Virus record (IMG/VR): IMGVR_UViG_2822571654_000002
Direction: 5' to 3' (one strand)
Length of the DNA: 64,000 nucleotides
Origin: a virus
A program made the position numbers and the translations under genes. The notes under the pieces are model-generated. The model searched no databases. It saw only the letters and a list, made by a program, of their open reading frames with translations, and was not told the DNA's origin. Shown one piece after another: positions 1 to 64,000 of the stretch (positions within the stretch are counted from its first letter, which is position 1; each line of letters begins with the position of its first letter).

Positions 1-852
1 ATATGAAGCCTTAGCTAATTCATCCGATTTGCTTAAATCTTCCTCAATAACTCTATCTAAATGTGGATCTATATATTTAATGAATTTTTTTGGTGTTATA
101 TGTAGAAATGATTTCCCACCAGTTTCGGAATGAAATTCAGCCAATAAAAGTTGATCCATCCCTAACTCTTGACCATTATTATTTTTATATATCCAGTCTT
201 TTTTCTGGTCATTACTTACAAAAATAATATGTTCTTGTAATTGAATAATTTCATGCCATATTATATAATCGCCAGTTGGGTCTCCTTTATTCTCATTGGT
301 TCCTGGTTTTATACCAAGAGATATCCTTCTTACTCCCTCTTTTCTCAGGGATTCTTTATCTGTAGAATATGGTAAAAAGGAATTTTGACAAAGAGATTTT
401 ATAAAATCAAAATACTCATCCTTTTTTATTAAATTTTCTATTTTCTCTTTTACTTTCTTCAAGCTTTTTTTATATTCAGTTATCGCTTGAGATAGATTTT
501 CTCTTTTTTTCTGTGCATCATTTATTTCTGAAGATTCCTCCGCAGCAGGCATGAAATCTCTAATTTTTGGTTTAGGGTCGTTAAATCTTTTCATTTCATC
601 ATTTACTGATGTAAGTTGCTCAAATAGAACCTTTTGCCTATTTTTTGAAAACTCATAAAGAACCTGTTCTGGGATTTTAAGTCTTTCTTTTTCGCTTAAT
701 TCTTTTAATACTTTTTTCACCTTATCAGTTGTAACTTCTCTCCATTGGTAAGCTAACAATAAAAAATTAGCATCTGGTACAACTATGGCATTACCTTTAT
801 ACAGAGTGTCTAATTCTGTAGGGTAAATAAAATACTGATTGTATCCTTCCAA
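1..852 (-). CDS. PIN-like domain protein (PIN_8/DUF4935-type), 3' end runs off the window
   Basis: Not in ORF track (no stop in window). TTG start at 852 after GGAGTG; translates MEGYNQYFIYPTELDTLYKGNAIVVPDANFLLLAY...GDYIIWHEII...IIFVSNDQKKDW, with acidic PIN-type motifs. Confidence 0.7.
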   Translation of the reverse strand, partial: MEGYNQYFIYPTELDTLYKGNAIVVPDANFLLLAYQWREVTTDKVKKVLKELSEKERLKIPEQVLYEFSKNRQKVLFEQLTSVNDEMKRFNDPKPKIRDFMPAAEESSEINDAQKKRENLSQAITEYKKSLKKVKEKIENLIKKDEYFDFIKSLCQNSFLPYSTDKESLRKEGVRRISLGIKPGTNENKGDPTGDYIIWHEIIQLQEHIIFVSNDQKKDWIYKNNNGQELGMDQLLLAEFHSETGGKSFLHITPKKFIKYIDPHLDRVIEEDLSKSDELAKASY

Positions 853-964
853 ATCTATCACTCCTATTAAATTTTAATTATATTATAAACCAATAATGAG
901 ATTTTAGTAGTTATAAATATTAAACTTGTTATTAGCAATAATAATCAAATTTGAATATTACACA

Positions 965-998
965 ATATAAAATCCCTATATTTATAGGGATTTTATAT
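965..998. terminator. Perfect 15-bp-arm palindrome, likely terminator
   Basis: ATATAAAATCCCTAT-attt-ATAGGGATTTTATAT between the relaxase-like gene and the PIN gene. Confidence 0.5.
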
Positions 999-1196
999 CG
1001 CTTTATCAATTTCAACAAACAACCTCATAAATAACGGAATCATTTGAACTACTATATAACCAATCCCTGCTCTTGAAATAAGAGAGAATCCTCGCTACCT
1101 ACTAATGAATAAACCATCGCATAACGCTACAACGGACGTAATTGAACTGATGAATAATAAATTCCTGCAAAGAAAAAATCCCCCGTTTAGAGACCC

Positions 1197-1808
1197 TTAT
1201 TCTACTTTTACAACAAGACTATCCATGAAATTGCTAATTGAAGAAGCTTGAAAGATACGTAAATTAGGCAAATTAACATCATACTGCTTATCAGTAATAA
1301 TGAGGATTGATGGGAAGAATTTAGATCCTTTCGGCTGCCATGATTCGTTATGCCATTCCTGACTGTGGAAATATAACTCATACCTGTTTATCTTATCTTG
1401 CATAACCTTTTTGCTGTAAACAGACTTCTGGACCTCAATGAAGAATGGAGATCTGCGCCATATTGTAAATGCATCGGGTTCCATGAATTCTTTACCGTAC
1501 TTTGGCTCCACTTTAAATAGTTTCGGTTTTTCATAATGTATAAGCTGCTTATATACGTCTACAATACCGAGGAAGTGAGGAATCTTTTGGCTAGTTTTTC
1601 GAAGTGTACTAGGTTGAGGGAAATATATAAATGGTTGCTGCGAGATATTGGCATCCACATGACCATCTCTCCTTAATCGTTTCATGACTGTATTACAGCA
1701 AGTAACCGCGTTTTTTACCCCTTGAAAATGCAAATCAATAATATCATCCCTAGACATGCACCTAAAACGCTTCAAATTGTTTAGTATTGCTTTGTCTCTA
1801 TTCTTCAT
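1197..1808 (-). CDS. Replication-relaxation (Replic_Relax, MOBC-like PD-(D/E)xK) protein
   Basis: N-terminal wHTH-like region, then PDAF...FFIEVQKS...KINRY motif; overlaps the FtsK gene stop. Confidence 0.8.
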   Translation of the reverse strand: MKNRDKAILNNLKRFRCMSRDDIIDLHFQGVKNAVTCCNTVMKRLRRDGHVDANISQQPFIYFPQPSTLRKTSQKIPHFLGIVDVYKQLIHYEKPKLFKVEPKYGKEFMEPDAFTIWRRSPFFIEVQKSVYSKKVMQDKINRYELYFHSQEWHNESWQPKGSKFFPSILIITDKQYDVNLPNLRIFQASSISNFMDSLVVKVE

Positions 1809-2964
1809 AATCTAACACCCCGAATAATTTAATTTCTTCTTGTGAAGGATTCTGAAGCGCTATATCTTCTTTAGGAACGCGATAAGGTTCAATAATTTGT
1901 TTTGCTTTGCTTAATTCTAAATAAGGAGCTTGCACTTTCTTCAATCCGTTTAACTTCAGAATCATTTGGCCTAATTGCTCCAAGTGTTCTGATCCAGGTG
2001 TACCCATGATGTTACTATTAATCGTACTATCACATTTAAAACCCATTCTAACAGTCATATTCAGCTTTAGCTTACCATCTAATACTTTTGCATCAGGACG
2101 TTGCATACTGAGCATAAGAAAGACGCCTAATGCCCTACCGACTGCCGATATCTTTTCAATTGCGGACATACATTCTTTTTCATCCTGAAGCATTGCCACT
2201 TCATCAATCGCCAGCAAAATATATGGTTTCTGATTATTGGGATTTATTTTGTTGTATTCATCGATGTGATCCACTTCATACTCTTCCATCAGTTTTCTAC
2301 GTTCGCGTATTTCCTGCCACACTTTCTGCAACATGATCTTCATTTCGATTTCTTCCATACAAACCTCTTTTACGTGTTTCACCCTTCTCAAGAAATGAAA
2401 TTCGGAGTTTTTTAAGTCGCCCAGGTACAAATGCAATTTATCAGGGGACATGTATTGAATGAGTGTGGACAGAACAACACGTACCATACTACTTTTACCG
2501 CTTCCCGTTTCTCCAGCTATGAGTAAATGTGGTGTATTTGAATCAACCATATCATACGTAATCATCTTTCCGAATTGGTCACGTCCTACCATAACAGGGA
2601 GGCGATGTTGCTTTAGTAACGACTGCCACTTCTTATAACTGTAATTATATGTTTGTAGCCCTGCATCCAAACGGAATACATTGAGCACAAACCGTTTAAT
2701 ATCACCTTCAATTGCTACATTTCTTCCTAATATTTGTTGAAAGCAAAACCATTTCTTTTCAATAGTCTTTGGATCTAAACCATTCGGAATAGTAAATACA
2801 TATCGAACATTTTCTTGTGTGGAAGAAACAGAATGTATTTTGGGATAAATCGGCACTTTCCCACCACGTGTTTGATGGTCCACATATAAACCAGCTTTTC
2901 TAAATACCTCTATAAGTCGATTCTTTAAACTTTGTTTATGAAACCATTCTTTGATGAATTCCAT
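1798..2964 (-). CDS. FtsK/SpoIIIE-family ATPase
   Basis: HLLIAGETGSGKS Walker A, LAIDEVA Walker B, GRALGVFLMLSMQRPDA motif. Confidence 0.92.
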   Translation of the reverse strand: MEFIKEWFHKQSLKNRLIEVFRKAGLYVDHQTRGGKVPIYPKIHSVSSTQENVRYVFTIPNGLDPKTIEKKWFCFQQILGRNVAIEGDIKRFVLNVFRLDAGLQTYNYSYKKWQSLLKQHRLPVMVGRDQFGKMITYDMVDSNTPHLLIAGETGSGKSSMVRVVLSTLIQYMSPDKLHLYLGDLKNSEFHFLRRVKHVKEVCMEEIEMKIMLQKVWQEIRERRKLMEEYEVDHIDEYNKINPNNQKPYILLAIDEVAMLQDEKECMSAIEKISAVGRALGVFLMLSMQRPDAKVLDGKLKLNMTVRMGFKCDSTINSNIMGTPGSEHLEQLGQMILKLNGLKKVQAPYLELSKAKQIIEPYRVPKEDIALQNPSQEEIKLFGVLDYEE

Positions 2965-2974
2965 GTGATACCTC

Positions 2975-3169
2975 CTAAAACATGATTAAGATTTTGATAA
3001 ATACATATCCAATGAAACAAACTCCACCTATCCTCATTCCATGATACATTCCGTCGCTTAATAGCTTAGCTGCCACAACGTGATCGTTTTTAACAAGATG
3101 CTTTTCTAATATTACCCCTCCAATTGTTGTTACTCCCAAAGCTCCTAAAGAAATAAATGTTGTTAACAA
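2975..3169 (-). CDS. Small membrane protein, first gene of the FtsK/relaxase operon
   Basis: GGGGAG then TTG at 3169; two hydrophobic segments. Track start is 3208. Confidence 0.65.
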   Translation of the reverse strand: MLTTFISLGALGVTTIGGVILEKHLVKNDHVVAAKLLSDGMYHGMRIGGVCFIGYVFIKILIMF

Positions 3170-3235
3170 ATAAATCTCCCCTTTATAAACAGATTTTGAA
3201 ATACCCATATTACAAGGGTTTATCGCCCCAATACC

Positions 3236-3375
3236 TTGATAGTGTTGCTTTGATAACTAACTTGATAACTACTTTGATAGTACAAATACTAGTTACCTTG
3301 ATAGCGATTAGGCTATTTACTTTGGTAGCTACTTTGGTAATAAGTTCGATAGTTACTTTGGTAGCAACCTTGATA
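3236..3375. repeat. 12-bp-period tandem array (core TTGATA/TTGGTA)
   Basis: Cores at 3250, 3262, 3274, 3298, 3322, 3334, 3346 (TCGATA), 3358, 3370, all multiples of 12 apart; an extra core at 3236. Confidence 0.85.
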
Positions 3376-3472
3376 CATCATATTGTGGGTGGCTTGGACA
3401 ATATTCACCATTTTTAGGGGTTTATTTTTAGTGAAACTAGGACATTACTGAAGACAATAGATAACTAAAGGA

Positions 3473-3706
3473 GTGAATGTTGTGTGGGGACTCGGAAAAA
3501 AACGCACAAAGTTTGGGAAGTATTTAGATAAACATGGAATAGAACAAGAATGGTTGATAAGGAAATCAGGTCTTGGAAGGAATACGGTAGGAGATTTGGC
3601 GAACAATCCTGACAGATCACCCACACGGAAAACCATGCAAAAGATACTAAAGGTTCTCCGTGAATTAGATCCAAGGATTAAAGCTGATGATTTTTGGGAT
3701 ATGTAA
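3473..3706 (+). CDS. XRE/Cro-like HTH protein
   Basis: IEQEWLIRKSGLGRNTVGDLANNPDRSPT HTH pattern; GGAG SD, GTG start. Confidence 0.8.
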   Translation: MNVVWGLGKKRTKFGKYLDKHGIEQEWLIRKSGLGRNTVGDLANNPDRSPTRKTMQKILKVLRELDPRIKADDFWDM

Positions 3707-3738
3707 AACAATATTGCAATTTAACAAAAAGGAGCTGT

Positions 3739-3978
3739 ATGGATATGGAAAGAAAGTCTGTTGAATATTTAATAGAAATAATGAATGAACGCATTCAATT
3801 CTTAACAGATAGCATTAATGATTTTGAAAAGGAAATAAAAGCTGCTGATGGTTACGCAAAAGGGCATTTTAAAGGATATAATGCAGCCCGCCGTAGCGAA
3901 ATTGAATTTATTCAACGACGAATAGAATTTTTAAATAGGATATTAGAGGATAACAGCAGCTCAGAAAAAGTAGTTTAA
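3739..3978 (+). CDS. Hypothetical coiled-coil protein
   Basis: AAGGAG SD before ATG at 3739; helical ORF. Confidence 0.65.
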   Translation: MDMERKSVEYLIEIMNERIQFLTDSINDFEKEIKAADGYAKGHFKGYNAARRSEIEFIQRRIEFLNRILEDNSSSEKVV

Positions 3979-3980
3979 AA

Positions 3981-4017
3981 AGAACATACATTCGTATATA
4001 ATAAGAACTAACGTTCT
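3981..4017 (+). promoter_or_regulatory. Two LexA (SOS/Cheo) boxes
   Basis: AGAACATACATTCG (3981-3994, one mismatch) and AGAACTAACGTTCT (4004-4017, perfect GAAC-N4-GTTC) just upstream of the Y-family polymerase. Confidence 0.85.
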
Positions 4018-4037
4018 GTTATTTAGGGGGATTTACG

Positions 4038-5303
4038 GTGTATGACTATTCAATATTGCCAAATCGAATTATTTTATGTGTAGATCTTCGTAGCTTTTAT
4101 GCTTCAGTCAGTTGCATCAAAATGGGATTAGATCCACTTTACACAAAGTTAGCTGTAGTTGGTGATGTGAATAGGAGTGGTTCGATTGTTTTGGCTGCAA
4201 CTCCACCATTAAAAGCGTTAGGTGTCAAGAAAATGGCGAGGTTGTACGAAATACCTCGTCGTAAAGACATTCTTGTAGTAAATCCAATTATGAGCACTTA
4301 CATAAAATGTTCTAATTTCATCACAAAACTAGCTCTGCAATATGTTCCTGTTGAGGATTTCCACCAATATTCCATCGATGAGTTCTTCATGGATATAACG
4401 GATAGTATTCATCTATTTGCTAACGATCCGTATGAATTCGCATTGAAATTCAAACGTGAAATCTATGCGAAGACACGAATCGAATGCACGATAGGAATTG
4501 GGCCTAATCCTTTAATGAGCAAAGTAGCACTAGATGTTGAAGCGAAGAAAACGAAAGATTGCATAGCATACTGGAAGTACGAAGATGTACCCATAAAATT
4601 ATGGCCAATACGACCACTTAGTAAGTTTTGGGGAATTTCAGGGAAAACAGAAGCGAAGTTAAACCTGAAAGGAATACATTCAATTGGGGACTTGGCACAG
4701 TACCCAATTAAATACTTAAAACAAAGCTTTGGCGTTATTGGCGAAGAATTACACTTACATAGCAACGGCATTGATATTAGCCGCATATCAGAAAAATACG
4801 TTCCAGCAACAACTTCTATTGGTAAAAGTCAAATACTTATGCGTGATTACACCATAGAGGAATTCCCGATTATTCTACTGGAACATATCGAGGAAGTTTG
4901 TTATCGAATGCGAAGACAAAACAAACTAGCTCAAACTATTCATTTTTCTATTGGTTACAGTAAAAATTACGCTGGTGGTTTCAGGAAAACTCACACTATG
5001 AACCGACCAACCAATTTAACAATGGATATATATAAGATTTGTACATATTTTTTACACGAGTTTTATACTGGAGAATCCATTAGAACTATCAATGTTTCTT
5101 TAACTAACTTAATCAATGAAGGCGAAGAACAAATCTCACTATTCGATAATGTAATACAACGAGAAAAAGAAATGAAACTAACTAAAGTAATGGACGAAAT
5201 ACGCATTAAATTTGGAAAGAAAAGCATATTACGAGGAATTTCGTATACAAATAGTGCGACAGCAAGATACAGAAACACATTGTTAGGGGGACATAAAGCA
5301 TGA
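4038..5303 (+). CDS. uvrX: Y-family (ImpB/MucB/SamB, UvrX-like) translesion DNA polymerase
   Basis: CVDLRSFYASV and YSIDEFFMD catalytic motifs; IMS C-terminal domain. Confidence 0.93.
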   Translation: MYDYSILPNRIILCVDLRSFYASVSCIKMGLDPLYTKLAVVGDVNRSGSIVLAATPPLKALGVKKMARLYEIPRRKDILVVNPIMSTYIKCSNFITKLALQYVPVEDFHQYSIDEFFMDITDSIHLFANDPYEFALKFKREIYAKTRIECTIGIGPNPLMSKVALDVEAKKTKDCIAYWKYEDVPIKLWPIRPLSKFWGISGKTEAKLNLKGIHSIGDLAQYPIKYLKQSFGVIGEELHLHSNGIDISRISEKYVPATTSIGKSQILMRDYTIEEFPIILLEHIEEVCYRMRRQNKLAQTIHFSIGYSKNYAGGFRKTHTMNRPTNLTMDIYKICTYFLHEFYTGESIRTINVSLTNLINEGEEQISLFDNVIQREKEMKLTKVMDEIRIKFGKKSILRGISYTNSATARYRNTLLGGHKA

Positions 5304-5641
5304 ACAACGCTAATATGCCAAAAGGAAGAGGAATGGTTAAATGGACTCCGTTTGCTGCGATGCCGGAGCAATTCGCTGGTATCCGTGAAATCATTAAAGA
5401 AAAGACGAAAGTAGAACGACCTACGTTAACACAGGAAGAACAAGAACTTATTGAGAACATGTTGTTATGTTCGTTACTTTCTGAAGAAGAAATAATGATT
5501 ACATATTACGAAGGTGGTTTTTTTCTTACTAACTATATGACTGTCGTGGATATTGATCCGCTGAATAAATCTATAATTTGTACAGATGCATTTTACAATA
5601 ATATAACGTTGAAATTTCTTGACATTATTGATGCAAAATAA
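5300..5641 (+). CDS. yolD: YolD-like protein
   Basis: RGMVKWTPFAAMPEQ signature; ATGA overlap with uvrX. Confidence 0.9.
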   Translation: MNNANMPKGRGMVKWTPFAAMPEQFAGIREIIKEKTKVERPTLTQEEQELIENMLLCSLLSEEEIMITYYEGGFFLTNYMTVVDIDPLNKSIICTDAFYNNITLKFLDIIDAK

Positions 5642-5843
5642 GCCGTCTAACAGGACGGCTAGGACGGCTCTTATTTTTGTTCATAAAACTATTCTTTTGC
5701 GAGAAATAAAATCATATATAATTCCACTTTCTTGTTAAGTTCACAAATTATTACTAAAAGAATACCATGAATTCCGTTACATCTATTTACTTTATAATTT
5801 TAATATATTAATATAACGTAAGCAATAAGCGCATAGGGAAGGA

Positions 5844-6344
5844 ATGGAAAAGATGTTAAAAAAACTTAAAAAGGTTATGGTTGTTGCAATTGCTGCTATT
5901 ACGTTATCTACAGGGTTCGCAACAATCGCACCGAAAGAAGCTTCAGCACATTGGGCTGATCAGGAAATTGATTGGGCTTTCAGAAAAGGAATTATGCGAA
6001 ATGATTACCGAAATAGTCCTGCACTTCGACAAGATGTTTGGATGATGGTTTCTCGCTTCAATGGGCATTGGGTTAAAAATTACGACGAAGCACGTCAGTA
6101 TATGATGAGTAGAGGGTATTCTGACGGAACTCGTGGGGATAGCTATATTACTCGTAATGAAATGATAGCTACGCTCTATGCAGTACGTTTTAACACCAAA
6201 GCATGGACACCTAATACTGGATTCAGTAACTCGATTGCATGGGGAACAGATAAGGGTCTTTATGACGGTAGTCGCGGAAACGATGTAGCAACAAGAGCTG
6301 AAGCTGCTACTATGTTGTACCGTTACAACAAAAAATTCAGATAA
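5844..6344 (+). CDS. Secreted protein consisting of SLH-like repeats only (moron)
   Basis: Signal peptide ending EASA, then HWADQEIDWA..., ITRNEM and ATRAEAATMLYRY SLH-type motifs; no passenger domain. Confidence 0.75.
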   Translation: MEKMLKKLKKVMVVAIAAITLSTGFATIAPKEASAHWADQEIDWAFRKGIMRNDYRNSPALRQDVWMMVSRFNGHWVKNYDEARQYMMSRGYSDGTRGDSYITRNEMIATLYAVRFNTKAWTPNTGFSNSIAWGTDKGLYDGSRGNDVATRAEAATMLYRYNKKFR

Positions 6345-6377
6345 AAAAAGAGTGCTCACATTATGAGCACTTTTTTT
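6343..6377. terminator. Bidirectional intrinsic terminator
   Basis: A7-GAGTGCTCA-catta-TGAGCAC-T7 between convergent SLH and lysin genes. Confidence 0.85.
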
Positions 6378-6421
6378 ATTTCACAAATACGTAAGGTTTA
6401 TTTGCTGTTACATAGTATGTT

Positions 6422-7174
6422 TTACTTAACTGTATATACCCAGCCTTTGCGATCAAGATAGTCAGTGAATGCTTTTAATTGAGCGTCGCTAGTTGGATCA
6501 GTTACAGGATAAATGTACCCATCACTTTTAAGGTTTAAATTACCCGTCATGTGAACTGAATTTAAAGCTCCTACTATATCAGCTAAATTTTCTCTACCGA
6601 TTCCTCCTACCTCTACAGCATTACGTTTTTGATTAGGTTGTGGAGTTGATTGACTACTTCCAACAGTTTGTCCAGTCAATGCGTATACGATGGAATTAGC
6701 AATCTTATCTACATCCCATTTAGCCATATCGAAATCATTATCGATGAATCCAAGTTCGATTAGGATTGCTGGTGATTTAGTGCTATTTAACACATAAAGG
6801 TCAGTACGTTGTTTCGCTCCACGATTAGACCACCCAATATCTTTAGAGAGTTGAGCTGATACTTTTGCCGCTAAAGCTTGTTGGTCATAATAACAAACTT
6901 CCACACCGTTTGCAGATCCGTTATAAGCGTTTAAGTGGAATGAAATTACAAGGTCCACATTATGAGAATTACAGTTACGAACGATGTTATTTAAGTTTTG
7001 TGCTTGCGTTCTTCCTGCCTCATCGGTGTCATCGTAAACTGTATGACCTAGCGAACGCAACTTAGATGCAACTGCATCCTTTACCTGACGATCCATAATA
7101 TGTTCTTTTCGATTTCCCCAGTTAGCACCTTGCACAAATTCTGTGTGACCACCATGTAAACTATATTTACCCAT
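6422..7174 (-). CDS. Endolysin, N-acetylmuramoyl-L-alanine amidase (Amidase_3) with C-terminal cell-wall-binding domain
   Basis: SLHGGH, ISFHLNA and LIELGFIDN zinc-amidase motifs; lysis-module position. Confidence 0.93.
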   Translation of the reverse strand: MGKYSLHGGHTEFVQGANWGNRKEHIMDRQVKDAVASKLRSLGHTVYDDTDEAGRTQAQNLNNIVRNCNSHNVDLVISFHLNAYNGSANGVEVCYYDQQALAAKVSAQLSKDIGWSNRGAKQRTDLYVLNSTKSPAILIELGFIDNDFDMAKWDVDKIANSIVYALTGQTVGSSQSTPQPNQKRNAVEVGGIGRENLADIVGALNSVHMTGNLNLKSDGYIYPVTDPTSDAQLKAFTDYLDRKGWVYTVK

Positions 7175-7190
7175 TATTCAACATCTCCTC

Positions 7191-7421
7191 TTAGTGTAAG
7201 TTGTTTTTTTCTAATACATCTTTTTGTTGTACCCCTTTGTTGCTCAAATAGTTGTTCTTCCAAGCCATATACAGGGTAAATGCTCCTGTAATTACGGCTA
7301 CTAAATCGTTTGTGATCTTGTCATCAATCGTTTGGTATCCCACAAGATTTAAGACACTGTTAATCACAGCGATTACTAATACGACATAGCGACTAATTGA
7401 AGCTGCATCAAAATTTTTCAT
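7191..7421 (-). CDS. Holin (SPP1-type)
   Basis: Two TM segments, WKNNYLS motif; directly upstream of lysin. Confidence 0.88.
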   Translation of the reverse strand: MKNFDAASISRYVVLVIAVINSVLNLVGYQTIDDKITNDLVAVITGAFTLYMAWKNNYLSNKGVQQKDVLEKNNLH

Positions 7422-7464
7422 ACTATCATCTCCTTTCAAATAAAAAAAGTGACCGTATATACGA

Positions 7465-7704
7465 TCACTTTCCTGCGAATTTAAAAAGAGCCATTATCCC
7501 ACCAGTGATAATAGCCCCAACTACTGTAGTCCCAATCCAAAACACTAATTTATCTAATCTATCCACACGCATATGAGCGCTTTTGGCTGACTGTTGTGCT
7601 TCAATTGCTACTTCTTTAACATTGCCTAGTGTATCAAGCTTTGTTTCTACCCTAGTCAACCCTACAAGAAGTTCTTTCATATCATCATGTTTTAATTCAG
7701 CCAT
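7465..7704 (-). CDS. XhlA-like lysis protein
   Basis: Coiled coil plus C-terminal TM segment (FWIGTTVVGAIITGGIMALF) before the holin. Confidence 0.8.
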   Translation of the reverse strand: MAELKHDDMKELLVGLTRVETKLDTLGNVKEVAIEAQQSAKSAHMRVDRLDKLVFWIGTTVVGAIITGGIMALFKFAGK

Positions 7705-7767
7705 CTTTTCACTCCTTTTCTAAAAATAAAAAAGCTACATATTTGATTGTCCCTTTTTGGTTTACTC

Positions 7768-8130
7768 TTATTCATTTGGCGCTACCTTTTGTGCAGCTAG
7801 TTGTTCTTCAAGCAGTTTAAGTTTTGCTTCCATTTCTGCCTTTTCTCGTTCTAATTCTTCTTTTGTAGGTGCGAAATATACTCTCTTTACTTTCTCATTT
7901 ATTTCTAAATCCACCGCCTGTAACTCTGCAACTCTTTCATTCCAGACAACTTTATAATTTTGTATAGTATCCGCTATATAACGATCTACTTTGAAGAAAT
8001 GCATGTAATTTTGACCCGGTATGATACGTTGACCATGTTCTACTTGTGTAATATTTCCAAATTCATCTGAATCGCAGTAAATACATGTTTTATATCGTTC
8101 ATGCAGTTCATATTTTTCTTTAATTTCCAT
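7768..8130 (-). CDS. Small tail-associated protein
   Basis: Follows the tail spike gene; GGAGTG SD before ATG at 8130. Confidence 0.7.
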   Translation of the reverse strand: MEIKEKYELHERYKTCIYCDSDEFGNITQVEHGQRIIPGQNYMHFFKVDRYIADTIQNYKVVWNERVAELQAVDLEINEKVKRVYFAPTKEELEREKAEMEAKLKLLEEQLAAQKVAPNE

Positions 8131-8135
8131 TTTTA

Positions 8136-11100
8136 TCACCACTCCTGCCATCTACTTAGAATCCTTGCATACGCGGTGTGATTCGCGCTGTTAGATGCTA
8201 ATTTCAAATATATATACTTCATATTCCCTGTGGGTACGCCTAAATCAATCGTGACATTTATATAATAGTTGTCAGCAATCGTTTTGCTATGCGTGGTGTA
8301 CCACAAATCATTTCCCTCTACATCGGTTATCTTCACTTGTGCTGCGGAACCTGGATCTATTGCAAGTGACAACGCGAAAACTAAATATCTACCTGTATGC
8401 TTTAAAGTGAAATAATTACAATTCGTCCATACTGTGCTTCGTGTTGCGTACCATGTACCACTAATCCCCATTCCAACACCTACAAATGGAGGTTCATGAG
8501 AACTCACATTCATATCAAAGTTAGCCATCCCATTTACAATCAGTGCATATCCATCAGGTCTTTGAACCTGTAGTGCGCCTCTTTTGATATTGACACCACG
8601 TTTATCAATTACAACATTATCACCTTCGATTTTGATGATATTCGCATCGATTCCTTTTGCTGTTAACCACTGTACAATTGTATCTGCATTGATTTTCAAC
8701 TTTGCGACATCGATTTGTATTAACTCAGCTGATTGATTGATTTGTGAGATGATTTCACCTTTTTTTACTGTACTAAGGATATTCTTTTCAGTAATCTGAA
8801 CGCGACCTTCCATGTCTTTCACATAAGCATTTGTAGCAAATTTATCATTCGCTTGATTTTGTGTATAGACTTCTGTCTTTTTTGCTGCTAAATCGATACC
8901 TTGTTCATTGATAGTAAAACGATTATCAATTTGAGTCGCTTTCTGATTGAATTGTTGTGTAGCTACCTTATCAGCAATATCTTCAATCATTTTATCAACA
9001 TTAGTTTGATCTTTCGGATGTAACCAAAACTCTGTCGCTACTTTACCACGCTGTAGCATCGGAAGGGCAGCTCGTACACGTCCATTTCTTTGAACATAAT
9101 AACGCCATCTAACCCACTCTTCGTTAGCTGCAACCTTTGAAACCATCGTCATTCTTGCCCAATCACCTTGTTTAGCCCATTGGATTTCTACGCGCTGCGT
9201 TCTCATTCTAGTTCCTTTTGTAGCATTCCAGAACTCAATTTCCATCCACGCTTTTTGATCTAGTGAAGCTATATTGTCAGTAGCAAACCAACCTGTCGAA
9301 ATAAGATCTTCACCAGTTGTAACTGTTATAAATTCAGAAGCGGTGCCAGACCAGTGATCACTAGTCTTTCCAGAATAATCACTCCAAAAAGTTGCATAAC
9401 CTTTATATTTTGAGCTTAGCTGAACAGCAGTACCTTGATTAATTGACCAGTACTTGTTACCTAATTCAAGACCTGCGTTTCTGATCTCGTTGATAGACCC
9501 AATACCGCCAACATACTCCTCAACATCTTTCTTTTTCATTGTTAGACTCAGTGCTTCAGAATGTTGTTCTAACTTTGTAGTAGCTTGAGTTAATGTTTTC
9601 CCTTGTTGTACTTGGGTCTCTTGTAATTTCGAAACACTTTGAGTGATTCCGTTCGCTGTCTTCTCTACTTCCGTAACACGTTTATCAAATCTGCTTTGAT
9701 TATTTTCAACTTTTGTTACTGTTTCTTTGATTCCATTCACACTTTTTTCAATCTCGGTAGTTTTATTAGTTAGGATATTTGCTTGCGTTTCTACACTTGT
9801 TAACTTCTCGCTAATTTTCCCAGCTTGCTCTTTAATTTCAGTTGTTGTTTTCTTCAGATCATTTGCAGTTTGCTGCACATCAGATATTGTCTTTTTTGTG
9901 CCTTCCACATTCGATTCAACTGTATTTAATTTACTGTTGATATCACTATCTTTTTTAGTTAACGATTCAATAGATAATTTAAATCCGTTAGAATCCTGCT
10001 CAAACTTCGTTATCTTCTTATCAATCTCACCCTGTTTATTTTGCACATCAGAAATCTTACGACTAACACCTTGTAAGCTTTCCTTCACTTCATTGACTTG
10101 TCCCGTGGCTTGATTTTGCGCTTCCTGCACCTTTTGGTTTAGCTCTTGTTTTGTGGATTCAATATTTTTATCGACTTGCTCAAGTGTTTCTTTCTTAACG
10201 GATTCCACATCAGGAACAACAGGATCCCATTTACCATCCTTCCACAATTTCAGAATACCAGGCTTACCTTTGCTAATATCTTGCCAAAACGTTTTTCTAT
10301 CCTTTAAGTTTTCTGTTGGTGGATTTAAACCTTCGATAATATCAACGGTATTATTCTTCAAGTTTTCAGCCACTTGTTCAGCAATTTTCTTTGCTGCTTC
10401 CGATTCTTTTCGAATGACTTCTGTTTCTTTTACGTTTTCTTGAAGTTTCTTATCTAACAAATCTAGTAATTCTTTAGATGCTTTATTTGATAAGCTACCC
10501 ATGATTTGTGCGTATAACCTATCGATCAGGCTTCGTGTATCTTTAATTTCACGATAATTACCAAAGATATATTTATCCTTCGATGGATCAGTGTCACATT
10601 CATCAGCTGCTATTAATCTAGCTTCTAAGAAAAGTGGTGGACTAAATTCTGTATCTTTTATTCGTACCGTATCTCCTTTACGAACCGCTTCATGAGATAA
10701 ACCAAACACCTTTTCAATTGCTACAGCATCCACTTCATATAGAGTAGAACTATCAATTCGTTTCTTTAATTCTGCTTCGGTTAATTGTTTGAGTCGCTGC
10801 TTCGTCATATCTTGATCTTCTGTTTGAGGTGAATAAATATCAAATAAATGCTTACCATCTTTCGACCAGCGTTGTAATGCATCATTATTACCTACGTACA
10901 ACTTTCCACCATTAATATCTTCAAATGTTAGAAACTCTTCTTTCCCAGTATCAGGATTTTCTTTAGATGGCCCAACACCTACAAGAGCTGTTACTACATT
11001 TTGGCTATTCTCAATACGACGGATGCCTTGTACATCTTTTCCTAGCACGAATTCTTTCCCATTGTCACGGCCAATCTTTTTTATTAAATCTACATAACGA

Positions 11101-11633
11101 CCGACAATAAAAGAACCCAGTATTTCTGTTCTAAAACGAATCTCAAGTTCAAAAGTAGATGCGATTTGTTTTAAGAAATCAAGCGGGTTTGTGAAATCCT
11201 TAATATGAATAGTCCTTACACCACTGTACTCCGTAATCCCACGTTTCCATTCTGTACCTTGTAAAGCAAAGTCCATAGATTCGTTGACTGTAGTAGCTTG
11301 TAACGTTTGTGGTTTAATTACTGCCGCTTTCTTTAGCTTTGTATGTTCCCCGAGTGCGTGAATTTTTTTAGAACGATCTACTGCATCTTGGTCTGCTTCT
11401 GTAATAACATACGAAACAAAAGTGCCATCTCTGGTTTGTTTTACTATAATATTTTGCTGTACAAGAGACGCCGATATTTTTGTTCCGTCCATTGTATTGA
11501 ACTCTAATTGGTCTATATTATTTTTGAGCTCCCACTGGCGGATATCGTTCCAATAGTTTTTTTCTTGTATAACACCAATGATTTGCTCTGTTTTAAAGTC
11601 CACAATGTGTAGTAGATTATTTGTTTTATTCAT
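8136..11633 (-). CDS. Tail tip/minor structural protein (endopeptidase-like N-terminus, coiled coil, receptor-binding C-terminus)
   Basis: 1165 aa; prophage tail-type N-terminus (ITRLVGVG-like VVTALVGVG), long heptad region, position after Dit. Confidence 0.88.
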   Translation of the reverse strand: MNKTNNLLHIVDFKTEQIIGVIQEKNYWNDIRQWELKNNIDQLEFNTMDGTKISASLVQQNIIVKQTRDGTFVSYVITEADQDAVDRSKKIHALGEHTKLKKAAVIKPQTLQATTVNESMDFALQGTEWKRGITEYSGVRTIHIKDFTNPLDFLKQIASTFELEIRFRTEILGSFIVGRYVDLIKKIGRDNGKEFVLGKDVQGIRRIENSQNVVTALVGVGPSKENPDTGKEEFLTFEDINGGKLYVGNNDALQRWSKDGKHLFDIYSPQTEDQDMTKQRLKQLTEAELKKRIDSSTLYEVDAVAIEKVFGLSHEAVRKGDTVRIKDTEFSPPLFLEARLIAADECDTDPSKDKYIFGNYREIKDTRSLIDRLYAQIMGSLSNKASKELLDLLDKKLQENVKETEVIRKESEAAKKIAEQVAENLKNNTVDIIEGLNPPTENLKDRKTFWQDISKGKPGILKLWKDGKWDPVVPDVESVKKETLEQVDKNIESTKQELNQKVQEAQNQATGQVNEVKESLQGVSRKISDVQNKQGEIDKKITKFEQDSNGFKLSIESLTKKDSDINSKLNTVESNVEGTKKTISDVQQTANDLKKTTTEIKEQAGKISEKLTSVETQANILTNKTTEIEKSVNGIKETVTKVENNQSRFDKRVTEVEKTANGITQSVSKLQETQVQQGKTLTQATTKLEQHSEALSLTMKKKDVEEYVGGIGSINEIRNAGLELGNKYWSINQGTAVQLSSKYKGYATFWSDYSGKTSDHWSGTASEFITVTTGEDLISTGWFATDNIASLDQKAWMEIEFWNATKGTRMRTQRVEIQWAKQGDWARMTMVSKVAANEEWVRWRYYVQRNGRVRAALPMLQRGKVATEFWLHPKDQTNVDKMIEDIADKVATQQFNQKATQIDNRFTINEQGIDLAAKKTEVYTQNQANDKFATNAYVKDMEGRVQITEKNILSTVKKGEIISQINQSAELIQIDVAKLKINADTIVQWLTAKGIDANIIKIEGDNVVIDKRGVNIKRGALQVQRPDGYALIVNGMANFDMNVSSHEPPFVGVGMGISGTWYATRSTVWTNCNYFTLKHTGRYLVFALSLAIDPGSAAQVKITDVEGNDLWYTTHSKTIADNYYINVTIDLGVPTGNMKYIYLKLASNSANHTAYARILSRWQEW

Positions 11634-13108
11634 CGATAACGCTCCCTATACGTGACCTCTACTTGACCTATGTTATTTGGAAAAACAGTTAAATCATTTT
11701 TCCCTTTTTCAATACGTATATAGTCACTCAGAAAGTCTTTTATATTAATTGCATCCGCGCCGTTAATACGAATACTGGCATCCGATGAATCAATTTCTAC
11801 AACGTCTCCTTTTTGAACAATGTAGGGGATTTGACGTTCTGTATTGCTATTTACTCTTTGCACTTTAATATCGTGCACAGCTGCAGTCAGCGGAAACGCA
11901 TCGTTAAATGCACATATATGCACAACAATCTGCGCAACCTTTTTCATAAAGCTATTGCCCGTATCGTACCATTGGGCAAATTTTTCCGTATGATAATTTC
12001 CTTTTTCATCGATTAAAGCAATATCACCTTGCCAATAGTTCCCTACCCGCGCAATGTGTAGACGACCATAAAAATCATTCCATGTTGTACGATAATAACC
12101 CGTTTCCGCTATAATCCTATGATTGTAGTCACCGTTTCCTACTATGACTTCACCGAAATTCTCGCTAGAATTTCTATACGCATCAAACATACCTACTTTT
12201 CCGACTACAACGCTACTTTCGTCTAATAAATAAAGTTCTACACGTCCCATAGTTGCAGGATTTAAGTTTCGACATTCGACTATTGCATCAAGCGTGAAAT
12301 CTTGTAATGGACCTCCAGTGATACTTTTTTTCACTGCGGGTCCGTGCCAATATTGACCTTGACCGTAATCTGATGGCATAAAACGTGCGCCGTCTGCGAT
12401 CATTTTCCCTGCTACGATTCCGTAATCTGAAACAAAGTCTTTTCCTACTTCCGTCCAGCCCACTAAAGAATTCGCTTTATCATGCATAACCAATTCATAC
12501 CGGCTTATTGGTGTTTCATCTACCTTAACTGGATATCCAATACGGAAATGCTGATTTCCATTTTCATTTACAATATCGATAAATGTAGAAGGGTTCTCTA
12601 CTTGTATCTTAAATTTTGGATCAGCAAACTTTGATCCTACATTAGTCACTACGGCTTTAAGTAAATTATTACTTTCTATTTTCGCTTTTACAGATTGTTG
12701 TGCACCTAATTTAAATGCTGACGTACAAATAAAAGTTATCTTGCATTGGTAAAGTCTATCTGTTTCCAATAGTTCCTCCACAGACTCTTTCATACCGTAA
12801 TACGTCATTTCGGGCTCATCTGCAAATACAATCGGTACCTCTTCTTCTGTATCTAATATAGAATTCAATTCGTTTAGGCGTTTTCTTAAATCAAAAGAAG
12901 AGGCCCCTTTAAGTGTAACTTCTACTTCAAGGGGCACTTCTGGGTTTCTCTTTTTCACATAGCGGGATCCAGGCCGATTCTGGGTAGTAATCCTGCTTAT
13001 TTCATCACTCATCACACCGCGACCTTTTGGTATTCCTACCAAAAGATAACCGTCATTATCTTTATTTGTAAACTGATTTTCTAAATCGATACCATTAAAA
13101 ATAAGCAG
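11630..13108 (-). CDS. Distal tail (Dit) protein, probable CTG start at 13108
   Basis: Frame stays open upstream of track start 13042 to CTG after GGAGGGAG; gives LIFNGIDL..., the usual Dit N-terminus. Confidence 0.85.
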   Translation of the reverse strand: MLIFNGIDLENQFTNKDNDGYLLVGIPKGRGVMSDEISRITTQNRPGSRYVKKRNPEVPLEVEVTLKGASSFDLRKRLNELNSILDTEEEVPIVFADEPEMTYYGMKESVEELLETDRLYQCKITFICTSAFKLGAQQSVKAKIESNNLLKAVVTNVGSKFADPKFKIQVENPSTFIDIVNENGNQHFRIGYPVKVDETPISRYELVMHDKANSLVGWTEVGKDFVSDYGIVAGKMIADGARFMPSDYGQGQYWHGPAVKKSITGGPLQDFTLDAIVECRNLNPATMGRVELYLLDESSVVVGKVGMFDAYRNSSENFGEVIVGNGDYNHRIIAETGYYRTTWNDFYGRLHIARVGNYWQGDIALIDEKGNYHTEKFAQWYDTGNSFMKKVAQIVVHICAFNDAFPLTAAVHDIKVQRVNSNTERQIPYIVQKGDVVEIDSSDASIRINGADAINIKDFLSDYIRIEKGKNDLTVFPNNIGQVEVTYRERYR

Positions 13109-13123
13109 TTTACTCCCTCCTTC

Positions 13124-16100
13124 CTAGAACGCTTGTTTACGTTCTTTAACAGCCTCTTGCTGACTTGTAATATCATCAACAAATATTGAGAATTCTTGTT
13201 TGCCAAGTTGCACATTAATATAAGCCGGTTGTTTATTTATTGTTTGTATATCGGATTCACTTGTATTGCTTCCATTTTGATTTTTACTTACAGCATCTTG
13301 TCCAAAATTAGAAATTGCGGATATTCTTGAGGCATTTGCAGGTGTTTTGTATCCAGCAGAAACCATTGGAATTGAAGGACCTGATACAGCGCCCATTGAA
13401 ACATCACCAAGTGATATTCCTTCAGATAACGAATCGAATGCATCCTTCACTGTTACTGCCATATTTTTTGCGGCTATTAAAACCGGGTTCTCCATTTGGT
13501 TAATACCCCATATTAAACCTTCACCAACGTAATTACCGGTATCTCGCATTTCCCTAGAAGGGGACTTAACTTGTAACACTCTATTTACCGTACTAACAAT
13601 GCTACTTCCTAAACTCTTCGCAGCGTCTATTGCATCGCCGATCATCGAACCAATTCCACCTATTAATCCTTGAACAATATTTACCCCAGTTTCAAAGAGA
13701 TCAACATCTCCTAGAGATTCTAAAAGTTGTCCACCTATTTCGATCCCAGAACTAAATACCTCTCCAAGTAAACTTAGAACACCATCTATTAGAGCGCCAA
13801 TTAGATCTTTACCTGCAGAAAGTAGTTCTGGTAAGTGTTGAATAATTACTTTAAGCAGTTCAGCCATAAGTCTAATTGCAGCCGAAACCAATTGAGGTAG
13901 CACCTGAATAATCCCATCGATCAATTTCTTCAAAATTTGAACACCAGCATCTATAATCTGTGGTAGATTCTGGACAATTATTTCTGTGAATTTATTGATT
14001 ATTTTTATAACTGCATCAACAATTTGTGGGAGAACTTGAATGATACCTTCAATAAGCTTGGTTAAAATCTGTATCCCTGATTCAATAATTTGCGGTAAAT
14101 TTTGAATGATAGCATCTGTTAATTGTGTGATAATTTGCAGCGCTGCATCTATGAGTTGCGGGAAAATCTGAATGATACCTTCTATTAATGAATTGAGAAT
14201 TTTAATGCCAGCATCAATAATTAGTGGCAAATTCTCAACAATAGCATTCATCAAAGTTGCTATGATTTGAATTGCCGCATCGATTAATTGTGGTAAGATC
14301 TGAATAATCCCATTAACTAGCGCCATTAAAATTTGAATCCCTGCATCAATTAATTGTGGAATCAACGGAATAATAGCTTGTACTAAAGTTGTAATAATTT
14401 GAATTGCAGCGTCTATAATTAAAGGTAATACTTGTGTAATCCCTTGGACTAACGCGTTAATAATTTGAATCGCAACCTCAATAATCTGAGGTAATGCTTG
14501 TACAATTGCATTAACTAGTGTTTGTATCAAGGAGATACCAATTGTTATAACCTGCGGTAACAGCGTTGTGATACCTGTTATAAAGGTTGTAATGATTTGT
14601 AAAACGGCTGCTACGATTTGTGGTAGTGCTTGTGTGATACCTTGTACTATTCCAGTGATTATTTTAATTCCTTGTTCTAGAAAAACAGGTAATTGAGTCG
14701 TTACGAAATTCGTTAATCCAGAAACCAAGTTGTTTAGGATTTCTCCGAACTTAGTAACCATTTGAGCGCCACCAACACCAGTTGCTTCTGTCATTCTTGC
14801 GAACATAGTGCCAATTCCAATGACTAGCCCAGGTACACCGCCAATAATTACGGCAAGTAATGAAGGAAAAATTGTTTTGAACAATTCAGTCAGTCCAGAA
14901 AAATCACCATGGAAAGCCTGTACAATAGCTTCTTTCATTATTCTAAATGCTTCTTCAATTTTACCTAAAAATTTATTGATTCCTTGTATAACCTCATCGT
15001 TCATTCCGATAGAACTAAGCATTTTTTCGCCATTTATTTGACTTCCGAATACCAACTGGAATAAGCCTTTGATCGCTGTTACAGTATTATCAACGGCTTT
15101 TCTAAACGGCTCTATGTTTTTATATGCATACGTAAACCCTACTGCCAATCCAGCAATTGCAGCAGCTACAGCCCAAGCTACAGGGCTGACGACCATTAAC
15201 CCTAAAGCCAATGGTTTCACCATTTGCCAAACTAAGAATAAGGCTGCTCTATATCCTTTTAGAAGTCCAATACCGACTGCTAAGGGAGCAAGAATCAATG
15301 TTAATGCTGGAACTAACATCATAGTTCCCTGAATGAATTTAGCTAGAACCGGGTGTGCTTCATTAAATTTAATTATCAATTCTGCTATCGCGGTTACGAA
15401 TTTATAAATAGGTATCATAACCGCTGCGAAAGCTTCTTTCATCGGATTAAAGGCTTTAGATAGCTTTTCTAACATTTTTGTATATGCTTCAGCATATTTT
15501 GGATTCATTTCCATGTTAGCCTTGTGTAATGCGCCATACAATAAGACTGAAGAAATCGCAGCAGCGAGCGCAACCATTTGCATTCGCATTAATCCCGTAT
15601 TTATTACTCGTATTTGATCGTTTAATTCTTTCATTGACGCATTCGGACCAACAAATTCTAATGCTAATTGTGCCGCACTACCCCTATTCGCCATTCTTTC
15701 GATAGCCTCTCCTACAGCTAACGCCCCATGTGACAAGCTGTATAATGGGTTTCCCATTGTTCTTAGATTGTCTCTGAGCCTAGTTGCTGTAGGAGTCATA
15801 TTGTTCATGGTTGCAATTGTTTCTAAAATAGCAGCTTTCGCTTCAACATTATTGTTTATTAATGCATCATTGGCAGCTTTTTGCGCTTTACCAATCTCAT
15901 TAACTTGTGCAATTAAATCTTGAGCTGAACCAGTATAAGTATCCATGCTCATAGCAGTTTGCAAATATTGAAGTTCTGCTCGCTTTAATTGTTCTATATG
16001 TGGTTTCATAGCTTCTCTTTGTTGTCTGTTTATTTCACGTATTTCCCTACTTAATTCACTATTAGCATCACCCATATTTTCAATATTTCTTCGATACTCA

Positions 16101-16222
16101 CGAGATGTACGGTTTGTTGTTCTAACAAAATCATTTAACTGATTTTGCATAGCAGCCATTTCTCTTCGCATCTGATCTGTTTCAGCTCTAAACTGAACTA
16201 CTAATTCTTCTTGTGTCGCCAA
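13124..16222 (-). CDS. Tape measure protein
   Basis: 1032 aa with many 11/22-residue LPQ(I/L)IDA repeats; follows tail chaperones. Confidence 0.93.
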   Translation of the reverse strand: MATQEELVVQFRAETDQMRREMAAMQNQLNDFVRTTNRTSREYRRNIENMGDANSELSREIREINRQQREAMKPHIEQLKRAELQYLQTAMSMDTYTGSAQDLIAQVNEIGKAQKAANDALINNNVEAKAAILETIATMNNMTPTATRLRDNLRTMGNPLYSLSHGALAVGEAIERMANRGSAAQLALEFVGPNASMKELNDQIRVINTGLMRMQMVALAAAISSVLLYGALHKANMEMNPKYAEAYTKMLEKLSKAFNPMKEAFAAVMIPIYKFVTAIAELIIKFNEAHPVLAKFIQGTMMLVPALTLILAPLAVGIGLLKGYRAALFLVWQMVKPLALGLMVVSPVAWAVAAAIAGLAVGFTYAYKNIEPFRKAVDNTVTAIKGLFQLVFGSQINGEKMLSSIGMNDEVIQGINKFLGKIEEAFRIMKEAIVQAFHGDFSGLTELFKTIFPSLLAVIIGGVPGLVIGIGTMFARMTEATGVGGAQMVTKFGEILNNLVSGLTNFVTTQLPVFLEQGIKIITGIVQGITQALPQIVAAVLQIITTFITGITTLLPQVITIGISLIQTLVNAIVQALPQIIEVAIQIINALVQGITQVLPLIIDAAIQIITTLVQAIIPLIPQLIDAGIQILMALVNGIIQILPQLIDAAIQIIATLMNAIVENLPLIIDAGIKILNSLIEGIIQIFPQLIDAALQIITQLTDAIIQNLPQIIESGIQILTKLIEGIIQVLPQIVDAVIKIINKFTEIIVQNLPQIIDAGVQILKKLIDGIIQVLPQLVSAAIRLMAELLKVIIQHLPELLSAGKDLIGALIDGVLSLLGEVFSSGIEIGGQLLESLGDVDLFETGVNIVQGLIGGIGSMIGDAIDAAKSLGSSIVSTVNRVLQVKSPSREMRDTGNYVGEGLIWGINQMENPVLIAAKNMAVTVKDAFDSLSEGISLGDVSMGAVSGPSIPMVSAGYKTPANASRISAISNFGQDAVSKNQNGSNTSESDIQTINKQPAYINVQLGKQEFSIFVDDITSQQEAVKERKQAF

Positions 16223-16241
16223 AATCTCACCTACCTTTCAA

Positions 16242-16502
16242 TCAACCGAAGTTGAGATTTTTTAAAAATTGCATGTTTTCTTCTGCTTTCTTCGCAAGGT
16301 CCTCTATAGATTTTTTCTTTTGTTCATCAGTAACCATTTTCGTTCTATCGAATAAATCCTTAGGTTTCATCGTTTTCTTCGGATTACTGTGATAAACAGA
16401 CCGCATCATGAGAGCGAATATACTGTAGGTTTGCAATTCATCTAGATATTGTTCATTTCTCCCCGTCATCATGTTTTGAAACTCACGAGGAGAAAGGTTC
16501 AT
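16242..16502 (-). CDS. Tail assembly chaperone C-terminal ORF (GT-like)
   Basis: MNLSPREF motif; frame open upstream into the -1 frame of the 16556..16987 gene. Confidence 0.75.
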   Translation of the reverse strand: MNLSPREFQNMMTGRNEQYLDELQTYSIFALMMRSVYHSNPKKTMKPKDLFDRTKMVTDEQKKKSIEDLAKKAEENMQFLKNLNFG

Positions 16503-16555
16503 TACTTCACTTGGTAATAAACCTAAGTATCTAAATCCATCTTGCTGTACCTTAT

Positions 16556-16987
16556 CTAGTTCTTCTCTAGTAAAGTCGGTTGTTCTTCGTCCGTCCCGTA
16601 CATCTCGTCCGCCATCTCTTTCAGTTCCGGATTCTTTGCTACCAATTGTTTCTTCATTCGTGTTTTTAATTTTTTCGTTGTCGCTTTGTAGAAAAAATTA
16701 TCTGCTACTACTTCGTTAAGAACTTCATCAATGAACTCTTGCGAGATTTTCTCTGCTTCGAATTGCTTTTCAATTTCAGTAACAACTTGCTCTCTAGTGA
16801 TTCCTTCACCTGTATGCATTAATCCAAAGTAAATAGCGTCTTCAAACATATCTAAATCACCTTGTAAACAAGCTCCAATAACTTCTTGTGCGCCACCTTT
16901 ATATTTCTTGTTTAGCTCAGCAATTGTTTTATAAGTAAGTTTTAATTCGTGTTCTTTCCCTTTAATTTCAAAACGCATATATATCAA
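16556..16987 (-). CDS. Tail assembly chaperone (G-like)
   Basis: FEIKGKEHELKLTY N-terminus; position between major tail protein and TMP. Confidence 0.82.
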   Translation of the reverse strand: MIYMRFEIKGKEHELKLTYKTIAELNKKYKGGAQEVIGACLQGDLDMFEDAIYFGLMHTGEGITREQVVTEIEKQFEAEKISQEFIDEVLNEVVADNFFYKATTKKLKTRMKKQLVAKNPELKEMADEMYGTDEEQPTLLEKN

Positions 16988-17044
16988 TCTCCTTTTGATT
17001 GGATGTTATTTTTAAATTTAAAAAGAAGCGGTAAAAACCGCCCG

Positions 17045-17524
17045 TTATTCTCCTGCACCTTTAGGAATTTCAGTCAATGTTTCTGTACGTGTTGTACCAG
17101 AAAGCTTTGTCTCTACTGAATAAGAAACAAATTCACCAGTAGAAGATGATCTCTCAAAAGAAGTCAGCATGTAATTGCCAATTTCAGCTTCTTTTGTACG
17201 CTTATTAATTTCATAAATCTCGATGTACTCTTTGTTTCGAATAGCAGCTTTTGCAGCCGGGTAGAACACGTCTCCCTCTGATAACGTACAACCAAATGAA
17301 CGAGTCTCAGATACTTTACCATAGTCATTAATCGTTCTATCTTTCGACTCTGCTTCAATCTCATCTGCTTCAATACTATGAGATTCTTCGTTTTGATCAA
17401 ACGGACGAACTAATTTTTTTGCTGTTGGATTTGCTGGGTCCTTTATCATCGCAGCGATAATATATTCGTCACCACGATACATTTTATTTTTCACAGTAGA
17501 TGTTGTTTCAGTTGTGCCAGCCAT
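17045..17524 (-). CDS. Major tail protein (TP901-1-like)
   Basis: SIEADEIEAESKD motif; position. Confidence 0.8.
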   Translation of the reverse strand: MAGTTETTSTVKNKMYRGDEYIIAAMIKDPANPTAKKLVRPFDQNEESHSIEADEIEAESKDRTINDYGKVSETRSFGCTLSEGDVFYPAAKAAIRNKEYIEIYEINKRTKEAEIGNYMLTSFERSSSTGEFVSYSVETKLSGTTRTETLTEIPKGAGE

Positions 17525-17537
17525 ACATTCACACTCC

Positions 17538-17939
17538 TTAATTCAAGTAAGTTTGTTGGTATTCAAAAATCATTGTTAATTGCGCTGAACCAACCTCAAC
17601 TGGGGCGGTAGTCACTCTTCTTAAATAGACGGTATCAGTCGATTCACTTCCGTCTTCATTACGAAGATTCACTGTGTAACCGCTACGTCTAATTAAGTTT
17701 GCAATCTCATCAGATAGACTCATAGCTTCCTCTGTCGTTGCATTAAAAAACCTCACTGTCATTGTGTACAGTAAGGTGAATGTATCCTTTGTATTTTTCA
17801 AATCATTCGTTGATAAGTGCTGGAAGTAAACTGAAGGCACTCTTATTTCTTCTGGTACCTGCTCATGATAAGCAAATGTACCTTGAGGCAGATTATCAAA
17901 GATGAAGGCTTTCATAGAACCATGTATTTGTGCATACAT
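17538..17939 (-). CDS. Tail terminator-like protein
   Basis: Size, PSVYF motif and position before major tail protein. Confidence 0.7.
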   Translation of the reverse strand: MYAQIHGSMKAFIFDNLPQGTFAYHEQVPEEIRVPSVYFQHLSTNDLKNTKDTFTLLYTMTVRFFNATTEEAMSLSDEIANLIRRSGYTVNLRNEDGSESTDTVYLRRVTTAPVEVGSAQLTMIFEYQQTYLN

Positions 17940-17942
17940 AAC

Positions 17943-18428
17943 CTAACCTCCATGTAACCATTGCCTAAATTTACGGTCAAATGCAGTTTGGAACATACGC
18001 TCATAGATAGCGATAGCATTATCCCAGTAAGGACGACCTTCTATAAATTTAGCAGTTAACATCATCCCATTCGGTGCATGTGGATCATATTCGAAATTAT
18101 GACCTTCCCATCTTCCAGGGACAAATCGTCTAACTTGTTGGTGGCCGTCATTTACAACCTTAGCATAAGAAACCGAAGTACCCACATCAAGTGTCAATCC
18201 ACCATTAGAAGAGCGCCATACGTTTTCTCCATCTCCTTTTGTAAATGAATTCAAAAGAAGCCTAGTGTCTACAACTGCTAGTGAAATGATTTGATTTTGA
18301 ACCTCTTCTAAAAACTGAAATCCACTAGCTTCAAGCCATAAAGCAACGTTCTGATCTAACCCGTTCGCCATACGATTCAACTTAGCACTGAATTCTCGGA
18401 ATCCTCTAGTCGTTATTTGGCTAACCAT
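17943..18428 (-). CDS. HK97 gp10-like tail-completion protein
   Basis: VDTRLLLNS...VGTSVSYAKVVNDGH motif. Confidence 0.85.
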   Translation of the reverse strand: MVSQITTRGFREFSAKLNRMANGLDQNVALWLEASGFQFLEEVQNQIISLAVVDTRLLLNSFTKGDGENVWRSSNGGLTLDVGTSVSYAKVVNDGHQQVRRFVPGRWEGHNFEYDPHAPNGMMLTAKFIEGRPYWDNAIAIYERMFQTAFDRKFRQWLHGG

Positions 18429-18805
18429 GGCTCACTCTTCCTTTCTGCAGTGGCCTTTATATGCGAAACCTCGCTAGTAAGTGGATGCACTACCGGAAAA
18501 GGATTGCGTATATAGTAAACGACATCAGTATTCTTCTTGATTACCTTGTCATTATGTTTTATATCTGTACCAGGCATAAATAGCACTCGTGTGTGCTGTT
18601 CATTTAGTTGATTTGGTGCAGATTGTATTGCAGTAGGTCTAGCACTTACTACATTCTCTGCAAAGTAACAACTTTGTTCTGCTATATCAGGATTTTCATT
18701 GTAATAATATACAGTTTCTCCTGGCTGACCAAACTTACCTGGCTGTTCTTTCTTCTGCAAATGGTAAACATCACATGCGTGAACCATCATTCCTTTTAGA
18801 GACAT
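18413..18805 (-). CDS. Head-tail joining protein (XkdH/YqbH-like)
   Basis: HACDVYHLQ N-terminus; position. Confidence 0.7.
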   Translation of the reverse strand: MSLKGMMVHACDVYHLQKKEQPGKFGQPGETVYYYNENPDIAEQSCYFAENVVSARPTAIQSAPNQLNEQHTRVLFMPGTDIKHNDKVIKKNTDVVYYIRNPFPVVHPLTSEVSHIKATAERKSEPWLAK

Positions 18806-19206
18806 TAAATAGACCTCATTTTAAATATGACTTTCTTTTTACTTGTGTTAGGTATAAATCCCTTTAATAAATTAAGCACATCCGGTTTGGTGATACTTGA
18901 GCTATCCTTCGTATACGAATAATCCCCTCCACCAACACTTTCAGACTTAATCCCCTCCATAGCTTTCGTATCAGCATTTTTATAAGCGTAATGCTGCGCC
19001 AACTTCTTACAAGCTAGTTTTACCTCTTTAGGAATTACCGGGAATCTCGTTATATCAGCGAAATTAGCTATGTTAGGAATATTATTAATCTCTGTTTCCG
19101 CCTCAAGTATATCCTGCTCCAATAGAGGAACAGGACGCTTTTTCACTTCAGGCAGCACAGTATAATCTATTAATTCTTGAGCAGTAATAAGCGACATACC
19201 TATCAC
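18805..19206 (-). CDS. Head-tail connector (YqbG-like)
   Basis: KSESVGGGDYSYT connector motif. Confidence 0.75.
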   Translation of the reverse strand: MIGMSLITAQELIDYTVLPEVKKRPVPLLEQDILEAETEINNIPNIANFADITRFPVIPKEVKLACKKLAQHYAYKNADTKAMEGIKSESVGGGDYSYTKDSSSITKPDVLNLLKGFIPNTSKKKVIFKMRSI

Positions 19207-19370
19207 TCCTCTCCCTTAGATTTACTACCTTCTTTTCGGACTGCAAATTGTTCGTTACCACTTAGGTAATCGTACGTTTTCTTTGTAACATTCTCTTCTT
19301 GCCCCAATAAAAATAGACGTTCGTGGACGTCATATGTTTTCCCAACTATTAATTTAGCATAGTAATTCAA
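19203..19370 (-). CDS. YqbF-like small head protein (55 aa, below track cutoff)
   Basis: TTG start; MNYYAKLIVGKTYDVHERLFLLGQEENVTKKTYDYLSGNEQF. Confidence 0.75.
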   Translation of the reverse strand: MNYYAKLIVGKTYDVHERLFLLGQEENVTKKTYDYLSGNEQFAVRKEGSKSKGEE

Positions 19371-19376
19371 AAGTCA

Positions 19377-20306
19377 TCACTCCTTAACTTTGATAACTTT
19401 TGCCACTGCATCTTCCTCTTCGAACTTCACATCAACTTTCGCAGTTAAAACAATAATGAATTTACGAGCACGAATATCCTTATCCACTTCAATTCGAATA
19501 TTACGGCTCATACCTGTCACAATATTTTTAGGAAGAGTTAATAAAATATCAGATACAGTATTGGCTCCATCATTATATGGCTGTAACATAGCAATCCCCT
19601 CTACTGGAATACCATAAGCGGAAGCTAAACCACCTTGAAGTGAAACATCCCCTAAGTTAGTTTGTCGCATTGCTACTTGATCTTTCCATTCAATTTCTAA
19701 ACCATGTGATGTGTAAAACTTCCAATCTTTAGGGTTACGCAGGTATTTAGCAGGAACAGCTTTATAAGCTTTCTTAAATACATCTTTAGTAAATGCACCT
19801 GCAGCACTATCTACAACATGCGACGTTGCTTGTTTGCGCAGACCATCTAATAAAGCTAAATAAGGATCTGTAGATGCTATATCACCATTCAAAATTAATT
19901 CTTCAATATCTAATGCAGCACGATCTGCAATCATCTGCATGATTGTGTTTTGAAGATTCCCACCCTCAATATTGTTTTCCAATGTATCATAAGTAATATG
20001 CACTTCAGCAATTACTTCTTTGGCATTTAACGTAATTGTACTAGTTGATGGAGCAGAGCGATCAGAGTCTTTTAAAGGTACACCTTCAACGCCAGGACGA
20101 AGAATACGGGAACCAAAGCCAATCTTTTCAATTTTAAGTGTGTCTGAAGCCATTTGAATAAAGCGCGAATCCTTTAAAATAGTAGGGGAGTTTTGCACCA
20201 TACGTAAGAATGTATCAGCTTGTTCAGGATTCATTAAACCACCACTAGCCAATGTGGCAAGTGTTACGTCTGCTTTTTCAATAATTGTTTTGTTATTAAG
20301 TGTCAT
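19377..20306 (-). CDS. Major capsid protein (XkdG-like)
   Basis: [16 protein letters not shown] motif; head-module position. Confidence 0.9.
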
Positions 20307-20327
20307 ATACCTTTTCCTCCTTCAGGC

Positions 20328-21362
20328 TTACAGTAAGCCATTCCATACAGATTTTTTGACTTCAATTTTTTCAACAACATCAGTATCTTGTTGATTGCTA
20401 ACGCCTTGAGATTTTTTCAACGTTTCAATCTCTTCACGTAGAGGAGCAGTAGCAGCTTCAACAGCTTTTTCTACTCTAATATCTTCTTCTGTTTTTTCCT
20501 TGTCGATATTAAGATGTTTTTTAACAGAAGCTAATTCCTCTTTAATTGGATTCACTGCTTTCTCTACTGCGGATGCTAATGTCTTTTCTAACTGTTCTTG
20601 ATTAAACTCCATATTATCTTCCTCACTTCCTGCACCTTCTGTTGACGGCGCGACGCGTGTTTTTAGATTTGTTAACGAATCAATAGCTGCATCGATATCG
20701 GACATGTTCACATTACTGATTTTCTTACCAGCTTTTTCTACTGCGAAAAGGAATGTTGCTTCATCATCAGCATCTTTCACAACTTCAGTCTGTTTTTGCC
20801 CACTAAAAAAGCCCTTCACCAATTGGAAGAAGGACTTCATTTGTTTCTCTTCAGTTTTAGTTACTTCTTCCCCAATTAATTCTGTCTCGGCAACTCCTGC
20901 AAGGGAATAACCTGTCATTTTCCCATCTTTAATATCTTTCCATATCTCATCGGTTGCTTCTGTCACCAGTACCCATGTACCTTTTTTGATTATTTCACCA
21001 TTTATTTCCATATCAACAGGAGCTACATAACTTTCTACTACTTTTCCTGCTCCTGCATTAAAATCATGTTGAGTGTCGATATTACGATACTTCGCAATAA
21101 AATTATGAGCGGATTTTTCTATTTCTTCCGCAGTCATGAAATCCCCGTGTGCGTCATGAGTGTTTGGATCATCCGCGCTGCCAGGAGAGTATACAATTCC
21201 ATATACAAGTTTTTGCTCTTCGTCTTCACCTTTAATAATTTTGACTTCTTTTTCAAACGTTGGTTCCTGTTCACTTTTCGTTAAGAAGAATTTCTTTTTG
21301 TTTGCAGCTTTATCCACAATAGAAACAAAGCTTACATCCACGTTTTTTAGTTTTCTTGGCAT
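20328..21362 (-). CDS. XkdF-like prohead protease/scaffold
   Basis: VSIVDKAAN...LVYGIVY...DAHGDFM...IDTQH motifs; helical scaffold tail. Confidence 0.85.
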   Translation of the reverse strand: MPRKLKNVDVSFVSIVDKAANKKKFFLTKSEQEPTFEKEVKIIKGEDEEQKLVYGIVYSPGSADDPNTHDAHGDFMTAEEIEKSAHNFIAKYRNIDTQHDFNAGAGKVVESYVAPVDMEINGEIIKKGTWVLVTEATDEIWKDIKDGKMTGYSLAGVAETELIGEEVTKTEEKQMKSFFQLVKGFFSGQKQTEVVKDADDEATFLFAVEKAGKKISNVNMSDIDAAIDSLTNLKTRVAPSTEGAGSEEDNMEFNQEQLEKTLASAVEKAVNPIKEELASVKKHLNIDKEKTEEDIRVEKAVEAATAPLREEIETLKKSQGVSNQQDTDVVEKIEVKKSVWNGLL

Positions 21363-21408
21363 TTACTCACCCCCTTTCAAATATGAATCAGCTTAATTTT
21401 AGAAGTCT

Positions 21409-22335
21409 TCATTTCATGTTCAACTCCTTCAAAGTTTCTTCCCTCATCTTCTGTTTCTCTTCTTCAGATAGGCCTAATATATTGTTATCTACGGCAGGGG
21501 ACATAATACATTTACAGTTAATTCTTTCACGCCCACTTAACGAACTATCACGAGGAAACATACACCGTTCTCCAGAACCGGGGAGCTCAAATTCTTCCTC
21601 TACCAGAACCGTTGTACCGTCATAAGCCACATGATTGTCACGAGGTCGATTGTTCTTTGTACCGCTATGACGCCACTTCTTACCTATTACAGCAGGGGAT
21701 TGGCGATATGATTCAAATTGAGAAGCAGAACATGCTGCGAGGACCTCTGTCTGCGCTGTTGTCTTTGCTCTTTTACGGTCGAATTCCGGTAGCTTCGCAA
21801 GCTCTCTTGCTATTTCACGAATACCTTTCTCTTTCTCTAATCCCTCGTTTAAAATACGCTCTACCGCTTTTTGCGAGTTAATCTGCATTAACTTACCTAA
21901 TTCATCAGACCAACTATTAATCCACTTTGTAGTGCGTTTTGAGAAGACATTAAACTGAATATCAGGATCAATTGCATCCATGAAAGCTTTCGTCATATCC
22001 TTCATCGTGTAATTAAGGAACTTCCTCGCTACTTTACTCAAACTTTTAGCGAATGTATCAGCTCCAAATAGACTGCCAGTAACAAAGTTAATAACATCCT
22101 TTATCGTGATACCCTTTTCGATAGCATCCTTTTTCGTATAGTTCTTAATTCCATCAACAATGTACTTCTTCTGCTTCCGAAGTAGCTTGGCAACTTCCTT
22201 TTCGAAGTCCTCAACGTATCCCGGTAACATGTCCAATACTTCCAGATCATCAGGCAATGAATCTGTAAAATCACCAGTATCAGCTTTCTCTATCCACTCA
22301 TTTAATGAATCTAGCAGTTTATCAATCTTCTGCAT
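21409..22335 (-). CDS. Minor head morphogenesis protein (SPP1 gp7/Mu F-like)
   Basis: KKWRHSG...RDNHVAYDG...INCKC motif. Confidence 0.88.
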   Translation of the reverse strand: MQKIDKLLDSLNEWIEKADTGDFTDSLPDDLEVLDMLPGYVEDFEKEVAKLLRKQKKYIVDGIKNYTKKDAIEKGITIKDVINFVTGSLFGADTFAKSLSKVARKFLNYTMKDMTKAFMDAIDPDIQFNVFSKRTTKWINSWSDELGKLMQINSQKAVERILNEGLEKEKGIREIARELAKLPEFDRKRAKTTAQTEVLAACSASQFESYRQSPAVIGKKWRHSGTKNNRPRDNHVAYDGTTVLVEEEFELPGSGERCMFPRDSSLSGRERINCKCIMSPAVDNNILGLSEEEKQKMREETLKELNMK

Positions 22336-23860
22336 CTTGCATCGACTCCAATAAGTCTCGCACATCTTTCATTACATTTACGAGTTCTTCCTTAGCATTA
22401 CCACCAGCTGATTTTTGTAGCTTCTCACTTAACCCTTCCTCCCAACCACTTACCTTACGATGTCTTTCTAAAACTAAAGCAACTGGTTGATCCGCTTCAG
22501 GAATATCATAATCTGAGAACTCTTTATTTAGCATATTGCCAGCAATATTGCGTATATCCTGGAATGTTAAACCACCCTTATCAGCAAGCACCTCAATGGT
22601 TTTAACCATATCCTCCGTGTTACTGATCTCTGATTTTCGTAGGTTTACGTATACGTATTTTAATCCATATGGAAGTAGCAGCACATTGTTAATAATAAAT
22701 TCTAAAGCGCTTCGTTCCGGTTCAAATACCTGCTCCTCTGTAATCTCTCGTACAGATTCAGCAGTTGCTCTGTTAAAGTCGCGAATATAACCTACATATA
22801 CGTCTGGTAAACGGAATGCTGATTGTACTTTTTGGCGTGATTTCTCATCATATTCAAGAAATAGAGCATCATTTTGCAGGATATCTGCTAGTGATTTAAG
22901 CTCGATATCCACTGACGTTGGAGTATCACCTACAATACCCTCTTCAGCACTTTCCACTTGCAGTAGCAGATATTTATGTTGATTATCTTCACCTTCAACA
23001 TTCGAAACATAATCAGTTAGAGCTGCTTCACTTTCTTCTGATAAAATCCCATTCTTCAGTAAGATAGCCATCGGAATATGACGCCCTTGTTTGAAATAGC
23101 GTAGATTTAATTCCTCTGCCTTCCTAGCTCCTACCATATGAACAACATGCGATACCCAACGTGGGATACCATAAGGGCCATTCCCTATCTTCAGTTGTAT
23201 TACTTCAGTGGCGTTTTTTTCGCCAAATGTAGAAGTACCAAATTGGCCAGTTTCTTTATTCAAGAAACGTGGATCCCCGAATTCTTTAAAGTACGTGTCA
23301 GTATTTCCTACTCGCTGCACATAGCGACGAAATAGTTTTTTTCTTTTAACTTCATTTCCGTTAATGGTATAAGTAACCTCTTGAGGTTTATCATCCTTAC
23401 GTGTGACCCTCATGTACTGCGACAACATATTTACTAATTCAGCAGGTTTCCCATCTAAATTACGAATCACTTCAATATATCCATTGCCTGTGGTTTCTCT
23501 ATCGTCGATACTTGTCTCAAGAACTTCTTTAAACGGTTTGTCGAAACTAAATAAAGGAATTACCTCATCATTCACAAAGGACCATTCCATTTTCATCTCT
23601 GTCGTTTCTTTAATATCCCCTTGCTTATACTTCATCTCATGACCAAATCCAGCAATATTACGCTTATACGCATCAATACATTGCCCTAGAATCGTACTAT
23701 TTTCCCTAATCTGCTGCAAATCTTCAATTCTATAAGGTGGTTCGATAATATCATTAACTGCGTTCTTCTCATTCTCGCTCTCTTGTTGGCGAGATAATAC
23801 TTGAGTACTTATCCCTGCTGCCTTAATTACCTTTGCACTAACTTTCCTTTTCTTTGTCAT
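22322..23860 (-). CDS. Portal protein (PBSX-like)
   Basis: Follows terL; YGIPRW...NLRYFKQG motif. Confidence 0.9.
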   Translation of the reverse strand: MTKKRKVSAKVIKAAGISTQVLSRQQESENEKNAVNDIIEPPYRIEDLQQIRENSTILGQCIDAYKRNIAGFGHEMKYKQGDIKETTEMKMEWSFVNDEVIPLFSFDKPFKEVLETSIDDRETTGNGYIEVIRNLDGKPAELVNMLSQYMRVTRKDDKPQEVTYTINGNEVKRKKLFRRYVQRVGNTDTYFKEFGDPRFLNKETGQFGTSTFGEKNATEVIQLKIGNGPYGIPRWVSHVVHMVGARKAEELNLRYFKQGRHIPMAILLKNGILSEESEAALTDYVSNVEGEDNQHKYLLLQVESAEEGIVGDTPTSVDIELKSLADILQNDALFLEYDEKSRQKVQSAFRLPDVYVGYIRDFNRATAESVREITEEQVFEPERSALEFIINNVLLLPYGLKYVYVNLRKSEISNTEDMVKTIEVLADKGGLTFQDIRNIAGNMLNKEFSDYDIPEADQPVALVLERHRKVSGWEEGLSEKLQKSAGGNAKEELVNVMKDVRDLLESMQDAED

Positions 23861-23874
23861 TAAGTTGCTTCACC

Positions 23875-24759
23875 TCATTTCTTTTTCTTCTTTTTACGTA
23901 ATCCGAATATAATCGTGTTAATGAAGTATCTCGTTTCGTCCATGTGATGGTCATTCTCTTTAAGTGGTTTATCCTCACCGCGTTGGATCGCTTTTTCATC
24001 CCATATATAAGAGGCAAACTCCTTAAACGTCTCAACGCAGCAATCGTTAAAGTATGTTCTGCCTGTATTAAGCGCTATACCAACGTTTCCAATTCCCTCT
24101 TTCACATTATTACGAGCCTTATATACTTTCCTCTTATTACGCATCAATACAGCGATAAACGAAGCAGCCGAGGGGTCAACTACTGTTCCTTTAATTGGCA
24201 AACCACCAACGAATTCCTCATAGTCTTCGTAGTATTCCTGATCTGTTTTCTGCTTCTCTGCATCACGGCCACTATAATGGTACTCCTTGATTTTATACCA
24301 CACTTCTTTGTCGCCTTCTTCAATACATTTACCCCATAATCCGTACGCCATAGCGTTCTGCGTACCGTAGTCGCAAGAAACATAATACTCAACGTAATTA
24401 CGATCTACTAGATCAACTTTGTGCACTTCTTCCTTAAACATATCAAATACAAGACCTGAAGCAGCTGCCCACAATCCTAAAATGTACCGTTTGAAGAAGA
24501 CACCGCTATATAACTTGTAATAACGTTGTTTTGTCTTCTTAGAAAGGGATAAGTTATCATCCATAGTAAAGCGAACATGCAGTAAATTCTTTTCCTTACG
24601 CTTATCGAGCCATTCCAACTTAAACCAGTGATATGGACCTGCCGGATTGCAGTTGAACCATATTTTTGAGCCCTCTACTGAACAACGACCTGTCGCCTGA
24701 TCTACGAAACTCCGAACCATCAGTGCTACCTCGTCAAAGAAACAGCCTGCTAAAGTGAT
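23875..24759 (-). CDS. terL: Terminase large subunit, exon 2 (Walker B and nuclease domain)
   Basis: Begins ATC ACT TTA GCA = ITLAGCFFDEVALM; NCNPAGP, VSCDYGT and DHHMDETRY motifs. Confidence 0.93.
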   Translation of the reverse strand: MTLAGCFFDEVALMVRSFVDQATGRCSVEGSKIWFNCNPAGPYHWFKLEWLDKRKEKNLLHVRFTMDDNLSLSKKTKQRYYKLYSGVFFKRYILGLWAAASGLVFDMFKEEVHKVDLVDRNYVEYYVSCDYGTQNAMAYGLWGKCIEEGDKEVWYKIKEYHYSGRDAEKQKTDQEYYEDYEEFVGGLPIKGTVVDPSAASFIAVLMRNKRKVYKARNNVKEGIGNVGIALNTGRTYFNDCCVETFKEFASYIWDEKAIQRGEDKPLKENDHHMDETRYFINTIIFGLRKKKKKK

Positions 24760-25741
24760 CTATTTGTTATCGCAGTGGCTTTTTATCCTCTGCTTCTTAT
24801 AGTTTCCTATAAGTTCGGCGTACGTTTTCAACCAATAAAAAAGACAACCTACATTGGTTGTCGGGCACTCTTGGAAGGATTATATTTATTCACCTTCTAC
24901 GCTCTACGGTGACAAGTAGCCTTTCGCGATCTACTTGTTTACCTCGGCATTCACTTATCTCTTTTTAACAGGATCTAATATTTCTGCTACAGTTTTACCT
25001 TTTCTTCTTCTGTTCGCTAATACTGAATATGGTAAGTTTAAATGTCTAGCCCACTCTGGCATTGTCATGGTCATACCATTATGTATTAATACAATGTTAT
25101 TTCGTTTATTGTTACCTTGTGTGATGTCATCTGCCCATCTACAATTATTCGGTTCATAATCGCCGTTAAAATCAATTCTATCAACGGAAAGTGATTCATT
25201 GTATCCGTTATTAATTGACCAATTATAGAAGTTCATAAAATCATTTTTCCACTCATCACACATAACAATTCCTCTATCACCATACAGATGATACTCAGGA
25301 TATTTTTCATAATAACATCTCTCTTTTATCTTGTTGTATATCTTATATAATCTCGTTTTAGATAAACCATGACTTTTATTAGGATTATTTATTTTGAAAT
25401 TGTTAGCAACTAATACCTTTTCGCGATAACATCCGCAACTTTTATAAATGTTTTTCGCTTTTATTTGGTCTGCCCTCCTAACAAATTCTTTACCACATTC
25501 ACATTTACACTTCCAAAATACGCGTTTACGTTTCCCTTCTCCTTGAAAGTGAGAGAATCCTAAAACCTTAATCATATCAAACACTTCACCTGTTAAATCT
25601 TTCATGAATAACACCTCTTTTTGTTATGTAATAATTATACTACATAACAACCAGTTAGTGTCATACCTTTAAAAAGAAACTTAGCGTCTGCCGATTTTGC
25701 CCGATGTTTGCCACCATATTACTATAGTGGAGGGCATCACT
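24760..25741 (-). mobile_element. Group I self-splicing intron (982 nt) in terL, carrying a homing endonuclease
   Basis: 5' exon ends in U (CAG GGU), intron ends in G. P1 AGGGU/GCCCU, P10 AGUGAU/AUCACU, P2 CCACUAUA-GUAA-UAUGGUGG, P3 CGGGCA/UGCCCG, P4 UCGGCA/UGCCGA, P7 GCGUA/UACGC, P8 GACAACC/GGUUGUC, P9 CUUAUAG-GAAA-CUAUAAG. Splicing restores DLIQG|ITLAG in frame. Confidence 0.92.
24955..25605 (-). CDS. Intron-encoded HNH-type homing endonuclease
   Basis: WKCKCECG...SCGC and SVDRIDFNGDYEPNNCRWA...QGNNKR motifs; GAGGTG SD before ATG at 25605. Confidence 0.88.
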   Translation of the reverse strand: MKDLTGEVFDMIKVLGFSHFQGEGKRKRVFWKCKCECGKEFVRRADQIKAKNIYKSCGCYREKVLVANNFKINNPNKSHGLSKTRLYKIYNKIKERCYYEKYPEYHLYGDRGIVMCDEWKNDFMNFYNWSINNGYNESLSVDRIDFNGDYEPNNCRWADDITQGNNKRNNIVLIHNGMTMTMPEWARHLNLPYSVLANRRRKGKTVAEILDPVKKR

Positions 25742-26161
25742 ACCCTGTATTAAATCTTGTGAACTTTCATCTTTCCCACCAAAAATGTAAAAGAAATTAG
25801 TAACTCCATCCTTAGTAATTGAGAGCATATTTTCACTTCTATGATCTTTAACCTTATAACCACGAGACTTGAGCATTTTTTTAAGCGGCGTTATAACGTT
25901 ACGACGATGCGAACCAATTGTTTTCCCGCACATACCGAAGTTCTCACCTTCGAATGATTCCATTGCCCACATAACATAGGAAAGAGCCATCGATACTGTT
26001 TTTCCGGCACGAATAGAACCATCGCAAATAATCCCGTCATAATCTTTAACGGGACTGTTAGGCTTCCACCAGGTTAATACCTTCAGCTGCTTCTTGGAGA
26101 ATGGTTTAAATTTAAAGGGAGCAGGTTTCTTGTTACGCTTCGGAATCGTCGTCATGGTCAT
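25742..26161 (-). CDS. terL: Terminase large subunit, exon 1 (Walker A)
   Basis: CDGSIRAGKT; ends GGKDESSQDLIQG. The track ORF reads 27 codons into the intron. Confidence 0.93.
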
Positions 26162-26930
26162 CCCACACTTCCTCTACCTTTCCTTTTAGCGCCTCTTTGA
26201 AACCATCGTCTTCATACTCTTCCCCATCTTCTCCCTTAATACGAGCAGTGTCAGCTTTCGTTTTTTCAATGTTAACTTTCATCTGCTCTAACTTCAATCG
26301 TCTCTCATCATCAGCATTTGCTAACTTATCGAACCTCTCAATCATAGAGGATAACGCTGTCATAGCGCGCGAATAAGCTGTAAGTAAATTAGCTTGTTTA
26401 TCCCATGCAAACTGCACTGTGTATGCGTCTCCATTCAGTGATTCGCTAATCATCTCTTTTGACATATCATTTTGACTGCGAACATGCATAATACGTTGCG
26501 AATTAAGGATATTGAAGTACTGCAGTTGAATAGAGTGAAATAGCATATCTAATTCAGTATGATTTTGTATTTCATCTAGCAATTCCATCGCATGCGGATC
26601 GTCACTCGGGATTATCTTCCTAAACAATCCATGCGTCATAGCGTTATGGTTCCCTTTTGGCGGGCCATGCCCTACTGCATTCTTGTTCCCATACTTAGGA
26701 TTCTTGTTTCCCCGATTACCCACTGCATTCTTATTCCCAATGGGTGCACCTGTTTTCTTGGTTTGGGTGCATCCTTTTTCGTCTTTTGGGTGCACCCCTT
26801 TTCGATTCCAGCCATGCCTTTTTCTCCAGGACTTAATTGTATTAATACTGACCTCATATTTCTCAGCCAGTTCCTTATACTTCATACCTTGCATGTAATC
26901 TTCTTGAGCTAACTCGTGTTTTTGTTTCAC
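26133..26930 (-). CDS. terS: Terminase small subunit
   Basis: N-terminal HTH, GAPIGNKNA(VG) repeats, NAMTHGLF motif. Confidence 0.9.
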   Translation of the reverse strand: MKQKHELAQEDYMQGMKYKELAEKYEVSINTIKSWRKRHGWNRKGVHPKDEKGCTQTKKTGAPIGNKNAVGNRGNKNPKYGNKNAVGHGPPKGNHNAMTHGLFRKIIPSDDPHAMELLDEIQNHTELDMLFHSIQLQYFNILNSQRIMHVRSQNDMSKEMISESLNGDAYTVQFAWDKQANLLTAYSRAMTALSSMIERFDKLANADDERRLKLEQMKVNIEKTKADTARIKGEDGEEYEDDGFKEALKGKVEEVWDDHDDDSEA

Positions 26931-27069
26931 TCCATATCACCCACCACCTTCTATATAATAGGAAGAAACTCGTTATAACTCTTCCTTATAGTAATTACTC
27001 TTCAAAATCCCTTTATTTAAATGTATAATTATATAAAAAGTTCTAAAAATTTGAATCGAGGTGAAAATC

Positions 27070-27273
27070 ATGAGAAGTTTTAGTTCATTATTGATCTCTA
27101 CTATCTGTTCAGCAATCCTCTTAGTTTGTAGTTCCCTTTCTTTTTATAATGAATTCTCAACAGGACATACATACTACTGGATTTACGGTATCATAGCCTT
27201 GGTTTTCCTTCTATTCTTTATCTTAAACGTGCGAGATATCATCAAGAAAAACTATAGAACATCAGGACAATAG
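27070..27273 (+). CDS. Small two-TM membrane protein (moron)
   Basis: Opposite strand to late genes; two hydrophobic helices; GAGGTG SD. Confidence 0.65.
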   Translation: MRSFSSLLISTICSAILLVCSSLSFYNEFSTGHTYYWIYGIIALVFLLFFILNVRDIIKKNYRTSGQ

Positions 27274-27285
27274 GAGTTGATACAT

Positions 27286-27507
27286 ATGTGGAAAAAAATT
27301 AAGAATTATAGATTGAGCTTAAAAGATTTAAAGTTCATGTTATGGTTGTTCGGTATTACTTGTTTTATATACAGCTACAATTTCATTACAGGATTAGCTT
27401 TTGACTACAAATTCCAAGTCTATGATTTAGGTGGCTCTATAGCGACATTCGCCGCATTTATGGATACTAAGAATAGGATTAAAAATAAGAATTATAAGAC
27501 TGCGTAA
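27286..27507 (+). CDS. Small membrane protein (moron)
   Basis: AGGAG SD; co-transcribed with the previous ORF. Confidence 0.6.
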   Translation: MWKKIKNYRLSLKDLKFMLWLFGITCFIYSYNFITGLAFDYKFQVYDLGGSIATFAAFMDTKNRIKNKNYKTA

Positions 27508-27580
27508 TGTAAATGGGATCCTTCAGGGTTCCTTTTTCTATGCAAAATAAAAAAGCAGCGGATTCGCTACTTTTAATTAA

Positions 27581-27979
27581 TTAACAATGATACAGTTGAC
27601 CACGAATTTCGCCATTAGGATGTTGTACAGTATGAACATTAATATAAATGTTTCCAGCGATGATTTCATTTACAAGAGCCTCTAATGTTTGACCAGCCAA
27701 CGGCCCAACCAAATCCTCTTGAGTAATTATTCCTGTAAAAGTTGCACACTCTATTGAAACTGGATTTGTTATAGGTCCAAATAAAAAAGCTACAACAGGA
27801 CCATTTGTTCCTTTTGCTCCTAGATGCAGATGGGCAACTACTACATTCTCTATATCAAATAACTCCAACTTAAATTTTAAACTAAGCTCGTCCCGGCTCA
27901 ATTTAAAGAAAGCTTGTCCTCGAGCATCTGTTTCTACTGGTGGAACTTCATTTCTGCCACGTAACTTTGCGAAGAACAT
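27581..27979 (-). CDS. CHRD-domain protein
   Basis: LRGRNEVPPV...AHLHLGAKGTNGPVV...YINVHTVQHPNGEIRGQL. Confidence 0.9.
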   Translation of the reverse strand: MFFAKLRGRNEVPPVETDARGQAFFKLSRDELSLKFKLELFDIENVVVAHLHLGAKGTNGPVVAFLFGPITNPVSIECATFTGIITQEDLVGPLAGQTLEALVNEIIAGNIYINVHTVQHPNGEIRGQLYHC

Positions 27980-28083
27980 ATTTATCACTCCTATGCTTTT
28001 TATTTACTCCTAATATATTCATGTCCTTCTTATATGGTGAAAAAATAAAAAGTAGCTGTTAGGCTACTTTAACTGTTTATTAT

Positions 28084-28662
28084 TTACTTATATTCCTCCT
28101 CTTTTAATTCTTTCGCTTTAGCATAAATAGTAGAACGCGGAACTCCCGTCATTTTTGAAATATCATTTACACTTAATCCATTCTCTTTCCTATTAAAGAA
28201 TAAGTTCATAGCCTGCTTAACCTGTTTTTCATCCTGTCCTTTACGTCCCATATGTTTACCCATCGCTTTAGCTCTTTCTCTTCCTTCAGCTGTTCTTTCA
28301 TTAATTAAATCTCTTTCAAACTCAGCAATTGCCCCTAACATAGTAAACATCAATTTACCTGCTGGTGTAGAGAAATCAATTTGTTCTTTAAGAAATACCA
28401 CCGCTATTCCTCTATCCGCTAATTGATTTACAATCTTATGCAAATCAAATATTGATCTAGCTAAACGATCTATTTTACAAACAACAAATTTATCTCCTTC
28501 TCTCATATACTCTAATGCCTTTTGCAATTCTTCCCGATCACTATTAGCTCCACTGTACTTTTCAGAATATATTTTGTCACATCCATATTCTGTTAATCTT
28601 TCAATTTGCGCATCTAAATTTTGATCTTTTGTACTTACCCTTGCATAACCAACAATAGCCAT
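28084..28662 (-). CDS. Small serine recombinase (resolvase/invertase)
   Basis: VGYARVST catalytic motif, KIDRLARS, C-terminal HTH. Confidence 0.92.
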   Translation of the reverse strand: MAIVGYARVSTKDQNLDAQIERLTEYGCDKIYSEKYSGANSDREELQKALEYMREGDKFVVCKIDRLARSIFDLHKIVNQLADRGIAVVFLKEQIDFSTPAGKLMFTMLGAIAEFERDLINERTAEGRERAKAMGKHMGRKGQDEKQVKQAMNLFFNRKENGLSVNDISKMTGVPRSTIYAKAKELKEEEYK

Positions 28663-28954
28663 CCAAATCACCTCAAAATAGTCTAAAAGTCTAAAGAATT
28701 ATATACTTATATTTTAGACTATCTTCTAGACATTAACAACTATCTGTTTACAAAGTTTTTACCCTATAAATTTTAAATGTACAAAAGGGTCAACTTTTAG
28801 ACAGTTAAGCAGGACAGTTATTTTCTTTCGTTGTGTTCGTTTGTTTTGTAAAACAGGACAAATCTATCAATTCAGTTAAATCTATAAATCTAACTATCAC
28901 ATTTTATAGTTTTATTCATATACTGTATTAGATTGCTAGAAAGGAGGCGTAAGC

Positions 28955-29092
28955 ATGGACAGTTGTGTTTTGTTCGTTAATGGACAACCTTTTTTAGTGG
29001 TCTCAGTTGCTGGAATCGAAATTGCTAGATTAGAGCTTTCTCTTCAAGTAGCATTGACTTTAATAGCATTAGGGATTCCAATTTGTGCGTAA
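28955..29092 (+). CDS. Small Bacillus protein (DUF3956-like, 45 aa)
   Basis: GGAGG SD; MDSCVLFVNGQPFLVVSVAGIEIARLELSLQVALTLIALGIPICA; followed by a hairpin terminator. Confidence 0.75.
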   Translation: MDSCVLFVNGQPFLVVSVAGIEIARLELSLQVALTLIALGIPICA

Positions 29093-29218
29093 ACCTTAGG
29101 TATTTATTAAAAAGAGGGCTTTAGTCCTCTTTTTTTATTTTCCCCTTATCTTTCCTTAAAAACAAACAAGACGCCCACCAGATCACGGTAGCGCCTACGA
29201 TAATTGATATTGGTTTAA

Positions 29219-29491
29219 TCAAAAATTTCCCCCTCTAACTCTATCTGCATTTCGTACACACTCTGCAAGCTTTTTCTCACCTAATAATGTATTAATTTCA
29301 ATTCGATCAGCTTCAGCTTGATTACCATTTAACAACCCGCCTACATTAGCGATGGCATCTCCTAATTCTTCAAATGCTTTCGTACAGCCTTCAGTAGCTT
29401 TCTTTAATCGTTCAAGTTTCACTTCCGCTTTATCAGTATCTACATTAACTTCAATATCTAATGTATTTCTTGATTTCTTCACTTCTTCCAT
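29219..29491 (-). CDS. Hypothetical phage protein
   Basis: GGAGG-like SD; 90-aa ORF. Confidence 0.65.
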   Translation of the reverse strand: MEEVKKSRNTLDIEVNVDTDKAEVKLERLKKATEGCTKAFEELGDAIANVGGLLNGNQAEADRIEINTLLGEKKLAECVRNADRVRGGNF

Positions 29492-29802
29492 CCTTCATCA
29501 TCCTTCCTTTTTAGTTGTCTAATTTGCACAAAACAAAAGAGCACCTAAAATTGTTAGGTACTCCGGTATATAAAGTGGTGCCACCACGTACTTCAATATA
29601 TAATCGCCCTTATTAAAAGGTGCAATAAAATAAGCACCTTTTACAGGTGCCAAATAAAACGTAGGGGTGGTAATCGCATGTCAGAAAGAGCTTTCAATAT
29701 CATTATATGAAGCTCGGCTTTCGTTATGTCTATAATAGCTTTCAAATAAGTTTAATGTGTAATTTCTATATAACAAAGAAAAAAGCACCCGTTTGGAATG
29801 CC

Positions 29803-29913
29803 CTAACCTACATATTCTTCAATTTTACTAAAGATACCGTTAATAGCAGGTAATACACATGCAACTGCTACCATTGTAGAAATAAGTTTTACAAAAAATA
29901 AGCTTACAGTCAT
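29803..29913 (-). CDS. 36-aa hydrophobic peptide
   Basis: GGAGGTG SD; MTVSLFFVKLISTMVAVACVLPAINGIFSKIEEYVG. Confidence 0.5.
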   Translation of the reverse strand: MTVSLFFVKLISTMVAVACVLPAINGIFSKIEEYVG

Positions 29914-30036
29914 ATTTACACCTCCTGCTCTAATAATAAACAGGAAATATTACAAACATTTTAAAATCCGTTTATAATAATATTATTTTTTAAGCATTTA
30001 TGTTACAAAGAAAAAAACACCCGTTATGGGTGCTTT

Positions 30037-30363
30037 TTATACTCTACTTTCATATAGCGTTTCAAATATTTCTGCCCATCTTCCTTCTTCATGGAGAGTT
30101 CTAGTTATTCCTTCCGCGAAATTATAATTTCCTCTCAACCTCGGAATAACTTCATAAATCGCTTGTTCGAATCCATGTTGACTTATAGTTTCATTTCTAC
30201 TAATTTTATCACGATGGTCCTGCATAATATCCATAATTGCACGATATTGTTCTTGTGTCACTTCATACTCAAATAAAAGTCTTGAAGTTCGCGTGTTTTC
30301 AAATAAAAGTTGTTGTCTAAATTCAATAAAAGCTAAACGTTCCTCTAACTCTAAATTTTCCAT
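30037..30363 (-). CDS. DUF1878-like protein
   Basis: LEERLAFIEFRQQLL N-terminus. Confidence 0.7.
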   Translation of the reverse strand: MENLELEERLAFIEFRQQLLFENTRTSRLLFEYEVTQEQYRAIMDIMQDHRDKISRNETISQHGFEQAIYEVIPRLRGNYNFAEGITRTLHEEGRWAEIFETLYESRV

Positions 30364-30439
30364 GATTACATCTCCCTATTTGTTTTATTTATATATCTAA
30401 ATTCGACATAATCAGATATATTCCTCTTTAAAAACAAAA

Positions 30440-31320
30440 AAACATCATAGAAGTGACAGCTTTCAAGGGAATGGAGAAAAGAGAGAAAACAAATGGCAAT
30501 AAGTAACTCTTCATTTAAGGTTGATGTGAGGTACTCTCAACCTTCTCCAAGCCACCGCATCATGTAATTTTCTAGCTCTTATTAGCTACGCGCTTAACGT
30601 TCGGTGACTGGGAGAAGGCGAAGAATCTTCTCGTTTATACTCCGTGGAGTCGGTCAATACTTCAGCCGTCGCATAGCCTTTGCAAATCATTTTGTTATAT
30701 TTCGTCCCGTGACAGATGAAATATCAATGTGATCATATAAAGGAAATTAATCTTTATATACAAGACAGTACTACGTTTTTCCACTGCCTTACTCTAGATA
30801 ACAAGATTAGTAGGGGGATTTACGCGGACAGGGGAATTATCCGTCTCATTATCTAGAGTAAAGGAGTGACAAGTTCCTTTACCCCTGTTTTATCCCAATA
30901 GTAAAAATCGTGAGTAATTACTACAGGTGATAATTCAAGTTACGTATACTACAGTTTTAAAGCAAATGATTTTACTCACCAGAACAATTTTCATTCAATC
31001 ATGAAAACCATCCCCATTCGTAGAAATCAACATAGCAAGAGTAATAGATTTATATCTATTTTCAGCACAGAAGGTGGATTCCATGCTGAATGATAGATAC
31101 AAATTAGAAACAGTGTGACGAATGCGAGTTATCTCACACCCACCACACTGGAATATGTCATTGTTAATTATTTAAGGGAATCTTACCACCCTCACGGCGA
31201 GATTCTTACCGCCCATGCCTGCCCTTCCGCAGTATACGTTAAGGTGTACTAATCCTCTTCAATATGCGGTTTTCATAGGGCTTGTACATTAAGAATATCG
31301 TTGATTTCATTATCAAAATT
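30440..31320 (-). ncRNA. Candidate large structured non-coding RNA in the late leader
   Basis: About 0.9 kb without a >=60-aa ORF in the track, with many nested and interleaved inverted repeats (see findings). Strand inferred from late transcription direction. Confidence 0.4.
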
Positions 31321-31476
31321 CCCCCTATTTAGTCGGCATTTTGTCGATGTTTTGAAAAACATAAACATTCCAATTTATTATATTTTTTCTTTTTTTGATA
31401 ATATATGTATCTTATTTGGGTTTTAATATCATATAATTAAACTATTATAATTTTATACAAGTAAGGATGGTTAGAC

Positions 31477-31809
31477 ATGACGGTACAACAAGAAAAAGTA
31501 ACAAGACGCGTTGTTTGTAGGAAATGTAAATCTGATCAAATAGTCGGTAATAAACGTGGTTATAATTTTAAAAGGATGTTTTTAATTCTGTTTCTTATGT
31601 TAGCTACACTTATAATTATTGGATTAGCTGCTTTTTCCTTTCATGATATAATTCCTCTAAGTTCCCCTCTTAGTGGTATAGCCGCATTTATTGTTGGAGT
31701 TATTATGCTTCTAGGAGCACCAATAACTCTATTCAGTGGATTTATTGGTAGGAAAAATATTGTTAATGGTTGCATGAATTGCGGACATACATGGATGCCT
31801 AAAAAATAA
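31477..31809 (+). CDS. Membrane protein with split CxxC...CxxC zinc-ribbon (moron)
   Basis: ATG ACG GTA CAA reads on the + strand (track label '-' is wrong); CRKCKS, two TM helices, CMNCGH. Confidence 0.8.
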   Translation: MTVQQEKVTRRVVCRKCKSDQIVGNKRGYNFKRMFLILFLMLATLIIIGLAAFSFHDIIPLSSPLSGIAAFIVGVIMLLGAPITLFSGFIGRKNIVNGCMNCGHTWMPKK

Positions 31810-31868
31810 AACATAAAAAGCCAAATGGATAGTTACTTAAAAACTGCCAATTTGGCTTTTGTGTATTA

Positions 31869-32255
31869 TTAAATCATCCCTAAAGATGTAGCAATCAATC
31901 GAATCGCATTTTTCTTCTTATAATAGAAGTGATCTTTCTTCATCGATAATTCAGTATAAATAAAGCTGTCTTTCGGCTTATCCGCATTTAAGTACTTCCT
32001 CTTGATAATCTCAGCCTCGTCATAGTCTAAAACGTACTGTAGAGCCTTATCGATCTGTTTGAATTTGATATTGCTAACATGTCTTGTATTCCTTATCTCA
32101 GGAAACAGACTAATTCCCTCTTGCTGTAACTCCACTTCATTCTCAAAGCGTGCTTTTAAGGCGCGGTATTCCTTTAGGATTTTCACTACTTCTTTCTGAA
32201 CCTTCTTTTCTGTCTCTCTATCAATAACCGGTAATAAAGTTAATTGTCTCTCCAT
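31869..32255 (-). CDS. arpU: ArpU-family late transcriptional activator
   Basis: EAEIIKRKYL...YYKKKNAIRLIA motif. Confidence 0.88.
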   Translation of the reverse strand: MERQLTLLPVIDRETEKKVQKEVVKILKEYRALKARFENEVELQQEGISLFPEIRNTRHVSNIKFKQIDKALQYVLDYDEAEIIKRKYLNADKPKDSFIYTELSMKKDHFYYKKKNAIRLIATSLGMI

Positions 32256-32393
32256 GAAGGAATCCCCCTATTTCTGAATTTGTCTTTTTACATTCACATC
32301 AGGTACGTGAAATTTTACCATCATATTGTTGAATAAGGGAAACATGCATAGCGAGTATCCCACACCATCCACTTTGCATGTTTCTGTTATCCA

Positions 32394-33023
32394 TTAAGCC
32401 TTTAATAATTTACGTGTCTTGTTGGCCATCTTCTCTTTTGCTGCTTCAATGTTATTTGCTACTTTCTTATGGTCCTGATCAAATTGAATCATGCCATCAA
32501 ACATAACTGGAGCTACTGCTTCATCAATGTATTGCAAGTAATCCACTGGCGCTCGCTCTGTCTGTTCTACTAAATACCCATAAATATCAAAATCTGCTCT
32601 TGGTATAGACTTCTTGCCCTTCGGTTGATGAGACATCCTTACATAAGATTGAATGATTGATAGTGGTACTGCAAATACTGACTTATCCTTACTAAACTCT
32701 ATAAGGAAGAAGCATATTGCTCCCATCTTCTCTGCTTTCTCTAGATAATCCAATTGATGCTGCGCAATGTTCTTTAAATCAAAACGTGTGTCCTTCTCTG
32801 TAGATTTAGCTTCAAACGCAATAGCTCGTCCCTTATACACTCCGTCATAATCTACTGTACTTTTAGCTTCATAGAATCCGTTTAATACTCGTCCACCTGC
32901 GCTTTTTAACACCTTCACAGGAGTCGGACGCTTGTTTATAAGCGCCACTCCACCTCTTTGATACATTTCATTTGATAGATTGATAAGCATTTCAAATGCC
33001 ATTCCACGATTTCCTAAAGTCAT
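32394..33023 (-). CDS. recU: RecU Holliday junction resolvase
   Basis: GNRGMAFE, STVDYDGVYKG, AFEAKST, HQLDYL. Confidence 0.93.
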   Translation of the reverse strand: MTLGNRGMAFEMLINLSNEMYQRGGVALINKRPTPVKVLKSAGGRVLNGFYEAKSTVDYDGVYKGRAIAFEAKSTEKDTRFDLKNIAQHQLDYLEKAEKMGAICFFLIEFSKDKSVFAVPLSIIQSYVRMSHQPKGKKSIPRADFDIYGYLVEQTERAPVDYLQYIDEAVAPVMFDGMIQFDQDHKKVANNIEAAKEKMANKTRKLLKA

Positions 33024-33146
33024 TTTTAATTCCTCGCTCTCTATTTCAAATAATTATTTTATTTATTTTTTCACAACTAACAGCCTAAATATCTTATAAT
33101 TGTTATATACTAAATTAAATTAACAAATAAATTAGGAGTAAGTAAA

Positions 33147-33311
33147 ATGCCAGATTCACTAGAACTCATTCTTTTCATCCTTCTAGCAATTAGTGCTGTT
33201 GGCTATTTAACAAAAGAATTTCAAAAAACTAGGAAAAGAAAGCTTGGAATTTCACTAGAATTTTTAGTTCTTTTTTGGTCAATATGGAGAATATCGACTA
33301 TCATAATCTAG
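33147..33311 (+). CDS. 54-aa two-TM membrane protein
   Basis: AGGAG SD; MPDSLELILFILLAISAVGYL...; below track cutoff. Confidence 0.6.
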   Translation: MPDSLELILFILLAISAVGYLTKEFQKTRKRKLGISLEFLVLFWSIWRISTIII

Positions 33312-33913
33312 TTTGTAAAATATAATACCCACTGAATAAAACTCAATATTCCGTCAATAATGTAAACAACCCATTTCTTAACCATATTCCATGATTGGAG
33401 CAGTTAGTTTTTGCTAACTGCTTTTTTCGTTCTGATTTTTCTACTCATTACATACATTTTTAACGTGTTCATTTTGTTCACTGAGTTACCTCCTATCTGT
33501 AGAGCAGCCTAAACGGTTGCTCTTTTTCAATTTCTCCTTTACTACAAAAGGAAATGTTTATAAAAAGCTTTCTCAACACCCAACCGATGGAAGTAATTTC
33601 CCTTTTATGGTAATGCATTGGTAATCCTATAAAGGTTTAGTGTTTCATTAAAAGGACCCGTCCCCCTAATCGGGTCCTTTTAAGCGTTTTCGTTTAAAAT
33701 ATCAGCTCTAAGTAAATTAGATACATTTACCAGTATGTTTACCACAACATTCATGTTAAAATCCCTTGTGAGTACGACATAACTCGACCTTATGGAGCCC
33801 TGCATCCCTACTCGCAGGGCTCTTTTTTTATTTAAATTAACGCTTCTTCCTTACTCCTCAACCAACTAAAACCATGTTAAAATTAACCCATAATCTGTAA
33901 GGAGGTATATAAA

Positions 33914-34054
33914 ATGCTCTCACCGTACACATGTGTATCTTGTGATCAACCTCTCATACAACACGATGAACATTCGTTTATTCATTACTGCATTAATCCA
34001 AATTGTGAAGAAGCAAAACTGCACTTATCTCTGTTGGAAGAGATGGGGGTGTAA
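33914..34054 (+). CDS. 46-aa Cys/His-rich (zinc-ribbon-like) protein
   Basis: GGAGG SD; MLSPYTCVSCDQPLIQHDEHSFIHYCINPNCEE...; possible sigmaK-type AC-N16-CATAatcT upstream. Confidence 0.6.
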   Translation: MLSPYTCVSCDQPLIQHDEHSFIHYCINPNCEEAKLHLSLLEEMGV

Positions 34055-34199
34055 ACCCTATCTCTTTTTCTTACAATAAGGATTTTATTTAAATTTCATA
34101 ATACTTCTCATTGTCCAAATAGGTTCAAAATTATCTATTTAGCATATATAATACTTTTAAGCAATTTAAATTTTATACATAAGTCATGGAGGCATTAAA

Positions 34200-34559
34200 A
34201 TGGGGAGCGTCCCAAATTTACCACCACAACAATCAATCTCAAAAAAACAAATTAATCCTTACAAGAATCCACAAACGAATAAAAAGCTAAGACGTCGTCT
34301 TTTATTAGCGCTTGCTTTTATGCTACCTATGGTTATTTCCATTCAAATCTCCATTTATAAGCAAGAACAAATTATTCAAGAAAAACAAATTACACTTAAT
34401 AAAGAAAAGAAAAGATTGTCTGAATTAGAAATGATAGGCCGTTATAATGAAAAAGATATTAAAACTTTAACAGAGAGCGAAGAAGGTATTTTAAAGTTCG
34501 CAAGGAAATTGTATGGATTCTCCAGACCTGATGAAACGATATTTCAAATAACTGAATAG
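34200..34559 (+). CDS. DivIC/FtsB-like septum-formation-initiator paralogue
   Basis: Reads on the + strand (track label '-' is wrong); basic patch RRRLL, TM helix, coiled coil, KFARKLYGFSRPDETIF. Confidence 0.8.
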   Translation: MGSVPNLPPQQSISKKQINPYKNPQTNKKLRRRLLLALAFMLPMVISIQISIYKQEQIIQEKQITLNKEKKRLSELEMIGRYNEKDIKTLTESEEGILKFARKLYGFSRPDETIFQITE

Positions 34560-34653
34560 CTTTTCAATATATAAGCGATTGTCATTAATCATGGAGCGAT
34601 TTAATGATAATCGCTTTTTATCAAAATTCTATTAAATAACTATTTTATATTAA

Positions 34654-34899
34654 TTACTTATACCAGCATTCATTTATATACCAAGCTCTATGCCAATCGT
34701 CATCAGTACTTTCTACTGCTTTGTTATGATTATTAGAATCCACTGGCAAGCAATACACTTTTGCATTATCTGGATCATTTTCTTCATCTTCAATTTCGAT
34801 TTGAGTAACTTTTAAGTGGTACTCCATAATACTGTTACTAAAAACATCACCTACAGCAATATACCAACCACTCGTTTCTAACTCTTCAACATATTTCAT
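34654..34899 (-). CDS. Hypothetical acidic phage protein
   Basis: GGGAG SD; 81 aa. Confidence 0.65.
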   Translation of the reverse strand: MKYVEELETSGWYIAVGDVFSNSIMEYHLKVTQIEIEDEENDPDNAKVYCLPVDSNNHNKAVESTDDDWHRAWYINECWYK

Positions 34900-34923
34900 A
34901 TTTCATCTCCCATTCGCCTTTAC

Positions 34924-35054
34924 GAATAATCTTTTTTACATTACACATACTACCCGTAAGCCGACTTCCCACGGCGGTACTCTTTTAAAACGGGGCTCAC
35001 TCCTCTGTACTGTTTAAGACATGGCAGGTAACTTAGTCAATTACCTGCTATTTT
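34924..35054 (+). ncRNA. Putative sigmaG/F-type promoter with a ~95-nt terminated transcript
   Basis: GAATA-N17-CATACTA (34924-34952); GCAGGTAA/TTACCTGC hairpin plus T-tract at 35024-35054. Confidence 0.45.
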
Positions 35055-35081
35055 CTATTCAAATAAAGCTTTTGTATGGAT

Positions 35082-35219
35082 TCACTTTGATAATTTAACT
35101 AATAATTTTTCGTACCATAAGCAATCATTTTCTAAAAGATCTCCATTTTCTAATCCGTTTCGTAGCAAGTGATAGAGCCTTTCAGCATCTTTATCAGATA
35201 AATAAATCTGTTTCCCCAT
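35082..35219 (-). CDS. 45-aa hypothetical protein
   Basis: AGGTG SD; MGKQIYLSDKDAERLYHLLRNG... Confidence 0.55.
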   Translation of the reverse strand: MGKQIYLSDKDAERLYHLLRNGLENGDLLENDCLWYEKLLVKLSK

Positions 35220-35420
35220 ACTGCACCTACTTTTCTACAAAATTCAAATTTGATTATTAACCAAAAATTAAAATATATAAATATTACGTAAAATTCTTGT
35301 TAAGATTGCTGTCATTGACACTTTTCTTCTCACAAACGACATATAATCAAGGTGCAAATAAAATCTTGCAAACTCATCAACATCCCATGTATTGAGTGCT
35401 AGGAGAGATTCTAGCCTTTT

Positions 35421-35867
35421 TTATTTAGCCCGTGTAGATCCGAATCCGCCAATACCACGTTCACTATCCGAAAGCTCGTTCACCTCAACAAAATGAGCTG
35501 TTTCCACTGGCGCTATGACGCCTTGAGCAATGCGTGTGCCTCGCTCAATAACATGAGCTTTCATATTTAGACTTATAGGTATTTCAGTGTTATCAACCAA
35601 CACTCCAACTTCTCCACGGTAGCCACTATCCACCGTCCCAAGAGCAACTCTTAACTTTGTATTACGCGTCATACCGCTACGCGGGCGCACCTGCAATTCA
35701 TATCCTGGTGGAATTTCGAACGCCAATCCCGTTGGTACAACCTTTGTTTCTCCTGGCCAAATAATCGTGTCCTCTGCTGCAACTAGATCAAAACCAGCAT
35801 CAAATTCCCGTGCATACTTTGGTAAATTCACATCTTTCAATCGTTTAATCTTCACTCTTAATTTCAT
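35421..35867 (-). CDS. dut: Trimeric dUTPase
   Basis: DAGFDL, QVRPRSG, GTVDSGYRGE, RIAQG, RGIGGFGST (motif 5 slightly altered). Confidence 0.93.
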   Translation of the reverse strand: MKLRVKIKRLKDVNLPKYAREFDAGFDLVAAEDTIIWPGETKVVPTGLAFEIPPGYELQVRPRSGMTRNTKLRVALGTVDSGYRGEVGVLVDNTEIPISLNMKAHVIERGTRIAQGVIAPVETAHFVEVNELSDSERGIGGFGSTRAK

Positions 35868-35880
35868 TCTTTCCCGCTCC

Positions 35881-36048
35881 TTATAAGTAACTTTTCAATT
35901 TCTCTTTCTGTTTCTTCAACACTTCCAAGGAAAGCTTCGTCTTCCGCTTCTCGTTATCCAATCCCACTAGGTGATATTCCATCTTACGAATTTCGCTCTC
36001 TACTACTTGGAGTTCACTTTGCACCTGCACCAAGGTATCTTTTTTCAT
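35881..36048 (-). CDS. 55-aa coiled-coil protein
   Basis: GGAGGG SD; heptad pattern. Confidence 0.6.
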   Translation of the reverse strand: MKKDTLVQVQSELQVVESEIRKMEYHLVGLDNEKRKTKLSLEVLKKQKEKLKSYL

Positions 36049-36112
36049 TACTTCCCTCCCTTTGCTTCGCTAATTAACTTCGTGATTTCATATACACCGT
36101 TCTCCATCTCCA

Positions 36113-36247
36113 TCATTCCGAATACACTCCTTTTATTAGATTCCACAACTCTTGCTCAGTCATCTCGTAAAGTTGTCGACCTGTCTTTTCTTCTTTATAA
36201 ATTCCCTTTTGTAGTAATACATCGATGTAGATTTGTTTCCTGTCTAT
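36113..36247 (-). pseudogene. FbpA (Fur-regulated basic protein A)-like ORF with ATA where the start codon should be
   Basis: GGAGG-CAGC-ATA GAC AGG AAA...; RKQIYIDVLLQKGIYKEKTGRQLYEMTEQEL. Confidence 0.55.
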
Positions 36248-36343
36248 GCTGCCTCCTAGCTTCTTTTCTTCGTAGCTCTTCTTATAGGTGTAGTCGCTGC
36301 CCTTTGTGGATTACATCTATTTATCGTCATGGCGCTATGCCTC

Positions 36344-36607
36344 CTAATCCAAATTCATGATTTCCTCTAAGGTTCTATCCGAAATATAAGTAGTAATGAT
36401 TTGTATCTTTCCGTATTTCTTTTTAGCCATTTCTATAGCCGTGCCCTCGGACTTCGCCTCAAACCAACGAAGCTTCCACTTCTCGTCTTTGTCGTAAAAC
36501 TCTACTGAGTACGTCATAACGCTATTACTCTTCAAAAATCTTTCCGCTGTACTTGTTGCGCTATAATCAAAACTTCCTACTACATCCTCCAGTGTTAGTT
36601 GTTTCAT
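36344..36607 (-). CDS. Hypothetical phage protein
   Basis: MKQLTLEDVVG; start overlaps the upstream stop. Confidence 0.7.
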   Translation of the reverse strand: MKQLTLEDVVGSFDYSATSTAERFLKSNSVMTYSVEFYDKDEKWKLRWFEAKSEGTAIEMAKKKYGKIQIITTYISDRTLEEIMNLD

Positions 36608-36891
36608 GCCCCTAACCCCATTGGACGAGATTTAATTTTGTTCTTATCTGCCTGATCCATGATTAATGCAGCGATTTCTAATTGATGCCTTCCTAGCTCT
36701 TTTGCTATTTCAAGAATATCTTTATCCTCATCCCACATTTCTCGTAATCGAATCACTTCACTTTCATCAAACAATAAGTCCAACTCTTCTAAAGCGATAT
36801 ATAAGTTACAACGCGATTTCTTCATGTACCTTCCCTGCTGTAACGCCATTGTGTAATTCTCCTTTTCCAAATCCGTTCCAAGTCGTGGCAT
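36604..36891 (-). CDS. HTH-containing phage protein
   Basis: ILEIAKELGRHQLEIAAL. Confidence 0.7.
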   Translation of the reverse strand: MPRLGTDLEKENYTMALQQGRYMKKSRCNLYIALEELDLLFDESEVIRLREMWDEDKDILEIAKELGRHQLEIAALIMDQADKNKIKSRPMGLGA

Positions 36892-37069
36892 CCCATTTCC
36901 CTTCCAGTTGTAATTGATGAATTTCTCTTAGCTCCGCCATAACGGCATGACGTCTTCTATCCACTTCTTCAGGACTGCGATTCCCTGCTTCGCAAATACA
37001 CGGTGCAAATTGATAGCAGCCATTCCCCATATCGTTCTGAATTACTCCCGTTCCGTTACATGCACACAT
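36806..37069 (-). CDS. Hypothetical protein with CxCxG zinc-finger-like N-terminus
   Basis: MCACNGTG...PCIC; GGGGG SD. Confidence 0.65.
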   Translation of the reverse strand: MCACNGTGVIQNDMGNGCYQFAPCICEAGNRSPEEVDRRRHAVMAELREIHQLQLEGKWDATTWNGFGKGELHNGVTAGKVHEEIAL

Positions 37070-37105
37070 TTCATTTCCCCCTTTTGTTTTCAAATAACGC
37101 TTTGG

Positions 37106-37279
37106 TTAAAAATTTGTAAGTTCAGTTTGTTCAGTCGTATAACGTGTTTCCTTGTCTTGTTTATACTTTTCCGTTAACTCTTCCACTCTTTTATTCGCTT
37201 CCGTTAATGTTGGATATGCCCCCATTAATACACACTCGTTTTCTCCTTCAATAACCGCTTTGACTACGAAGATGTTCAT
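37106..37279 (-). CDS. Hypothetical protein
   Basis: GAGGGA SD before ATG at 37279. Confidence 0.6.
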   Translation of the reverse strand: MNIFVVKAVIEGENECVLMGAYPTLTEANKRVEELTEKYKQDKETRYTTEQTELTNF

Positions 37280-37319
37280 TATTAATCCCTCGTTTCTGTA
37301 CAAAATTCAAATTTGATAA

Positions 37320-38129
37320 CTAAAATGGTAATGCTTTTCTTCTGTAATCCTTTGTATCTTTGAAAACAAGTGCTTTAAAGTTGTTAAAAATACGTGATAC
37401 GATTCGCTCGTCATATGCGCCTTCTAGACGTTCCCCTGTAAGGTTTGTCGTAAAGATAGTAGATTTACCTTGCCTTCCATCAAAAACATCGAATAACACT
37501 CTATTAATGAAGTTTGTCGCCTTTGTATTCGCATCTAGGGCCCCTAACTCTGCTCCCAAATCATCGACTATCAATACTTCTGCTCTTACTAAGCTTCGAA
37601 TGATTGAATCCTCAGTTAGTGTTGAATCTTTACTGAACGTACTTTTAATCTTTCGTAGTAATTCGCCGACTGTAACGAAGACAACTGACTTCCCTGCTCC
37701 TGCAAGCTGATCTGCGATAGCATAAGCCAGATGCGTTTTCCCTGCTCCGCAATTCCCGGCCATAATCGTGTTAAACACCTTCTCATTGAGATAATCCGTT
37801 GCGATGCACTTTGCGAGTTCAAGGTTCTTCGCTCCTTCCTCGCTAGTAGGTTGGTAGTTTTCAAAGTTAGCTTTCTTAATGTCGCTATCGGCGATCATAC
37901 TTTGTTGATGGAACATGAACTTCTTCTCATTCGCCTTATCCGCATCATATTTCGCTTGTTCCTGTTGCTGAAGCTTCTTACTTTCGTTTTCAAGGAAGCA
38001 TCGAGGGCAAACAACTTGTCCACCGAACTTCATCTTATTCATGCCGTGCGTATCACACACATCAGAATCCATAGTCATATTCACCTTTTTGGCTATATCG
38101 GTTGGTATTGCTGCCGCTGCTCTCTGCAT
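37320..38129 (-). CDS. DnaC/IstB-like helicase loader ATPase
   Basis: GNCGAGKT, LIVDDLG, IFTTNL; N-terminal CxxH/CxxC. Confidence 0.92.
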   Translation of the reverse strand: MQRAAAAIPTDIAKKVNMTMDSDVCDTHGMNKMKFGGQVVCPRCFLENESKKLQQQEQAKYDADKANEKKFMFHQQSMIADSDIKKANFENYQPTSEEGAKNLELAKCIATDYLNEKVFNTIMAGNCGAGKTHLAYAIADQLAGAGKSVVFVTVGELLRKIKSTFSKDSTLTEDSIIRSLVRAEVLIVDDLGAELGALDANTKATNFINRVLFDVFDGRQGKSTIFTTNLTGERLEGAYDERIVSRIFNNFKALVFKDTKDYRRKALPF

Positions 38130-38937
38130 TGTTTTGCGCTCCTTTTTTAGATTTCATTTGAATAGTTAGTTGATCGAACTTTTCACGTAGCTTTTTAGGA
38201 GATAAGATATTCCCTTGCCAGAATGGATCTGCTTGGCACCAATCAATAACATCTTTAATCTCTTGTAATTCACGATTATCTTTTTCACGCATCAATCTAA
38301 AATCATTAGACCAAGTATCGAAGTTAGGCTCTTTTTGTTTAGGGTTATTACCCTTAATTTTTTCAAACAAATACTTCGCCCCGTTGATGTCGCAAGTTTC
38401 AAACTTGTGACGAGAAGGTTTTTCTTTCTTCTTTTTATCTTTTTCTTTATCTATATCTAATTCTTTATCTTCTTCTATATCTGTATCGTCACGTGACGTC
38501 ACGCAAGCGTCACTATCTTCATCCTTATTTTCTAGCGTTAATTGCTGCTGTTTCTTGCGTTCACGGTACTTTTTGTTTCGTTCTGCATTCAATTGTTTCA
38601 CACGTTCTAACCCATCGATGTTCTGATGTTTCTCCCAATTCGAGATGCATATGTATTGATCATCGGTGACGTCTATCATCCCGAACTGTTTGAACGTTTG
38701 TAACGCAAGTCTCACCGTTGCTATTGGTCTATTAAAAAGCGTTGAAAGCATTTCTTCTGTGAAAGGAATGTTTTCGCTCAAGAAAATGTAACCATTGGCA
38801 TTTGTTCTGCCTGCTTGAGACAACAATTTAATCCAAATAATTAGTAATGTATCTGCCTCTGGTAAACTTTCAATTAATCGAATCTTTTCATCTTCAAACA
38901 TACTAGTAGAGAGTTTTATCCATTTAACATCTGCCAT
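38062..38937 (-). CDS. Phage replisome organizer / replication initiator
   Basis: VKWIKLSTSMFEDEKI N-terminus; FWQGNILSPKKLREKFD C-terminus. Confidence 0.9.
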   Translation of the reverse strand: MADVKWIKLSTSMFEDEKIRLIESLPEADTLLIIWIKLLSQAGRTNANGYIFLSENIPFTEEMLSTLFNRPIATVRLALQTFKQFGMIDVTDDQYICISNWEKHQNIDGLERVKQLNAERNKKYRERKKQQQLTLENKDEDSDACVTSRDDTDIEEDKELDIDKEKDKKKKEKPSRHKFETCDINGAKYLFEKIKGNNPKQKEPNFDTWSNDFRLMREKDNRELQEIKDVIDWCQADPFWQGNILSPKKLREKFDQLTIQMKSKKGAQNNAESSGSNTNRYSQKGEYDYGF

Positions 38938-39159
38938 TTAGTTCACCTTCTTCATCCAACATTCATAACTTACATTGTCTTCCATGCCAGTAAACCGAAC
39001 CTTTTCTCTCCCCCTGAACTTACCTTCATGATAAAAAGTTCTTTCTGCCCTATATATTCGTTTAATTGGCGTTACATAGTCATAACCTCGTTTTTCTAAA
39101 TCACGAACTGCTATTAACATCTCTTTCATCGATCCACGCCTTACAGGTATCTTAAACAT
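38938..39159 (-). CDS. Hypothetical phage protein
   Basis: ATG overlaps the upstream TGA. Confidence 0.7.
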   Translation of the reverse strand: MFKIPVRRGSMKEMLIAVRDLEKRGYDYVTPIKRIYRAERTFYHEGKFRGREKVRFTGMEDNVSYECWMKKVN

Positions 39160-39335
39160 CACGCATTCGCCCTTTCGCATACCGCTATGTCGCCTTGAAC
39201 CTTAATTACTTTGTATCCTGGATAGCGATCAGGAGTAATGTACTCAATCGCCTTTACTCTTGCTTCTTTTTCATTCCGTGCGCCCTTCCACACCCACCTC
39301 GGAAGGACGACTTTAGATTGATTTTTGTCTAACAT
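39159..39335 (-). CDS. 58-aa hypothetical phage protein
   Basis: GGAG SD; MLDKNQSKVVLPRWVWKGAR... Confidence 0.65.
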   Translation of the reverse strand: MLDKNQSKVVLPRWVWKGARNEKEARVKAIEYITPDRYPGYKVIKVQGDIAVCERANA

Positions 39336-39350
39336 AGGTTTAGCATCTCC

Positions 39351-39977
39351 TTAGTTTGTTTGTTCTATTTTTTCTACTTGTTCTTCGATTTCAGAAGTTT
39401 CTTTTTCAGCCTGTTTAACCCACTTTGTTGATTTCTTAAGTACTTCTTCAGCTTGTTTTAATGTCAATTCGCCAACTTCTTTAATACTTAAGTGTCCTTT
39501 AATCGTTTCTTCATCCACTTTTCGAAGAGTAGCTAATTTTTTTATGTTTAATTTGATTGCACCGACTTGTTGAGCAGTAATCATTTCCTCTTGTATCTCT
39601 GGTAAATCTTCACCTGCGTAGATATACAAGCCTAATCCGTGAAGTGCAATTGCTTTTACTAAGCAACGCTGAATACTCGTATTAATGTCAAAGCTGTTAG
39701 GCTCTACAATCGGCTTGTTCTGATTGTTAAGTATCGGATGAATCTGACTTAGTGGTATTCCTTGTACAGTTACTTCAACCTCTACGAAGTAACCACAATC
39801 TGTTTTGAGGTAAGGCGCTCCATCAAATCGCTTTACTTCCCATGTTGCTGTTGGATCTACCTCACGAAGTTTTTTAACTGCCCATGCCCATGATAAGTAG
39901 TTAAAGCGCCCTTTCTTTTCAACATGTTCCTTGCAATCTATTTGAGCTAATTTAGAAAAGTAATTTTCAGTTGTCAT
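39351..39977 (-). CDS. Sak/Rad52-like single-strand annealing protein (DUF1071)
   Basis: FNYLSWAWA and QRCLVKAIALHGLGLYIYAGEDL motifs. Confidence 0.9.
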   Translation of the reverse strand: MTTENYFSKLAQIDCKEHVEKKGRFNYLSWAWAVKKLREVDPTATWEVKRFDGAPYLKTDCGYFVEVEVTVQGIPLSQIHPILNNQNKPIVEPNSFDINTSIQRCLVKAIALHGLGLYIYAGEDLPEIQEEMITAQQVGAIKLNIKKLATLRKVDEETIKGHLSIKEVGELTLKQAEEVLKKSTKWVKQAEKETSEIEEQVEKIEQTN

Positions 39978-39994
39978 ATGAATCTCCCTCTCCT

Positions 39995-40180
39995 TTAAAA
40001 TGGTGATGCTTCTGTTTGTTTAATAACTTCATATACTTCCGTAAGTACCTGTAATCCGTATTCGTAAGCCACAACCATTGATGCAGCATTAGGTTCTTTA
40101 CTTCGCTTATATCGTTCAACCAAACTCTTCATAATTTGAATTTCAGCTTCAATTTTGTTTTGTAGGACCATCTTATTCAC
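39995..40180 (-). CDS. Hypothetical phage protein
   Basis: 61 aa, in operon. Confidence 0.65.
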   Translation of the reverse strand: MNKMVLQNKIEAEIQIMKSLVERYKRSKEPNAASMVVAYEYGLQVLTEVYEVIKQTEASPF

Positions 40181-40727
40181 CCGCTACTTTCTCTGTAGAA
40201 TGAGACTTTACATATTGCCAAACATATCCACCGCTTTGTCTTAATTCTCCGAGGCATGCTCTACGAATATGTTGACTCCATACCCCAGTTTCACGTTCAG
40301 CTTCTCCGGCAGATTCAAATTTTGCTAATACTACACCTGTTACTTTATCTATCTGTAATACCGCTTTTGGTTTAGCGCTTCTCATTTTCTTTTTGATACT
40401 TATCAATCCGTTATCATAGGCGTGTTTTACATTCTCTGCATTTGTAGCCCATTCTAAGTTTGTGTAGATGTTGTTCCCTTTATTTCCGTCTTTATGATTA
40501 ACCAAAGGCTTATTTTCCGTATTTTTAACAAATGCTAAAGCTACCAATCTGTGTATAGGTACTGTCTTCTCCTTTCCTTCCATTACTAACTTAATTTTTT
40601 TATATCCGTTCCATTCAAAAGGCTTCAGGATTCTATGTTTCTTAAATTTAATTGACTTTACATTTCCTTTATTTGAAATCTCATAATGACCTTCGTAACC
40701 GTTAATTGGCTTCCACTGTTCTTTCAT
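40173..40727 (-). CDS. Free-standing NUMOD4-HNH homing endonuclease
   Basis: EQWKPINGYEGHYEISNKGNVKS (NUMOD4), IHRLVA...VNHKDGNKGNN...NLEW (HNH), NUMOD1-like C-terminus. Confidence 0.92.
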   Translation of the reverse strand: MKEQWKPINGYEGHYEISNKGNVKSIKFKKHRILKPFEWNGYKKIKLVMEGKEKTVPIHRLVALAFVKNTENKPLVNHKDGNKGNNIYTNLEWATNAENVKHAYDNGLISIKKKMRSAKPKAVLQIDKVTGVVLAKFESAGEAERETGVWSQHIRRACLGELRQSGGYVWQYVKSHSTEKVAGE

Positions 40728-40918
40728 TCTCCAGCCACCATCCTTCTTGCATGTCTTTCTAAAAATCCCGAAGCACATTCCTCACAAATGAGTGATCCTT
40801 CGAAGTTGTAATAAGTCATCCCGAAATATAGCTCACCATCACAGTCTTCACATTCTTCAATGAAGTCTCTTGCTGATGAATCGTGATGATTACCGTAAGT
40901 AATTGGATTTTCAACCAT
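40724..40918 (-). CDS. Small CxxC zinc-binding phage protein
   Basis: CEDCD...ICEEC. Confidence 0.7.
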   Translation of the reverse strand: MVENPITYGNHHDSSARDFIEECEDCDGELYFGMTYYNFEGSLICEECASGFLERHARRMVAGE

Positions 40919-41353
40919 TTTCACATTCCTCCTTATTTACTGGAAGAAACAAAATCTGTTATAATTTAGTTATGGATATTTAACATTTTTGTTTCTCTAA
41001 AACCGTCCTATTGGTGGGGGCGGTTTTTTATTTCTCAACAAAATAGACTGAATTTTCAATTTTTTTAACTGTCATTTTCATTGAGTTATTGATAAAATAG
41101 AATCAATCTATTGAAACACCCTTATTGGATACCTGTGCCTCCCCGTACAGGTATTTTTAATGCTAGTTTTTAACTAGCAGATGCATTGTTCTCACCCTTT
41201 CTGATGCTTCGCGCATCGGAATATCCAGGAACCCATTTACTAGGTGGGGATACCACTTGATCCCTGAATATTCCGACAAGCAAAGACTTGTCTTATCCTT
41301 GTAGGATTTTCCTCCTTTTTGTCGAATTACTTAGACTGGAAGGAGGTGTTTTT

Positions 41354-41602
41354 ATGAAACCAACTACTATAAATATTCGCGTTGATTTAGATGATATTTT
41401 CAAACTATCTCATCATGAAATTGTTGACAGTGTTTTAAAATACGTCCATGAACAATCACGCCAATATAATGATTTAACTCCAGAGAGCAGTCTAGAAATG
41501 GTTATAAAAGAAGCGACAAAAGCTTATGAAGATAACTTAAGAAAACATATGCATGAACGATATAGTGCTACTATTTCTGGTCAAGTTGAAGTACAACGTT
41601 AA
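41354..41602 (+). CDS. Hypothetical protein on the opposite strand
   Basis: AGGAGGTG SD before ATG at 41354. Confidence 0.65.
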   Translation: MKPTTINIRVDLDDIFKLSHHEIVDSVLKYVHEQSRQYNDLTPESSLEMVIKEATKAYEDNLRKHMHERYSATISGQVEVQR

Positions 41603-41863
41603 ATTCACAAATTTGCTTATTATTTAATAGAATTTTTACTTCTACAACAGCCTCTGTTACCGCAGGGGCTTGATTCTTGTTTTCTTCCACATGAATCACT
41701 CCTTTTATCAAATTTTATCTTGTTCATAAATTCGTAAAATCTTAATATAAAATTTTAATAGTTTTATGTTAAACTTATAACATTCCAAGAAGTCCTTTAC
41801 TTTTAGAATCGACAATTCTTCAATACCCTTAGTCTTGCCCTGCATCCCCTTGCAGGGCTTTTA

Positions 41864-42001
41864 TCATTTAGCAAGCGTGATATACCTCTTGTATGTTTCC
41901 TCAACCTTATCTGCGCTGTTATGTACACCCTTTACTCTTAAATTCTTTATAATCCACAAGATTTTCTTTCGTTCATATTCATCACGCTGCTGTTTATCCA
42001 T
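41864..42001 (-). CDS. 45-aa hypothetical early protein
   Basis: MDKQQRDEYERKKILWII...; start overlaps the upstream stop. Confidence 0.6.
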   Translation of the reverse strand: MDKQQRDEYERKKILWIIKNLRVKGVHNSADKVEETYKRYITLAK

Positions 42002-42117
42002 TACTGTTCATCCTTCATAAACCTTTTGTCTATCCTGTCCATCAAATAAATGAATCCTGCTGCCCCAATAACTAGAACCAATATCATGAAATGTGAGAAT
42101 GTGCTTTCTTCCATCAT
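42001..42117 (-). CDS. 38-aa single-TM early protein
   Basis: MMEESTFSHFMILVLVIGAAGFIYL... Confidence 0.55.
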   Translation of the reverse strand: MMEESTFSHFMILVLVIGAAGFIYLMDRIDKRFMKDEQ

Positions 42118-42165
42118 TTAAACCGCCGCCTTTATTATTTAATGGTCAAGTTAACCTCAATCAAG

Positions 42166-42505
42166 ATGACCTAAGGTCAAGTTAGTGTTGTTTTAAAAAT
42201 GACCTCATCCTACTAAGTCATCCATTGTTGTTGATAAAGCATTGGCTATTTTTTTTAATGTTTCAATCTTAGTTGATTTAACACCTAATTCTATCTTCGA
42301 AACCATGCTCTCACTGATTTGTGATAGTTCAGCGAGTTGTTTTTGTGTAAGTTTTTTACTCATACGAAGTTCTTTTATGTAACTCCCTTTTATTTTCATC
42401 GGCTTCACCTCTCGATTACATTTTCATTGTACACCTAACTTGACCCTAGGTCAATTATTTATTTGAAAATTTATTTTTCAAAACAAGAAATAGACTAGTG
42501 GTCAA
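42166..42505. promoter_or_regulatory. Three putative operators TTGACC-N3-GGTCAA
   Basis: ATGACCtaaGGTCAA 42166-42180; TTGACCctaGGTCAA 42440-42454; TAGACTagtGGTCAA 42491-42505; extra half-site GGTCAAG near 42144. Confidence 0.7.
42205..42408 (-). CDS. Cro-like XRE regulator
   Basis: 67-aa HTH, divergent from the repressor, first gene of the lytic operon. Confidence 0.85.
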   Translation of the reverse strand: MKPMKIKGSYIKELRMSKKLTQKQLAELSQISESMVSKIELGVKSTKIETLKKIANALSTTMDDLVG

Positions 42506-42591
42506 GTCTTATGTAAAATATATACTATAGTCACTGTAAAACAAAACCATTAAAATTTCATATAAAACAGTTATTAAAGGGGAATAAAATC

Positions 42592-42948
42592 ATGTTACCT
42601 ATACTATCCATTAGGATAAAAGAACTAAGGAAAGAGAGAAAATGGTCTCAGAAAGAATTAGGAGAAAAAGTAGATGTTAGTGAATCTTTCATTTCGAAAG
42701 TCGAATCTGGAAAGAAGCAACCTTCAAGAGAAGTAACTGCAAAAATCGCAGAAGTATTTAATGTAACTACAGATTTCTTGTTAGGGCGAAGTGCAGAAGA
42801 AAAACTAAACGAAATGTTAGACGTAAAATTCAGGGCGATGAAGGAACGATTAGCTAACCTCCCTGAATCCCAACGTGAAATGATTATGAAACAAGCAGAG
42901 AATTTAATGGCAGAGTTCGAAAAACTAAATAACCAGCCGGAAAAATAG
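42592..42948 (+). CDS. CI-like XRE repressor (no peptidase domain)
   Basis: IKELRKERKWSQKELGEKV...VESGKKQPS...TDFLLGR. Confidence 0.88.
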   Translation: MLPILSIRIKELRKERKWSQKELGEKVDVSESFISKVESGKKQPSREVTAKIAEVFNVTTDFLLGRSAEEKLNEMLDVKFRAMKERLANLPESQREMIMKQAENLMAEFEKLNNQPEK

Positions 42949-42980
42949 CCAACCCCATTACGAGGCGTGGCTATTTTTTT
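42941..42980. terminator. Bidirectional terminator between cI and aimX
   Basis: AAAAATAGCCA...TGGCTATTTTTTT. Confidence 0.75.
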
Positions 42981-43089
42981 ATTCTGTATTAAACAACATT
43001 TCAATATATGAATCAATTGTTTGTTCATCGTTATTAGATAATTCAGCAGCTTGCAATAAAAATTCCTTTAAAACCTCATCTCTTGTCAT
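42979..43089 (-). CDS. aimX: AimX candidate (36-aa ORF and/or RNA convergent on cI)
   Basis: GGAGG SD; MTRDEVLKGILLQAAELSNNDEQTIDSYIEMLFNTE; canonical position downstream of aimP. Confidence 0.6.
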   Translation of the reverse strand: MTRDEVLKEFLLQAAELSNNDEQTIDSYIEMLFNTE

Positions 43090-43188
43090 CCCCGACATCC
43101 TCCAATAGCTTTATAGTCGTTTGTGAATATTTCACAATTTTTTCTTGAATATTAAATCCGATATTTAGGAAATATCCCTAGAAACAGC

Positions 43189-43222
43189 GAATGCGATTGC
43201 CTCTATTGAGACAATCGCATTC
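43189..43222. promoter_or_regulatory. Inverted repeat between aimP and aimX (aimP terminator and/or AimR site)
   Basis: GAATGCGATTG-N12-CAATCGCATTC. Confidence 0.7.
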
Positions 43223-43257
43223 ATAATATTTATATCGTAACCTTTGGGAACGGGATA

Positions 43258-43416
43258 TTAGCCCATTCCGCCTCCAGGATCAACCATCATTCTATACGTA
43301 TTTTCCTGAACAACCTTTGCTGTTTGCGCTGACTGTTCTTTCTGCTCTTTAGCAGGAGTTATGTATAGTACTCCGACTAAGGCAACTGTTGCTACTATAG
43401 CTAACACTTTTTTCAT
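43258..43416 (-). CDS. aimP: Arbitrium pro-peptide AimP (52 aa; predicted mature MMVDPGGGMG)
   Basis: MKKVLAIVATVALVGVLYITPAKEQKEQSAQTAKVVQENTYRMMVDPGGGMG; ATGA overlap with aimR; below track cutoff. Confidence 0.88.
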   Translation of the reverse strand: MKKVLAIVATVALVGVLYITPAKEQKEQSAQTAKVVQENTYRMMVDPGGGMG

Positions 43417-44642
43417 TTAGCATCACCCTTATACATTATACCAATTTTATTAAATTCTACCAACATCTTTCTAGGTAATTTGCTATAAAACCTATTACCT
43501 GCACACTCGAAATCTACTAATGATTCTTTTAATAAATCAATGTCTTTCAACGCATATCCTAATATGCATTTTTTCATAGGACTCAACTTCTCATCTTTTC
43601 TTTCAGTTTCCTTTAAAAGTTTCACCGCCACATCAGAATGACCGATTAACACTTGATAAAAGGCTTCTTCACATACGTTATATATTTCGATTTCCTCCAG
43701 TCCTTTATTATAGACAAGCTTAATAAAAGCAAAAGTATTCATAACATTTTCTTTTCTTTTAATCGCTCTCTCAAAATGGCATGCACCTAACATTTCTAAC
43801 GATTTATTGATGTACCAAGAAGCTCTTTCATAACTTTCGAAAGTATAAGATTCTGCGAGGTATACCAAAGCTGACACCCTTAAAAGAGAAAAACAATTTT
43901 TTTCATCTTTTAAATGCATAATTTCATGACACAATTCTCTTGATCTATCAACATTATCTTGCATTAAATAGGCGTAAGATAAGCCTTCTTTAATTCTTCC
44001 CGCATATGCTGTTCTAATAAAAGCATCTTGAATTTCTTCGACTTTAGGCAGTAATACTTCAGCGTATTCGAATAATGAATTGAATTTCTCTAAATCATAC
44101 ATCGTATAAAAAGTTAGTATTCCGTATAAAACCTTCATTTCTTGTGTCTTAATTACCTTACTTTTCTTACGATCTTCTAATTTCTCTAATAAATTTTTAC
44201 CACTAACGACACCTTTACTTCGCATCCATACCAATTCGTATACATAAGCCCATTCTCTATTCATCGCCAACGAGGACGTTTTTTCTATATCTACAATTAA
44301 TTTTAATAATTCTAAGTCACCTGTTGAATTTGCATATTCCATTGCAATTCTCAAATTTTGTTTGCTCTTTGTAACCGAGCAAAACTTATGTATCATCTCT
44401 TTTTTCTTTAAAACATTGTCAACGTACAAGATATTAAGCAACTTAATCATATTCCAAAAATTAAATTGACTTTTACCTGATAAGTTTTTCGAGAGTGCCC
44501 CTCCTGAAATACCTAATTCTTTTGCGATGTCTTCTTGATTCCTTCTTTGAAAATCAATTTCGTCGATAATGCTACTTAAGAATTTCATTAATGCTTTTCT
44601 TTTTAACTCTTCTTTTTTTTGTATAAGTGTCTGATCCATCAA
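43413..44642 (-). CDS. aimR: Arbitrium receptor AimR (HTH plus TPR)
   Basis: N-terminal HTH, NLRIAMEY and NREWAYVYEL motifs, helical TPR region, adjacent pro-peptide gene. Confidence 0.9.
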   Translation of the reverse strand: MMDQTLIQKKEELKRKALMKFLSSIIDEIDFQRRNQEDIAKELGISGGALSKNLSGKSQFNFWNMIKLLNILYVDNVLKKKEMIHKFCSVTKSKQNLRIAMEYANSTGDLELLKLIVDIEKTSSLAMNREWAYVYELVWMRSKGVVSGKNLLEKLEDRKKSKVIKTQEMKVLYGILTFYTMYDLEKFNSLFEYAEVLLPKVEEIQDAFIRTAYAGRIKEGLSYAYLMQDNVDRSRELCHEIMHLKDEKNCFSLLRVSALVYLAESYTFESYERASWYINKSLEMLGACHFERAIKRKENVMNTFAFIKLVYNKGLEEIEIYNVCEEAFYQVLIGHSDVAVKLLKETERKDEKLSPMKKCILGYALKDIDLLKESLVDFECAGNRFYSKLPRKMLVEFNKIGIMYKGDAK

Positions 44643-44734
44643 ATTTGCTCCTTTTGGAACAAAGACGCTTCGCTATTTTCCTCAAATTATAAACAGGAAA
44701 TTCATACCACAGTAATGCTTTAGTAATATCGGCA

Positions 44735-44860
44735 TGTTATAATGTAATTGTTACTCATGAAGTGACCGAAAAGAGACTTATGGCAGATGTTCCCCTGGTG
44801 AGTCGGGCGAACGGTGTAAGAGTGGTGCGAACACTACTTACACACGCTGTGAGTCTTTTT
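44735..44860 (+). ncRNA. Candidate ~100-nt structured RNA divergent from aimR
   Basis: TGtTATAAT at 44735-44743; GTAAG-AGTG-GTGCGAA-CACT-A-CTTAC hairpin; GAGAC...GAGTC-T7 closure. Confidence 0.35.
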
Positions 44861-45147
44861 TTCGTTCCGTTTATTTTATTATTTTCATAATATCATATTT
44901 TTGCCAAAATTCAGTCGTGTGGTTATCAGAAAAATGTTGAGAAAGTTTGAAAATAGCTTTATATCAACGCTTACGGATAAGGATATGCAATAGTGCATCT
45001 TTCTTTATGAAGTACTCTTATGCATGTTTTACTGTATTAACCAAGAGAGCTGCAGCTCTCTTTTTTTATTTATGATATCCCACCTTGAGAATCTTTAAAT
45101 TACTTTAATATGATATAATAATTTGAATTACATATAGGAGGTATATT

Positions 45148-46530
45148 ATGAAAAAGAAACTTACGCTAATGATGCTTCTGTTTATATTGATGGTAGGATT
45201 ACATCCTAATTCAATGACAAAAGCAGAAACCACAAGCACACAAGGGGAACAATTTGAACAAGGGAAGTATGATTTAAAAGCTGGATCTCCATTTGGATAT
45301 AACTGGAATAAGAACTCACCTTATGCGGGAACAGAAACAGGTAAAGTGAAATGGGAATACAAGCTTTATAAAAAAGATGGTGATATTCAATTGTTTAGTG
45401 CTCCACCAGCAATTGGGAATGATGGGACAATTTATATTGGAAACTACAATCGTAAATTGTATGCATTAAATCCCGATGGCTCCATTAAATGGATTAAAGA
45501 TGATGTAGCATATTCAAATACTAAACCAGTTATAGCGGAAGATGGAACTATTTACGTTGTATATAGAAAACTAACAGCATTAAATCCCGATGGCTCCATC
45601 AAATGGCAAGCTAAAGATGAAAATGCTATAAACACACCTATTATAGATAGTGAAGGTACAGTTTATGTACATACTCCAAAATCAATAACTGCTTATAATT
45701 CGGATGGATCAAAGAAATGGGAATCAAGTAAGATGTTTGAAGGGGCTAATAGTGGTAAGAATTCTATGCTAATGTCAAAAGATGGAATCATTTACACTTT
45801 ACTTTCAAGTGGCGAAAACTATTTTCTATATGCCCATGATAAAAATGGTAAAGAATTATGGAATAAAAAGGCTAGGGGGGATGCGGGCAACCCTGGTTTT
45901 TCTCTAGGATTAAATAATGAATTATATATAAATGGTGGATCTGTTATCCATATTTTTGATAAAGACGGAAATCTAATAAAGCAGTGGCAGCCAGATAAGA
46001 TGCGTTCAATAACTGCTACTACAATCTCTTCGAAGGATGGAACAATATATATAACTGGAGATGGCTCGGTAGCTGCGTATAATCAAGACTATACATTGAA
46101 GTGGAAAACTTTATCGGATGGAGGGCTTGGGAACTCACCAGTAATAGATAAAAATGGTGTAGTTTATGTTAATTCAAAACAAGCATTATACGCAGTAAAT
46201 CCCGATGGAACGCTAAAATGGAAGATGCCATTTTCATTATTTCATCCTGGTTCTACCAATGATACTATAATTATTGATAAAGATGGAACTTTATACTTGC
46301 CGGGATATGTACCAAAAATTAATTACTACGGTCCTGATGAAACGTATTATTCATTAGTAGCTATTGGCGACTCTTATACAGACACTGTGTGTACTAAAGA
46401 TAGTACATACATGGAAGTACTTAAATCGCTGGAAGCAAAGAGTAAGACTGCTAAGTTAACAGATGAAGAGAAGAAGGAAGCACGTGATATTTTAAAAAAA
46501 TTATCGGCTGATCTTGATAAAACAGAGTAG
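45148..46530 (+). CDS. Secreted PQQ-like beta-propeller cell-surface protein
   Basis: Signal peptide; repeated P.IG.DGTIY...L.ALNPDGS.KW blades. Confidence 0.88.
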   Translation: MKKKLTLMMLLFILMVGLHPNSMTKAETTSTQGEQFEQGKYDLKAGSPFGYNWNKNSPYAGTETGKVKWEYKLYKKDGDIQLFSAPPAIGNDGTIYIGNYNRKLYALNPDGSIKWIKDDVAYSNTKPVIAEDGTIYVVYRKLTALNPDGSIKWQAKDENAINTPIIDSEGTVYVHTPKSITAYNSDGSKKWESSKMFEGANSGKNSMLMSKDGIIYTLLSSGENYFLYAHDKNGKELWNKKARGDAGNPGFSLGLNNELYINGGSVIHIFDKDGNLIKQWQPDKMRSITATTISSKDGTIYITGDGSVAAYNQDYTLKWKTLSDGGLGNSPVIDKNGVVYVNSKQALYAVNPDGTLKWKMPFSLFHPGSTNDTIIIDKDGTLYLPGYVPKINYYGPDETYYSLVAIGDSYTDTVCTKDSTYMEVLKSLEAKSKTAKLTDEEKKEARDILKKLSADLDKTE

Positions 46531-46685
46531 TAAACTTGGGCAGATCATTACAGATATAGTAACTTTTGAAGGGAGAGGGCTACGGCTCTCTTTTTTATAA
46601 CCTAACAAAGAGATATATGTAATATTTTTCCGTCAATATATATATTTGTTATATAATCATATTGAAAGAAAGGGGAGGGGAAGGA

Positions 46686-48590
46686 ATGGCTTTTAATTAT
46701 AATCCTAATCATTTTTTAGATACAAAACCTTTTATTTATCAAAATGAGTATTTGAGAGAACCACAGATACAAGGATATTATCATGTTTATGAACACTTTA
46801 TGATTAAACAAAAAACTTCACACGCTGTGATGGTTCTACCTACAGGGGTTGGTAAAACAGGAATAATGGCATTATTACCGTACGGTATTAGTAAAGGTAG
46901 AGTATTAATAATTGCTCCACAAATAGTCATTAAAGAAACTGTAATAGATGCTCTAAATCCTATTTTACCAGATAATTTTTGGCTTAAACGAAAGGTTCTT
47001 GATCGTCCGAATGATTTACCTTCATTAATTGAATTTGAGGGCAAGAAAACGAAAAGGGAAGTATTAGAAGCTGCAAATATTGTAGTGGTCAATATTCAAA
47101 AGCTTCAAAGTAGATTGGATTCTTCACCTTTAAATTTCCTGCCGGATGATTTCTTTGATTTAATATTAATAGACGAAGCACATCATTCTGTTGCTAAAAC
47201 ATGGGTGGAAACCACACAGTATTTTTCAAAAGCAAAAGTTGTGAAAGTAACTGGAACACCATTTAGAACTGATAACGAAAAAATAGCTGGCGAATTAGTA
47301 TATAAATATAAGTTGAGTCAAGCTATGGCAAATGGGTATGTAAAATCCTTAGAGAATTTCGAATACATACCAGAGAAACTGTATTTAACGATTGACGGAG
47401 ATCGTACTAAAAAATACACCGTGGAAGAAATTTATAAATTAGGACTGAAAGATGAGGAATGGGTAAGTAGGTCTGTTGCCTATTCTCCTGAGTGCTCAAA
47501 AAGTGTGGTTCAGAAGAGTATTGAACTACTAGAAGAAAAATTAAGAAATACACAAGTTCCTCATAAAATAATAGCTGTTGCCTCAGATATAAAACACGCC
47601 CAAGAAATCGAGATGTTATACAACGAAAAGGGGTATTCAACTGCTATAGTTCATAGTGGATTACCTGAAGAACAAAAGGAAAAAGCTTTAAACGATATAA
47701 AAAATCATAGAGTAAAGGTTGTTATCAATGTATCTATGTTAGGTGAAGGGTATGATCATCCATATCTTTCTATTGCAGCCATCTTTAGAGCATTTCGTAA
47801 CCCTTTACCCTACGCTCAGTTTGTTGGCAGAATTTTAAGGTCAATTCCACAAGATGAAGTAAAAAAAGCGTCCGACAATATTGGACAGATTGTGGCTCAT
47901 AAGCATCTAGCTTTAGATGAACTCTGGGAATACTATAAAACAGAAATTCAGGAAAGTGAGGTTATTCAGCATCTTAAAGCTTATGATAGTCTAGATTCTA
48001 CAGAAGAGACTAATAAGCAGTCCTCTTCCTCAACTCCTACAAAAAATCATGATGATTCAATAGGTCAAGCCACAGAAATTGGAGAAGGAACGCTTATAGG
48101 AGATGCATATTTAACAACAAAACTTATTGAACAAAAGAAAAAAGAAGATAGAGAAAGAGAACAAAAAATTATCGATATACAAAAACTTTTAAATTTGGAA
48201 CGTAAAGAAGCAGAAAGAATCTTGAATCAAGCCTCAGTGGAACAATCAGTAATCAAGCGCCCAGATCTTTACTTCGAGAGTAAAAGAAAAGATATTGATA
48301 TCACAATAAAAGAAAAAATTGTTCCTGATTTATTAGTGAAATTTTCTATAGATAAAAAGGGGAATGATTTAAAAAACATCGGTCTCTTTAGACAGCAATA
48401 CACTTGGATTCCTAAAAAAATTAAAGACAACGGCGGAATGTTAGCAGTATATTTTAGTACTTACCTCAAATCTGAAATTGGTGCTAGCAAGGATAATTGG
48501 ACCATAGACGATTATGATATTGCGTATGAAAAATTACCACAAATAGTAGAGTATGTAGAAAAAGTTATAGAGGATAACATAAATTCATAA
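46686..48590 (+). CDS. SF2 (ResIII-like DEAH) helicase
   Basis: LPTGVGKT, IDEAHH, TGTPFR, MLGEGYD, FVGRILR; long C-terminal extension. Confidence 0.9.
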   Translation: MAFNYNPNHFLDTKPFIYQNEYLREPQIQGYYHVYEHFMIKQKTSHAVMVLPTGVGKTGIMALLPYGISKGRVLIIAPQIVIKETVIDALNPILPDNFWLKRKVLDRPNDLPSLIEFEGKKTKREVLEAANIVVVNIQKLQSRLDSSPLNFLPDDFFDLILIDEAHHSVAKTWVETTQYFSKAKVVKVTGTPFRTDNEKIAGELVYKYKLSQAMANGYVKSLENFEYIPEKLYLTIDGDRTKKYTVEEIYKLGLKDEEWVSRSVAYSPECSKSVVQKSIELLEEKLRNTQVPHKIIAVASDIKHAQEIEMLYNEKGYSTAIVHSGLPEEQKEKALNDIKNHRVKVVINVSMLGEGYDHPYLSIAAIFRAFRNPLPYAQFVGRILRSIPQDEVKKASDNIGQIVAHKHLALDELWEYYKTEIQESEVIQHLKAYDSLDSTEETNKQSSSSTPTKNHDDSIGQATEIGEGTLIGDAYLTTKLIEQKKKEDREREQKIIDIQKLLNLERKEAERILNQASVEQSVIKRPDLYFESKRKDIDITIKEKIVPDLLVKFSIDKKGNDLKNIGLFRQQYTWIPKKIKDNGGMLAVYFSTYLKSEIGASKDNWTIDDYDIAYEKLPQIVEYVEKVIEDNINS

Positions 48591-48645
48591 AGAATCTGTT
48601 ACAATACGTTAGAGATAATTTTAATAATAATTGGAGGAGTGAAGA

Positions 48646-48978
48646 ATGTTAAACGAAAATATTAAACAGATATATGATTTGTTAAACTCCCCTGTGTTAA
48701 CACCATATAATTTACTGGAAAACGCAAAGTTAGATAATTATTCTTATGTTAATTATTACAAGGGCGAATCTGGAATAATCTGTGAGATGAAATGCATTGT
48801 AGAAGACGGTACTGAAGTTCGATACTTTTACCATTTTGATAAAGATGACTTCTTATTTAGAGTTTATATGGAACAATCAAATAAAGAAAAAGTTATTGTT
48901 TTTGATCGTGAACAAGAACTTAATAATACAGTTAATAAGTATCTCTCAACCAAGCAGCAAAATACTGCTGCGATTTAA
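48646..48978 (+). CDS. 110-aa hypothetical partner of the helicase
   Basis: GGAGGAG SD 55 nt after the helicase stop; shared terminator near 49030-49056. Confidence 0.75.
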   Translation: MLNENIKQIYDLLNSPVLTPYNLLENAKLDNYSYVNYYKGESGIICEMKCIVEDGTEVRYFYHFDKDDFLFRVYMEQSNKEKVIVFDREQELNNTVNKYLSTKQQNTAAI

Positions 48979-49138
48979 AATACATTAACAACAATAGGAT
49001 ATTAATAACATAAAAATACATCCGTATAAGAGCACTCAAAAGAGTGCTCTTATTTTTAACTTCGACAAAATATGACAAGTTATTTGTAACTGATTTGTTA
49101 TGATTATTCATAATCTTACATTTTTACGGAGGAACATT

Positions 49139-50314
49139 ATGCCTAATCCAACTAGGATATTTATTAGCTCTGCATACGACACTCAATTAATCCCATTACG
49201 TTTAGGATTAAAAACACAATTGGAGGAATCTGGTCATTACCCTTTATTATTTGAGGAGAACTTCTTTCCTTGGGAATCAGATTTCATGGATACCTGTTTA
49301 AGAAAAGTAGAAGAATCTGATATCTTTATTTTAATTATTAATCAAAACGTAGGTACGTATTGGGAGGAAGATAAGACAACACCTACATACATGGAATTTT
49401 ACACAGCTATCAAAGAGGGAAAGTATATAATAGCTTTTCTTGATGTTGAAATTAGAGACCTCTACAATCAACATATTAAAGATCCTTTAAAAGCTAAGTA
49501 TAATGAATACTTTACTGAGCACAATAAGAATCCTGATTATACAATTGATATTGTTAGAGATGTCCTTCAAAATGACGTAGGAAAGTACCAATTGCCAAAA
49601 ATTTCACATATCCATCCGTTTATTTGGGCTTTTATTTATGACGTTCAATATCAAAACATATGGACAGAAAATCTCGTTATTGCTGAATCCCCTAACTTTT
49701 ACTCGAAAGTAAAAAGTTATTTAAGTGACAGACTTGGTGAAGGTATTAAGCTAGTACCAATGAAAAAGGAAATTTATCAAAATGCAATAGCTGCCAATGA
49801 ATTTACGTTGTATCAAGATTACACCTCAAGACAAGTATCCTTTCTAGAAGAAGGAAAAATTACAGATTGGACGTCTTTCTTATATAATGGGATTTCCCCT
49901 CTTCAAGGCGGAGAAATTTATCGAAGACCAAACACTGCCTTAGCGGAACGAATTGGTACTTTTCAAAACTGCAATGCTATGACTGTTTATAAACGCGTTA
50001 AGGATAAAATGAAACTATGCGGTTGCTGTGGTTCTACAACACCAACACCAGAATACAATTTAAATGATGAAGAATCCTATGTCGCTACCTCTTATAACCA
50101 AAATACTACCGAGATAGGATATTCTGAAGAAAAGAATTTGTTATACTACACCTTAAAAACCAAAGAATATGTACTATGTTTCCATTATCCAATTAATATG
50201 ATTTCAGGGAAAGCGACGGCTTACAAAAAAGAAATAAACTGTGCTATAATAAGCAATACATTATTTACAGATTTCTTAGCTGATCTTATAGGAGGGTTAA
50301 ATTATGAAGAATAG
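49139..50314 (+). CDS. DUF4062 (TIR-like) domain protein with unassigned C-terminal domain
   Basis: RIFISS...CLRKVEESDIFILII...G...TYMEFYTA. Confidence 0.8.
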   Translation: MPNPTRIFISSAYDTQLIPLRLGLKTQLEESGHYPLLFEENFFPWESDFMDTCLRKVEESDIFILIINQNVGTYWEEDKTTPTYMEFYTAIKEGKYIIAFLDVEIRDLYNQHIKDPLKAKYNEYFTEHNKNPDYTIDIVRDVLQNDVGKYQLPKISHIHPFIWAFIYDVQYQNIWTENLVIAESPNFYSKVKSYLSDRLGEGIKLVPMKKEIYQNAIAANEFTLYQDYTSRQVSFLEEGKITDWTSFLYNGISPLQGGEIYRRPNTALAERIGTFQNCNAMTVYKRVKDKMKLCGCCGSTTPTPEYNLNDEESYVATSYNQNTTEIGYSEEKNLLYYTLKTKEYVLCFHYPINMISGKATAYKKEINCAIISNTLFTDFLADLIGGLNYEE

Positions 50315-50489
50315 TAATAAAATTTACGAAAACGGTAATGTAATATTAGTTTCCTCCGAGCCAGCAGGAAAACGACATGGATATACAAATAGACGCATGG
50401 ATAAAATCAAATCATCCAGTATCGCTGTTCTAAAAGTTTTAGAGGAAATCAATACTAATTATCCAAAAAAAGCGGATAATCATCGATAG
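50304..50489 (+). CDS. 61-aa basic protein overlapping the DUF4062 gene end
   Basis: GGAGG SD inside the upstream gene; terminator AAAAAGCCTC/GAGGCTTTTT just after. Confidence 0.65.
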   Translation: MKNSNKIYENGNVILVSSEPAGKRHGYTNRRMDKIKSSSIAVLKVLEEINTNYPKKADNHR

Positions 50490-50679
50490 AGTTGCACATA
50501 AAAAGCCTCTTATTTGAGGCTTTTTTGTTTGTTAAGAAATATTAATACAAAAAGGTTTCCATTTAGAATTACCTCACATGCCTATTACCCCAAAAAATTC
50601 TCCACTTGAGGTGACATCCATAAAACGTGGATTTGAATCCTATTTCTCAATAACTGCTTTACATCAGTGATAAAATAAT

Positions 50680-50718
50680 ATGGTTCAAGTCGTAGAAAGG
50701 CACCTTAAGGTGTCTTTT
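50680..50718 (+). repeat. Cassette-boundary repeat copy 1
   Basis: ATGGTTCAAGTCGTAGAAAGGCACCTTAAGGTGTCTTTT. Confidence 0.9.
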
Positions 50719-50827
50719 CTTGACATATCCATAAAGATTACACAAATTAAATAAAATTCATGTTACATAAAGATAATGGTATCATGTATATCATTAAAAT
50801 CTTTGTTAATAATATACATGATACTTT

Positions 50828-51898
50828 TTAACGGATTGTAAAAAGTTCTTTCCATCCTACAGGGAAACCTAAATAATTTTGAACATCCAATATTGGATCT
50901 AATCTTTGAATTTCTTCTTCCAAAACCATTAAAAATGAATTCCATTGGCTTGCTATTTTTGTATTTTCAAATAAAAACAACTTATGAAATACATAAAAAC
51001 AAGCAATCAATTGATTTCGCAACTTAGGTTTACTTTTAATATTAGGGCAAAATGCCGGTAAATCAGCCCTGAAAATTTGCGGCGGTTTTGTAAAATTAGC
51101 CCCATATAGCCTTGAATGATGCGAAATCTTATTACGTAATAACCTAATTGACGCAATCCAGCCGCTAAATGCTTTATGATATGTAGGGTGATCATATATA
51201 GATTTTATATAACCTTGCAATTGCGATTTATTTATTTGAGTTAAAAACGTCTCAAATTCACCAAAAGTCAGTTCTTCTACTAATACCCAAAGTGGAATAT
51301 AATCACTTTTATATTTTCGATGATGCTGGATAGGTAAAGAATTTGATTCCTTTATTCTTGATTCTATTTTAAGAATGATTTTTTTTGCCCATTCCTCACT
51401 TTGATATAAATTTAAATCTAAATAACATTGAGCCATAAAGAATTTTTCATTCTCATAATTATTCCCTAAATAATTCACCAAGCTACCTTTCCACTTATTT
51501 TCAAAATAACTTGTAAATTCATAAAGATTCGATTTCAAAAATTCATCAAAGTAATATAAATTAAGAGCATCTGTAAAGGAATATTTCTTTGCATCTTGCC
51601 TTCTTGGTAATAACTTTGGATAAATGGAGAAACGGTAATAATTAATGTCCCTAAAAAAATTCTTTGCAGTTATTTGCTCAGAATCTGAAAACGTTAATTT
51701 TTTACCTAATTCCTTAATTAAACGATCCATACTTAAGAAATCTTTAACTGTTTCCCCATAAAGTTTTGCATTTTTCAAAATTGAATCAGATGTCTCATTA
51801 CTTTCCACCATACGGTTTCTACGCATAATATGAATTCGCCTACTATTTATCTTGCTCCGTCCATTTTTAGGTTTTCTACATGTACGATATCTAGCCAA
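50828..51898 (-). CDS. Abi family (AbiD/AbiF, Abi_2) HEPN protein
   Basis: INYYRFSIY, YYFDEFLK, IPLWVLVEELTFG, RNKISHH (RxxxxH); GAGGAGG SD before TTG at 51898. Confidence 0.9.
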   Translation of the reverse strand: MARYRTCRKPKNGRSKINSRRIHIMRRNRMVESNETSDSILKNAKLYGETVKDFLSMDRLIKELGKKLTFSDSEQITAKNFFRDINYYRFSIYPKLLPRRQDAKKYSFTDALNLYYFDEFLKSNLYEFTSYFENKWKGSLVNYLGNNYENEKFFMAQCYLDLNLYQSEEWAKKIILKIESRIKESNSLPIQHHRKYKSDYIPLWVLVEELTFGEFETFLTQINKSQLQGYIKSIYDHPTYHKAFSGWIASIRLLRNKISHHSRLYGANFTKPPQIFRADLPAFCPNIKSKPKLRNQLIACFYVFHKLFLFENTKIASQWNSFLMVLEEEIQRLDPILDVQNYLGFPVGWKELFTIR

Positions 51899-51942
51899 TT
51901 CTATCCTCCTCATCGCCTTTCTAAAATTTCAGAAAAAGCGCA

Positions 51943-52001
51943 TAAAAAAAAAGACTTGTCATAATGCGCAGTCATTTGACTTAAGCGTGACAAGTTCTGG
52001 T
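51943..52001 (-). ncRNA. abiF-type hairpin RNA (candidate antitoxin or attenuator)
   Basis: ACTTGTCA/TGACAAGT stem (51954-51995) followed by a U9 tract on the minus strand, between promoter and Abi gene. Confidence 0.65.
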
Positions 52002-52007
52002 AGACTT

Positions 52008-52036
52008 ATCTTAACCTAGTGTTTGTTTTTTGTCAA
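52008..52036 (-). promoter_or_regulatory. SigA promoter for abi RNA and gene
   Basis: TTGACA-N17-TAAGAT on the minus strand. Confidence 0.8.
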
Positions 52037-52210
52037 TTAATAATTTGACATTTATTTCTCATATGAAATAATCCGCGGGTTCAAAAAATCAAAGTAATAC
52101 TTACTGTAAGTAAGGTTAATAAATTGTATTAGTTTTGGAGATAAGAAAGAGGAAACGACCAGTTCCTCCTTGGTTCTATTTATTTTCCATTCATTGAAAA
52201 CTGCTATAAA

Positions 52211-52312
52211 ACACACATTAAATATCTCAGAAAACCTCTCGGTTTGACGTTAGAACAACTATCAGAAAAAAATCGATTATCTCATAGACTGATTAAAAAT
52301 AATAAAACCTGA
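52211..52312 (+). pseudogene. XRE HTH remnant
   Basis: HIKYLRKPLGLTLEQLSEK with no start codon and an early stop. Confidence 0.55.
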
Positions 52313-52346
52313 TAAAAACAGGGTAACTTAACTACAAACAATGGTT

Positions 52347-53348
52347 CTATTCCCACCACTTATTACCCTTCCAAGGATTCGAAATATCGTGAATGATTAA
52401 CAAGACATGATCGACAAAAAACATTACATGCTTATATTCCTCATCTGTACAGTATTCCATTAATCCTCTTTTTATATTGAGATACCTCTCTCTAGTCGAT
52501 GGGTGTTCTTCATCCCCTTGATGTGGGAATTTATCACGAAGTGCTAATGCGATCATCGTGTATAATGGTCCTCCCATATAATTATACGGGAGGTATGTAT
52601 TTTGATTATTGTTCAACATTAAATCCAATGCAAATTCATCGGCCAAATATTCCTCCTCATGGTATATATTACCACCCCTGATATTATGACCTCCAAAAGG
52701 AAACATATCCTCGCCACTATGCACAGTATGCTTTAGAAAGTGGTGCCCAATCTCATGGGCTATCACAAATGTTAACATACCTTCAATTATATTTCCGTAA
52801 TTGTCAAGTTCTTGTGTTAATAAATGTAGTGGGAGTTTTCCATTATAAATAAGTGCCTCTTCACTCTTTTCAGGTAACGCCGCAACTTTTAAATCTAATA
52901 ATTCTCCCAAAATCTTCCGATCACTTTCATCCTCTGTTGTGGCTGTAGAAACAATAGTAGCGGTTAATCCCGCAATGATTGATAACACATATCCAATTTC
53001 AAAGTTAAGTGTAATAAGATATCCTTTATACTCTGGATCAATTATACGAGCTATTGCATTTGGTAATGGATCTGTATCATTCATTTTTACTCCTATAAAC
53101 ACCTTTTGTAGTTCAATTTTTAATTTTTCGTCTGCTTGTTCTACCAATCTCTCCATTATAATTTGGATAACAGCATGATTTGAATACCATAAATCCATTT
53201 CTTTTAGCTTTTCAAATAATTCTTCAACATCAGGTATATCCACTAAATCTGGAAACATCTGAGCAAGTTCTTCTGCATAATCACCCATTAAATTTCCACT
53301 AATTTTTTTATTTTCATCAAAAAATTGATCTTTTGTGTATTTATCCAT
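52347..53348 (-). CDS. HExxH zinc metalloprotease (Lit/U49- or M48/IrrE-like)
   Basis: FVIAHEIGHHFLKH...EEYLADEFA...HPSTRERY; no signal peptide. Confidence 0.75.
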   Translation of the reverse strand: MDKYTKDQFFDENKKISGNLMGDYAEELAQMFPDLVDIPDVEELFEKLKEMDLWYSNHAVIQIIMERLVEQADEKLKIELQKVFIGVKMNDTDPLPNAIARIIDPEYKGYLITLNFEIGYVLSIIAGLTATIVSTATTEDESDRKILGELLDLKVAALPEKSEEALIYNGKLPLHLLTQELDNYGNIIEGMLTFVIAHEIGHHFLKHTVHSGEDMFPFGGHNIRGGNIYHEEEYLADEFALDLMLNNNQNTYLPYNYMGGPLYTMIALALRDKFPHQGDEEHPSTRERYLNIKRGLMEYCTDEEYKHVMFFVDHVLLIIHDISNPWKGNKWWE

Positions 53349-54013
53349 CTTATTCTCCTCAGGTCAGTTTCTTTTATTTTGTATTTATTAATGATTCAAT
53401 ACCAAAATTATACACTCAATATCTGAGAAATAATATATAGTTATATTACTACACTAGAGTACAAATCAAATCTAATTTTTTTTTACATAATTTTACAAAA
53501 AACATATTGACATCACTTTTGGCGTTCCTGCTGATGCGTATAGCTTTAAAGGTTCTTGGCGGTATGGGATTACTTTTAAAGTGAAAGATACAGAAATCAT
53601 CATCAATTTAGAGTGGGGAGTTATTGCTCTATCTACCTTAGGAATATCTGTTACCTGAGTATAGTTCCTTTAAAAACAATTCTGGCTGACTTTGTATTAA
53701 CTCTGTATTTCCCTTTTCAAATTGCTCCATAACAAATAAATAAAAACATAAATTATTATTTATTTTTGAAATTTTACTATATAAGTTATTTATAAACGGG
53801 ATTCTTATTGTCACAAAAATCACCTCTTCCCTCTCTTATTCGTAGAATACAACTTTTTTCAGAAATCCAACCTTATTTTTTTAATGAGAGGTCCCATACA
53901 TATTATTAAAATAAACAATATCTGTTATAAGGTGATATAATTAATTATTGATATATAAGAATTTAAAAAGGGGATTAAAAGGCATGTATTAGCCTATATA
54001 GGAGGGGATTCAG

Positions 54014-55075
54014 TTGAAGAAAATATTTATTAGTCATTCAACTAAAGACGGAGATTTAGCAATAAAACTTATGGATATGCTACAAAGTCAGTTTAATTTA
54101 ACAAGAGATAATTTCTTTCTCACCTCAGACGAACAGTTAACGATAGGAGGAAATTGGATCGAAGAAATTCGAGAAGCAATGTACAATGCAAGTATTGTAC
54201 TTCCTATAATTACACCAAACTTTTTAGAAAGTAAATTCTGTATATGTGAGTTAGGAGCAGCTTGGGTTAATCAACACGCGTTAGTACCCGTAATTATTCC
54301 ACCTTTAGATTATAATGCATTGGCAGATACACCTTATCGTTCATGGGTACAATCAATTATATTAAAGAGCGAAGATGATTTAGGAAGAATTGCACAAGCA
54401 ATGTCTGATAGAGATCTAGGGAAAGTTAGTATACCTCGTTTTATTACACGAGCAAGAACGTTCTATAACGAAACGGTAATTCCCTTTACTTCTACGATGA
54501 AACAAAAAGAGGTTATAACACCCGAGCTAGTAAAAACATTAAGGGAACAGCTGAATTCATATAAGGGAGCATATAACGAAGTTGAAAAAGAATTAGAACA
54601 AATTAAAGAAGAAAATAAAGCGCTTAGACGTATGAAAAATGCTGAACAAGTTAGGGAACTAGATTTTGCAAAAATGGGGGAATGGGACACATTCATGAAT
54701 GCAGTTGATAACCTGAAAGAAAAATTAAGAAGGTTGCCTAGTCTTGTACCAAGTATCTTGTATAACAATTTTAAAAAATCAAGAGGGAATGGATTGGGTT
54801 TCGTTGGAGCGATGGAGGACAATGCTTCATTAGAGAAGCTACAAAATGAGGGTTACATCGTACTTGATGATGAAGGATGGGAACCTAATTTTGAACATTC
54901 ATTTATAAATAATGCTAGTGAAGCTTTATACGAATTAGAACAAGTTATGAAAGCTAATAAAGATATAATTGAAGAAAAGTTTGAACATGAATACGGTGAT
55001 ATCCTTATGGGGCTTAAATATTCACCATTTTGGGAAGAGGTTCTTGGAGAATCCATAACACATTCGGAGCGTTAA
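54014..55075 (+). CDS. TIR domain plus coiled-coil protein
   Basis: IFISHSTKD...SKFCICELGAAW (catalytic Glu position intact); central coiled coil. Confidence 0.88.
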   Translation: MKKIFISHSTKDGDLAIKLMDMLQSQFNLTRDNFFLTSDEQLTIGGNWIEEIREAMYNASIVLPIITPNFLESKFCICELGAAWVNQHALVPVIIPPLDYNALADTPYRSWVQSIILKSEDDLGRIAQAMSDRDLGKVSIPRFITRARTFYNETVIPFTSTMKQKEVITPELVKTLREQLNSYKGAYNEVEKELEQIKEENKALRRMKNAEQVRELDFAKMGEWDTFMNAVDNLKEKLRRLPSLVPSILYNNFKKSRGNGLGFVGAMEDNASLEKLQNEGYIVLDDEGWEPNFEHSFINNASEALYELEQVMKANKDIIEEKFEHEYGDILMGLKYSPFWEEVLGESITHSER

Positions 55076-55448
55076 TGTAGTCAATTGTTGCTTTTAAATA
55101 ACGACAGGGTGTTTATAAAAAAAGTTGTGATGTTTTGCTCCTTTGGGTCTCTTAATCTAAAGAAGTGTTTTTACAGTAAAATTACATTTCCTGGAACACC
55201 GATAATATTGATATTAGTAGGCTCCATCCTAACGTATAGCCACTATTATTGATTACATAGCTAAATGTATAATTCCCTATAATTAAAACTCACGTTGGTC
55301 CATTCACAGTTACAGAAGTATTAATCGTTGCCGTGCTCCTTCTTGATTTAGTGAGTTATATGAATTTTCTTATTGATTTACTTCTTAAAATACGACATGA
55401 TAATAAATGAAATTAATAAATTAAATCAATTGGGAGATGGTATTAGTT

Positions 55449-55847
55449 ATGGTTAAATATGGATATGGCGGTTCTGAAGAAGCTTTGTATCTACAAGCTT
55501 ATGATTTAGCTGAGTCAGGTCATCCTACATTATTATTTAGTTTTGAATCGGCTACGATTAAGTTAGTGAACATACTTATGTCACACAAACTGAAGATCAA
55601 AATAGACGATCTTGATCTAACTGATAATGCTTTAGCTGCCAAGTTTAAACAACTTACAGAAGCGTTACCAGCTCCATTCAGATTTGTAGATACAGTAAAC
55701 TTGTCGCTACAGGAAATCAGCGACATAATTTCAAAAAACAAAGCATCCCATAAAATTACTCATGTTGTCTTTGATCGTGTGAATCCGCAAGACAGCAATG
55801 CAATAAATCAACTTGGTTTGAAGCTTAATGTAATTATTAAATACTAA
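55449..55847 (+). CDS. Degenerate RecA/DnaB-C-like domain protein
   Basis: TLLFSFES...HVVFD strands resemble the DnaB C-terminal fold; no P-loop. Confidence 0.5.
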   Translation: MVKYGYGGSEEALYLQAYDLAESGHPTLLFSFESATIKLVNILMSHKLKIKIDDLDLTDNALAAKFKQLTEALPAPFRFVDTVNLSLQEISDIISKNKASHKITHVVFDRVNPQDSNAINQLGLKLNVIIKY

Positions 55848-55920
55848 TTAATAGCGATGATCCAGACAGACGATTGAAAGCTCCGATTGCAGTACTAGAA
55901 TTAAACAACAAATAAAGACA

Positions 55921-55958
55921 GTTCCAATTAGAGAAAGACACCTTAGGGTGTCTTTTTT
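55921..55958 (+). repeat. Cassette-boundary repeat copy 2 (degenerate)
   Basis: GTTCCAATTAGAGAAAGACACCTTAGGGTGTCTTTTTT, ungapped alignment to consensus. Confidence 0.75.
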
Positions 55959-56017
55959 TAGTGGACAAACCAATATAAATTGTATTATAAAAATAATAGG
56001 ATAAAAAAGAAAGGTAA

Positions 56018-56227
56018 GTGAACATCATAATTAATTTTGAACCATTTAACCCAACTATAAATGACATAGCGATCAAACTTGCTATGGTATTGTTTATACC
56101 GTTATTCTTAGCATTGATTATCAAAGTGATACTTATGAAATTTATGAAAGAATCGATTGCTGGCAGACTAGCATATCTATCTTGTTTGTTTTTTATGTAC
56201 TATGTATTTAAATTTGTTACAGAGTAG
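56018..56227 (+). CDS. Small two-TM membrane protein
   Basis: AAGG SD, GTG start, two hydrophobic helices. Confidence 0.65.
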   Translation: MNIIINFEPFNPTINDIAIKLAMVLFIPLFLALIIKVILMKFMKESIAGRLAYLSCLFFMYYVFKFVTE

Positions 56228-56312
56228 CAATGCACCATATAGTGTCTTTTCTTTATCAAACATACGTTTTATCATTTCAAATAAATAGATTTATATTAGA
56301 AAGGAATATATT

Positions 56313-56546
56313 ATGGATTTTCAAGTAAATATACCAAGCCCCTTCCAAGCAATTCCTGAGAGTGCAGTGATTATCTTTTTGATTTTGATCTTGTTAGGTG
56401 CAGCACTATTAATTTTCTCAAATTGGATACAAGGTGTAATTCCTTATCGGACTAGACAATATATTAAAATTGGTTTTATGATACTGACACTTGTATTTAT
56501 CATACTAGCAATTAAAAAACCTGAATATATTACAGCTTTATTTTAA
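56313..56546 (+). CDS. Small two-TM membrane protein
   Basis: AAGGA SD; hydrophobic helices. Confidence 0.65.
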   Translation: MDFQVNIPSPFQAIPESAVIIFLILILLGAALLIFSNWIQGVIPYRTRQYIKIGFMILTLVFIILAIKKPEYITALF

Positions 56547-56772
56547 AAGTAGTTATGAGGATATTCTTTCCTTAATTAAATTAAGGCTTTAAGGTTATAT
56601 AAAAAGAGTAGCAAAATTAAAATACTACTCTTTAAAAATCCATATAATAGGGGTGTCATTGATGAAAGGGAATAATTTAAATTAGACTAATATGTTTCAA
56701 TAATCGTTCCATATGTTAATAAAGTTTCTTTCATCCTTAGTCTAGATAGCCTCTCGAAATATTAAGTCACAT

Positions 56773-57930
56773 TTACTTAATAACTTCATTAAGCCATTCG
56801 GATTTGATTTGGTCACCTTGAACCAACCGTAACTCTTTAAACAAAAAAACTAAATCTGCCCCTGAAAATAGCTTTACAGGATATCCATCCTGATATACTT
56901 CCTTCTGAGCCTGTTTTGTATAATATGAAGTTGTAACAAAGATACCATATTGTCCACGAGATAAACGTGCCACTAAGCGTGATAAATGCCTTGGCCCAAC
57001 TCCACTTTTCCTGCCAAACTTTTTTGCTTCTCCCAGAAAACTTATATCATAGGACAAGGGATATGGTAAGCTAAAATGTCCTATAAAATCGAATCCCCCA
57101 TCTTTAGTCGGCCTTGTTTGCGTAATAGAGTGAGTTACATCTTTTAACTGTCGAAATAAAGCTACCGTTACTGCTTCAAATTGTATTGGAGATAGCGAAA
57201 CTAACTGTTCCAATATTTTAGCATCTGGACTTCCTTCTTTGGGTAATTGACTATCTAGAGTTCTTATTTTATTTTTCCATACATGTAATTTGTTTATTTT
57301 ACCATTTTTGTATTCTCTCCATGAAGAAGGTGCATCCTTATCTATAAAGTTGATCTCCTCAAAATCATTTGCTCTTGCTCGATTATGTAACCAAGTAATA
57401 TCTACTTCTTCAACATCAAGTATTGATAGGTGACATCTATAATTTTTTATTGGTAAACCACTTTTATTATCTACAAACCAAGTAAGTTCAAGTTTATCTA
57501 ATATACAAAGTCCATTAAACCTAACAATTCCCTTCCTTGTTTTTGAAAAATGTAGTATTGGGGGGACATGCTTAAAATTACCATCTAATATTAAATGATT
57601 GATAACTTCAAGCGTTTGATTTCCTTCAAAGTCATCATATCTCTTTTCATAATTGAATTTTGCATCACCCCAATATAAAATTTCTCCCTCAGATAAATCT
57701 ACAATATCATGCCAGGGATTACTTTCCCCCGAGTTTGTATCACTTGTCACCAATATTAGATATGCAGGTGCATCACTAAATCGTGATACATATTTTAAAG
57801 GGCGAATCCCTGGCGAATTTCTCATACCACTGTTCTTTATGTTTATCCAACGTGAAAACTGGTCTTCTTCATTACTGCTTGAAGCTTTATCTATATATTC
57901 ATGTCCTAACCTATATAAGTTTCCCAACAT
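56773..57930 (-). CDS. AspBHI/MspJI-like modification-dependent restriction endonuclease (SRA-like plus Mrr_cat)
   Basis: N-terminal GIR...NPWHD...ILYWGDAK...PILHF SRA-like domain; C-terminal FEAVT...DGGFDFIG...GEAK...GIFVTTSYYT Mrr catalytic domain. Confidence 0.85.
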   Translation of the reverse strand: MLGNLYRLGHEYIDKASSSNEEDQFSRWINIKNSGMRNSPGIRPLKYVSRFSDAPAYLILVTSDTNSGESNPWHDIVDLSEGEILYWGDAKFNYEKRYDDFEGNQTLEVINHLILDGNFKHVPPILHFSKTRKGIVRFNGLCILDKLELTWFVDNKSGLPIKNYRCHLSILDVEEVDITWLHNRARANDFEEINFIDKDAPSSWREYKNGKINKLHVWKNKIRTLDSQLPKEGSPDAKILEQLVSLSPIQFEAVTVALFRQLKDVTHSITQTRPTKDGGFDFIGHFSLPYPLSYDISFLGEAKKFGRKSGVGPRHLSRLVARLSRGQYGIFVTTSYYTKQAQKEVYQDGYPVKLFSGADLVFLFKELRLVQGDQIKSEWLNEVIK

Positions 57931-58329
57931 AATTGCCCCCATTGACGAGTTATTCTTTTTATAAGACTATCTTTATTAAAAAAACAAGATTAAAAACTCC
58001 TTATATTTTAACAGGAAAATCACACCATAATAATATTGTTTTTTTCAAATATAAAAAGTAAAGCATCTTTTAAATACTAACCTCATAAAAACTGTATACC
58101 GCGTACCTACAATCCCCCACCGCAGCGATACGAATTTAAGAACCGATTTCTTCCCCCAAAACGATAAGAATGAACTTCGGTGTTATTAAAGCACCAAAGT
58201 TCCGTTTAGGTGTACTTTAAAATTTTAGCTTGATAGGTATTTCTATACCCCACTAACAATCCAAACCAGATAGATATAATAATTACTTGATTTTCGCAAG
58301 GTTATATAATTAATTTAAATTTAAATAAA

Positions 58330-58383
58330 AAAACAAAACCCTATAAATCTACAATAAACGTTGATTTAATAGGGTTTTGTTTT
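58330..58383. repeat. 15-bp inverted repeat
   Basis: AAAACAAAACCCTAT (58330-58344) / ATAGGGTTTTGTTTT (58369-58383). Confidence 0.8.
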
Positions 58384-58580
58384 AAAAATAAAATCACCAA
58401 AAAAAATTACCCATTGCATTTAATATACCTACATTGTATACTGAATTCATCAAGTTGACACACAAAAAAACTTGTTTTTCACAATATACTTTCATCACAA
58501 AGTCTATAACATCAACATCTTTATACACTGCCATGTATGCGAGTTGGTGTTGCACACAAATATTAGGAGGTAACATTAAA

Positions 58581-59105
58581 ATGCAATTATATCAAAATGA
58601 AGAAATAAGAAGCAAGAAAATAGGACTTGTGCTACAACCATTAGGTCAACAAGGCAATGAAGAACTTACAATACTTAAAGCAGTTCATTTAGACGATATA
58701 GCCGTGGCTTTAACAGATGTACAATATACATATTTAGAAAAAATGTTCCCAAATAAGGAATTTCTAATTTGGGGAGTACACGATCGCGGAATTACAGCTA
58801 GTCGGTATAATCTAATTGAAAATTATTTTCACGTTCTTTTTTATAAGCAACGTAATTATTTTTTACGTGCAAAAATAGCCTGTAAGTTCCATAATCCAAA
58901 AGTAGCAAGCACTCTCTGGGAAAAAGATCAGGATGAAAAAGGTCGCAATTTTAACAACTTATATTTTTGCCCTGTTGAATCATTAGAGAATATCAACCTA
59001 TCTGTATTTGAAGTGAATGAAGTATTAGAATCAAAGCAAGATAGATTATATGGTATGAAAGTTTGTGTTGATGAAGAAGCAACGGCTTTATTGAAATTAC
59101 TATAA
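58581..59105 (+). CDS. Stand-alone PUA/EVE-like domain, paralogue of the middle domain of the next gene
   Basis: GGAGG SD; LVLQP, FP..IWGV, VLFY, K.H.PK...LW, F..LYF and NLSV motifs shared with 59182..60453. Confidence 0.7.
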   Translation: MQLYQNEEIRSKKIGLVLQPLGQQGNEELTILKAVHLDDIAVALTDVQYTYLEKMFPNKEFLIWGVHDRGITASRYNLIENYFHVLFYKQRNYFLRAKIACKFHNPKVASTLWEKDQDEKGRNFNNLYFCPVESLENINLSVFEVNEVLESKQDRLYGMKVCVDEEATALLKLL

Positions 59106-59181
59106 ATATACAAAATCGTGACCAAGGACTTAATTCTCTGGTCACGATTTTATACTAGAAGTACTAAAAGGAGCAACTAAA

Positions 59182-60453
59182 ATGACAGAAATAATGACAG
59201 GCTTACGTTATTTAATGAATGTCAAAGGGCAAAAAAACAAAGATATTGCGAAGATTCTTGACATCTCTACCCAAGCAGTTTCACTATGGACAAAAAAAGG
59301 CACTATTCCCAAGAAACATTTAGAAAGACTCGCAAATCACTATAAAGTATCCCAAGAATATTTAGTAAATCCACTTACTGCTGATACAATTAGTGTCATT
59401 GAAAAAGATGCAACGCCAATGATGCAAATTGGCCATAATGGACTTAACATGTATGGAGATTTTAATGTTGTGCTGCAGCCAACTAGTGATAAAATAGCGC
59501 GTACAAATTATGAGAATACAGTTCGTAAACTGCGAAATATTGAGGGATTTTCTGAGTATGTGAAAATAAACGAGCTAACTGATTTACATACGATCTTTCC
59601 AGAAGGACAATGCGCCGTTTGGGGTGTAAAGTCGGGTACCAATGACACAACAAAAAAGCAATACGATAAACTAACTCTCGGTGATTTCGTACTATTTTAT
59701 CAAGATAAACATTTTTATAACCGTGCAATTGTAGCATATAAAATACATTCACCTAAACTAAGTGAATATTTATGGGGAACCTCTATTTTTGAGCACATAT
59801 ACTTTCTACAGGATGTTCAACCATATAACTTATCCGTTATACGATTTAATGAAATTGTATATGGAAAATTAGAAGATTTCCCAGTAATGGCATTCCGCGT
59901 TTTAAACCGTGAACAAAGTTTACAGATTATTGATGCATTTGATATTGAAGCTGATTATTCTCCAACTACATTAACTGACAGAAAACAATCTCGTGAAGAT
60001 ATTTTGAAAGCACTGTTAAATTTAGAAAATAATAAAGAACTTGACCGTGATACAAAACGAAAATATCGCATTGAACAAAGTTTATTACGTGAATTTTTAT
60101 TTAATGGAAAAGAAGAAGTTACATGTGCCTGCTGCCAAACAAAACTTTCACCAGAATTTTTTGCAACAGCTCATATTAAAAAACGCTCGCACTGTTCAAC
60201 AGAAGAAAAACTAGATGTTAACGTTGTAATGCCTCTTTGCTACTTAGGATGCGACATGTTATTTGAAAAAGGTCTACTTGTCGTCAATTCACATGGCCAT
60301 TTCCAACGTACTGATGTAATAAATAAAAAGATTCCCTATGAGGGACGTTTAGGCACATTGCTTGCAAAGTATGACCAAAAACCTTGTTCTTATTGGAACA
60401 AAGAAACAGCCCAATATTATCAGTGGCATTACAAACACCATATAATGAAATAA
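59182..60453 (+). CDS. XRE-HTH plus PUA/EVE-like domain plus HNH nuclease
   Basis: N-terminal KNKDIAKILDISTQAVSLW HTH; C-terminal CACC...AHIKKRSHC...LCYLGCDMLFEKG HNH. Confidence 0.82.
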   Translation: MTEIMTGLRYLMNVKGQKNKDIAKILDISTQAVSLWTKKGTIPKKHLERLANHYKVSQEYLVNPLTADTISVIEKDATPMMQIGHNGLNMYGDFNVVLQPTSDKIARTNYENTVRKLRNIEGFSEYVKINELTDLHTIFPEGQCAVWGVKSGTNDTTKKQYDKLTLGDFVLFYQDKHFYNRAIVAYKIHSPKLSEYLWGTSIFEHIYFLQDVQPYNLSVIRFNEIVYGKLEDFPVMAFRVLNREQSLQIIDAFDIEADYSPTTLTDRKQSREDILKALLNLENNKELDRDTKRKYRIEQSLLREFLFNGKEEVTCACCQTKLSPEFFATAHIKKRSHCSTEEKLDVNVVMPLCYLGCDMLFEKGLLVVNSHGHFQRTDVINKKIPYEGRLGTLLAKYDQKPCSYWNKETAQYYQWHYKHHIMK

Positions 60454-60589
60454 AAAAGCTACAATAAGTCTTTGTATAACAATGAAGCCAAATCATGCAA
60501 TAAGCATTAGCGGACATTAAAAATAATAAAAAACAGAATAATTGAAGCGATAAAATAATATTTGGATTGACATCCGATACCATATTATG

Positions 60590-60630
60590 ATGGTTCAAGT
60601 CGCAGGAAGGCACCTTAGGGTGTCCTTTTT
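60590..60630 (+). repeat. Cassette-boundary repeat copy 3
   Basis: ATGGTTCAAGTCGCAGGAAGGCACCTTAGGGTGTCCTTTTT. Confidence 0.9.
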
Positions 60631-60714
60631 TCTTTATTCCTAAATCTATATTTTAACGTGCAATTCCCTTATTCTTATATAAAGGATAAATTAAAATAAG
60701 GAGGATATTTATAC

Positions 60715-61062
60715 ATGCAAAAAGGTGCTCTTATAATTACATCTTTATTATTTATAATTAGCTTATTTATAATTGGAAAAGGGATAATAGATCGTTATTT
60801 TATTACAGGTGATCCAAAATTAAGAGAAGAAGCCATTATAGGGATTATGTGGCACTTAGAAGAACAAGGGTATGCAAAGTCAGATGTTTTAGAAATTAAA
60901 CCTTTTTTTGATAGTAAACAAACTCAATATGGAGCTCATGTTATATTTAAAGATGAACCAAACATATGGTACAAATACGTACGTTGGGATAATCCTCATA
61001 CTGGCAAAATTGAATTTGGGCAAGATCATGAGGAACAAGGAAAACACGACGAACTAAAATGA
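60715..61062 (+). CDS. DUF3139-like membrane-anchored protein
   Basis: N-terminal TM; HLEEQGY...VIFKDEPNIWYKY. Confidence 0.75.
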   Translation: MQKGALIITSLLFIISLFIIGKGIIDRYFITGDPKLREEAIIGIMWHLEEQGYAKSDVLEIKPFFDSKQTQYGAHVIFKDEPNIWYKYVRWDNPHTGKIEFGQDHEEQGKHDELK

Positions 61063-61071
61063 TTAATATTT

Positions 61072-61108
61072 AATCCAGTCGGAGGAAGACATCTTAGGAT
61101 GGCTTTTT
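61072..61108 (+). repeat. Cassette-boundary repeat copy 4 (degenerate)
   Basis: AATCCAGTCGGAGGAAGACATCTTAGGATGGCTTTTT. Confidence 0.75.
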
Positions 61109-61173
61109 TAAAATAAAAAATGCCCTACATTTTACGTAGGGCACTTTTATATTTTATATGATAGAGTTATATT

Positions 61174-63135
61174 TTAACCCCACCACATTCCACCTTTACC
61201 AAAGGAGTGAATCCGTAATCCAATTACCCCTGGCATTGGGCGTAAGAAATCATACGGATGTATAATATAAAAATTACTTACTGGGAAGAAATCTACTCCT
61301 GCTCCATCTCTGAAAGATAAGTAAACTAATTTAGAACAATATGTTTTATAATCGTTACTCTTTGCAGAAGTTCCGAAAATATCATATCGATATTTAGACC
61401 CATTCTGATAAAAATGATTATAGGCGTAATCAGCAGCTCTAAATGCAGCTCCCTTATCCTTTTTATACCTTAAATATACAAAGTTAGAGTATTCCTGATT
61501 TCCCTTATGGATAAACTCCCATTTTGATAAAGGCATTATTTTGATTGCAGGCGATGCTGATGTTCCTGGTGCATGTACTAATAGATATTCTCCTTTATTA
61601 GCACCAGAGAACCCTTGTGTTTCAGTGAAGTCTTTACCAATAATACCAGAATGTCCTGTAACACCATAGTTAGAGTCTGGTGTAATAACAATGTCACCTT
61701 TTTGCACCCAATCATCTGGTATGTTCCAAGATGAAGTTACTGTTCCAGCACGTGCTACGCCTTGTTTTGGATTCTTTTGTTTTTCTGCTTCTTTTCTTAA
61801 AAACTCAGCTTTTTCTTCTTCTGTAGGTATTCTTACAGCTTCGTATGTATCATCAAGCCCTTGTGCTTTTAAGGCAGCTCTTGCTTCTGCAACTCTTTGC
61901 TGAGGTGTTTTATCTGGTCCAATATCATTTTCGTTGTAACCTAATGCCTGACGTAGTGGTTCCCTTTTTTCATTGAACTCTTTTTCAGCATTAAGAGACA
62001 TCCATTTCTGTCCCAAATACGTACCGACTAGATAAAAATCTCCCTGCTCTGTCTTTTTTCCATCATAAGCAACTAAATTTTTTTGAGGACCAAACTCAGA
62101 ACTTTTCTTAGCTTCTAAATACGGCTCATCAAAAGTAGTGAAATTAGCATTCACTTGCATTTTGATTCCATCAGGAGCAATCCACGTAGGACCTTCGTAT
62201 GTAACTACTTTCCACCAACCATCAGGACGTTTTTCTAATATTGGTAAGAATTTTTGAGGACCAAATTGATTTCCACCTGCTCCTTTAGTTGCTATAAGGG
62301 ACGGTTCATTATAGCTATAGAAGCTTTTATCAAGTACTACTGTCTCTGCAACACCTGGATACATCCATTTGTCGCCTTCCCAAGTTTGAACTTTAAACCA
62401 TCCTTTAGTATTTCCGTCAACCACTCTAATAGTAGTAGGGCTATAAGGTACTTCCATATTTCCTTTTTGAGATGCAAATGCAGGCTCATAAAACACTAAA
62501 AATGGTTTATCAAATGCTTTTAACTCCCCATCTAGGTTGACCCACTTATCACCCTCATAAGTTGCTACTTTCCACCAACCATTTGTACGTTTTTCTTTTA
62601 CAACAAGTGATTTTTGTGGCCCATATTGGTTTCCGCCACTTGCTTTTTCAGATGTAAATGAAGGTTCATTATACGCATAGAAATTTTTATCTACTTTTAC
62701 CGCTTCAGAATTAAGGAAAATCCATTTATCTCCTTCATTGGTTTGAATCTTTAACCATCCATCTTCTTGTCCATCTATCGCCGTAACTACTTGAGGTGCT
62801 ATAACATTACCATTGTTCCCTTTTGGTGATGTGAATTTAGGTTCAGCAAAAGTAATATAGGGTTTCTCTATTTTCTTTTTTTCCCCATCGGTATTAATCC
62901 ACTTATCGCCTTCCCAAGTTCCTATCTTCCACCAACCATCTGAACGCTTCTCTTTTACAGTTAGAGCTTTTTGAGGTCCATATTGAGCTCCACCATTTCC
63001 CTTTGCAGATGTAAACGATGGCTCGTTATATGCAAAGAACGATTTGTTAAATGGTATAACTTCATCAGCAAATGAAATATTGTTCGCTGAAAAAATTACA
63101 AATACAAATAATAAAAATGAAAACAATTTCTTCAA
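61174..63135 (-). CDS. Secreted protein with six SH3b/GW-like repeats and a C-terminal permuted NlpC/P60 (YiiX-like) domain
   Basis: Signal peptide; EP.F...KG...GW.K..T.EGDKW repeats; His before Cys (GHSGII ... YCSKLVY). Confidence 0.82.
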   Translation of the reverse strand: MKKLFSFLLFVFVIFSANNISFADEVIPFNKSFFAYNEPSFTSAKGNGGAQYGPQKALTVKEKRSDGWWKIGTWEGDKWINTDGEKKKIEKPYITFAEPKFTSPKGNNGNVIAPQVVTAIDGQEDGWLKIQTNEGDKWIFLNSEAVKVDKNFYAYNEPSFTSEKASGGNQYGPQKSLVVKEKRTNGWWKVATYEGDKWVNLDGELKAFDKPFLVFYEPAFASQKGNMEVPYSPTTIRVVDGNTKGWFKVQTWEGDKWMYPGVAETVVLDKSFYSYNEPSLIATKGAGGNQFGPQKFLPILEKRPDGWWKVVTYEGPTWIAPDGIKMQVNANFTTFDEPYLEAKKSSEFGPQKNLVAYDGKKTEQGDFYLVGTYLGQKWMSLNAEKEFNEKREPLRQALGYNENDIGPDKTPQQRVAEARAALKAQGLDDTYEAVRIPTEEEKAEFLRKEAEKQKNPKQGVARAGTVTSSWNIPDDWVQKGDIVITPDSNYGVTGHSGIIGKDFTETQGFSGANKGEYLLVHAPGTSASPAIKIMPLSKWEFIHKGNQEYSNFVYLRYKKDKGAAFRAADYAYNHFYQNGSKYRYDIFGTSAKSNDYKTYCSKLVYLSFRDGAGVDFFPVSNFYIIHPYDFLRPMPGVIGLRIHSFGKGGMWWG

Positions 63136-63280
63136 GCTAAATCTTCCTCCTTTGGAAATATATTAAATAAAATAGAAATTCATGTTATATAATGTCATAT
63201 TTTCATATAAATTTCTATATATTTCTATAAAATTAAAAGATGTTATTATAATTTGAAAAATGATATTATTTAAGATTAAG

Positions 63281-63321
63281 ATGATTCAGGTCGGAGGAGG
63301 GCACCTTAGAGTGTCTTTTTT
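63281..63321 (+). repeat. Cassette-boundary repeat copy 5
   Basis: ATGATTCAGGTCGGAGGAGGGCACCTTAGAGTGTCTTTTTT. Confidence 0.9.
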
Positions 63322-63433
63322 ATTTTCAAAAGGACCTGCTCATTTAATCCATAAAAACATAAAGTAATTTGAATCCATTAAAATACATGAGTGACTCCTT
63401 ATTTTTCTCCTACTATTTAAAGGAGGAATTATT

Positions 63434-63535
63434 ATGGGCTTTGGTGGTAGCTGCGGTGGCTTTGCAGGAGGATTTGCTTTATTAGTTGTATTGTTTATAT
63501 TATTAATCATTGTTGGAGCTTCTTGCTTCTGCTAA
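63434..63535 (+). CDS. yjcZ: YjcZ-family small sporulation protein
   Basis: AGGAGG SD; MGFGGSCGGFAGGFALLVVLFILLIIVGASCFC. Confidence 0.92.
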   Translation: MGFGGSCGGFAGGFALLVVLFILLIIVGASCFC

Positions 63536-63974
63536 AAAACTATCGGAAAAGGCACTCTTATATGGGTGTCTTTTCTTTATTTCTCAATATAAGAACTTTA
63601 AGGATATGCTATTATTTAAATACAAATTCCCTTTTGTGCACTGAGATAGTAATATCCAATAAAAAAGCCCACCTATTTCCGTAGGTGGGCCTTGTCTTTA
63701 TTACACAATATCAAAGTATACTCTCTTTTTCTCATAAACTTTATGTAATTATACATATTTGCGAAAATTACACTAAATAAATATTACATGTAGTAAAATA
63801 TAAACCGTGGACACGTTCTATAAAGCAGATTCTTTTGAAAGACGTAACATATTGATCTCAAATCTCTTGTATTTTGTGAACTAACAATCTGATGTATATA
63901 GACGATTCTGTTTTATAGGATGGGTTTATACGTATAACAAAGGGATAATACGGATAAGTTTATACTAAATGAAC

Positions 63975-64000
63975 ATGGTTCAAGTCGGAGGAAGGCACCT
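63975..64000 (+). repeat. Cassette-boundary repeat copy 6 (cut by window end)
   Basis: ATGGTTCAAGTCGGAGGAAGGCACCT. Confidence 0.9.

Follow-up and report, generated by a model that had tools for sequence, protein, structure and literature searches.

A probable mobile IA-type group I intron in the terL gene of a Bacillus cereus-group temperate phage

Organization of the terL locus

The gene for the terminase large subunit (terL) in the IMG/VR record IMGVR_UViG_2822571654_000002 lies in two pieces on the minus strand of the window, i.e., the whole stretch of 64,000 nucleotides that was analysed. The two pieces are separated by an insert with an open reading frame (ORF) of its own. The features of the locus are as follows.

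25742..26161, minus strand: terL exon 1, 140 codons, with the Walker A motif GSIRAGKT (from the ORF list)
24760..25741, minus strand: predicted group I intron, 982 nt, IA-like (from the empty-site alignment, the element coordinates, and family covariation)
25661..25663, minus strand: stop codon TGA that ends the exon 1 read-through, 81 nt into the intron, giving a 166-aa ORF (25661..26161)
25619..25612, minus strand: SD of the intron ORF, AAGAGGUG
24955..25605, minus strand: intron ORF, 216 aa, in L5, with its stop inside the P5 3' strand
23875..24759, minus strand: terL exon 2, 294 codons plus stop, with the Walker B motif FFDE starting 7 codons in

The product of exon 1 matches the TerL family phrog_2. 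Compared to the intron-free terL of Bacillus phage 0105phi7-2, exon 1 is 87% and exon 2 is 77% identical at the nucleotide level. The insert separates terL codon 140 from codon 141, with Walker B seven codons further on, and leaves Walker A in exon 1 and Walker B together with the nuclease domain in exon 2. Exon 1 ends in CAG GGT at 25742, the insert ends in AAATAG, and exon 2 opens with ATC ACT at 24759. Both exons aligned with the 0105phi7-2 gene with zero gap across the junction, which defines the insert as 982 bp at 25741..24760. The sole boundary ambiguity in this alignment is one A, and it was resolved by the rule that a U precedes the 5' splice site and a G (omegaG) ends the intron; a boundary shifted by this A was rejected, as both the -1 and the omega position would then be A. 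The junction given in a preliminary description of this DNA (CAG GGU, an intron-final G, and AUC ACU) was therefore recovered both in the sequence and in the empty-site alignment. Its 434-aa TerL was also reproduced when the exons were joined from ATG 26161; the frame is 432 aa from ATG 26155, the counterpart of which is the start of the 0105phi7-2 gene. Across the junction the spliced protein reads QDLIQG followed by ITLAGCFFDEVALM, and it aligned with the 0105phi7-2 protein in one HSP (residues 1-428, 88% identity).

A motif search of the window found a single copy of the intron, i.e., the one in terL. Two other classes of intervening element were rejected. An intein is not compatible with an ORF that lies in another frame than the exons, with stops in between, and a group II intron is not compatible with a sequence that has neither a reverse transcriptase ORF nor GUGYG/AY ends.

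Guide sequence, RNA architecture, and covariation

The RNA elements of the intron, all on the minus strand, are as follows.

25731..25741, minus strand: internal guide sequence, nt 1-6 AGUGAU (P10) and nt 7-11 GCCCU (P1)
25711..25730, minus strand: P2, 8-bp helix CCACUAUA/UAUGGUGG with a GUAA tetraloop
25689..25704, minus strand: P3 5' strand UCGGGC, J3/4 AAAA, and P4 5' strand UCGGCA
25669..25680, minus strand: P5 5' strand GUUUCUUUUUAA, which pairs with 24968..24957
24944..24968, minus strand: P5 3' strand UUAAAAAGAGAU (24968..24957), J5/4, and P4 3' strand UGCCGA (24949..24944)
24908..24943, minus strand: P6, GGU/ACC and CAAGUAG/CUACUUG
24818..24902, minus strand: catalytic core, with P7 5' strand GCGUA (24902..24898), P7.1 GAAGG/CCUUC with a conserved 14-nt loop UGAAUAAAUAUAAU, P8 CAACCAAU/AUUGGUUG, J8/7 AAAAC, and P7 3' strand (G)UACGC (24823..24818)
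24866..24861, minus strand: P3 3' strand GCCCGA
24760..24813, minus strand: P9 (7 bp, GAAA loop), P9.1 (GCAGAGG/CCACUGC), and the tail GAUAACAAAUAG, which ends in omegaG at 24760

The intron opens with its guide sequence. Its first six nucleotides, AGUGAU, are complementary to exon 2 AUCACU in six of six Watson–Crick pairs (P10), a match with a probability of about 1/4096 by chance at a fixed position. The 5-bp P1 is formed by exon 1 AGGGU (25746..25742) and intron GCCCU (25735..25731), with a U.G pair at the splice site, and the last intron nucleotide, G at 24760, is omegaG. The counterpart of P1 in Staphylococcus relatives is GCGAU/GUCGC. The tail is conserved among all relatives, and their 3' ends have the form GAUAACAA(N)G. 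Both guide pairings had been proposed in the preliminary description, as had helices P2, P3, P4, P7, P8, and P9, all of which exist, and an ORF looped out of the P4 domain, which was located to L5 within the P4-P6 domain.

Members of the family were collected by a search of IMG/VR and GTDB for the P7/P7.1 signature, which occurred in more than 115 IMG/VR contigs among the matches listed and in 81 GTDB genomes. Covariation was evaluated in 177 unique 3' halves against shifted controls. First, the local helices P6, P7.1, P9, and P9.1 were 93-97% paired (P6 in 97% of cells, P7.1 in 97%, and P9 and P9.1 in 93% each), and P8 was 83% paired. Each helix position showed 3-6 pair types (at most 6 in P6, and 4-6 in P7.1), and the shifted controls gave 0.2-0.76 (0.24-0.76 for P6). 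Second, the long-range complement of P3 and P4 was perfect (12/12) in 140 of the 177 members versus 14 of 177 in a permuted control; P3 alone occurred in 72 distinct strand combinations, and J3/4 was mostly AAAA among the members with perfect P3/P4. Third, the 8-bp P2 covaries fully in the Staphylococcus relatives under an identical GUAA loop, and P5 in these introns and in the relative L195 is shorter, with compensation. P7 is invariant in the covariation set because the search pattern prescribed it; visual inspection showed compensatory variants, GCAUA/UAUGC in L005 and GACUA/UAGUC in L003. Collectively, covariation supports P3, P4, P6, P7.1, P8, P9, and P9.1, and the single P7.1 hairpin between P7 and the P3 3' strand makes the intron IA-like.

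An intron of this structure could be real but decayed, so that it splices in vivo with the help of host or phage protein factors and does not self-splice. There is precedent among the Bastillevirinae, in which several terL and pol introns failed to splice in vitro although they did so in vivo (PMC11878797). The present intron carries one A-A mismatch in P9.1, at a place that is paired in 128 of 141 family members, and ribosomes can enter it for 81 nt. However, J3/4 AAAA, J6/7 GUAGA, J8/7 AAAAC, and all core helices agree with the family consensus, and L2 and L9 are GNRA tetraloops, which are typical of self-folding introns. Dependence on such factors is thus considered unlikely compared with a self-splicing intron.

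Translation of exon 1 continues through P1-P5 before it reaches the TGA codon, and this could disturb folding.

Searches of Rfam and of RNA reads

In a cmscan search with the Rfam model RF00028 (Intron_gpI), the intron region gave no match at E<=1 and the whole window gave none at the gathering score. The 650-nt ORF interrupts the model at this intron, and the ORF-less relatives L005, L011, and L056 are missed as well. The Infernal search suggested in the preliminary description therefore turned out to be uninformative rather than negative: RF00028 is blind to the RNA subfamily to which the intron belongs. For comparison, the terL intron of Streptococcus thermophilus phage 2972, a partial relative (L003), scored 53.3 bits, with a gathering score of 50. 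When the 5' ribozyme part (25606-25760) was compared with phages by BLAST, nothing matched, and the relationship on the 5' side is visible by structure only.

Five RNA runs had 6-9% of the sampled words in common with the window and yielded three short contigs. No read spanning the spliced junction was found in these runs; three contigs of this kind are uninformative on splicing either way. One contig from an RNA library (24683-24850) is unspliced through the 3' splice site and may derive from DNA or from precursor RNA.

These observations bear on the possibility that the insert is a free-standing endonuclease cassette that does not splice and whose arrival either left terL to be expressed as two polypeptides that reassemble or inactivated the prophage. 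The silence of Rfam and of the RNA contigs would fit such a cassette. So would the annotation of similar genes, since terL genes of this type appear as two CDSs in gene calls and in GenBank (phages 2972, vB_CpeS-1181, and vB-SscS-F1), as the preliminary description had anticipated for automatic annotation. However, the exon 2 boundary has neither a start codon nor an SD, and the first in-frame ATG (24720) lies past Walker B. A simple cassette also does not explain about 330 nt of non-coding flanks with dense group I covariation, the presence of P1, P10, and omegaG all in place, or an insertion in precise register with the empty allele. A non-splicing insertion is accordingly highly improbable.

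Empty alleles and the flanks of the insertion

An intron-free terL contig from a public run is about 98% identical in both exons. Its differences are concentrated exactly at the insertion site, where 10 of 25 positions differ and all changes are synonymous (IQGITLAGC in both alleles), compared with 16 of 867 and 13 of 413 positions away from the site. The bases required for P1 and P10 are present in the intron-bearing allele and absent from this empty allele. This tract of synonymous recoding has the appearance of a co-conversion footprint left by homing. In the intron-free alleles of the 0105phi7-2 type the site reads CAAGGT followed by ATCACTTTGG.

The same intron occupies the same terL site in Bacillus sp. 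Brlt_9 (79% identity) and in one IMG/VR phage (91%). In related phages, other introns are inserted 24 nt upstream and 105 nt downstream of this site, which makes the Walker B part of terL a hotspot of intron insertion. The locus L056 was rejected as a same-site intron; its tblastn breakpoints are similar, but on inspection its intron lies 24 nt upstream, between KD and ESSQ.

Comparison with known introns

Lactobacillus phage LL-H carries a group I intron in its terminase gene. In the B. cereus group, prophage terL introns have been known since 2008, when Tourasse and Kolstø described term-IVS1 from a prophage of strain E33L and term-IVS2 from a prophage of B. cereus 03BB108 (PMC2504315). These share host clade, gene, and element type with the present intron, which is thus known in kind and is a further case in a B. 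cereus-group temperate phage. Compared by description and by a shared match to the intron of Staphylococcus phage ROSA (a reported BLAST match for term-IVS2, and 83% identity over the 3' half for the present intron), term-IVS2 resembles the present intron in two respects and differs in a third. In addition to the ROSA match, the exon 1 frame runs into the intron in both, for 108 nt in term-IVS2, an oddity flagged by its authors, and for 81 nt here. Endonuclease genes were reported only in term-IVS1 (GIY-YIG) and TMP-IVS3a (H-N-H) (PMC2504315), so that term-IVS2 is ORF-less, whereas the present intron has an intact ORF of 216 aa.

The terL introns of Bacillus Bastillevirinae, described in 2025, are of IA type, self-splicing, and often equipped with ORFs of PHROG "HNH" families, like the present one, and for SIOphi, splicing of the terL intron was demonstrated experimentally (PMC11878797). 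These phages are myoviruses of the Herelleviridae; their insertion sites differ from the present one, their endonucleases belong to PHROGs P59, P559, and P2081 compared with phrog_374 here, and for some of them (Eyuki and Megatron) sequence likeness is limited to the P9-P9.1 tail module.

Related introns in another gene are those of Staphylococcus phages ROSA, vB_SepS_BE28, and PG-2021_93. First, their 3' ribozyme halves are 83-86% identical to that of the present intron, and they share P2 with its GUAA loop and the P3-P9.1 architecture. Second, at the corresponding place between their ribozyme halves lies an ORF homologous to the present one (34.6-38% aa identity). Third, their host gene is a tail-completion/neck gene and not terL, and their guide (ACGUAU/GUCGC versus AGUGAU/GCCCU here) is retargeted to another exon context. 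The terL intron of the S. thermophilus phage 2972 type is about 89% identical in the P9-P9.1-tail module. Compared to the present intron, it is ORF-less and about 300 nt long, with P7 GACUA/UAGUC and a larger P7.1/7.2 insert, and it resides in a terL that is unrelated to the present one (25% aa identity).

The intron ORF

The product of the intron ORF has an N-terminal Cys-rich beta domain, a central His-Me-like domain with the residues D142, R143, Y150, N154, N166, and N170, and a C-terminal helix-turn-helix-like tail. It matches phrog_374 "HNH endonuclease" (E=9e-64), and only PHROG families of this name match. The label "HNH" in the preliminary description agrees with this assignment in part: the first His of the motif, the catalytic general base at the end of beta-1, is absent, and its expected place is taken by Arg143, which is invariant in 31 of 31 aligned homologs. 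No match was found in Pfam (including PF01844 and PF13392) at E<=10 or in NCBIfam at E<=1, and phmmer against PDB gave nothing meaningful. A profile of the ORF aligned weakly (E=0.36) with I-HmuI on the HNH motif, with Arg143 opposite the His of the I-HmuI "DH".

The AF2 model of the protein has a pLDDT of 89. Foldseek with the whole model found no PDB match at E<=0.001, and the top structural match by VIA-align was PacI (PDB 3m7k/3ldy; His-Me finger group 20), over 77 residues within model residues 79-170 at an rmsd of 2.7 A and a Z of 6.2, which is under the level where fold matches are safe. Like PacI, the ORF product has no catalytic His and has a Tyr (Tyr150) flanked by the motif's beta strands. 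In PacI the Tyr of the omega-loop stands in for the His (Jablonska et al. 2017; PMC5714182), and Tyr150 is probably in an omega-loop as well, since the model places it between two predicted beta strands. By analogy, the invariant Tyr150 may substitute for the catalytic His. The two proteins are 18% identical, with no match at the sequence level. As a restriction enzyme, PacI forms a dimer and has two Cys4 zinc sites; unlike PacI, the ORF product is intron-borne, with an additional Cys-rich domain at its N terminus and an HTH-like one at its C terminus. These features suggest an atypical, PacI-like member of the His-Me/HNH superfamily with putative endonuclease activity.

It is also conceivable that the ribozyme is genuine while the ORF has lost nuclease function or never had it, its product being a maturase-like DNA- or RNA-binding protein or a degenerate one, and that the intron spread passively with the phage. 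The replacement of the general-base His by an invariant Arg across the family and the lack of Pfam, NCBIfam, and PDB sequence matches are consistent with such a role, and His-Me groups with neither the His nor a substitute Tyr are regarded as inactive (Jablonska et al., PMC5714182). Furthermore, the intron family is mostly ORF-less, with a median P3-to-P7 distance of 109 nt. However, D142, Y150, N154, N166, and N170 are invariant in a family of 1692 homologs, and the presumed omega-loop position of Y150 is that of the Tyr that replaces the His in PacI. The synonymous recoding next to the empty site is the expected product of endonuclease-driven homing, and related ORFs lie inside related introns of unrelated genes. 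Loss or absence of nuclease function is therefore regarded as somewhat unlikely compared with a role of the ORF in mobility.

A further proposal about the family is put forward tentatively, as a possibility at well under even odds. The ORF family may be a large uncurated class (about 1,700 homologs, with no Pfam or NCBIfam model) of His-less, PacI-type homing endonucleases borne by introns, with Arg143 at the general-base position, Tyr150 as the nucleophile, and possibly a covalent Tyr-DNA intermediate. If this is true, catalysis by a Tyr nucleophile would be a mode so far undescribed for homing endonucleases. The RNA subfamily that carries this ORF family counts more than 190 loci.

Proposed mechanism and implications

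The empty site, the P1/P10/omegaG guide, the covariation, and the co-conversion footprint support the presence of a group I intron in terL. The preferred reading, held at a probability of roughly 90%, is that a mobile IA-type group I intron splits the gene, that splicing yields a 434-aa TerL, and that the 216-aa ORF is its mobility gene. In the pre-mRNA, the guide would pair with the end of exon 1 (P1, with the U.G wobble) and with the start of exon 2 (P10). An exogenous guanosine docked in P7 would attack after U25742, and the freed exon 1 would then attack after omegaG at 24760, giving an mRNA that encodes the complete protein. Because neither exon alone holds a complete ATPase, DNA packaging would depend on splicing. 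The ORF product would act as a sequence-tolerant DNA endonuclease of the PacI-like branch of the His-Me (HNH) superfamily and would cleave terL alleles that lack the intron, either in co-infected cells or when prophage and phage meet. With the intron-bearing copy as the repair template, the cut allele would then acquire the intron together with a short tract of flanking exon.

These results have several implications. First, when such an intron is not called, terL is reported as two fragments or as a pseudogene, and the prophage is possibly scored as defective. Second, the locus offers a clean natural example of homing, with an occupied allele, a near-identical but recoded empty allele, and a distant empty allele with a near-cognate site. 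Third, it provides leads to an uncharacterised family of atypical endonucleases and to an RNA subfamily that the Rfam group I model misses.

The terL locus and the boundaries of the insert

On the minus strand of the window, terS, terL (the terminase large subunit gene) and the portal gene follow one another, and terL lies in two pieces separated by 982 nt.

Features of the terL locus
26930..26133, minus strand: terS
26161..25742, minus strand: terL exon 1, with the Walker A motif and a match to phrog_2
25605..24955, minus strand: intron ORF of 216 aa, inside the 982-nt insert
24759..23875, minus strand: terL exon 2, with matches to Pfam Terminase_3 and phrog_10250 (E=3.5e-74)
23860..22322, minus strand: portal

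The exon 1 reading frame is ended by a TGA 81 nt inside the insert. In the closest annotated phage, Bacillus phage 0105phi7-2, terL is uninterrupted; by blastn, its positions 1-415 match exon 1 (87%) and 415-1296 match exon 2 (77%), with zero bases missing or extra in the reference at the junction. Because this alignment is gap-free, the length of the insert is fixed at 982 bp, apart from a single A whose placement is ambiguous. Only in the phase GGU-AGUGAU...AAAUAG-AUCACU (hyphens mark splice or insertion sites) does the 5′ splice site follow a U and the intron end in G. The joined exons encode 434 aa with 88% identity to 0105phi7-2 TerL in a single HSP straight across the junction (...QDLIQG-ITLAGCFFDE...), seven codons upstream of Walker B. 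The preliminary description had proposed these boundaries and this joined product, and both are borne out; its observation that an intron splits terL is confirmed.

RNA architecture and covariation

All of the helices claimed from the sequence alone (P2, P3, P4, P7, P8 and P9, with a U-G wobble P1 and a 6-nt P10) could be placed in the intron.

Structural elements of the intron RNA
P10: intron nt 1-6, AGUGAU, with exon 2 AUCACU
P1: GCCCU with exon 1 AGGGU; splice-site pair U.G
P2: 8 bp, GUAA loop
P3: UCGGGC/GCCCGA
J3/4: AAAA
P4: UCGGCA/UGCCGA
P5: GUUUCUUUUUAA/UUAAAAAGAGAU
P6: GGU..CAAGUAG/CUACUUG..ACC
J6/7: GUAGA
P7: GCGUA/UACGC
P7.1: GAAGG/CCUUC, loop UGAAUAAAUAUAAU
P8: CAACCAAU/AUUGGUUG
J8/7: AAAAC
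P9: 7 bp, GAAA loop
P9.1: 7 bp, one mismatch
Intron tail: GAUAACAAAUAG, last base omegaG

The intron ORF is housed in L5, and the 3′ strand of P5 consists of its last codons and stop. Thermodynamic folding of each intron half alone recovered P1, P2, P7, P7.1, a variant of P8, and P9, and the z-scores of the two halves against shuffles were -3.65 and -4.07.

The 3′ half of the intron matches 131 phage records. Those of Staphylococcus phages ROSA, BE28 and PG-2021_93 are 83-86% identical over 94-95% of its length and carry a homologous ORF (34.6-38% aa identity) at the equivalent position between the ribozyme halves, but their host gene is a tail-completion gene rather than terL. When relatives were compared side by side, P2, P3, P4, P6, P7.1, P9 and P9.1 covaried around a common core, and the guide sequences were wholly different, each fitted to its own exons.

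A 19-base signature comprising P7 and the P7.1 loop retrieved at least 115 IMG/VR contigs and 81 species-representative genomes, mostly from Bacillota. In 177 unique 3′ halves, pairing reached 97% for P6 and P7.1, 93% for P9 and P9.1 and 83% for P8, compared to a paired fraction of 0.2-0.76 in partner-shifted controls; three to six canonical pair types occur per helix position. A perfect 12/12 upstream complement to the member's own P3′ and P4′ strands, with a spacer that is mostly AAAA, was present in 140 of the 177 members (72 distinct P3 strand combinations), compared to 14/177 when 3′ strands were swapped between members. P7 was held constant by the search pattern; compensatory P7 variants were seen by eye in vB-SscS-F1 (GCAUA/UAUGC) and phage 2972 (GACUA/UAGUC). 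Family covariation and long-range pairing constitute strong evidence that the RNA folds as a group I intron, with the P3/P7 pseudoknot in place; the single hairpin between P7 and P3′ assigns it to subgroup IA. Together with the empty-site match, this covariation supports the group I interpretation, and we put the probability that the insert functions as a group I intron at about 0.9.

The P9-P9.1-tail module (~55 nt; window 24760..24816) is 86-94% identical in introns of S. thermophilus, Clostridium and Bastillevirinae phages that have differing catalytic cores, which suggests modular exchange between intron lineages.

Relation to known terL introns

Group I introns in phage terL were already known. 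Tourasse and Kolstø (2008) described them in prophages of the B. cereus group: term-IVS1 of E33L, with a GIY-YIG gene, and term-IVS2 of 03BB108, listed as a match to the phage ROSA intron, described as lacking an endonuclease gene, and with exon 1 translation continuing 108 nt into the intron (PMC2504315). In Bastillevirinae, terL introns contain ORFs classed by PHROG as "HNH", and splicing was confirmed experimentally (PMC11878797). Compared by published description, the window intron shares with term-IVS2 the resemblance to ROSA and the exon 1 read-through; unlike term-IVS2, it carries an ORF. It is most simply read as an ORF-bearing relative. The terL intron call is correct and well resolved, and the element is of a kind already known.

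Signs of mobility and a possible insertion hotspot

Bacillus sp. Brlt_9 has this intron at the identical position in terL (972 nt, 79% identical, ORF intact), as does an IMG/VR phage (91% identity). A contig from the public sequencing run X6 is intron-free, with both exons ~98% identical (16/867 and 13/413 differences). The 25 nt spanning the site (window 24742..24759 plus 25742..25748) differ at 10 positions in X6, all synonymous, leaving IQGITLAGC unchanged; the occupied allele has the P1 bases GGU and P10 bases AUCACU, and the empty allele has GGA-AUUACC. This recoding is a footprint of flanking-exon co-conversion during homing, or of cleavage immunity. Tourasse and Kolstø described such co-conversion for nrdE/nrdF sites (PMC2504315).

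The nearest viral record compared (G001; terL exons ~93%/87% identical) lacks this intron and carries a different group I intron of ~970 nt (3250..2281, minus strand) 105 nt downstream, at GSKMW-(F)NCNP. The R/S-like elements of that intron are canonical, and its GIY-YIG ORF is 201 aa long. In the distant terL of IMG/VR phage contig L056, an ORF-less member of the window intron's family lies 24 nt upstream of the window site. With three intron positions within ~130 nt around Walker B, this region looks like an insertion hotspot. Upstream of terL, L056:1..4600 holds a ~10-gene tRNA array and a ROOL RNA (RF03087, 197 bits, L056:1848-2415).

The intron-encoded protein and its putative expression signals

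The 216-aa ORF matches phrog_374 "HNH endonuclease" (E=9e-64) in PHROGs and had no matches among Pfam, NCBIfam and PDB sequences. It has ~1,700 homologs; in 31 aligned, C33, C35, C37, C57, C59, H79, C97 and C116 are invariant, as are D142, R143, Y150, N154, C155, Q163, N166 and N170. By its motif, the segment LSxDRIDxNGNYEPxNCRW....QxNNxRNN appears plainly HNH_3-like. A profile search aligned it weakly (E=0.36) to I-HmuI over the HNH motif; the Arg of the family falls opposite the I-HmuI catalytic His. The HNH label of the preliminary description calls for qualification: Arg replaces the catalytic His and the Pfam, NCBIfam and PDB searches were empty.

In a confident AlphaFold model (pLDDT 89), the best structural match of the central domain (residues 79-170) was PacI (Z 6.2, below the safe level; rmsd 2.7 A over 77 residues), a His-less His-Me nuclease in which an omega-loop Tyr substitutes for His (PMC5714182). 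Because invariant Tyr150 falls between two predicted beta strands, it may lie in the equivalent loop. This modest evidence makes a PacI-like homing endonuclease probable, and an active homing endonuclease is a reasonably likely product. In Staphylococcus phage Twort (106317..106975), the overlapping "HNH endonuclease" CDSs ORF152 and ORF076, 69% identical in nucleotides to part of the intron ORF, look like a single frameshifted copy of the same family.

Upstream of the ORF is a 13-bp hairpin (window 25606..25665, minus strand) whose loop contains the -10-like box GTATAAT, flanked by an outer pairing of AUGACACU with the SD region AGGUGUUAU. The Brlt_9 copy likewise has a -10-like box and the SD-masking pairing, and a GGTATAAT box recurs in the Staphylococcus introns. 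This arrangement suggests expression from an internal promoter, with the SD masked in the full-length pre-mRNA, as in T4 intron endonucleases. RNA runs sharing words with the region yielded three short contigs in all and no sign of splicing; one of the contigs spans the 3′ splice site unspliced and may be DNA or precursor.

Detection and annotation

The preliminary description had proposed a search with group I covariance models. Rfam RF00028 (Intron_gpI) gave no match in the window; this silence is a sensitivity gap and not counter-evidence, because the ORF-less introns of the same subfamily in vB-SscS-F1, L011 and L056 were likewise missed. RF00028 does detect the terL intron of S. thermophilus phage 2972, which has no ORF, at 53.3 bits (above 50); the P9-P9.1-tail module of that intron is ~89% identical to that of the window intron, but its core differs. 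In the GenBank records of 2972, vB_CpeS-1181 and vB-SscS-F1, related introns are flanked by two separate "terminase large subunit" CDSs, and that of vB_CpeS-1181 also encodes a 259-aa "hypothetical protein". The intron subfamily is present in more than 190 retrieved loci with strong covariation, yet it is missed by RF00028 even when ORF-less, a blind spot in automated annotation.

Follow-up and report, generated by a model that had tools for sequence, protein, structure and literature searches.

Several short intergenic repeats have been described that invite comparison with the sequence considered here. In T4-type phages the promoter-early stem-loop (PeSL), a regulatory cassette, is repeated tens of times in hyperplastic regions, and its exchange is attributed to homologous recombination between the motifs (PMC2839356, PMC4122927). 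For the pneumococcal SPRITE, co-option as a terminator has been suggested by its authors. The Bacillus cereus group possesses the repeats bcr1-bcr18 (Okstad 2004; Tourasse 2006; Kristoffersen 2011), some groups of which are linked to rearrangement and gene acquisition, according to PMC6542083, PMC6199540 and PMC3184786.

The window, 64,000 nucleotides in length, is a B. cereus-group phage-plasmid. A first-pass annotation had noticed six same-strand copies of a repeat of about 40 bp, with two hairpin-only relatives, and had read them as an integron-like array. Fuzzy search, a repeat finder and a profile HMM trained on 133 related copies agree on the copies, and all eight elements (Table 1) lie on the + strand between 50.6 and 64 kb. 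The profile HMM found no significant match in positions 1-50000, its only - strand matches (best E 0.027) come from the + strand copies, whose hairpins are palindromic, and a shuffled control sequence returned 0 matches. Two of the proposed starts were 3 nt off (55918, not 55921, and 61069, not 61072); these two copies carry 8-9 mismatches in 39. The repeat is real, but the true unit is about three times longer.

Table 1. Module copies, cargo genes and recombination genes of the window
Feature	Position	Strand	Remarks
Small serine recombinase (Resolvase+HTH)	28084-28671	-	beside packaging genes, 22 kb from array
RecU Holliday-junction resolvase	32394-33023	-	
Sak single-strand annealing protein, short-homology recombinase	39351-39977	-	putative exchange catalyst at modules
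Module copy 1	50643..50724	+	HMM match 50672-50724, E 9e-14
AbiD	50828-51913	-	cargo block 1 (50828..55847)
M48/CapP-like peptidase	52347-53348	-	cargo block 1; weak match
TIR protein, SpbK/ThsB-like	54014-55075	+	cargo block 1
DnaB_C-like protein	55437-55847	+	cargo block 1; weak match
Module copy 2	55918..55965	+	HMM match 55920-55965, E 2e-7; core degenerate
Cargo block 2	56018..60453		two small ORFs, AspBHI_N+Mrr_cat enzyme, 223-aa ORF, 423-aa protein
Hairpin-only relative	56226..56259	+	HMM positions 103-136, E 0.02; 3' of 69-aa ORF
AspBHI_N+Mrr_cat methyl-directed restriction enzyme	56773-57942	-	cargo block 2
Module copy 3, nearly complete	60537..60637	+	HMM E 4e-23
DUF3139	60715-61062	+	cargo blocks 3 and 4 (60715..63135)
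Module copy 4	61069..61110	+	HMM match 61074-61110, E 1e-6; degenerate core and hairpin
653-aa internally repetitive protein	61174-63135	-	cargo blocks 3 and 4; weak C92 match
Module copy 5	63263..63329	+	HMM positions 72-137, E 4e-14
yjcZ-type 33-codon gene	63434-63535	+	cargo block 5; Shine-Dalgarno AAGGAGG
Hairpin-only relative	63543..63584	+	HMM E 0.005; directly 3' of yjcZ
Module copy 6	63967..64000	+	perfect core, cut off at window edge; HMM E 3e-8

Judged from the aligned sequences, the 40-base repeat is the conserved 3' core of a 3'-anchored, non-coding intergenic module of about 125-130 bp. Read from its 5' side, it comprises a TTTCTCAAT box and an extended -10 TGGTAAAAT, followed by a 5' hairpin and an AU-rich linker, then the invariant core GGTTCAAGTCGGAGGAAGG and finally an RNA-polar intrinsic terminator; the module ends in TTTAT and carries no terminal inverted repeats. 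In complete copies the TTTCTCAAT box, a weak -35 ATGAMY, a 17-bp spacer and the extended -10 TGGTAAAAT form a predicted sigma-A-type promoter. Conservation peaks at TAAAAT, linker, core and hairpin (alignment of 133 distinct copies), 96.7% of cells in the hairpin stems are paired, and 159 of 309 hairpins are identical in sequence. The stem of 9-10 bp includes 3-4 G-U pairs, which become C-A mismatches on the opposite strand; the terminator hairpin folds well on the module strand only, and hairpin and T-run together have a predicted folding energy of about -12 kcal/mol. The first-pass annotation had described the 3' half as a terminator-like hairpin preceded by some 20 conserved nt; these two parts are conserved far beyond the needs of a terminator. 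All 342 HMM matches end at model positions 125-140, whereas their starts spread over positions 1-110; 122 are full length and none is 5'-only. Head-to-head fused copies that share one hairpin also exist.

The six copies of the window are mostly 5'-truncated forms. Copy 1 is an internal deletion that has lost the 5' hairpin and AU-rich linker and kept promoter and core: its TTTCTCAAT box (50643-50651) is followed by an extended -10 TGATAAAAT (about 50668-50676) joined straight onto core and terminator, some 120 nt after a separate terminator of the upstream gene (50500-50525). Copy 2, directly 3' of the DnaB_C-like gene, has an intact terminator hairpin. Copy 3 has a -10-like ATAAAAT (60550-60556), a 5' hairpin TTGGAT-TGAC-ATCCGA (60562-60577), the core (60592-60610), the terminator hairpin (60609-60624) and then a T-run. 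Copy 4 lies 3' of DUF3139 and is followed by a separate bidirectional terminator (61116-61148), while another TTTCTCAAT box (63580-63588) follows the second hairpin-only relative. Copy 5 separates yjcZ from the start of the 653-aa gene on the - strand, in agreement with the remark that the copy near 63281 sits in a divergent gap with nothing to terminate.

A complete copy would constitute a stand-alone mini-gene with a predicted transcript of about 80 nt, consisting of the 5' hairpin, the AU-rich linker, the near-invariant stretch GGUUCAAGUCGGAGGAAGG in its 3' part and the terminator. In keeping with a stand-alone unit, 33 of 96 distinct full-length copies come directly after another terminator, and window copy 1 has kept promoter and core despite its internal deletion. 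This layout fits the tiny repeated RNA gene that had been offered as an alternative to a recombination site. Module-containing contigs are found in RNA libraries, as contigs in which the module lies inside longer sequence and RNA ends are not visible. The module might be, above all, a family of trans-acting small-RNA genes of mobile elements (regulator, decoy or antitoxin-type), its cassette-border position and terminator role being by-products and its truncated copies decaying pseudogenes. The promoter-transcript-terminator layout, often placed after another terminator, is consistent with such a family, as are the promoters kept by internally deleted copies, the strong conservation of the single-stranded linker and core, the very high depth of one RNA-library contig containing the module, and the single complete copy of basal phages, which lies near the lysogeny and plasmid-maintenance region. 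We nevertheless consider this reading unlikely, since two thirds of copies lack the promoter while their core is kept at high identity, ten or more copies per replicon would be unusual for a regulator, and a search for complementary targets that allowed up to 5 mismatches in 19 gave none in the window or in the related plasmid NZ_CP126518.1.

Such arrays are not confined to the window element; the module family is genus-wide, is never annotated and is absent from Rfam. It occurs at 1306 places in 508 Bacillus plasmids and in 62 of 71 genomes of the genus (absent from 9 of 71 species representatives), with 1 to 12 or more copies per genome, and also in megaplasmids, prophages and chromosomal variable regions. 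Eleven copies lie on plasmid pBCK802 of strain K8 alone, and another eleven, in two clusters, on the chromosome of G002. Temperate phages carry it as well: 15 phage records contain one full copy, with the AimR side to one side of it and the rep/par genes to the other. Arrays are co-oriented at 21 of 23 loci although they contain - strand genes, and chromosomal regions with mixed-orientation copies also occur. The copies are clustered and co-oriented, not scattered like ordinary terminators. Genus specificity, copy number, clustering (often in variable regions), the coexistence of complete and partial copies and a SPRITE-like, terminator-like placement near 3' ends of coding sequences could also indicate a selfish MITE-/SPRITE-like repeat that inserts 3' of genes and is tolerated; its coincidence with breakpoints would then follow from its marking permissive intergenic positions. 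This is distinctly improbable: terminal inverted repeats, target-site duplications and an associated transposase are lacking, truncation affects the 5' side only, identical cassette and module pairs recur across replicons, and modules of one array are no more alike than those of different arrays, so that no local bursts are seen.

The copies had been said to partition defence and surface cargo. The cargo assignments hold up, several of them on weak matches, and the 423-aa protein of block 2 contains an HTH. Among six related arrays, 116 of 200 homology-block ends fall within a module +-20 nt, although modules cover 5.6% of the sequence, about ten times above chance; cassette boundaries therefore coincide with the module, and both the partition and the suggested coincidence of breakpoints with repeat copies are supported. 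Between the window and NZ_CP126518.1 the shared stretch 55931-60644 runs exactly from module to module with different cassettes on both sides, and block 2 is collinear at 96% identity in NZ_CP126518.1 and NZ_CP085401.1. In metagenome contigs 60612/60625 adjoins 63316/63319, with two cassettes left out. Identical cassette and module pairs recur in different replicons, so the module travels with cassettes. In line with a role as terminator, the upstream ORF is co-oriented with the module in 41/57 and 54/67 cases (two counts), the downstream ORF in only 22/44 and 42/71.

Homologous exchange is supported by variation within the module, which is fully shuffled: all four combinations are seen for every pair of variant sites. 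Pairs that share the upstream cassette diverge by 2.2% in the flank, 10% in the module 5' part and 6.3% in the core, against 19% (5' part) and 6.5% (core) for random pairs, and the core differs by 0.14 nt between orthologues but by 3.1-3.4 nt in pairs with a single common flank; the number of pairs compared is small, and they lack phylogenetic independence. There is no coupling of the core to either flank, even to the immediately adjacent downstream cassette.

These data leave little room for ordinary terminators whose similarity comes only from the common ancestry of cassettes duplicated recently and which play no part in recombination. Hairpin and T-run do form a textbook intrinsic terminator, and the youth of the B. 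cereus group would allow paralogues to have stayed similar. Disfavoured already, the reading is very improbable given that the same module follows dozens of unrelated genes, that copies occur where nothing is to be terminated (63263 in the divergent gap; 50672 after another terminator), that breakpoints are enriched tenfold at modules, and that the core is uncoupled from its flanks. Several cassettes are already provided with a terminator of their own next to the module (50500-50525, 61116-61148), so termination alone does not account for its presence.

Contrary to the first-pass annotation, which saw no recombinase in the window, a serine resolvase, Sak and RecU are encoded there, none adjoining the array. 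The related plasmid NZ_CP126518.1 has a serine resolvase as well. The window ORFs that were scanned include no tyrosine recombinase, no recombinase adjoins any array examined, none of the tyrosine or serine type lies within about 450 kb of the G002 clusters, and the integron hallmarks looked for (IntI, attI, Pc) were not found. The hairpin is an RNA-polar terminator of 9-10 bp that includes G-U pairs, and does not have the character of a folded site of the attC type. The absence of a tyrosine recombinase from the scanned ORFs and the RNA-polar hairpin speak against a dedicated integron-like recombination or capture site, further disfavoured by ragged 5' ends and four-way variant combinations; of the original interpretation, partition, breakpoints and the layout of a tiny RNA gene are supported, the integron-like site-specific system is not.

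On the downstream side linkage breaks off abruptly at the T-run. Of 55 independent-looking junctions, 43 fall at +37 to +45, inside TCTTTTCTTTAT; the T-run is of low complexity, which prevents assigning the junction to a single nucleotide. This abrupt loss is not predicted by simple homologous crossing-over along the module. It would be expected of genuine capture that is site-specific or directed by the hairpin, the module being an attC analogue without integrase or one served in trans, or of a TTTAT-targeted insertion of the kind proposed for bcr1; a dedicated or host enzyme would then join cassettes at a fixed point, the 3' foot of the terminator. The sharp constant junction, the core unlinked to the adjacent downstream cassette, co-orientation despite - strand genes, the terminal TTTAT (a motif tied to bcr mobility), the fused copies with a single hairpin and the serine resolvase of the window and of NZ_CP126518.1 agree with it. 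We consider it unlikely all the same, in view of the distance to any recombinase, the four-way combinations among sites 5' of the supposed crossover, a short asymmetric G-U stem that suits RNA rather than a symmetric DNA site, target duplications and empty sites that were not found, and the low complexity of the T-run.

The best explanation, which we advance with moderate confidence, is that the module is a portable terminator and small-RNA mini-gene that also supplies short homology for cassette shuffling. It would act behind every accessory cassette to terminate rightward transcription, its complete copies giving rise in addition to the predicted small RNA. The same 45-125 bp flank many unrelated cassettes and would thereby act as portable homology, at which host RecA, or phage Sak with RecU, may swap, add or delete cassettes by homologous recombination; the outcome would be an integron-like co-oriented array without integrase or attC. 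The strong conservation of hairpin and preceding 20 nt is left unaccounted for. Anatomy, distribution, coincidence with breakpoints and internal shuffling of variants are observed, whereas the activity of promoter and terminator, the RNA and the pathway of exchange are inferred. On this reading accessory defence and surface genes are exchanged between elements at modules, and no integron machinery was found.

Identity with a bcr repeat, suggested earlier, is disfavoured by indirect evidence from published descriptions. Every strain is said there to carry bcr1 in 11 copies or more, whereas the module is missing from 9/71 species representatives; bcr2, bcr3 and nine further bcr repeats are reported from chromosomes alone, whereas the module is found on plasmids; and bcr4/6/10/13/16/18 have 2/0/2/2/2/0 copies in K8, against 11 modules on pBCK802. 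Module and bcr repeats do share specificity to the B. cereus group, a length of 100-400 bp, structure, probable transcription and a terminal TTTAT motif.

SPRITE and the module are both AT-rich interspersed repeats of about 100 nt from a narrow clade, close to 3' ends of coding sequences and intrinsic-terminator-like in their 3' part. SPRITE differs in its 18-bp duplex, long U-rich tract, AAAA/TTTT terminal repeats and lack of a promoter, where the module has a 9-10 bp stem and, in complete copies, a promoter; nor is SPRITE reported as a cassette junction, whereas the module coincides with breakpoints. Integron attC arrays likewise have a co-oriented repeat at the 3' end of each cassette, a shared cassette pool, shuffled order, some reversed genes and a sharp downstream junction. 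The module, however, lacks the imperfect palindrome of 57-141 bp and its extrahelical bases, is conserved in sequence rather than fold and ragged in 5' extent, borders cassettes with their own promoters and sometimes several genes, and also occurs in mixed-orientation chromosomal regions.

Module and cassette exchange resemble the T4 PeSLs. Both motifs are short composites of a strong sigma-70-type promoter and a terminator stem-loop, recur tens of times among the non-essential genes of hyperplastic regions, and mark the end points of insertions, deletions and replacements between related phages. The PeSL promoter, with its stem-loop within or before it, drives the downstream ORF, whereas the module has a full terminator about 80 nt after its promoter, which would make a small RNA only. 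Module orientation moreover tracks the upstream gene, not the downstream one; the module is 3'-anchored with ragged 5' ends and a much longer conserved sequence, and it resides in temperate Gram-positive phage-plasmids, megaplasmids and chromosomes. Such cassettes also recall lambdoid-phage morons which, with conserved boundary sequences, were reportedly described by Juhala et al. in 2000 and Clark et al. in 2001: both are autonomous promoter-gene-terminator accessory units, with short conserved intergenic sequences at mosaic joints. The lambdoid boundary sequences are short and heterogeneous, whereas in the present case a single long and near-identical module recurs at most joints.

The window represents a temperate siphovirus that lives as a plasmid. 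Genes for head, tail and lysis lie in its 1-45 kb part, along with FtsK, replication-relaxation and replication genes and a Y-family polymerase; the same part encodes the arbitrium receptor AimR, the single-strand annealing protein Sak, the Holliday-junction resolvase RecU and a further resolvase. The records most similar to it are circular plasmids of the B. cereus group, 69-88 kb long, that share this backbone and carry a ParA gene, and these related plasmids were used as a stand-in for the DNA to the right of the window. The array occupies an accessory arc bounded by aimR and the plasmid-maintenance genes. Elsewhere in the window the large terminase seems to be split: of Terminase_3 just the C-terminal portion is recognized, and the adjoining 219-aa ORF has no family match.

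The first-pass annotation described six co-oriented copies of a ~40-bp repeat and two hairpin-only relatives between 50.6 and 64.0 kb, which divide defence and surface genes into cassettes. All of them were recovered on the + strand by looser searches, a repeat finder and a profile HMM, and these methods gave no significant match in the first 50 kb of the window. The consensus proposed at that time, allowing at most 3 mismatches, occurs at 2 places in the window and 0 in shuffled sequence; the - strand of the array holds weak echoes of the palindromic hairpins only. Most window copies are truncated forms of a longer module (see the table). The earlier cargo assignments were broadly right, comprising AbiD, a weakly matching peptidase, a TIR protein, a weakly matching DnaB_C-like protein, an AspBHI/Mrr methyl-directed nuclease, DUF3139, a 653-aa repeat protein and yjcZ. 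Relatives of the 653-aa protein are annotated DUF3238 in NZ_CP085401.1, and copy number differs among plasmids.

Coordinates of module copies and neighbouring features (window positions unless a retrieved locus, L, or a chromosome is named)
Feature	Position	Strand	Remark
Large terminase	23875-25614	-	C-terminal part of Terminase_3 in 23875-24720
aimR promoter region	44880-44960	-	upstream of aimR; TTTCTCAAC ~45 nt before extended -10 TGATATTAT
Module copy	50643-50724	+	promoter and core kept, middle lost; follows a separate terminator
Module copy	55918	+	degenerate
Segment common to NZ_CP126518.1	55931-60644		exactly unit to unit
Hairpin-only relative	56226-56259	+	
Module copy (60590 copy)	60537-60637	+	nearly complete
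Module copy	61069	+	degenerate
653-aa protein	61174-63135	-	internal repeats, period ~177/360 nt (repeat families D2, D5, D6)
Module copy (63281 copy)	63263-63329	+	
Hairpin-only relative	63543-63584	+	
Possible second mini-unit	63580-63693		extended -10 TGCTATTAT at 63607-63615; hairpin 63667-63690
Module copy	63967-64000	+	cut by window end
CGACAWAATATGACAAWA motif	L003 ~20640-20600, 24668-24630	-	
CGACAWAATATGACAAWA motif	L002 ~23500, 21780		
Head-to-head fused copies	L046 ~424-490; L071 1612-1661		
Shorter fused copies	L001 9277-9324; L163 13157-13199; L164 11270-11312	+/-	paired matches
Module clusters, complete B. thuringiensis chromosome	549-556 kb; 969-995 kb	mixed	11 copies

Since the conserved stretch reaches further upstream in related plasmids, the repeat seen first forms the tail of a larger module. 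When 133 distinct copies are aligned, they define a unit of ~125-130 bp. From 5' to 3' it has a TTTCTCAAT box, a weak -35 (ATGAMY) and, after a 17-bp spacer, an extended -10 TGGTAAAAT, the point of highest conservation. Next come a 6-bp hairpin whose tetraloop varies, an AU-rich linker and the near-invariant core TGGTTCAAGTCGGAGGAAGG, followed by a 9-10 bp hairpin with a 4-nt loop (GGCACC-TTAG-GGTGTC) and a T-run of ~12 nt that ends in TTTAT. No terminal inverted repeats were found in the unit. The terminal hairpin and T-run make up a standard intrinsic terminator (~-12 kcal/mol in the predicted fold), and the hairpin sequence is nearly invariant (159/309 identical). In the alignment, 96.7% of stem cells are paired, and several G-U pairs in the stems mean that these fold well only as RNA of the module's own strand. 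Double-sided covariation in the stems was found in 0 cases, the sequences being too alike and the search pattern having included one arm.

Copies of the module are anchored at their 3' end and ragged at the 5' side. Every one of the 342 HMM matches in the retrieved loci ends at the terminator; match starts are spread across the whole unit, 122 matches being full length and none confined to the 5' part. This last count rules out a 'split unit' or empty cassette, with genes lodged between the promoter part and the core. Full-length units begin ~10-20 nt after a stop codon, and one third of the distinct ones (33/96) come directly after another terminator, a layout that would suit a stand-alone mini-gene of promoter, RNA and terminator. 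The upstream ORF is co-oriented with the unit in 72-81% of cases and the downstream ORF in 50-59%. The direction of the unit thus tracks the upstream and not the downstream gene, as befits a 3'-end element rather than a leader, and the 50:50 downstream orientation rules out a 5' leader or attenuator of the following gene. The predicted small RNA includes the GGUUCAAGUCGGAGGAAGG segment; among contigs assembled from RNA libraries the unit is present in many contexts, one of them at high depth.

Several other identities were set aside. A tRNA or tmRNA fragment, left as an att-site remnant, was considered for the T-loop-like GGTTCAAGTC, but its flanks are unable to pair as a T-arm, ARAGORN detects no such gene, and no integrase was found among the window ORFs scanned. 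No Rfam 15 family or riboswitch matches the window at gathering score, and at E<=1 on 16.5 kb with ~10 copies no unit-overlapping match of note appeared. The ORFs of the unit are tiny and, as read from the alignment, not conserved across loop variants, which speaks against a protein-coding unit. A sporulation-sigma promoter is disfavoured by a frequent A-to-G change that breaks the CAT-type -10 and leaves TGnTAAAAT intact. TTTCTCAAY also stands close to aimR in a number of phages; that it is a phage operator in common with the immunity region is disfavoured, given 5 occurrences in the window against 3.3 expected, no enrichment, and a differing spacing. A text search did not find the core sequence in any of the papers covered.

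Related promoter boxes lie beside some units. What looks like a second mini-unit near the right end of the window has a TTTCTCAAT box at the same 27-nt distance from its extended -10 and, ~45 nt after the latter, a hairpin with a good T-run on the - strand. The same mini-unit start, TTTCTCAATATAAGAAC..., comes after units elsewhere too, in several loci, so cassettes of more than one kind may be headed by TTTCTCAAT-type promoters. Another conserved motif, CGACAWAATATGACAAWA, a GACA direct repeat, stands at most ~15 nt past several units and may be the promoter or operator of the next cassette. In related phages the aimR promoter region holds two or three TTTCTCAA/TTGAGAAA boxes; a regulator site common to this region and the module promoter box is possible and is not statistically enriched in the window. 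Head-to-head fused copies also occur, in which two convergent units have one common hairpin and form a perfect palindrome of ~20 bp per arm, TTCAAGTCGGAGGAAG...CTTCCTCCGACTTGAA.

That cassette breakpoints fall at the repeat, as had been predicted, is borne out by a comparison of six arrays picked by overall similarity and not via the repeat: 116 of 200 homology-block ends lie within a unit ±20 nt, versus 5.6% of the sequence in units. On either side of the segment that the window has in common with plasmid NZ_CP126518.1 the cassettes are unrelated, another contig matches the window solely in the cassettes that lie right of the 60590 copy, and in metagenome contigs this copy is joined straight to the sequence after the 63281 copy. 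The same small cassettes (LCI, DUF4352, DUF4236, YjcZ, DUF5065, DUF3139, excalibur and sortase D) recur in differing order in phage-plasmids and in a 375-kb conjugative plasmid. Despite - strand genes in the arrays, 21 of the 23 loci with at least 4 matches have every match on one strand.

Exact matches to the core are confined to B. cereus-group genomes (59 stretches, of which one is labelled Paenibacillus) and 92 viral contigs. The module is found at 1306 places in 508 Bacillus plasmids (that search gave at most 13 places for any one plasmid) and is annotated in none; among 71 species representatives of the genus it is present in 62, with highest counts of at least 12, and absent from nine. 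Fifteen sequenced phage-plasmid records have a single full copy each, placed between the aimR side and the rep/par genes, and in NZ_CP126518.1 all 13 of 13 matches lie in the accessory arc and 0 in the 26-80 kb phage core. On the complete B. thuringiensis chromosome the copies are set amid ordinary accessory genes. The module is therefore clustered, not scattered in the manner of ordinary terminators, and is not private to the array of the window. In many B. cereus-group chromosomes it recurs at ~0.93-1.0 Mb, suggesting that the same cassette pool has a conserved hot spot on the chromosome. In the B. thuringiensis chromosome the position is ~947-1008 kb, and the neighbours are MFS transporters, a sortase, hydrolases, DUF4352 and an S-layer-homology transglutaminase; at least 8 other complete chromosomes have copies at the corresponding place. 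Records labelled 'Klebsiella' (one plasmid) and 'Paenibacillus sp. 102' (two contigs, L032 and L051) also hold the module and are most likely mislabelled or contaminated B. cereus-group sequence.

How cassettes are exchanged can be read from the units themselves. For four polymorphic sites along the unit, each pair of sites occurs in all four combinations. Between units with a shared upstream cassette, divergence goes from 2.2% in the flank to 10% in the 5' part of the unit and 6.3% in the core, compared with 19% (5' part) and 6.5% (core) in random pairs. Orthologous cores are almost identical (0.14 differences), and cores with one flank in common differ as random pairs do (3.1-3.4 and 3.7 differences, respectively). 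Shuffled sites, divergence pattern and unlinked cores together argue for frequent homologous exchange or conversion within a shared pool, a pattern of neither a single fixed crossover point nor local amplification. Indeed, units of one array are no more similar than units of different arrays, and amplification or concerted evolution within an array was rejected (divergence 12.0% within versus 11.1% between arrays, permutation p 0.78). The element encodes its own Sak and RecU, and Rad52-type annealing proteins such as Sak reportedly recombine short, diverged homologies. On the downstream side similarity ends abruptly in the T-run, with 43 of 55 junctions at +37 to +45, and the core shows no linkage to the downstream cassette. 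Simple crossing-over does not account for this abrupt end, and the sharp junction and the unlinked cassette keep hairpin- or T-run-directed joining as a minority reading. The module would then be the working site of an undescribed, integrase-free cassette capture, in which new genes would attach exactly at the T-run (TTTAT) or 3' foot of a terminator-like hairpin, itself the end of a small-RNA gene; the hairpin or transcript end could direct the joining, or a host enzyme could act in trans. We consider this unlikely; if true, such capture would build the defence and surface arrays found on B. cereus-group phage-plasmids and megaplasmids and at hot spots on chromosomes. As for excised circular cassettes, assembled contigs showed no joints of the 'goes back' type on the window.

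The module is real and widespread and apparently undescribed, and the integron-like architecture most probably arises from a module that combines terminator and small RNA and also serves as portable homology; its small RNA, termination and recombination pathway are what we infer. Food-borne and insecticidal strains belong to the B. cereus group. For the traffic of accessory and defence genes into and out of phages, phage-plasmids and 'defence islands', mechanisms have been documented in few systems. Here, one easily recognised sequence, present in more than 500 Bacillus plasmids and most B. cereus-group species, marks over half of the joints between swapped cassettes, which makes the question of cassette movement directly testable. 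The module is likewise a strong candidate for a multi-copy small RNA of mobile elements that annotation has missed, and a search with its HMM would mark out cassettes and point to variable cargo in genomes of the B. cereus group.

Among known systems, the integron had been the first comparison. Co-orientation and the coincidence of boundaries with the repeat agree with it, whereas an IntI-type gene and an attC fold do not appear; apart from the array shape, no integron feature was found. No PF00589 match was found among the subset of window ORFs scanned by Pfam, no annotated integrase adjoins the arrays in related plasmids, and on the B. thuringiensis chromosome the nearest PF00589 or PF00239 match is ~450 kb from the module clusters. 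An attC site is an imperfect palindrome of 57-141 bp (R''-L''/L'-R') with a conserved fold rather than sequence; in contrast, the only long-range pairing of the module is its terminal stem, the sequence is near-invariant and G-U pairs make the stem strand-specific. By indirect comparison the module also fits none of the 18 bcr families of interspersed repeats (summarised in PMC6542083, PMC6199540 and PMC3184786), as far as the published copy counts for B. cereus K8 and chromosome-only statements reach and under the detection criteria of the source paper: copy number and replicon distribution set it apart, because plasmid pBCK802 of K8 carries 11 copies and nine of the 71 species lack it. A second analogue is the pneumococcal SPRITE repeat, likewise an interspersed repeat of ~100 nt with a terminator-like 3' part near the 3' ends of coding sequences, although its 18-bp duplex, long U-rich tract and AAAA/TTTT terminal repeats are not matched by the module. 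The closest analogue is the promoter-early stem-loop (PeSL) of T4-type phages, a composite promoter/terminator motif where ORFans get shuffled (PMC2839356, PMC4122927). The module, too, appears to join a sigma-70-like promoter and a terminator stem-loop in one short motif, and lies among non-essential genes of a hyperplastic region where indels and replacements end at it. Unlike the promoter of a PeSL, that of the module would not serve the next gene, since the terminator intervenes and no more than half of the full-length copies (22 of 44) have a co-oriented ORF downstream. The module further differs from PeSLs in that its terminator follows the promoter, its copies are 3'-anchored and longer, and it resides on plasmids and chromosomes as well.

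What the first reader, a model, noticed from the sequence alone, without database searches (positions are those of the whole stretch)
58581..60453. Duplicated reader domain: stand-alone PUA/EVE-like protein plus HTH-reader-HNH nuclease
Seen: the 174-aa ORF aligns by eye along its length with the middle of the next protein (LVLQP/VVLQP; MFPNKEFLIWGV/IFPEGQCAVWGV; HVLFYKQ/FVLFYQD; KFHNPKVASTLW/KIHSPKLSEYLW; FNNLYF/FEHIYF; NLSVFEVNEVL/NLSVIRFNEIV), yet is highly diverged. The partner adds an N-terminal XRE HTH and a C-terminal HNH. Known: PUA-superfamily readers (EVE, SRA, YTH) fused to HNH form modification-dependent restriction enzymes. Inference: a two-component system in which a nuclease-free paralogue broadens specificity, forms a heteromer, or acts as decoy or antitoxin. 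I know no described system with this layout.
Basis: partly seen in the sequence, partly recalled or inferred. Interest (0 to 1): 0.72.

Follow-up and report, generated by a model that had tools for sequence, protein, structure and literature searches.

The report
Reader paralogue beside modified-DNA nuclease
A Bacillus cereus-group phage-plasmid carries a two-gene operon: a nuclease predicted to cut DNA with modified bases, preceded by a separate, nuclease-free copy of that enzyme's own base-reading domain. I found this pairing in no paper I read; its role is untested.

Summary
The 174-aa ORF (58581-59105) is a true paralogue of residues 81-229 of the 423-aa ORF (59182-60453): BLASTP 27% identity, E 5e-14. 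A profile built only from nuclease-borne domains scores it 88 bits, against 13.5 bits for the best of 500 shuffles.

- **Fold.** Both fold as PUA-superfamily readers. The closest solved structure is the YTH-like N-terminal domain of T. gammatolerans McrB (Z 12.9), then the EVE domain of VcaM4I.
- **Large protein.** It is XRE-HTH + reader + HNH. Its HNH is sequence-homologous to that of VcaM4I (E 6e-11) and keeps the catalytic residues. It is therefore a predicted type IV, modification-dependent nuclease, in the defence cargo of a phage-plasmid.
- **Pairing.** The small-then-large order held in all nine intact loci sets of one B. cereus-group clade that I examined. It is absent from related HTH-reader-HNH genes and from 80 other reader-HNH loci.
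- **Small gene.** It is under purifying selection (dN/dS 0.2-0.4), evolves about three times faster than its partner, and is mosaic.
- **Intergenic hairpin.** A covarying terminator-like hairpin separates the two genes.

My best guess is a trans-acting competitor or threshold setter made in excess; this is unproven. I rate it a new variant of a known kind.

The parts
58414..58442 (+). Candidate sigma-A promoter of the operon: TTGCAT, 17-nt spacer, TG-n-TATACT
   Evidence: Read from the sequence. The block lies in an upstream region conserved between loci that sit in different genomic contexts. No experimental support.
58443..58580 (+). Conserved leader of about 130 nt with a short AACTTG/CAAGTT palindrome and an AGGAGG ribosome-binding site
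   Evidence: Alignment of six loci; the AACTT core is invariant. A role as operator for the HTH is speculation: the inverted-repeat scan across relatives was inconclusive.
58581..59105 (+). Stand-alone PUA-superfamily (YTH/EVE-like) reader, 174 aa, paralogue of the nuclease's reader domain
   Evidence: BLASTP E 5e-14 to the large protein. AF2 pLDDT 86.8. VIA Z 12.9, rmsd 2.9 A over 146 residues, to 6p0g; Z 10.9 to the VcaM4I EVE domain. Keeps all ten family-invariant residues: Q19 P20 T30 W64 G65 F87 L112 W113 Y128 N146. dN/dS 0.18-0.40.
59113..59150 (+). Intergenic hairpin followed by a T-rich tail (terminator- or attenuator-like) between the two genes
   Evidence: RNA fold -20.6 kcal/mol, z -7.1. 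Present in seven loci; 5 of 14 pairs show compensatory double changes, G-U intermediates occur, and a T run follows in each.
59182..59385 (+). N-terminal XRE/Cro-type helix-turn-helix domain of the large protein (residues about 1-68)
   Evidence: Weak hits to Pfam HTH_17, Phage_CI_repr, HTH_26 and HTH_3. HTH_3 reaches 7e-9 in relatives. Five-helix model with pLDDT above 90. Foldseek hit to the XRE regulator 3op9.
59455..59946 (+). Reader domain of the large protein (residues about 92-255), PUA-superfamily
   Evidence: pLDDT 90-97. Foldseek hits 6p0g at 3e-6 and full-length VcaM4I at 1e-8. The family profile finds 2465 cluster representatives, mostly reader-HNH proteins of about 320 aa.
60067..60453 (+). 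Linker helix plus HNH (HNH_2-type, beta-beta-alpha-Me) nuclease domain with a Cys4 zinc site (residues about 296-423)
   Evidence: Profile against the PDB: VcaM4I HNH at E 6.4e-11. H331, N347, D358 and E362 align with VcaM4I H224, N241, D250 and D254. Invariant C315, C318, C353, C357, H331-IKKR, E342-K-L-D345, D358 and E362.
60584..60635 (+). Terminator-bearing repeat element that closes the operon and the cassette
   Evidence: Terminator-like site at 60609-60624 followed by a T run. It is one copy of a repeat family of five to six copies in 50.6-64 kb.

Best explanation
This is a self-contained two-gene operon in the defence cargo of a Bacillus cereus-group phage-plasmid.

Gene 2 encodes a type IV (modification-dependent) restriction nuclease of the PUA-reader-HNH kind, with an added N-terminal XRE helix-turn-helix. 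By analogy with VcaM4I, its reader domain would flip a modified base into a conserved aromatic pocket and license the HNH domain to cut. All of this is inferred from homology and fold.

It keeps every family-invariant residue and is under purifying selection.

A conserved terminator-like hairpin lies between the genes. Transcripts from the upstream promoter should therefore yield more small reader than nuclease (inferred).

The mechanism I think most likely is this. The free reader acts in trans on the same class of modified DNA as a competitor or buffer. It would occupy sparse modified sites and so set a density threshold, or a self-protection margin, for the nuclease. It would not act as a stably bound subunit. 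The modified base recognised (5mC, 5hmC, 6mA, 5hmU or another) cannot be told from the sequence.
For: - **Homology and fold.**
- **Active-looking nuclease.** The family profile hits the VcaM4I HNH at 6.4e-11. The four residues shown by mutagenesis to matter in VcaM4I (H224, N241, D250, D254; PMC7897488) are matched by H331, N347, D358 and E362, with H331, D358 and E362 invariant in 22 relatives.
- **No methyltransferase nearby.** None among the ORFs scanned between 43 and 63 kb, nor in 20-kb annotated stretches of two plasmids carrying the same block. Neighbours are TIR, Abi_2, DUF4062, a ResIII helicase and an AspBHI-like 5mC-dependent enzyme.
- **Conserved pair.** Nine sets of loci in at least four contexts keep the order small then large, with a 62-76 nt spacer. 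The two genes show equal dS (1.2-1.7), so they were inherited together.
- **Functional small gene.** dN/dS is 0.18-0.40 over saturated dS.
- **Origin of the small gene.** The small clade (support 100) is nested in the HTH-bearing clade (97*) on a long stem.
- **Hairpin.**
- **Argument against a bound subunit.** VcaM4I dimerises only through its HNH domains (PMC7897488), which the small protein lacks.
Against: - No experiment and no complex prediction bears on the role of the small protein.
- HTH-reader-HNH relatives in Priestia, Sporosarcina and B. cereus SB1, and about 80 reader-HNH loci across phyla, work without such a partner. It is therefore not needed for the basic enzyme.
- A competitor would be expected to track the nuclease's specificity. 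Yet the small protein is only 27% identical to its partner's reader, has deletions in two loops beside the conserved motifs, replaces the family-invariant Asp of the GD motif by Phe, and evolves three times faster. Mosaic, recombined segments fit a diversifying sensor or decoy at least as well.
- The hairpin's T tail is interrupted in the window's own copy, and its termination efficiency is unknown.
- The reader domain matches no Pfam EVE or YTH model.
Confidence: 0.4

Rival explanations
1. The small protein is a second sensor. It recognises a different modification or sequence context from the nuclease's own reader, and it recruits or activates the nuclease, for example by relieving linker-helix auto-inhibition. 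This would broaden the range of phages restricted.
For: The small protein differs from its partner's reader in the loops flanking the conserved WGV and LW motifs. Its central segment is exchanged between alleles by recombination: 52-72% nucleotide identity inside flanks of 95-100%. That is what one expects of a specificity module. The pocket-candidate residues are all retained. VcaM4I is auto-inhibited by its linker helix (PMC7897488), so an activating partner is conceivable.
Against: There is no evidence of contact. The only oligomer interface known in the closest solved enzyme is HNH-HNH (PMC7897488). Relatives work without a partner. The hairpin predicts an excess of small protein rather than a stoichiometric amount.
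Confidence: 0.25
2. The small protein is functionally independent of the nuclease. It would be a stand-alone binder of modified bases or nucleotides, for example in nucleotide-pool or DNA surveillance, or a regulator, and it sits next to the nuclease only because of its origin by duplication.
For: Genuine stand-alone members of the family exist elsewhere, with stop codons inside their contigs. In two unrelated metagenomic contigs they abut a MazG-like (PF12643) nucleotide pyrophosphohydrolase. An orthologue of that gene (46-58% identity) lies 0.6 kb upstream of the pair in one B. toyonensis lineage. An HTH-reader protein without HNH appears among the AlphaFold DB matches.
Against: The strict order, orientation and short spacer are kept through dS above 1 and across at least four genomic contexts, with a shared conserved leader and no room for a separate promoter for gene 2. 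No intact large gene of this clade was seen without the small gene.
Confidence: 0.17
3. The small protein is a decoy. It mimics the nuclease's reader so as to absorb phage-encoded inhibitors of type IV restriction.
For: Non-synonymous change is three times faster than in the partner, and the gene is mosaic, as in arms-race genes. Expression in excess is predicted.
Against: A decoy should resemble its model, but identity is only 27% and surface loops differ. Pairwise dN/dS never approaches 1. No inhibitor that targets PUA readers is known to me.
Confidence: 0.1
4. The small ORF is a decaying remnant of a partial tandem duplication and has no function.
For: It consists of a single domain copied from the neighbouring gene and evolves faster than that gene.
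Against: Its length is fixed at 172-174 aa in eight cluster representatives. It has a strong ribosome-binding site. dN/dS is 0.18-0.40 at saturated dS. All ten invariant family residues are kept.
Confidence: 0.03

Closest known systems
VcaM4I / TspA15I group of EVE-HNH modification-dependent restriction endonucleases (PDB 6yex; PMC7897488, PMC6765204)
   Same: One polypeptide with a PUA-superfamily reader, a helical linker and an HNH. The HNH domains are sequence-homologous (profile E 6.4e-11) with equivalent catalytic residues. The whole-protein Foldseek top hit is VcaM4I at E 1e-8. No methyltransferase is nearby.
   Different: The fold is closer to the YTH-like TgMcrB domain. The HNH carries a Cys4 zinc site that VcaM4I lacks at the aligned positions. 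There is an extra N-terminal XRE HTH.
N-terminal YTH-like domain of Thermococcus gammatolerans McrB (PDB 6p0g/6p0f)
   Same: It is the best structural match of both readers: VIA Z 12.9, rmsd 2.9 A, 146 residues, 22% identity for the small protein; Foldseek 3e-6 for the large one. It is a modified-base sensor of a type IV system.
   Different: It is fused to an AAA+ GTPase motor, not to an HNH. It is archaeal. No sequence-level match was found.
ScoA3V (Sco5330) group: distant-PUA-HNH nicking enzyme stimulated by 6mA (PMC6765204)
   Same: A PUA-like reader that does not cluster with the TspA15I group, fused to an HNH. That group is reported from Streptomyces and Nocardiopsis, genera in which the present reader-HNH family is abundant.
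   Different: Membership could not be tested, because no sequence of Sco5330 was available to the tools. The resemblance is a lead only.
Stand-alone EVE/ASCH proteins associated with restriction systems, and (PIN)-GNAT-EVE operons with a second PUA-like domain, some as XRE-HTH-ASCH (PMC7641849)
   Same: A nuclease-free PUA-superfamily reader encoded beside a restriction or toxin module; XRE HTH fused to a PUA-like domain.
   Different: In those systems the two PUA-like domains belong to different families and the effector carries no reader of its own family.
McrB-s, the short McrB isoform that modulates McrBC (my own recollection; not checked here)
   Same: A truncated relative of a type IV restriction component that tunes the activity of the full enzyme.
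   Different: McrB-s lacks the DNA-binding domain and is made from the same gene. Here the small protein is only the DNA-reading domain, and it is a separate, diverged gene.

Membership tests
PUA superfamily modified-base readers (EVE / YTH-like) | PUA-like beta-barrel fold with flanking helices | tested here: met
   Small protein: Z 12.9 to 6p0g, 11.6 to PH1033, 10.9 to the VcaM4I EVE domain, 10.6 to YTHDC1. Large protein: Foldseek hits to 6p0g, YTH and ASCH entries.
PUA superfamily modified-base readers (EVE / YTH-like) | Match to the curated sequence models of EVE or YTH | tested here: not met
The family profile reaches the YTH domain of Mmi1 only at E 0.13.
PUA superfamily modified-base readers (EVE / YTH-like) | Conserved aromatic or hydrophobic pocket for a flipped base | tested here: inconclusive
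   W64, W113, Y128, Q19 and P20 are invariant in both paralogues and in 16 nuclease-borne domains. They recall W22, W82, Y130 and Q10 of VcaM4I (PMC7897488). No residue-level superposition could be made.
PUA superfamily modified-base readers (EVE / YTH-like) | Binding of modified DNA or RNA | not testable with these tools
   Needs binding assays.
PUA-HNH type IV modification-dependent restriction endonucleases (VcaM4I/TspA15I kind) | Reader and HNH in one polypeptide joined by a helical linker | tested here: met
Foldseek aligns it to full-length VcaM4I over 361 columns.
PUA-HNH type IV modification-dependent restriction endonucleases (VcaM4I/TspA15I kind) | HNH with general-base His, structural Asn and acidic metal ligands | tested here: met
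   H331, N347, D358 and E362 align with H224, N241, D250 and D254. H331, D358 and E362 are invariant in 22 sequences; the Asn column varies (N, K, Q, S).
PUA-HNH type IV modification-dependent restriction endonucleases (VcaM4I/TspA15I kind) | Reader clusters by sequence with the TspA15I-group EVE domains | tested here: not met
In the A1 search the N-terminal stretch scores only 3.7 bits. The protein works like this group but is not a member of its reader clade.
PUA-HNH type IV modification-dependent restriction endonucleases (VcaM4I/TspA15I kind) | No cognate methyltransferase next to the gene | tested here: met
   No methyltransferase family among the ORFs scanned at 43-63 kb, and none annotated in 20 kb around the block on two plasmids.
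PUA-HNH type IV modification-dependent restriction endonucleases (VcaM4I/TspA15I kind) | Cleavage that depends on base modification | not testable with these tools
   Needs enzymology or phage assays.
ScoA3V (Sco5330) group | Sequence similarity of reader and HNH to NP_629471.1 | not tested
   No tool gave that sequence, the paper has no held supplement, and S. coelicolor A3(2) was not named among 120 listed Streptomyces relatives.
Toxin-antitoxin-like or controller-regulated restriction operon | The upstream small product neutralises or limits the downstream nuclease | not testable with these tools
   Only indirect support: gene order, the conserved attenuator-like hairpin and the HTH on the nuclease.

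The most novel reading that the evidence does not exclude
A nuclease-free paralogue of a type IV enzyme's own reader domain, made in excess from the same operon, acts as a competitive 'immunity reader'. It would set the density of modified bases needed for cleavage, or shield the carrier's own sparse modifications. That would be a way of controlling modification-dependent restriction without a methyltransferase, one that I did not find described.
Probability: 0.3. Interest if true: 0.7.

Novelty: new variant of a known kind. Interest (0 to 1): 0.52.

Why it matters
How type IV restriction enzymes avoid harming the cell is poorly understood. They must tolerate occasional modified bases in the host's own DNA, or recycled modified nucleotides. 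A dedicated, co-transcribed free reader would be a simple and testable solution.

The pair also offers two diverged readers on one scaffold for studying how specificity for modified bases evolves.

The underlying reader-HNH family is large: 2465 cluster representatives, and 194 loci among GTDB species genomes spread over several phyla. It matches no Pfam model for its reader, so annotating it is useful in itself.

Tried and rejected
- **Expression.** No RNA holder was listed for the locus.
- **Whole-genome searches.** The genome search 'own' and 'genus' failed: the assembly is not held and the window is treated as a virus record.
- **Related loci.** The search for related loci failed with A2 and A1 because no stretch was conserved enough. 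It worked with the smaller alignment A3.
None beyond a marginal match to the YTH domain of Mmi1 (E 0.13). phmmer of the large protein against the PDB gave nothing meaningful.
- **Phage genomes.** tblastn of the small protein and of a stand-alone relative found only an archaeal provirus with a reader-AAA fusion.
- **Hairpin as HTH operator.** I considered this and dropped it. G-U intermediates and a following T run point to an RNA structure.
- **Shared operator palindrome.** A search upstream of relatives was inconclusive.
- **Net charge and pI.** These do not separate the small protein from nuclease-borne readers.
- **ScoA3V membership.** It could not be settled.
- **Longer start.** The TTG at 58434 (223 aa) is rejected. 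Homologues begin MQLYQN, the upstream frame is closed in other loci, and the ribosome-binding site serves the ATG at 58581.
Full report
**Observation**

- Each has a good Shine-Dalgarno sequence: AGGAGG before the first ATG and AAGGAG before the second.
- BLASTP aligns the whole small protein to residues 81-229 of the large one: 27% identity, 48% positives, E 5e-14.
- As a control free of circularity, I built a profile only from reader domains carried by nucleases. It scores the small protein 88.1 bits, while the best of 500 shuffles reaches 13.5 bits.
- The duplication is therefore real.

**What the domains are**

No Pfam, NCBIfam or PADLOC model covers the shared domain. AlphaFold2 models built with family alignments are confident there:
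- small protein, mean pLDDT 86.8 and pTM 0.83;
- large protein, pLDDT 90-97 over residues 92-255.

The small model's best solved match is the YTH-like N-terminal domain of Thermococcus gammatolerans McrB (6p0g: Z 12.9, rmsd 2.9 A over 146 residues, 22% identity). Next come PH1033, the EVE domain of VcaM4I (Z 10.9), YTH domains and ASCH. The full-length large model's top Foldseek hit is the EVE-HNH restriction enzyme VcaM4I (E 1e-8), then 6p0g. AlphaFold DB cluster matches are EVE-annotated proteins, HNH nucleases and a putative restriction endonuclease. Both proteins thus carry a PUA-superfamily reader fold.

Ten residues are invariant across the seven small proteins and sixteen nuclease-borne domains: Q19, P20, T30, W64, G65, F87, L112, W113, Y128 and N146 in small-protein numbering. 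The two Trp, the Tyr and the Gln recall the residues that sandwich and read the flipped base in VcaM4I (PMC7897488). I could not superpose coordinates, so this assignment is inference.

**The nuclease**

A profile of the large-protein family hits the HNH domain of VcaM4I at E 6.4e-11. In that alignment H331, N347, D358 and E362 fall on VcaM4I H224, N241, D250 and D254. Those are the residues assigned as the HNH moniker and shown by mutagenesis to matter (PMC7897488). H331, D358 and E362 are invariant in 22 relatives, as are C315, C318, C353 and C357. I read those four Cys as a Cys4 zinc site; VcaM4I has no Cys at three of the four aligned positions. HNH_2 (PF13391) matches 8 of the 22 relatives.

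The first ~65 residues are an XRE/Cro-type HTH: weak Pfam hits in this protein, HTH_3 at 7e-9 in relatives, and a Foldseek hit to a Listeria XRE regulator. The large protein is therefore HTH-reader-HNH with an apparently intact active site. I predict it is a type IV, modification-dependent nuclease. Which modification it reads cannot be inferred: the closest structural neighbours are described in the papers as sensing 6mA (TgMcrB) and 5mC/5hmC (VcaM4I) (PMC7897488, PMC7641849).

**Context**

The window is a B. cereus-group phage-plasmid.
- The same 87.6-kb B. toyonensis plasmid carries both the phage head and terminase genes and this block.
- An AimR gene lies at 43.4-44.6 kb.
- From 45 to 61 kb the ORFs are defence-like: a ResIII helicase, DUF4062, Abi_2, a TIR protein (54014-55075) and an AspBHI-like 5mC-dependent endonuclease (56773-57942, minus strand).
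- No DNA methyltransferase family was found among the scanned ORFs, nor in 20-kb annotated stretches of two plasmids.

**Distribution and co-occurrence**

The profile finds 2465 cluster representatives (331 below 1e-30), most of them reader-HNH proteins of about 320 aa without an HTH. A scan of GTDB species genomes found 194 loci in Bacillota, Bacteroidota, Actinomycetota, Pseudomonadota and other phyla.

The small protein is rare. A word-based search found six clusters, all from the B. cereus group. The exhaustive search added two more 174-aa representatives.

Wherever context was available, the small gene directly precedes a gene of 423-449 aa of the same clade as the window's large gene. 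These loci are the window, L004, L005, L006-8, L009/10, L011/12, L095, L096 and L102. They represent at least four different neighbourhoods:
- an AspBHI-like gene upstream (window type);
- a MazG-like gene upstream (L006-8, L102);
- a resolvase upstream with MutH-like, AspBHI_N-HNH_2 and DndB genes downstream (L009/10);
- an integrase upstream (L096).

The only member of the clade seen without the small gene is a decayed fragment, truncated at the N-terminus and frameshifted in the HNH. It lies beside a C5 methyltransferase and McrBC genes.

Other relatives have no second reader within 4-6 kb:
- HTH-reader-HNH genes in Priestia, Sporosarcina and B. cereus SB1;
- 76 of the 80 GTDB loci. The other four carry a second reader domain that is not a small co-oriented stand-alone gene: in two it sits in a longer ORF on the opposite strand, and in two it is partial or cut off by the end of the locus.

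The pairing is thus a lineage-specific addition. It is strictly kept where it exists and is not a general feature of the family.

**Origin and selection**

In a maximum-likelihood tree of 94 reader domains, the small clade (SH-aLRT 100) lies inside the well-supported group (97*) that holds the HTH-bearing nucleases. It sits on a long stem of 1.1 changes per site. The most basal small protein still has the family's GD motif, which the others have changed to Phe.

Across lineages the two genes have the same synonymous divergence (dS about 1.2-1.7), so they travelled together. Their non-synonymous rates differ:
- small gene: dN 0.22-0.36, dN/dS 0.18-0.40;
- large gene: dN 0.08-0.13, dN/dS 0.06-0.10.

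The small gene is also mosaic.
- Against locus L011, its codons 37-97 drop to 52-72% nucleotide identity (dS 0.96), while flanks and the large gene stay at 95-100%.
- Against L004, a different segment (codons 98-137) is the divergent one.

This points to exchange of segments between alleles, not to point-mutation positive selection: dN/dS stays below 0.5.

**Operon design**

About 250 nt upstream of the small gene are conserved between loci in different contexts. This stretch includes a plausible promoter (TTGCAT-17-TGnTATACT at 58414-58442) and a short AACTTG/CAAGTT palindrome in the leader.

Between the genes lies a hairpin (59113-59150; -20.6 kcal/mol, z -7.1), followed by a T-rich tail and then the second gene's ribosome-binding site. 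Seven loci keep it. Five of its 14 pairs show compensatory double changes, G-U intermediates occur, and a T run follows in each locus, uninterrupted in some. I read it as an intrinsic terminator or attenuator. There is no convincing promoter between it and the second gene, so the nuclease would be expressed by read-through and at a lower level than the small reader. This is inference; no RNA data were available.

**Mechanism**

What is shown:
- homology of the two domains, and their fold;
- intact catalytic motifs in the HNH;
- conserved pairing in one clade;
- purifying selection on the small gene;
- a conserved intergenic hairpin.

What is inferred:
- The small protein binds the same class of ligand in trans.

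VcaM4I dimerises only through its HNH domains (PMC7897488), and the small protein lacks both linker and HNH. I therefore favour a free competitor or buffer made in excess over a bound subunit.

I hold this loosely (about 0.4). The small protein's divergence, altered loops and mosaicism fit a second sensor (0.25) or a decoy (0.1) nearly as well. True stand-alone relatives next to MazG-like pyrophosphohydrolases keep an independent function open (0.17).

**Comparison and novelty**

The following are already described:
- PUA-HNH type IV enzymes (PMC6765204, PMC7897488);
- stand-alone EVE proteins beside restriction systems (PMC7641849);
- operons with two PUA-like domains of different families (PMC7641849);
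- XRE-HTH-ASCH fusions (PMC7641849).

In the papers I searched and read, I found no description of a stand-alone paralogue of the nuclease's own reader, co-transcribed upstream of it. That search was limited.

It might coincide with the ScoA3V (Sco5330) group, whose enzyme showed 6mA-stimulated nicking, but I could not test this.

**Verdict**

The feature is real. It is a new variant of a known kind and of moderate interest; the interest rests on a role for the small protein that remains to be tested.

Noticed in passing
window 50674-50725, 55912-55963, 60584-60635, 61063-61114, 63275-63326, 63962-64000: A repeat of about 45-52 nt ending in a GC-rich hairpin plus a T run (GGCACCTTAGGGTGTC-TTTTTT) recurs five to six times and brackets groups of cargo genes. 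The block of AspBHI-like gene, small reader and nuclease lies between the copies at 55912 and 60584. Roughly that block (56500-60645) is what two plasmids with otherwise different flanks share.
   Followed up: partly
There is none in the window. This may link modified-nucleotide pool cleaning with modified-DNA reading.
   Followed up: partly
L093:5001-5744 and L094:1126-1869: A decayed copy of the large gene (247 aa; no HTH, frameshifted HNH, no small gene upstream) sits next to an HTH_26 gene, a C5 DNA methyltransferase and McrBC genes in B. toyonensis. That would fit loss of a modification-dependent nuclease where a methyltransferase arrived.
   Followed up: no
window 56773-57942 (-): An AspBHI-like type IV endonuclease (RE_AspBHI_N + Mrr_cat; PADLOC mREase_II 6e-51) is divergently oriented from the pair. 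A different AspBHI_N-HNH_2 gene lies near the pair in L009/L010, with MutH-like and DndB genes. Enzymes directed at modified DNA cluster repeatedly around this module.
   Followed up: partly
window 54014-55075 (+): A TIR_2 protein with a long coiled-coil C-terminus (PADLOC SpbK-like 1.7e-14), one of several defence-like genes between 45 and 56 kb (ResIII helicase, DUF4062, Abi_2).
   Followed up: no
In a Streptomyces locus a 596-aa ORF carries a second reader domain about 1.7 kb away. Pairs of reader-bearing effectors thus occur, but not as stand-alone readers.
   Followed up: no
window 58456-58479 and the aligned positions in L006, L009, L096: A short AACTTG/CAAGTT palindrome in the conserved leader upstream of the small gene could be an operator for the nuclease's XRE HTH. 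The evidence is thin.
   Followed up: partly
L003:738-4352: In a Sporosarcina-type chromosome, a 541-aa EVE (PF01878)-HNH protein and an AAA_21 ATPase lie directly upstream of the HTH-reader-HNH homologue. Two modified-DNA nucleases with readers of different families sit side by side.
   Followed up: no
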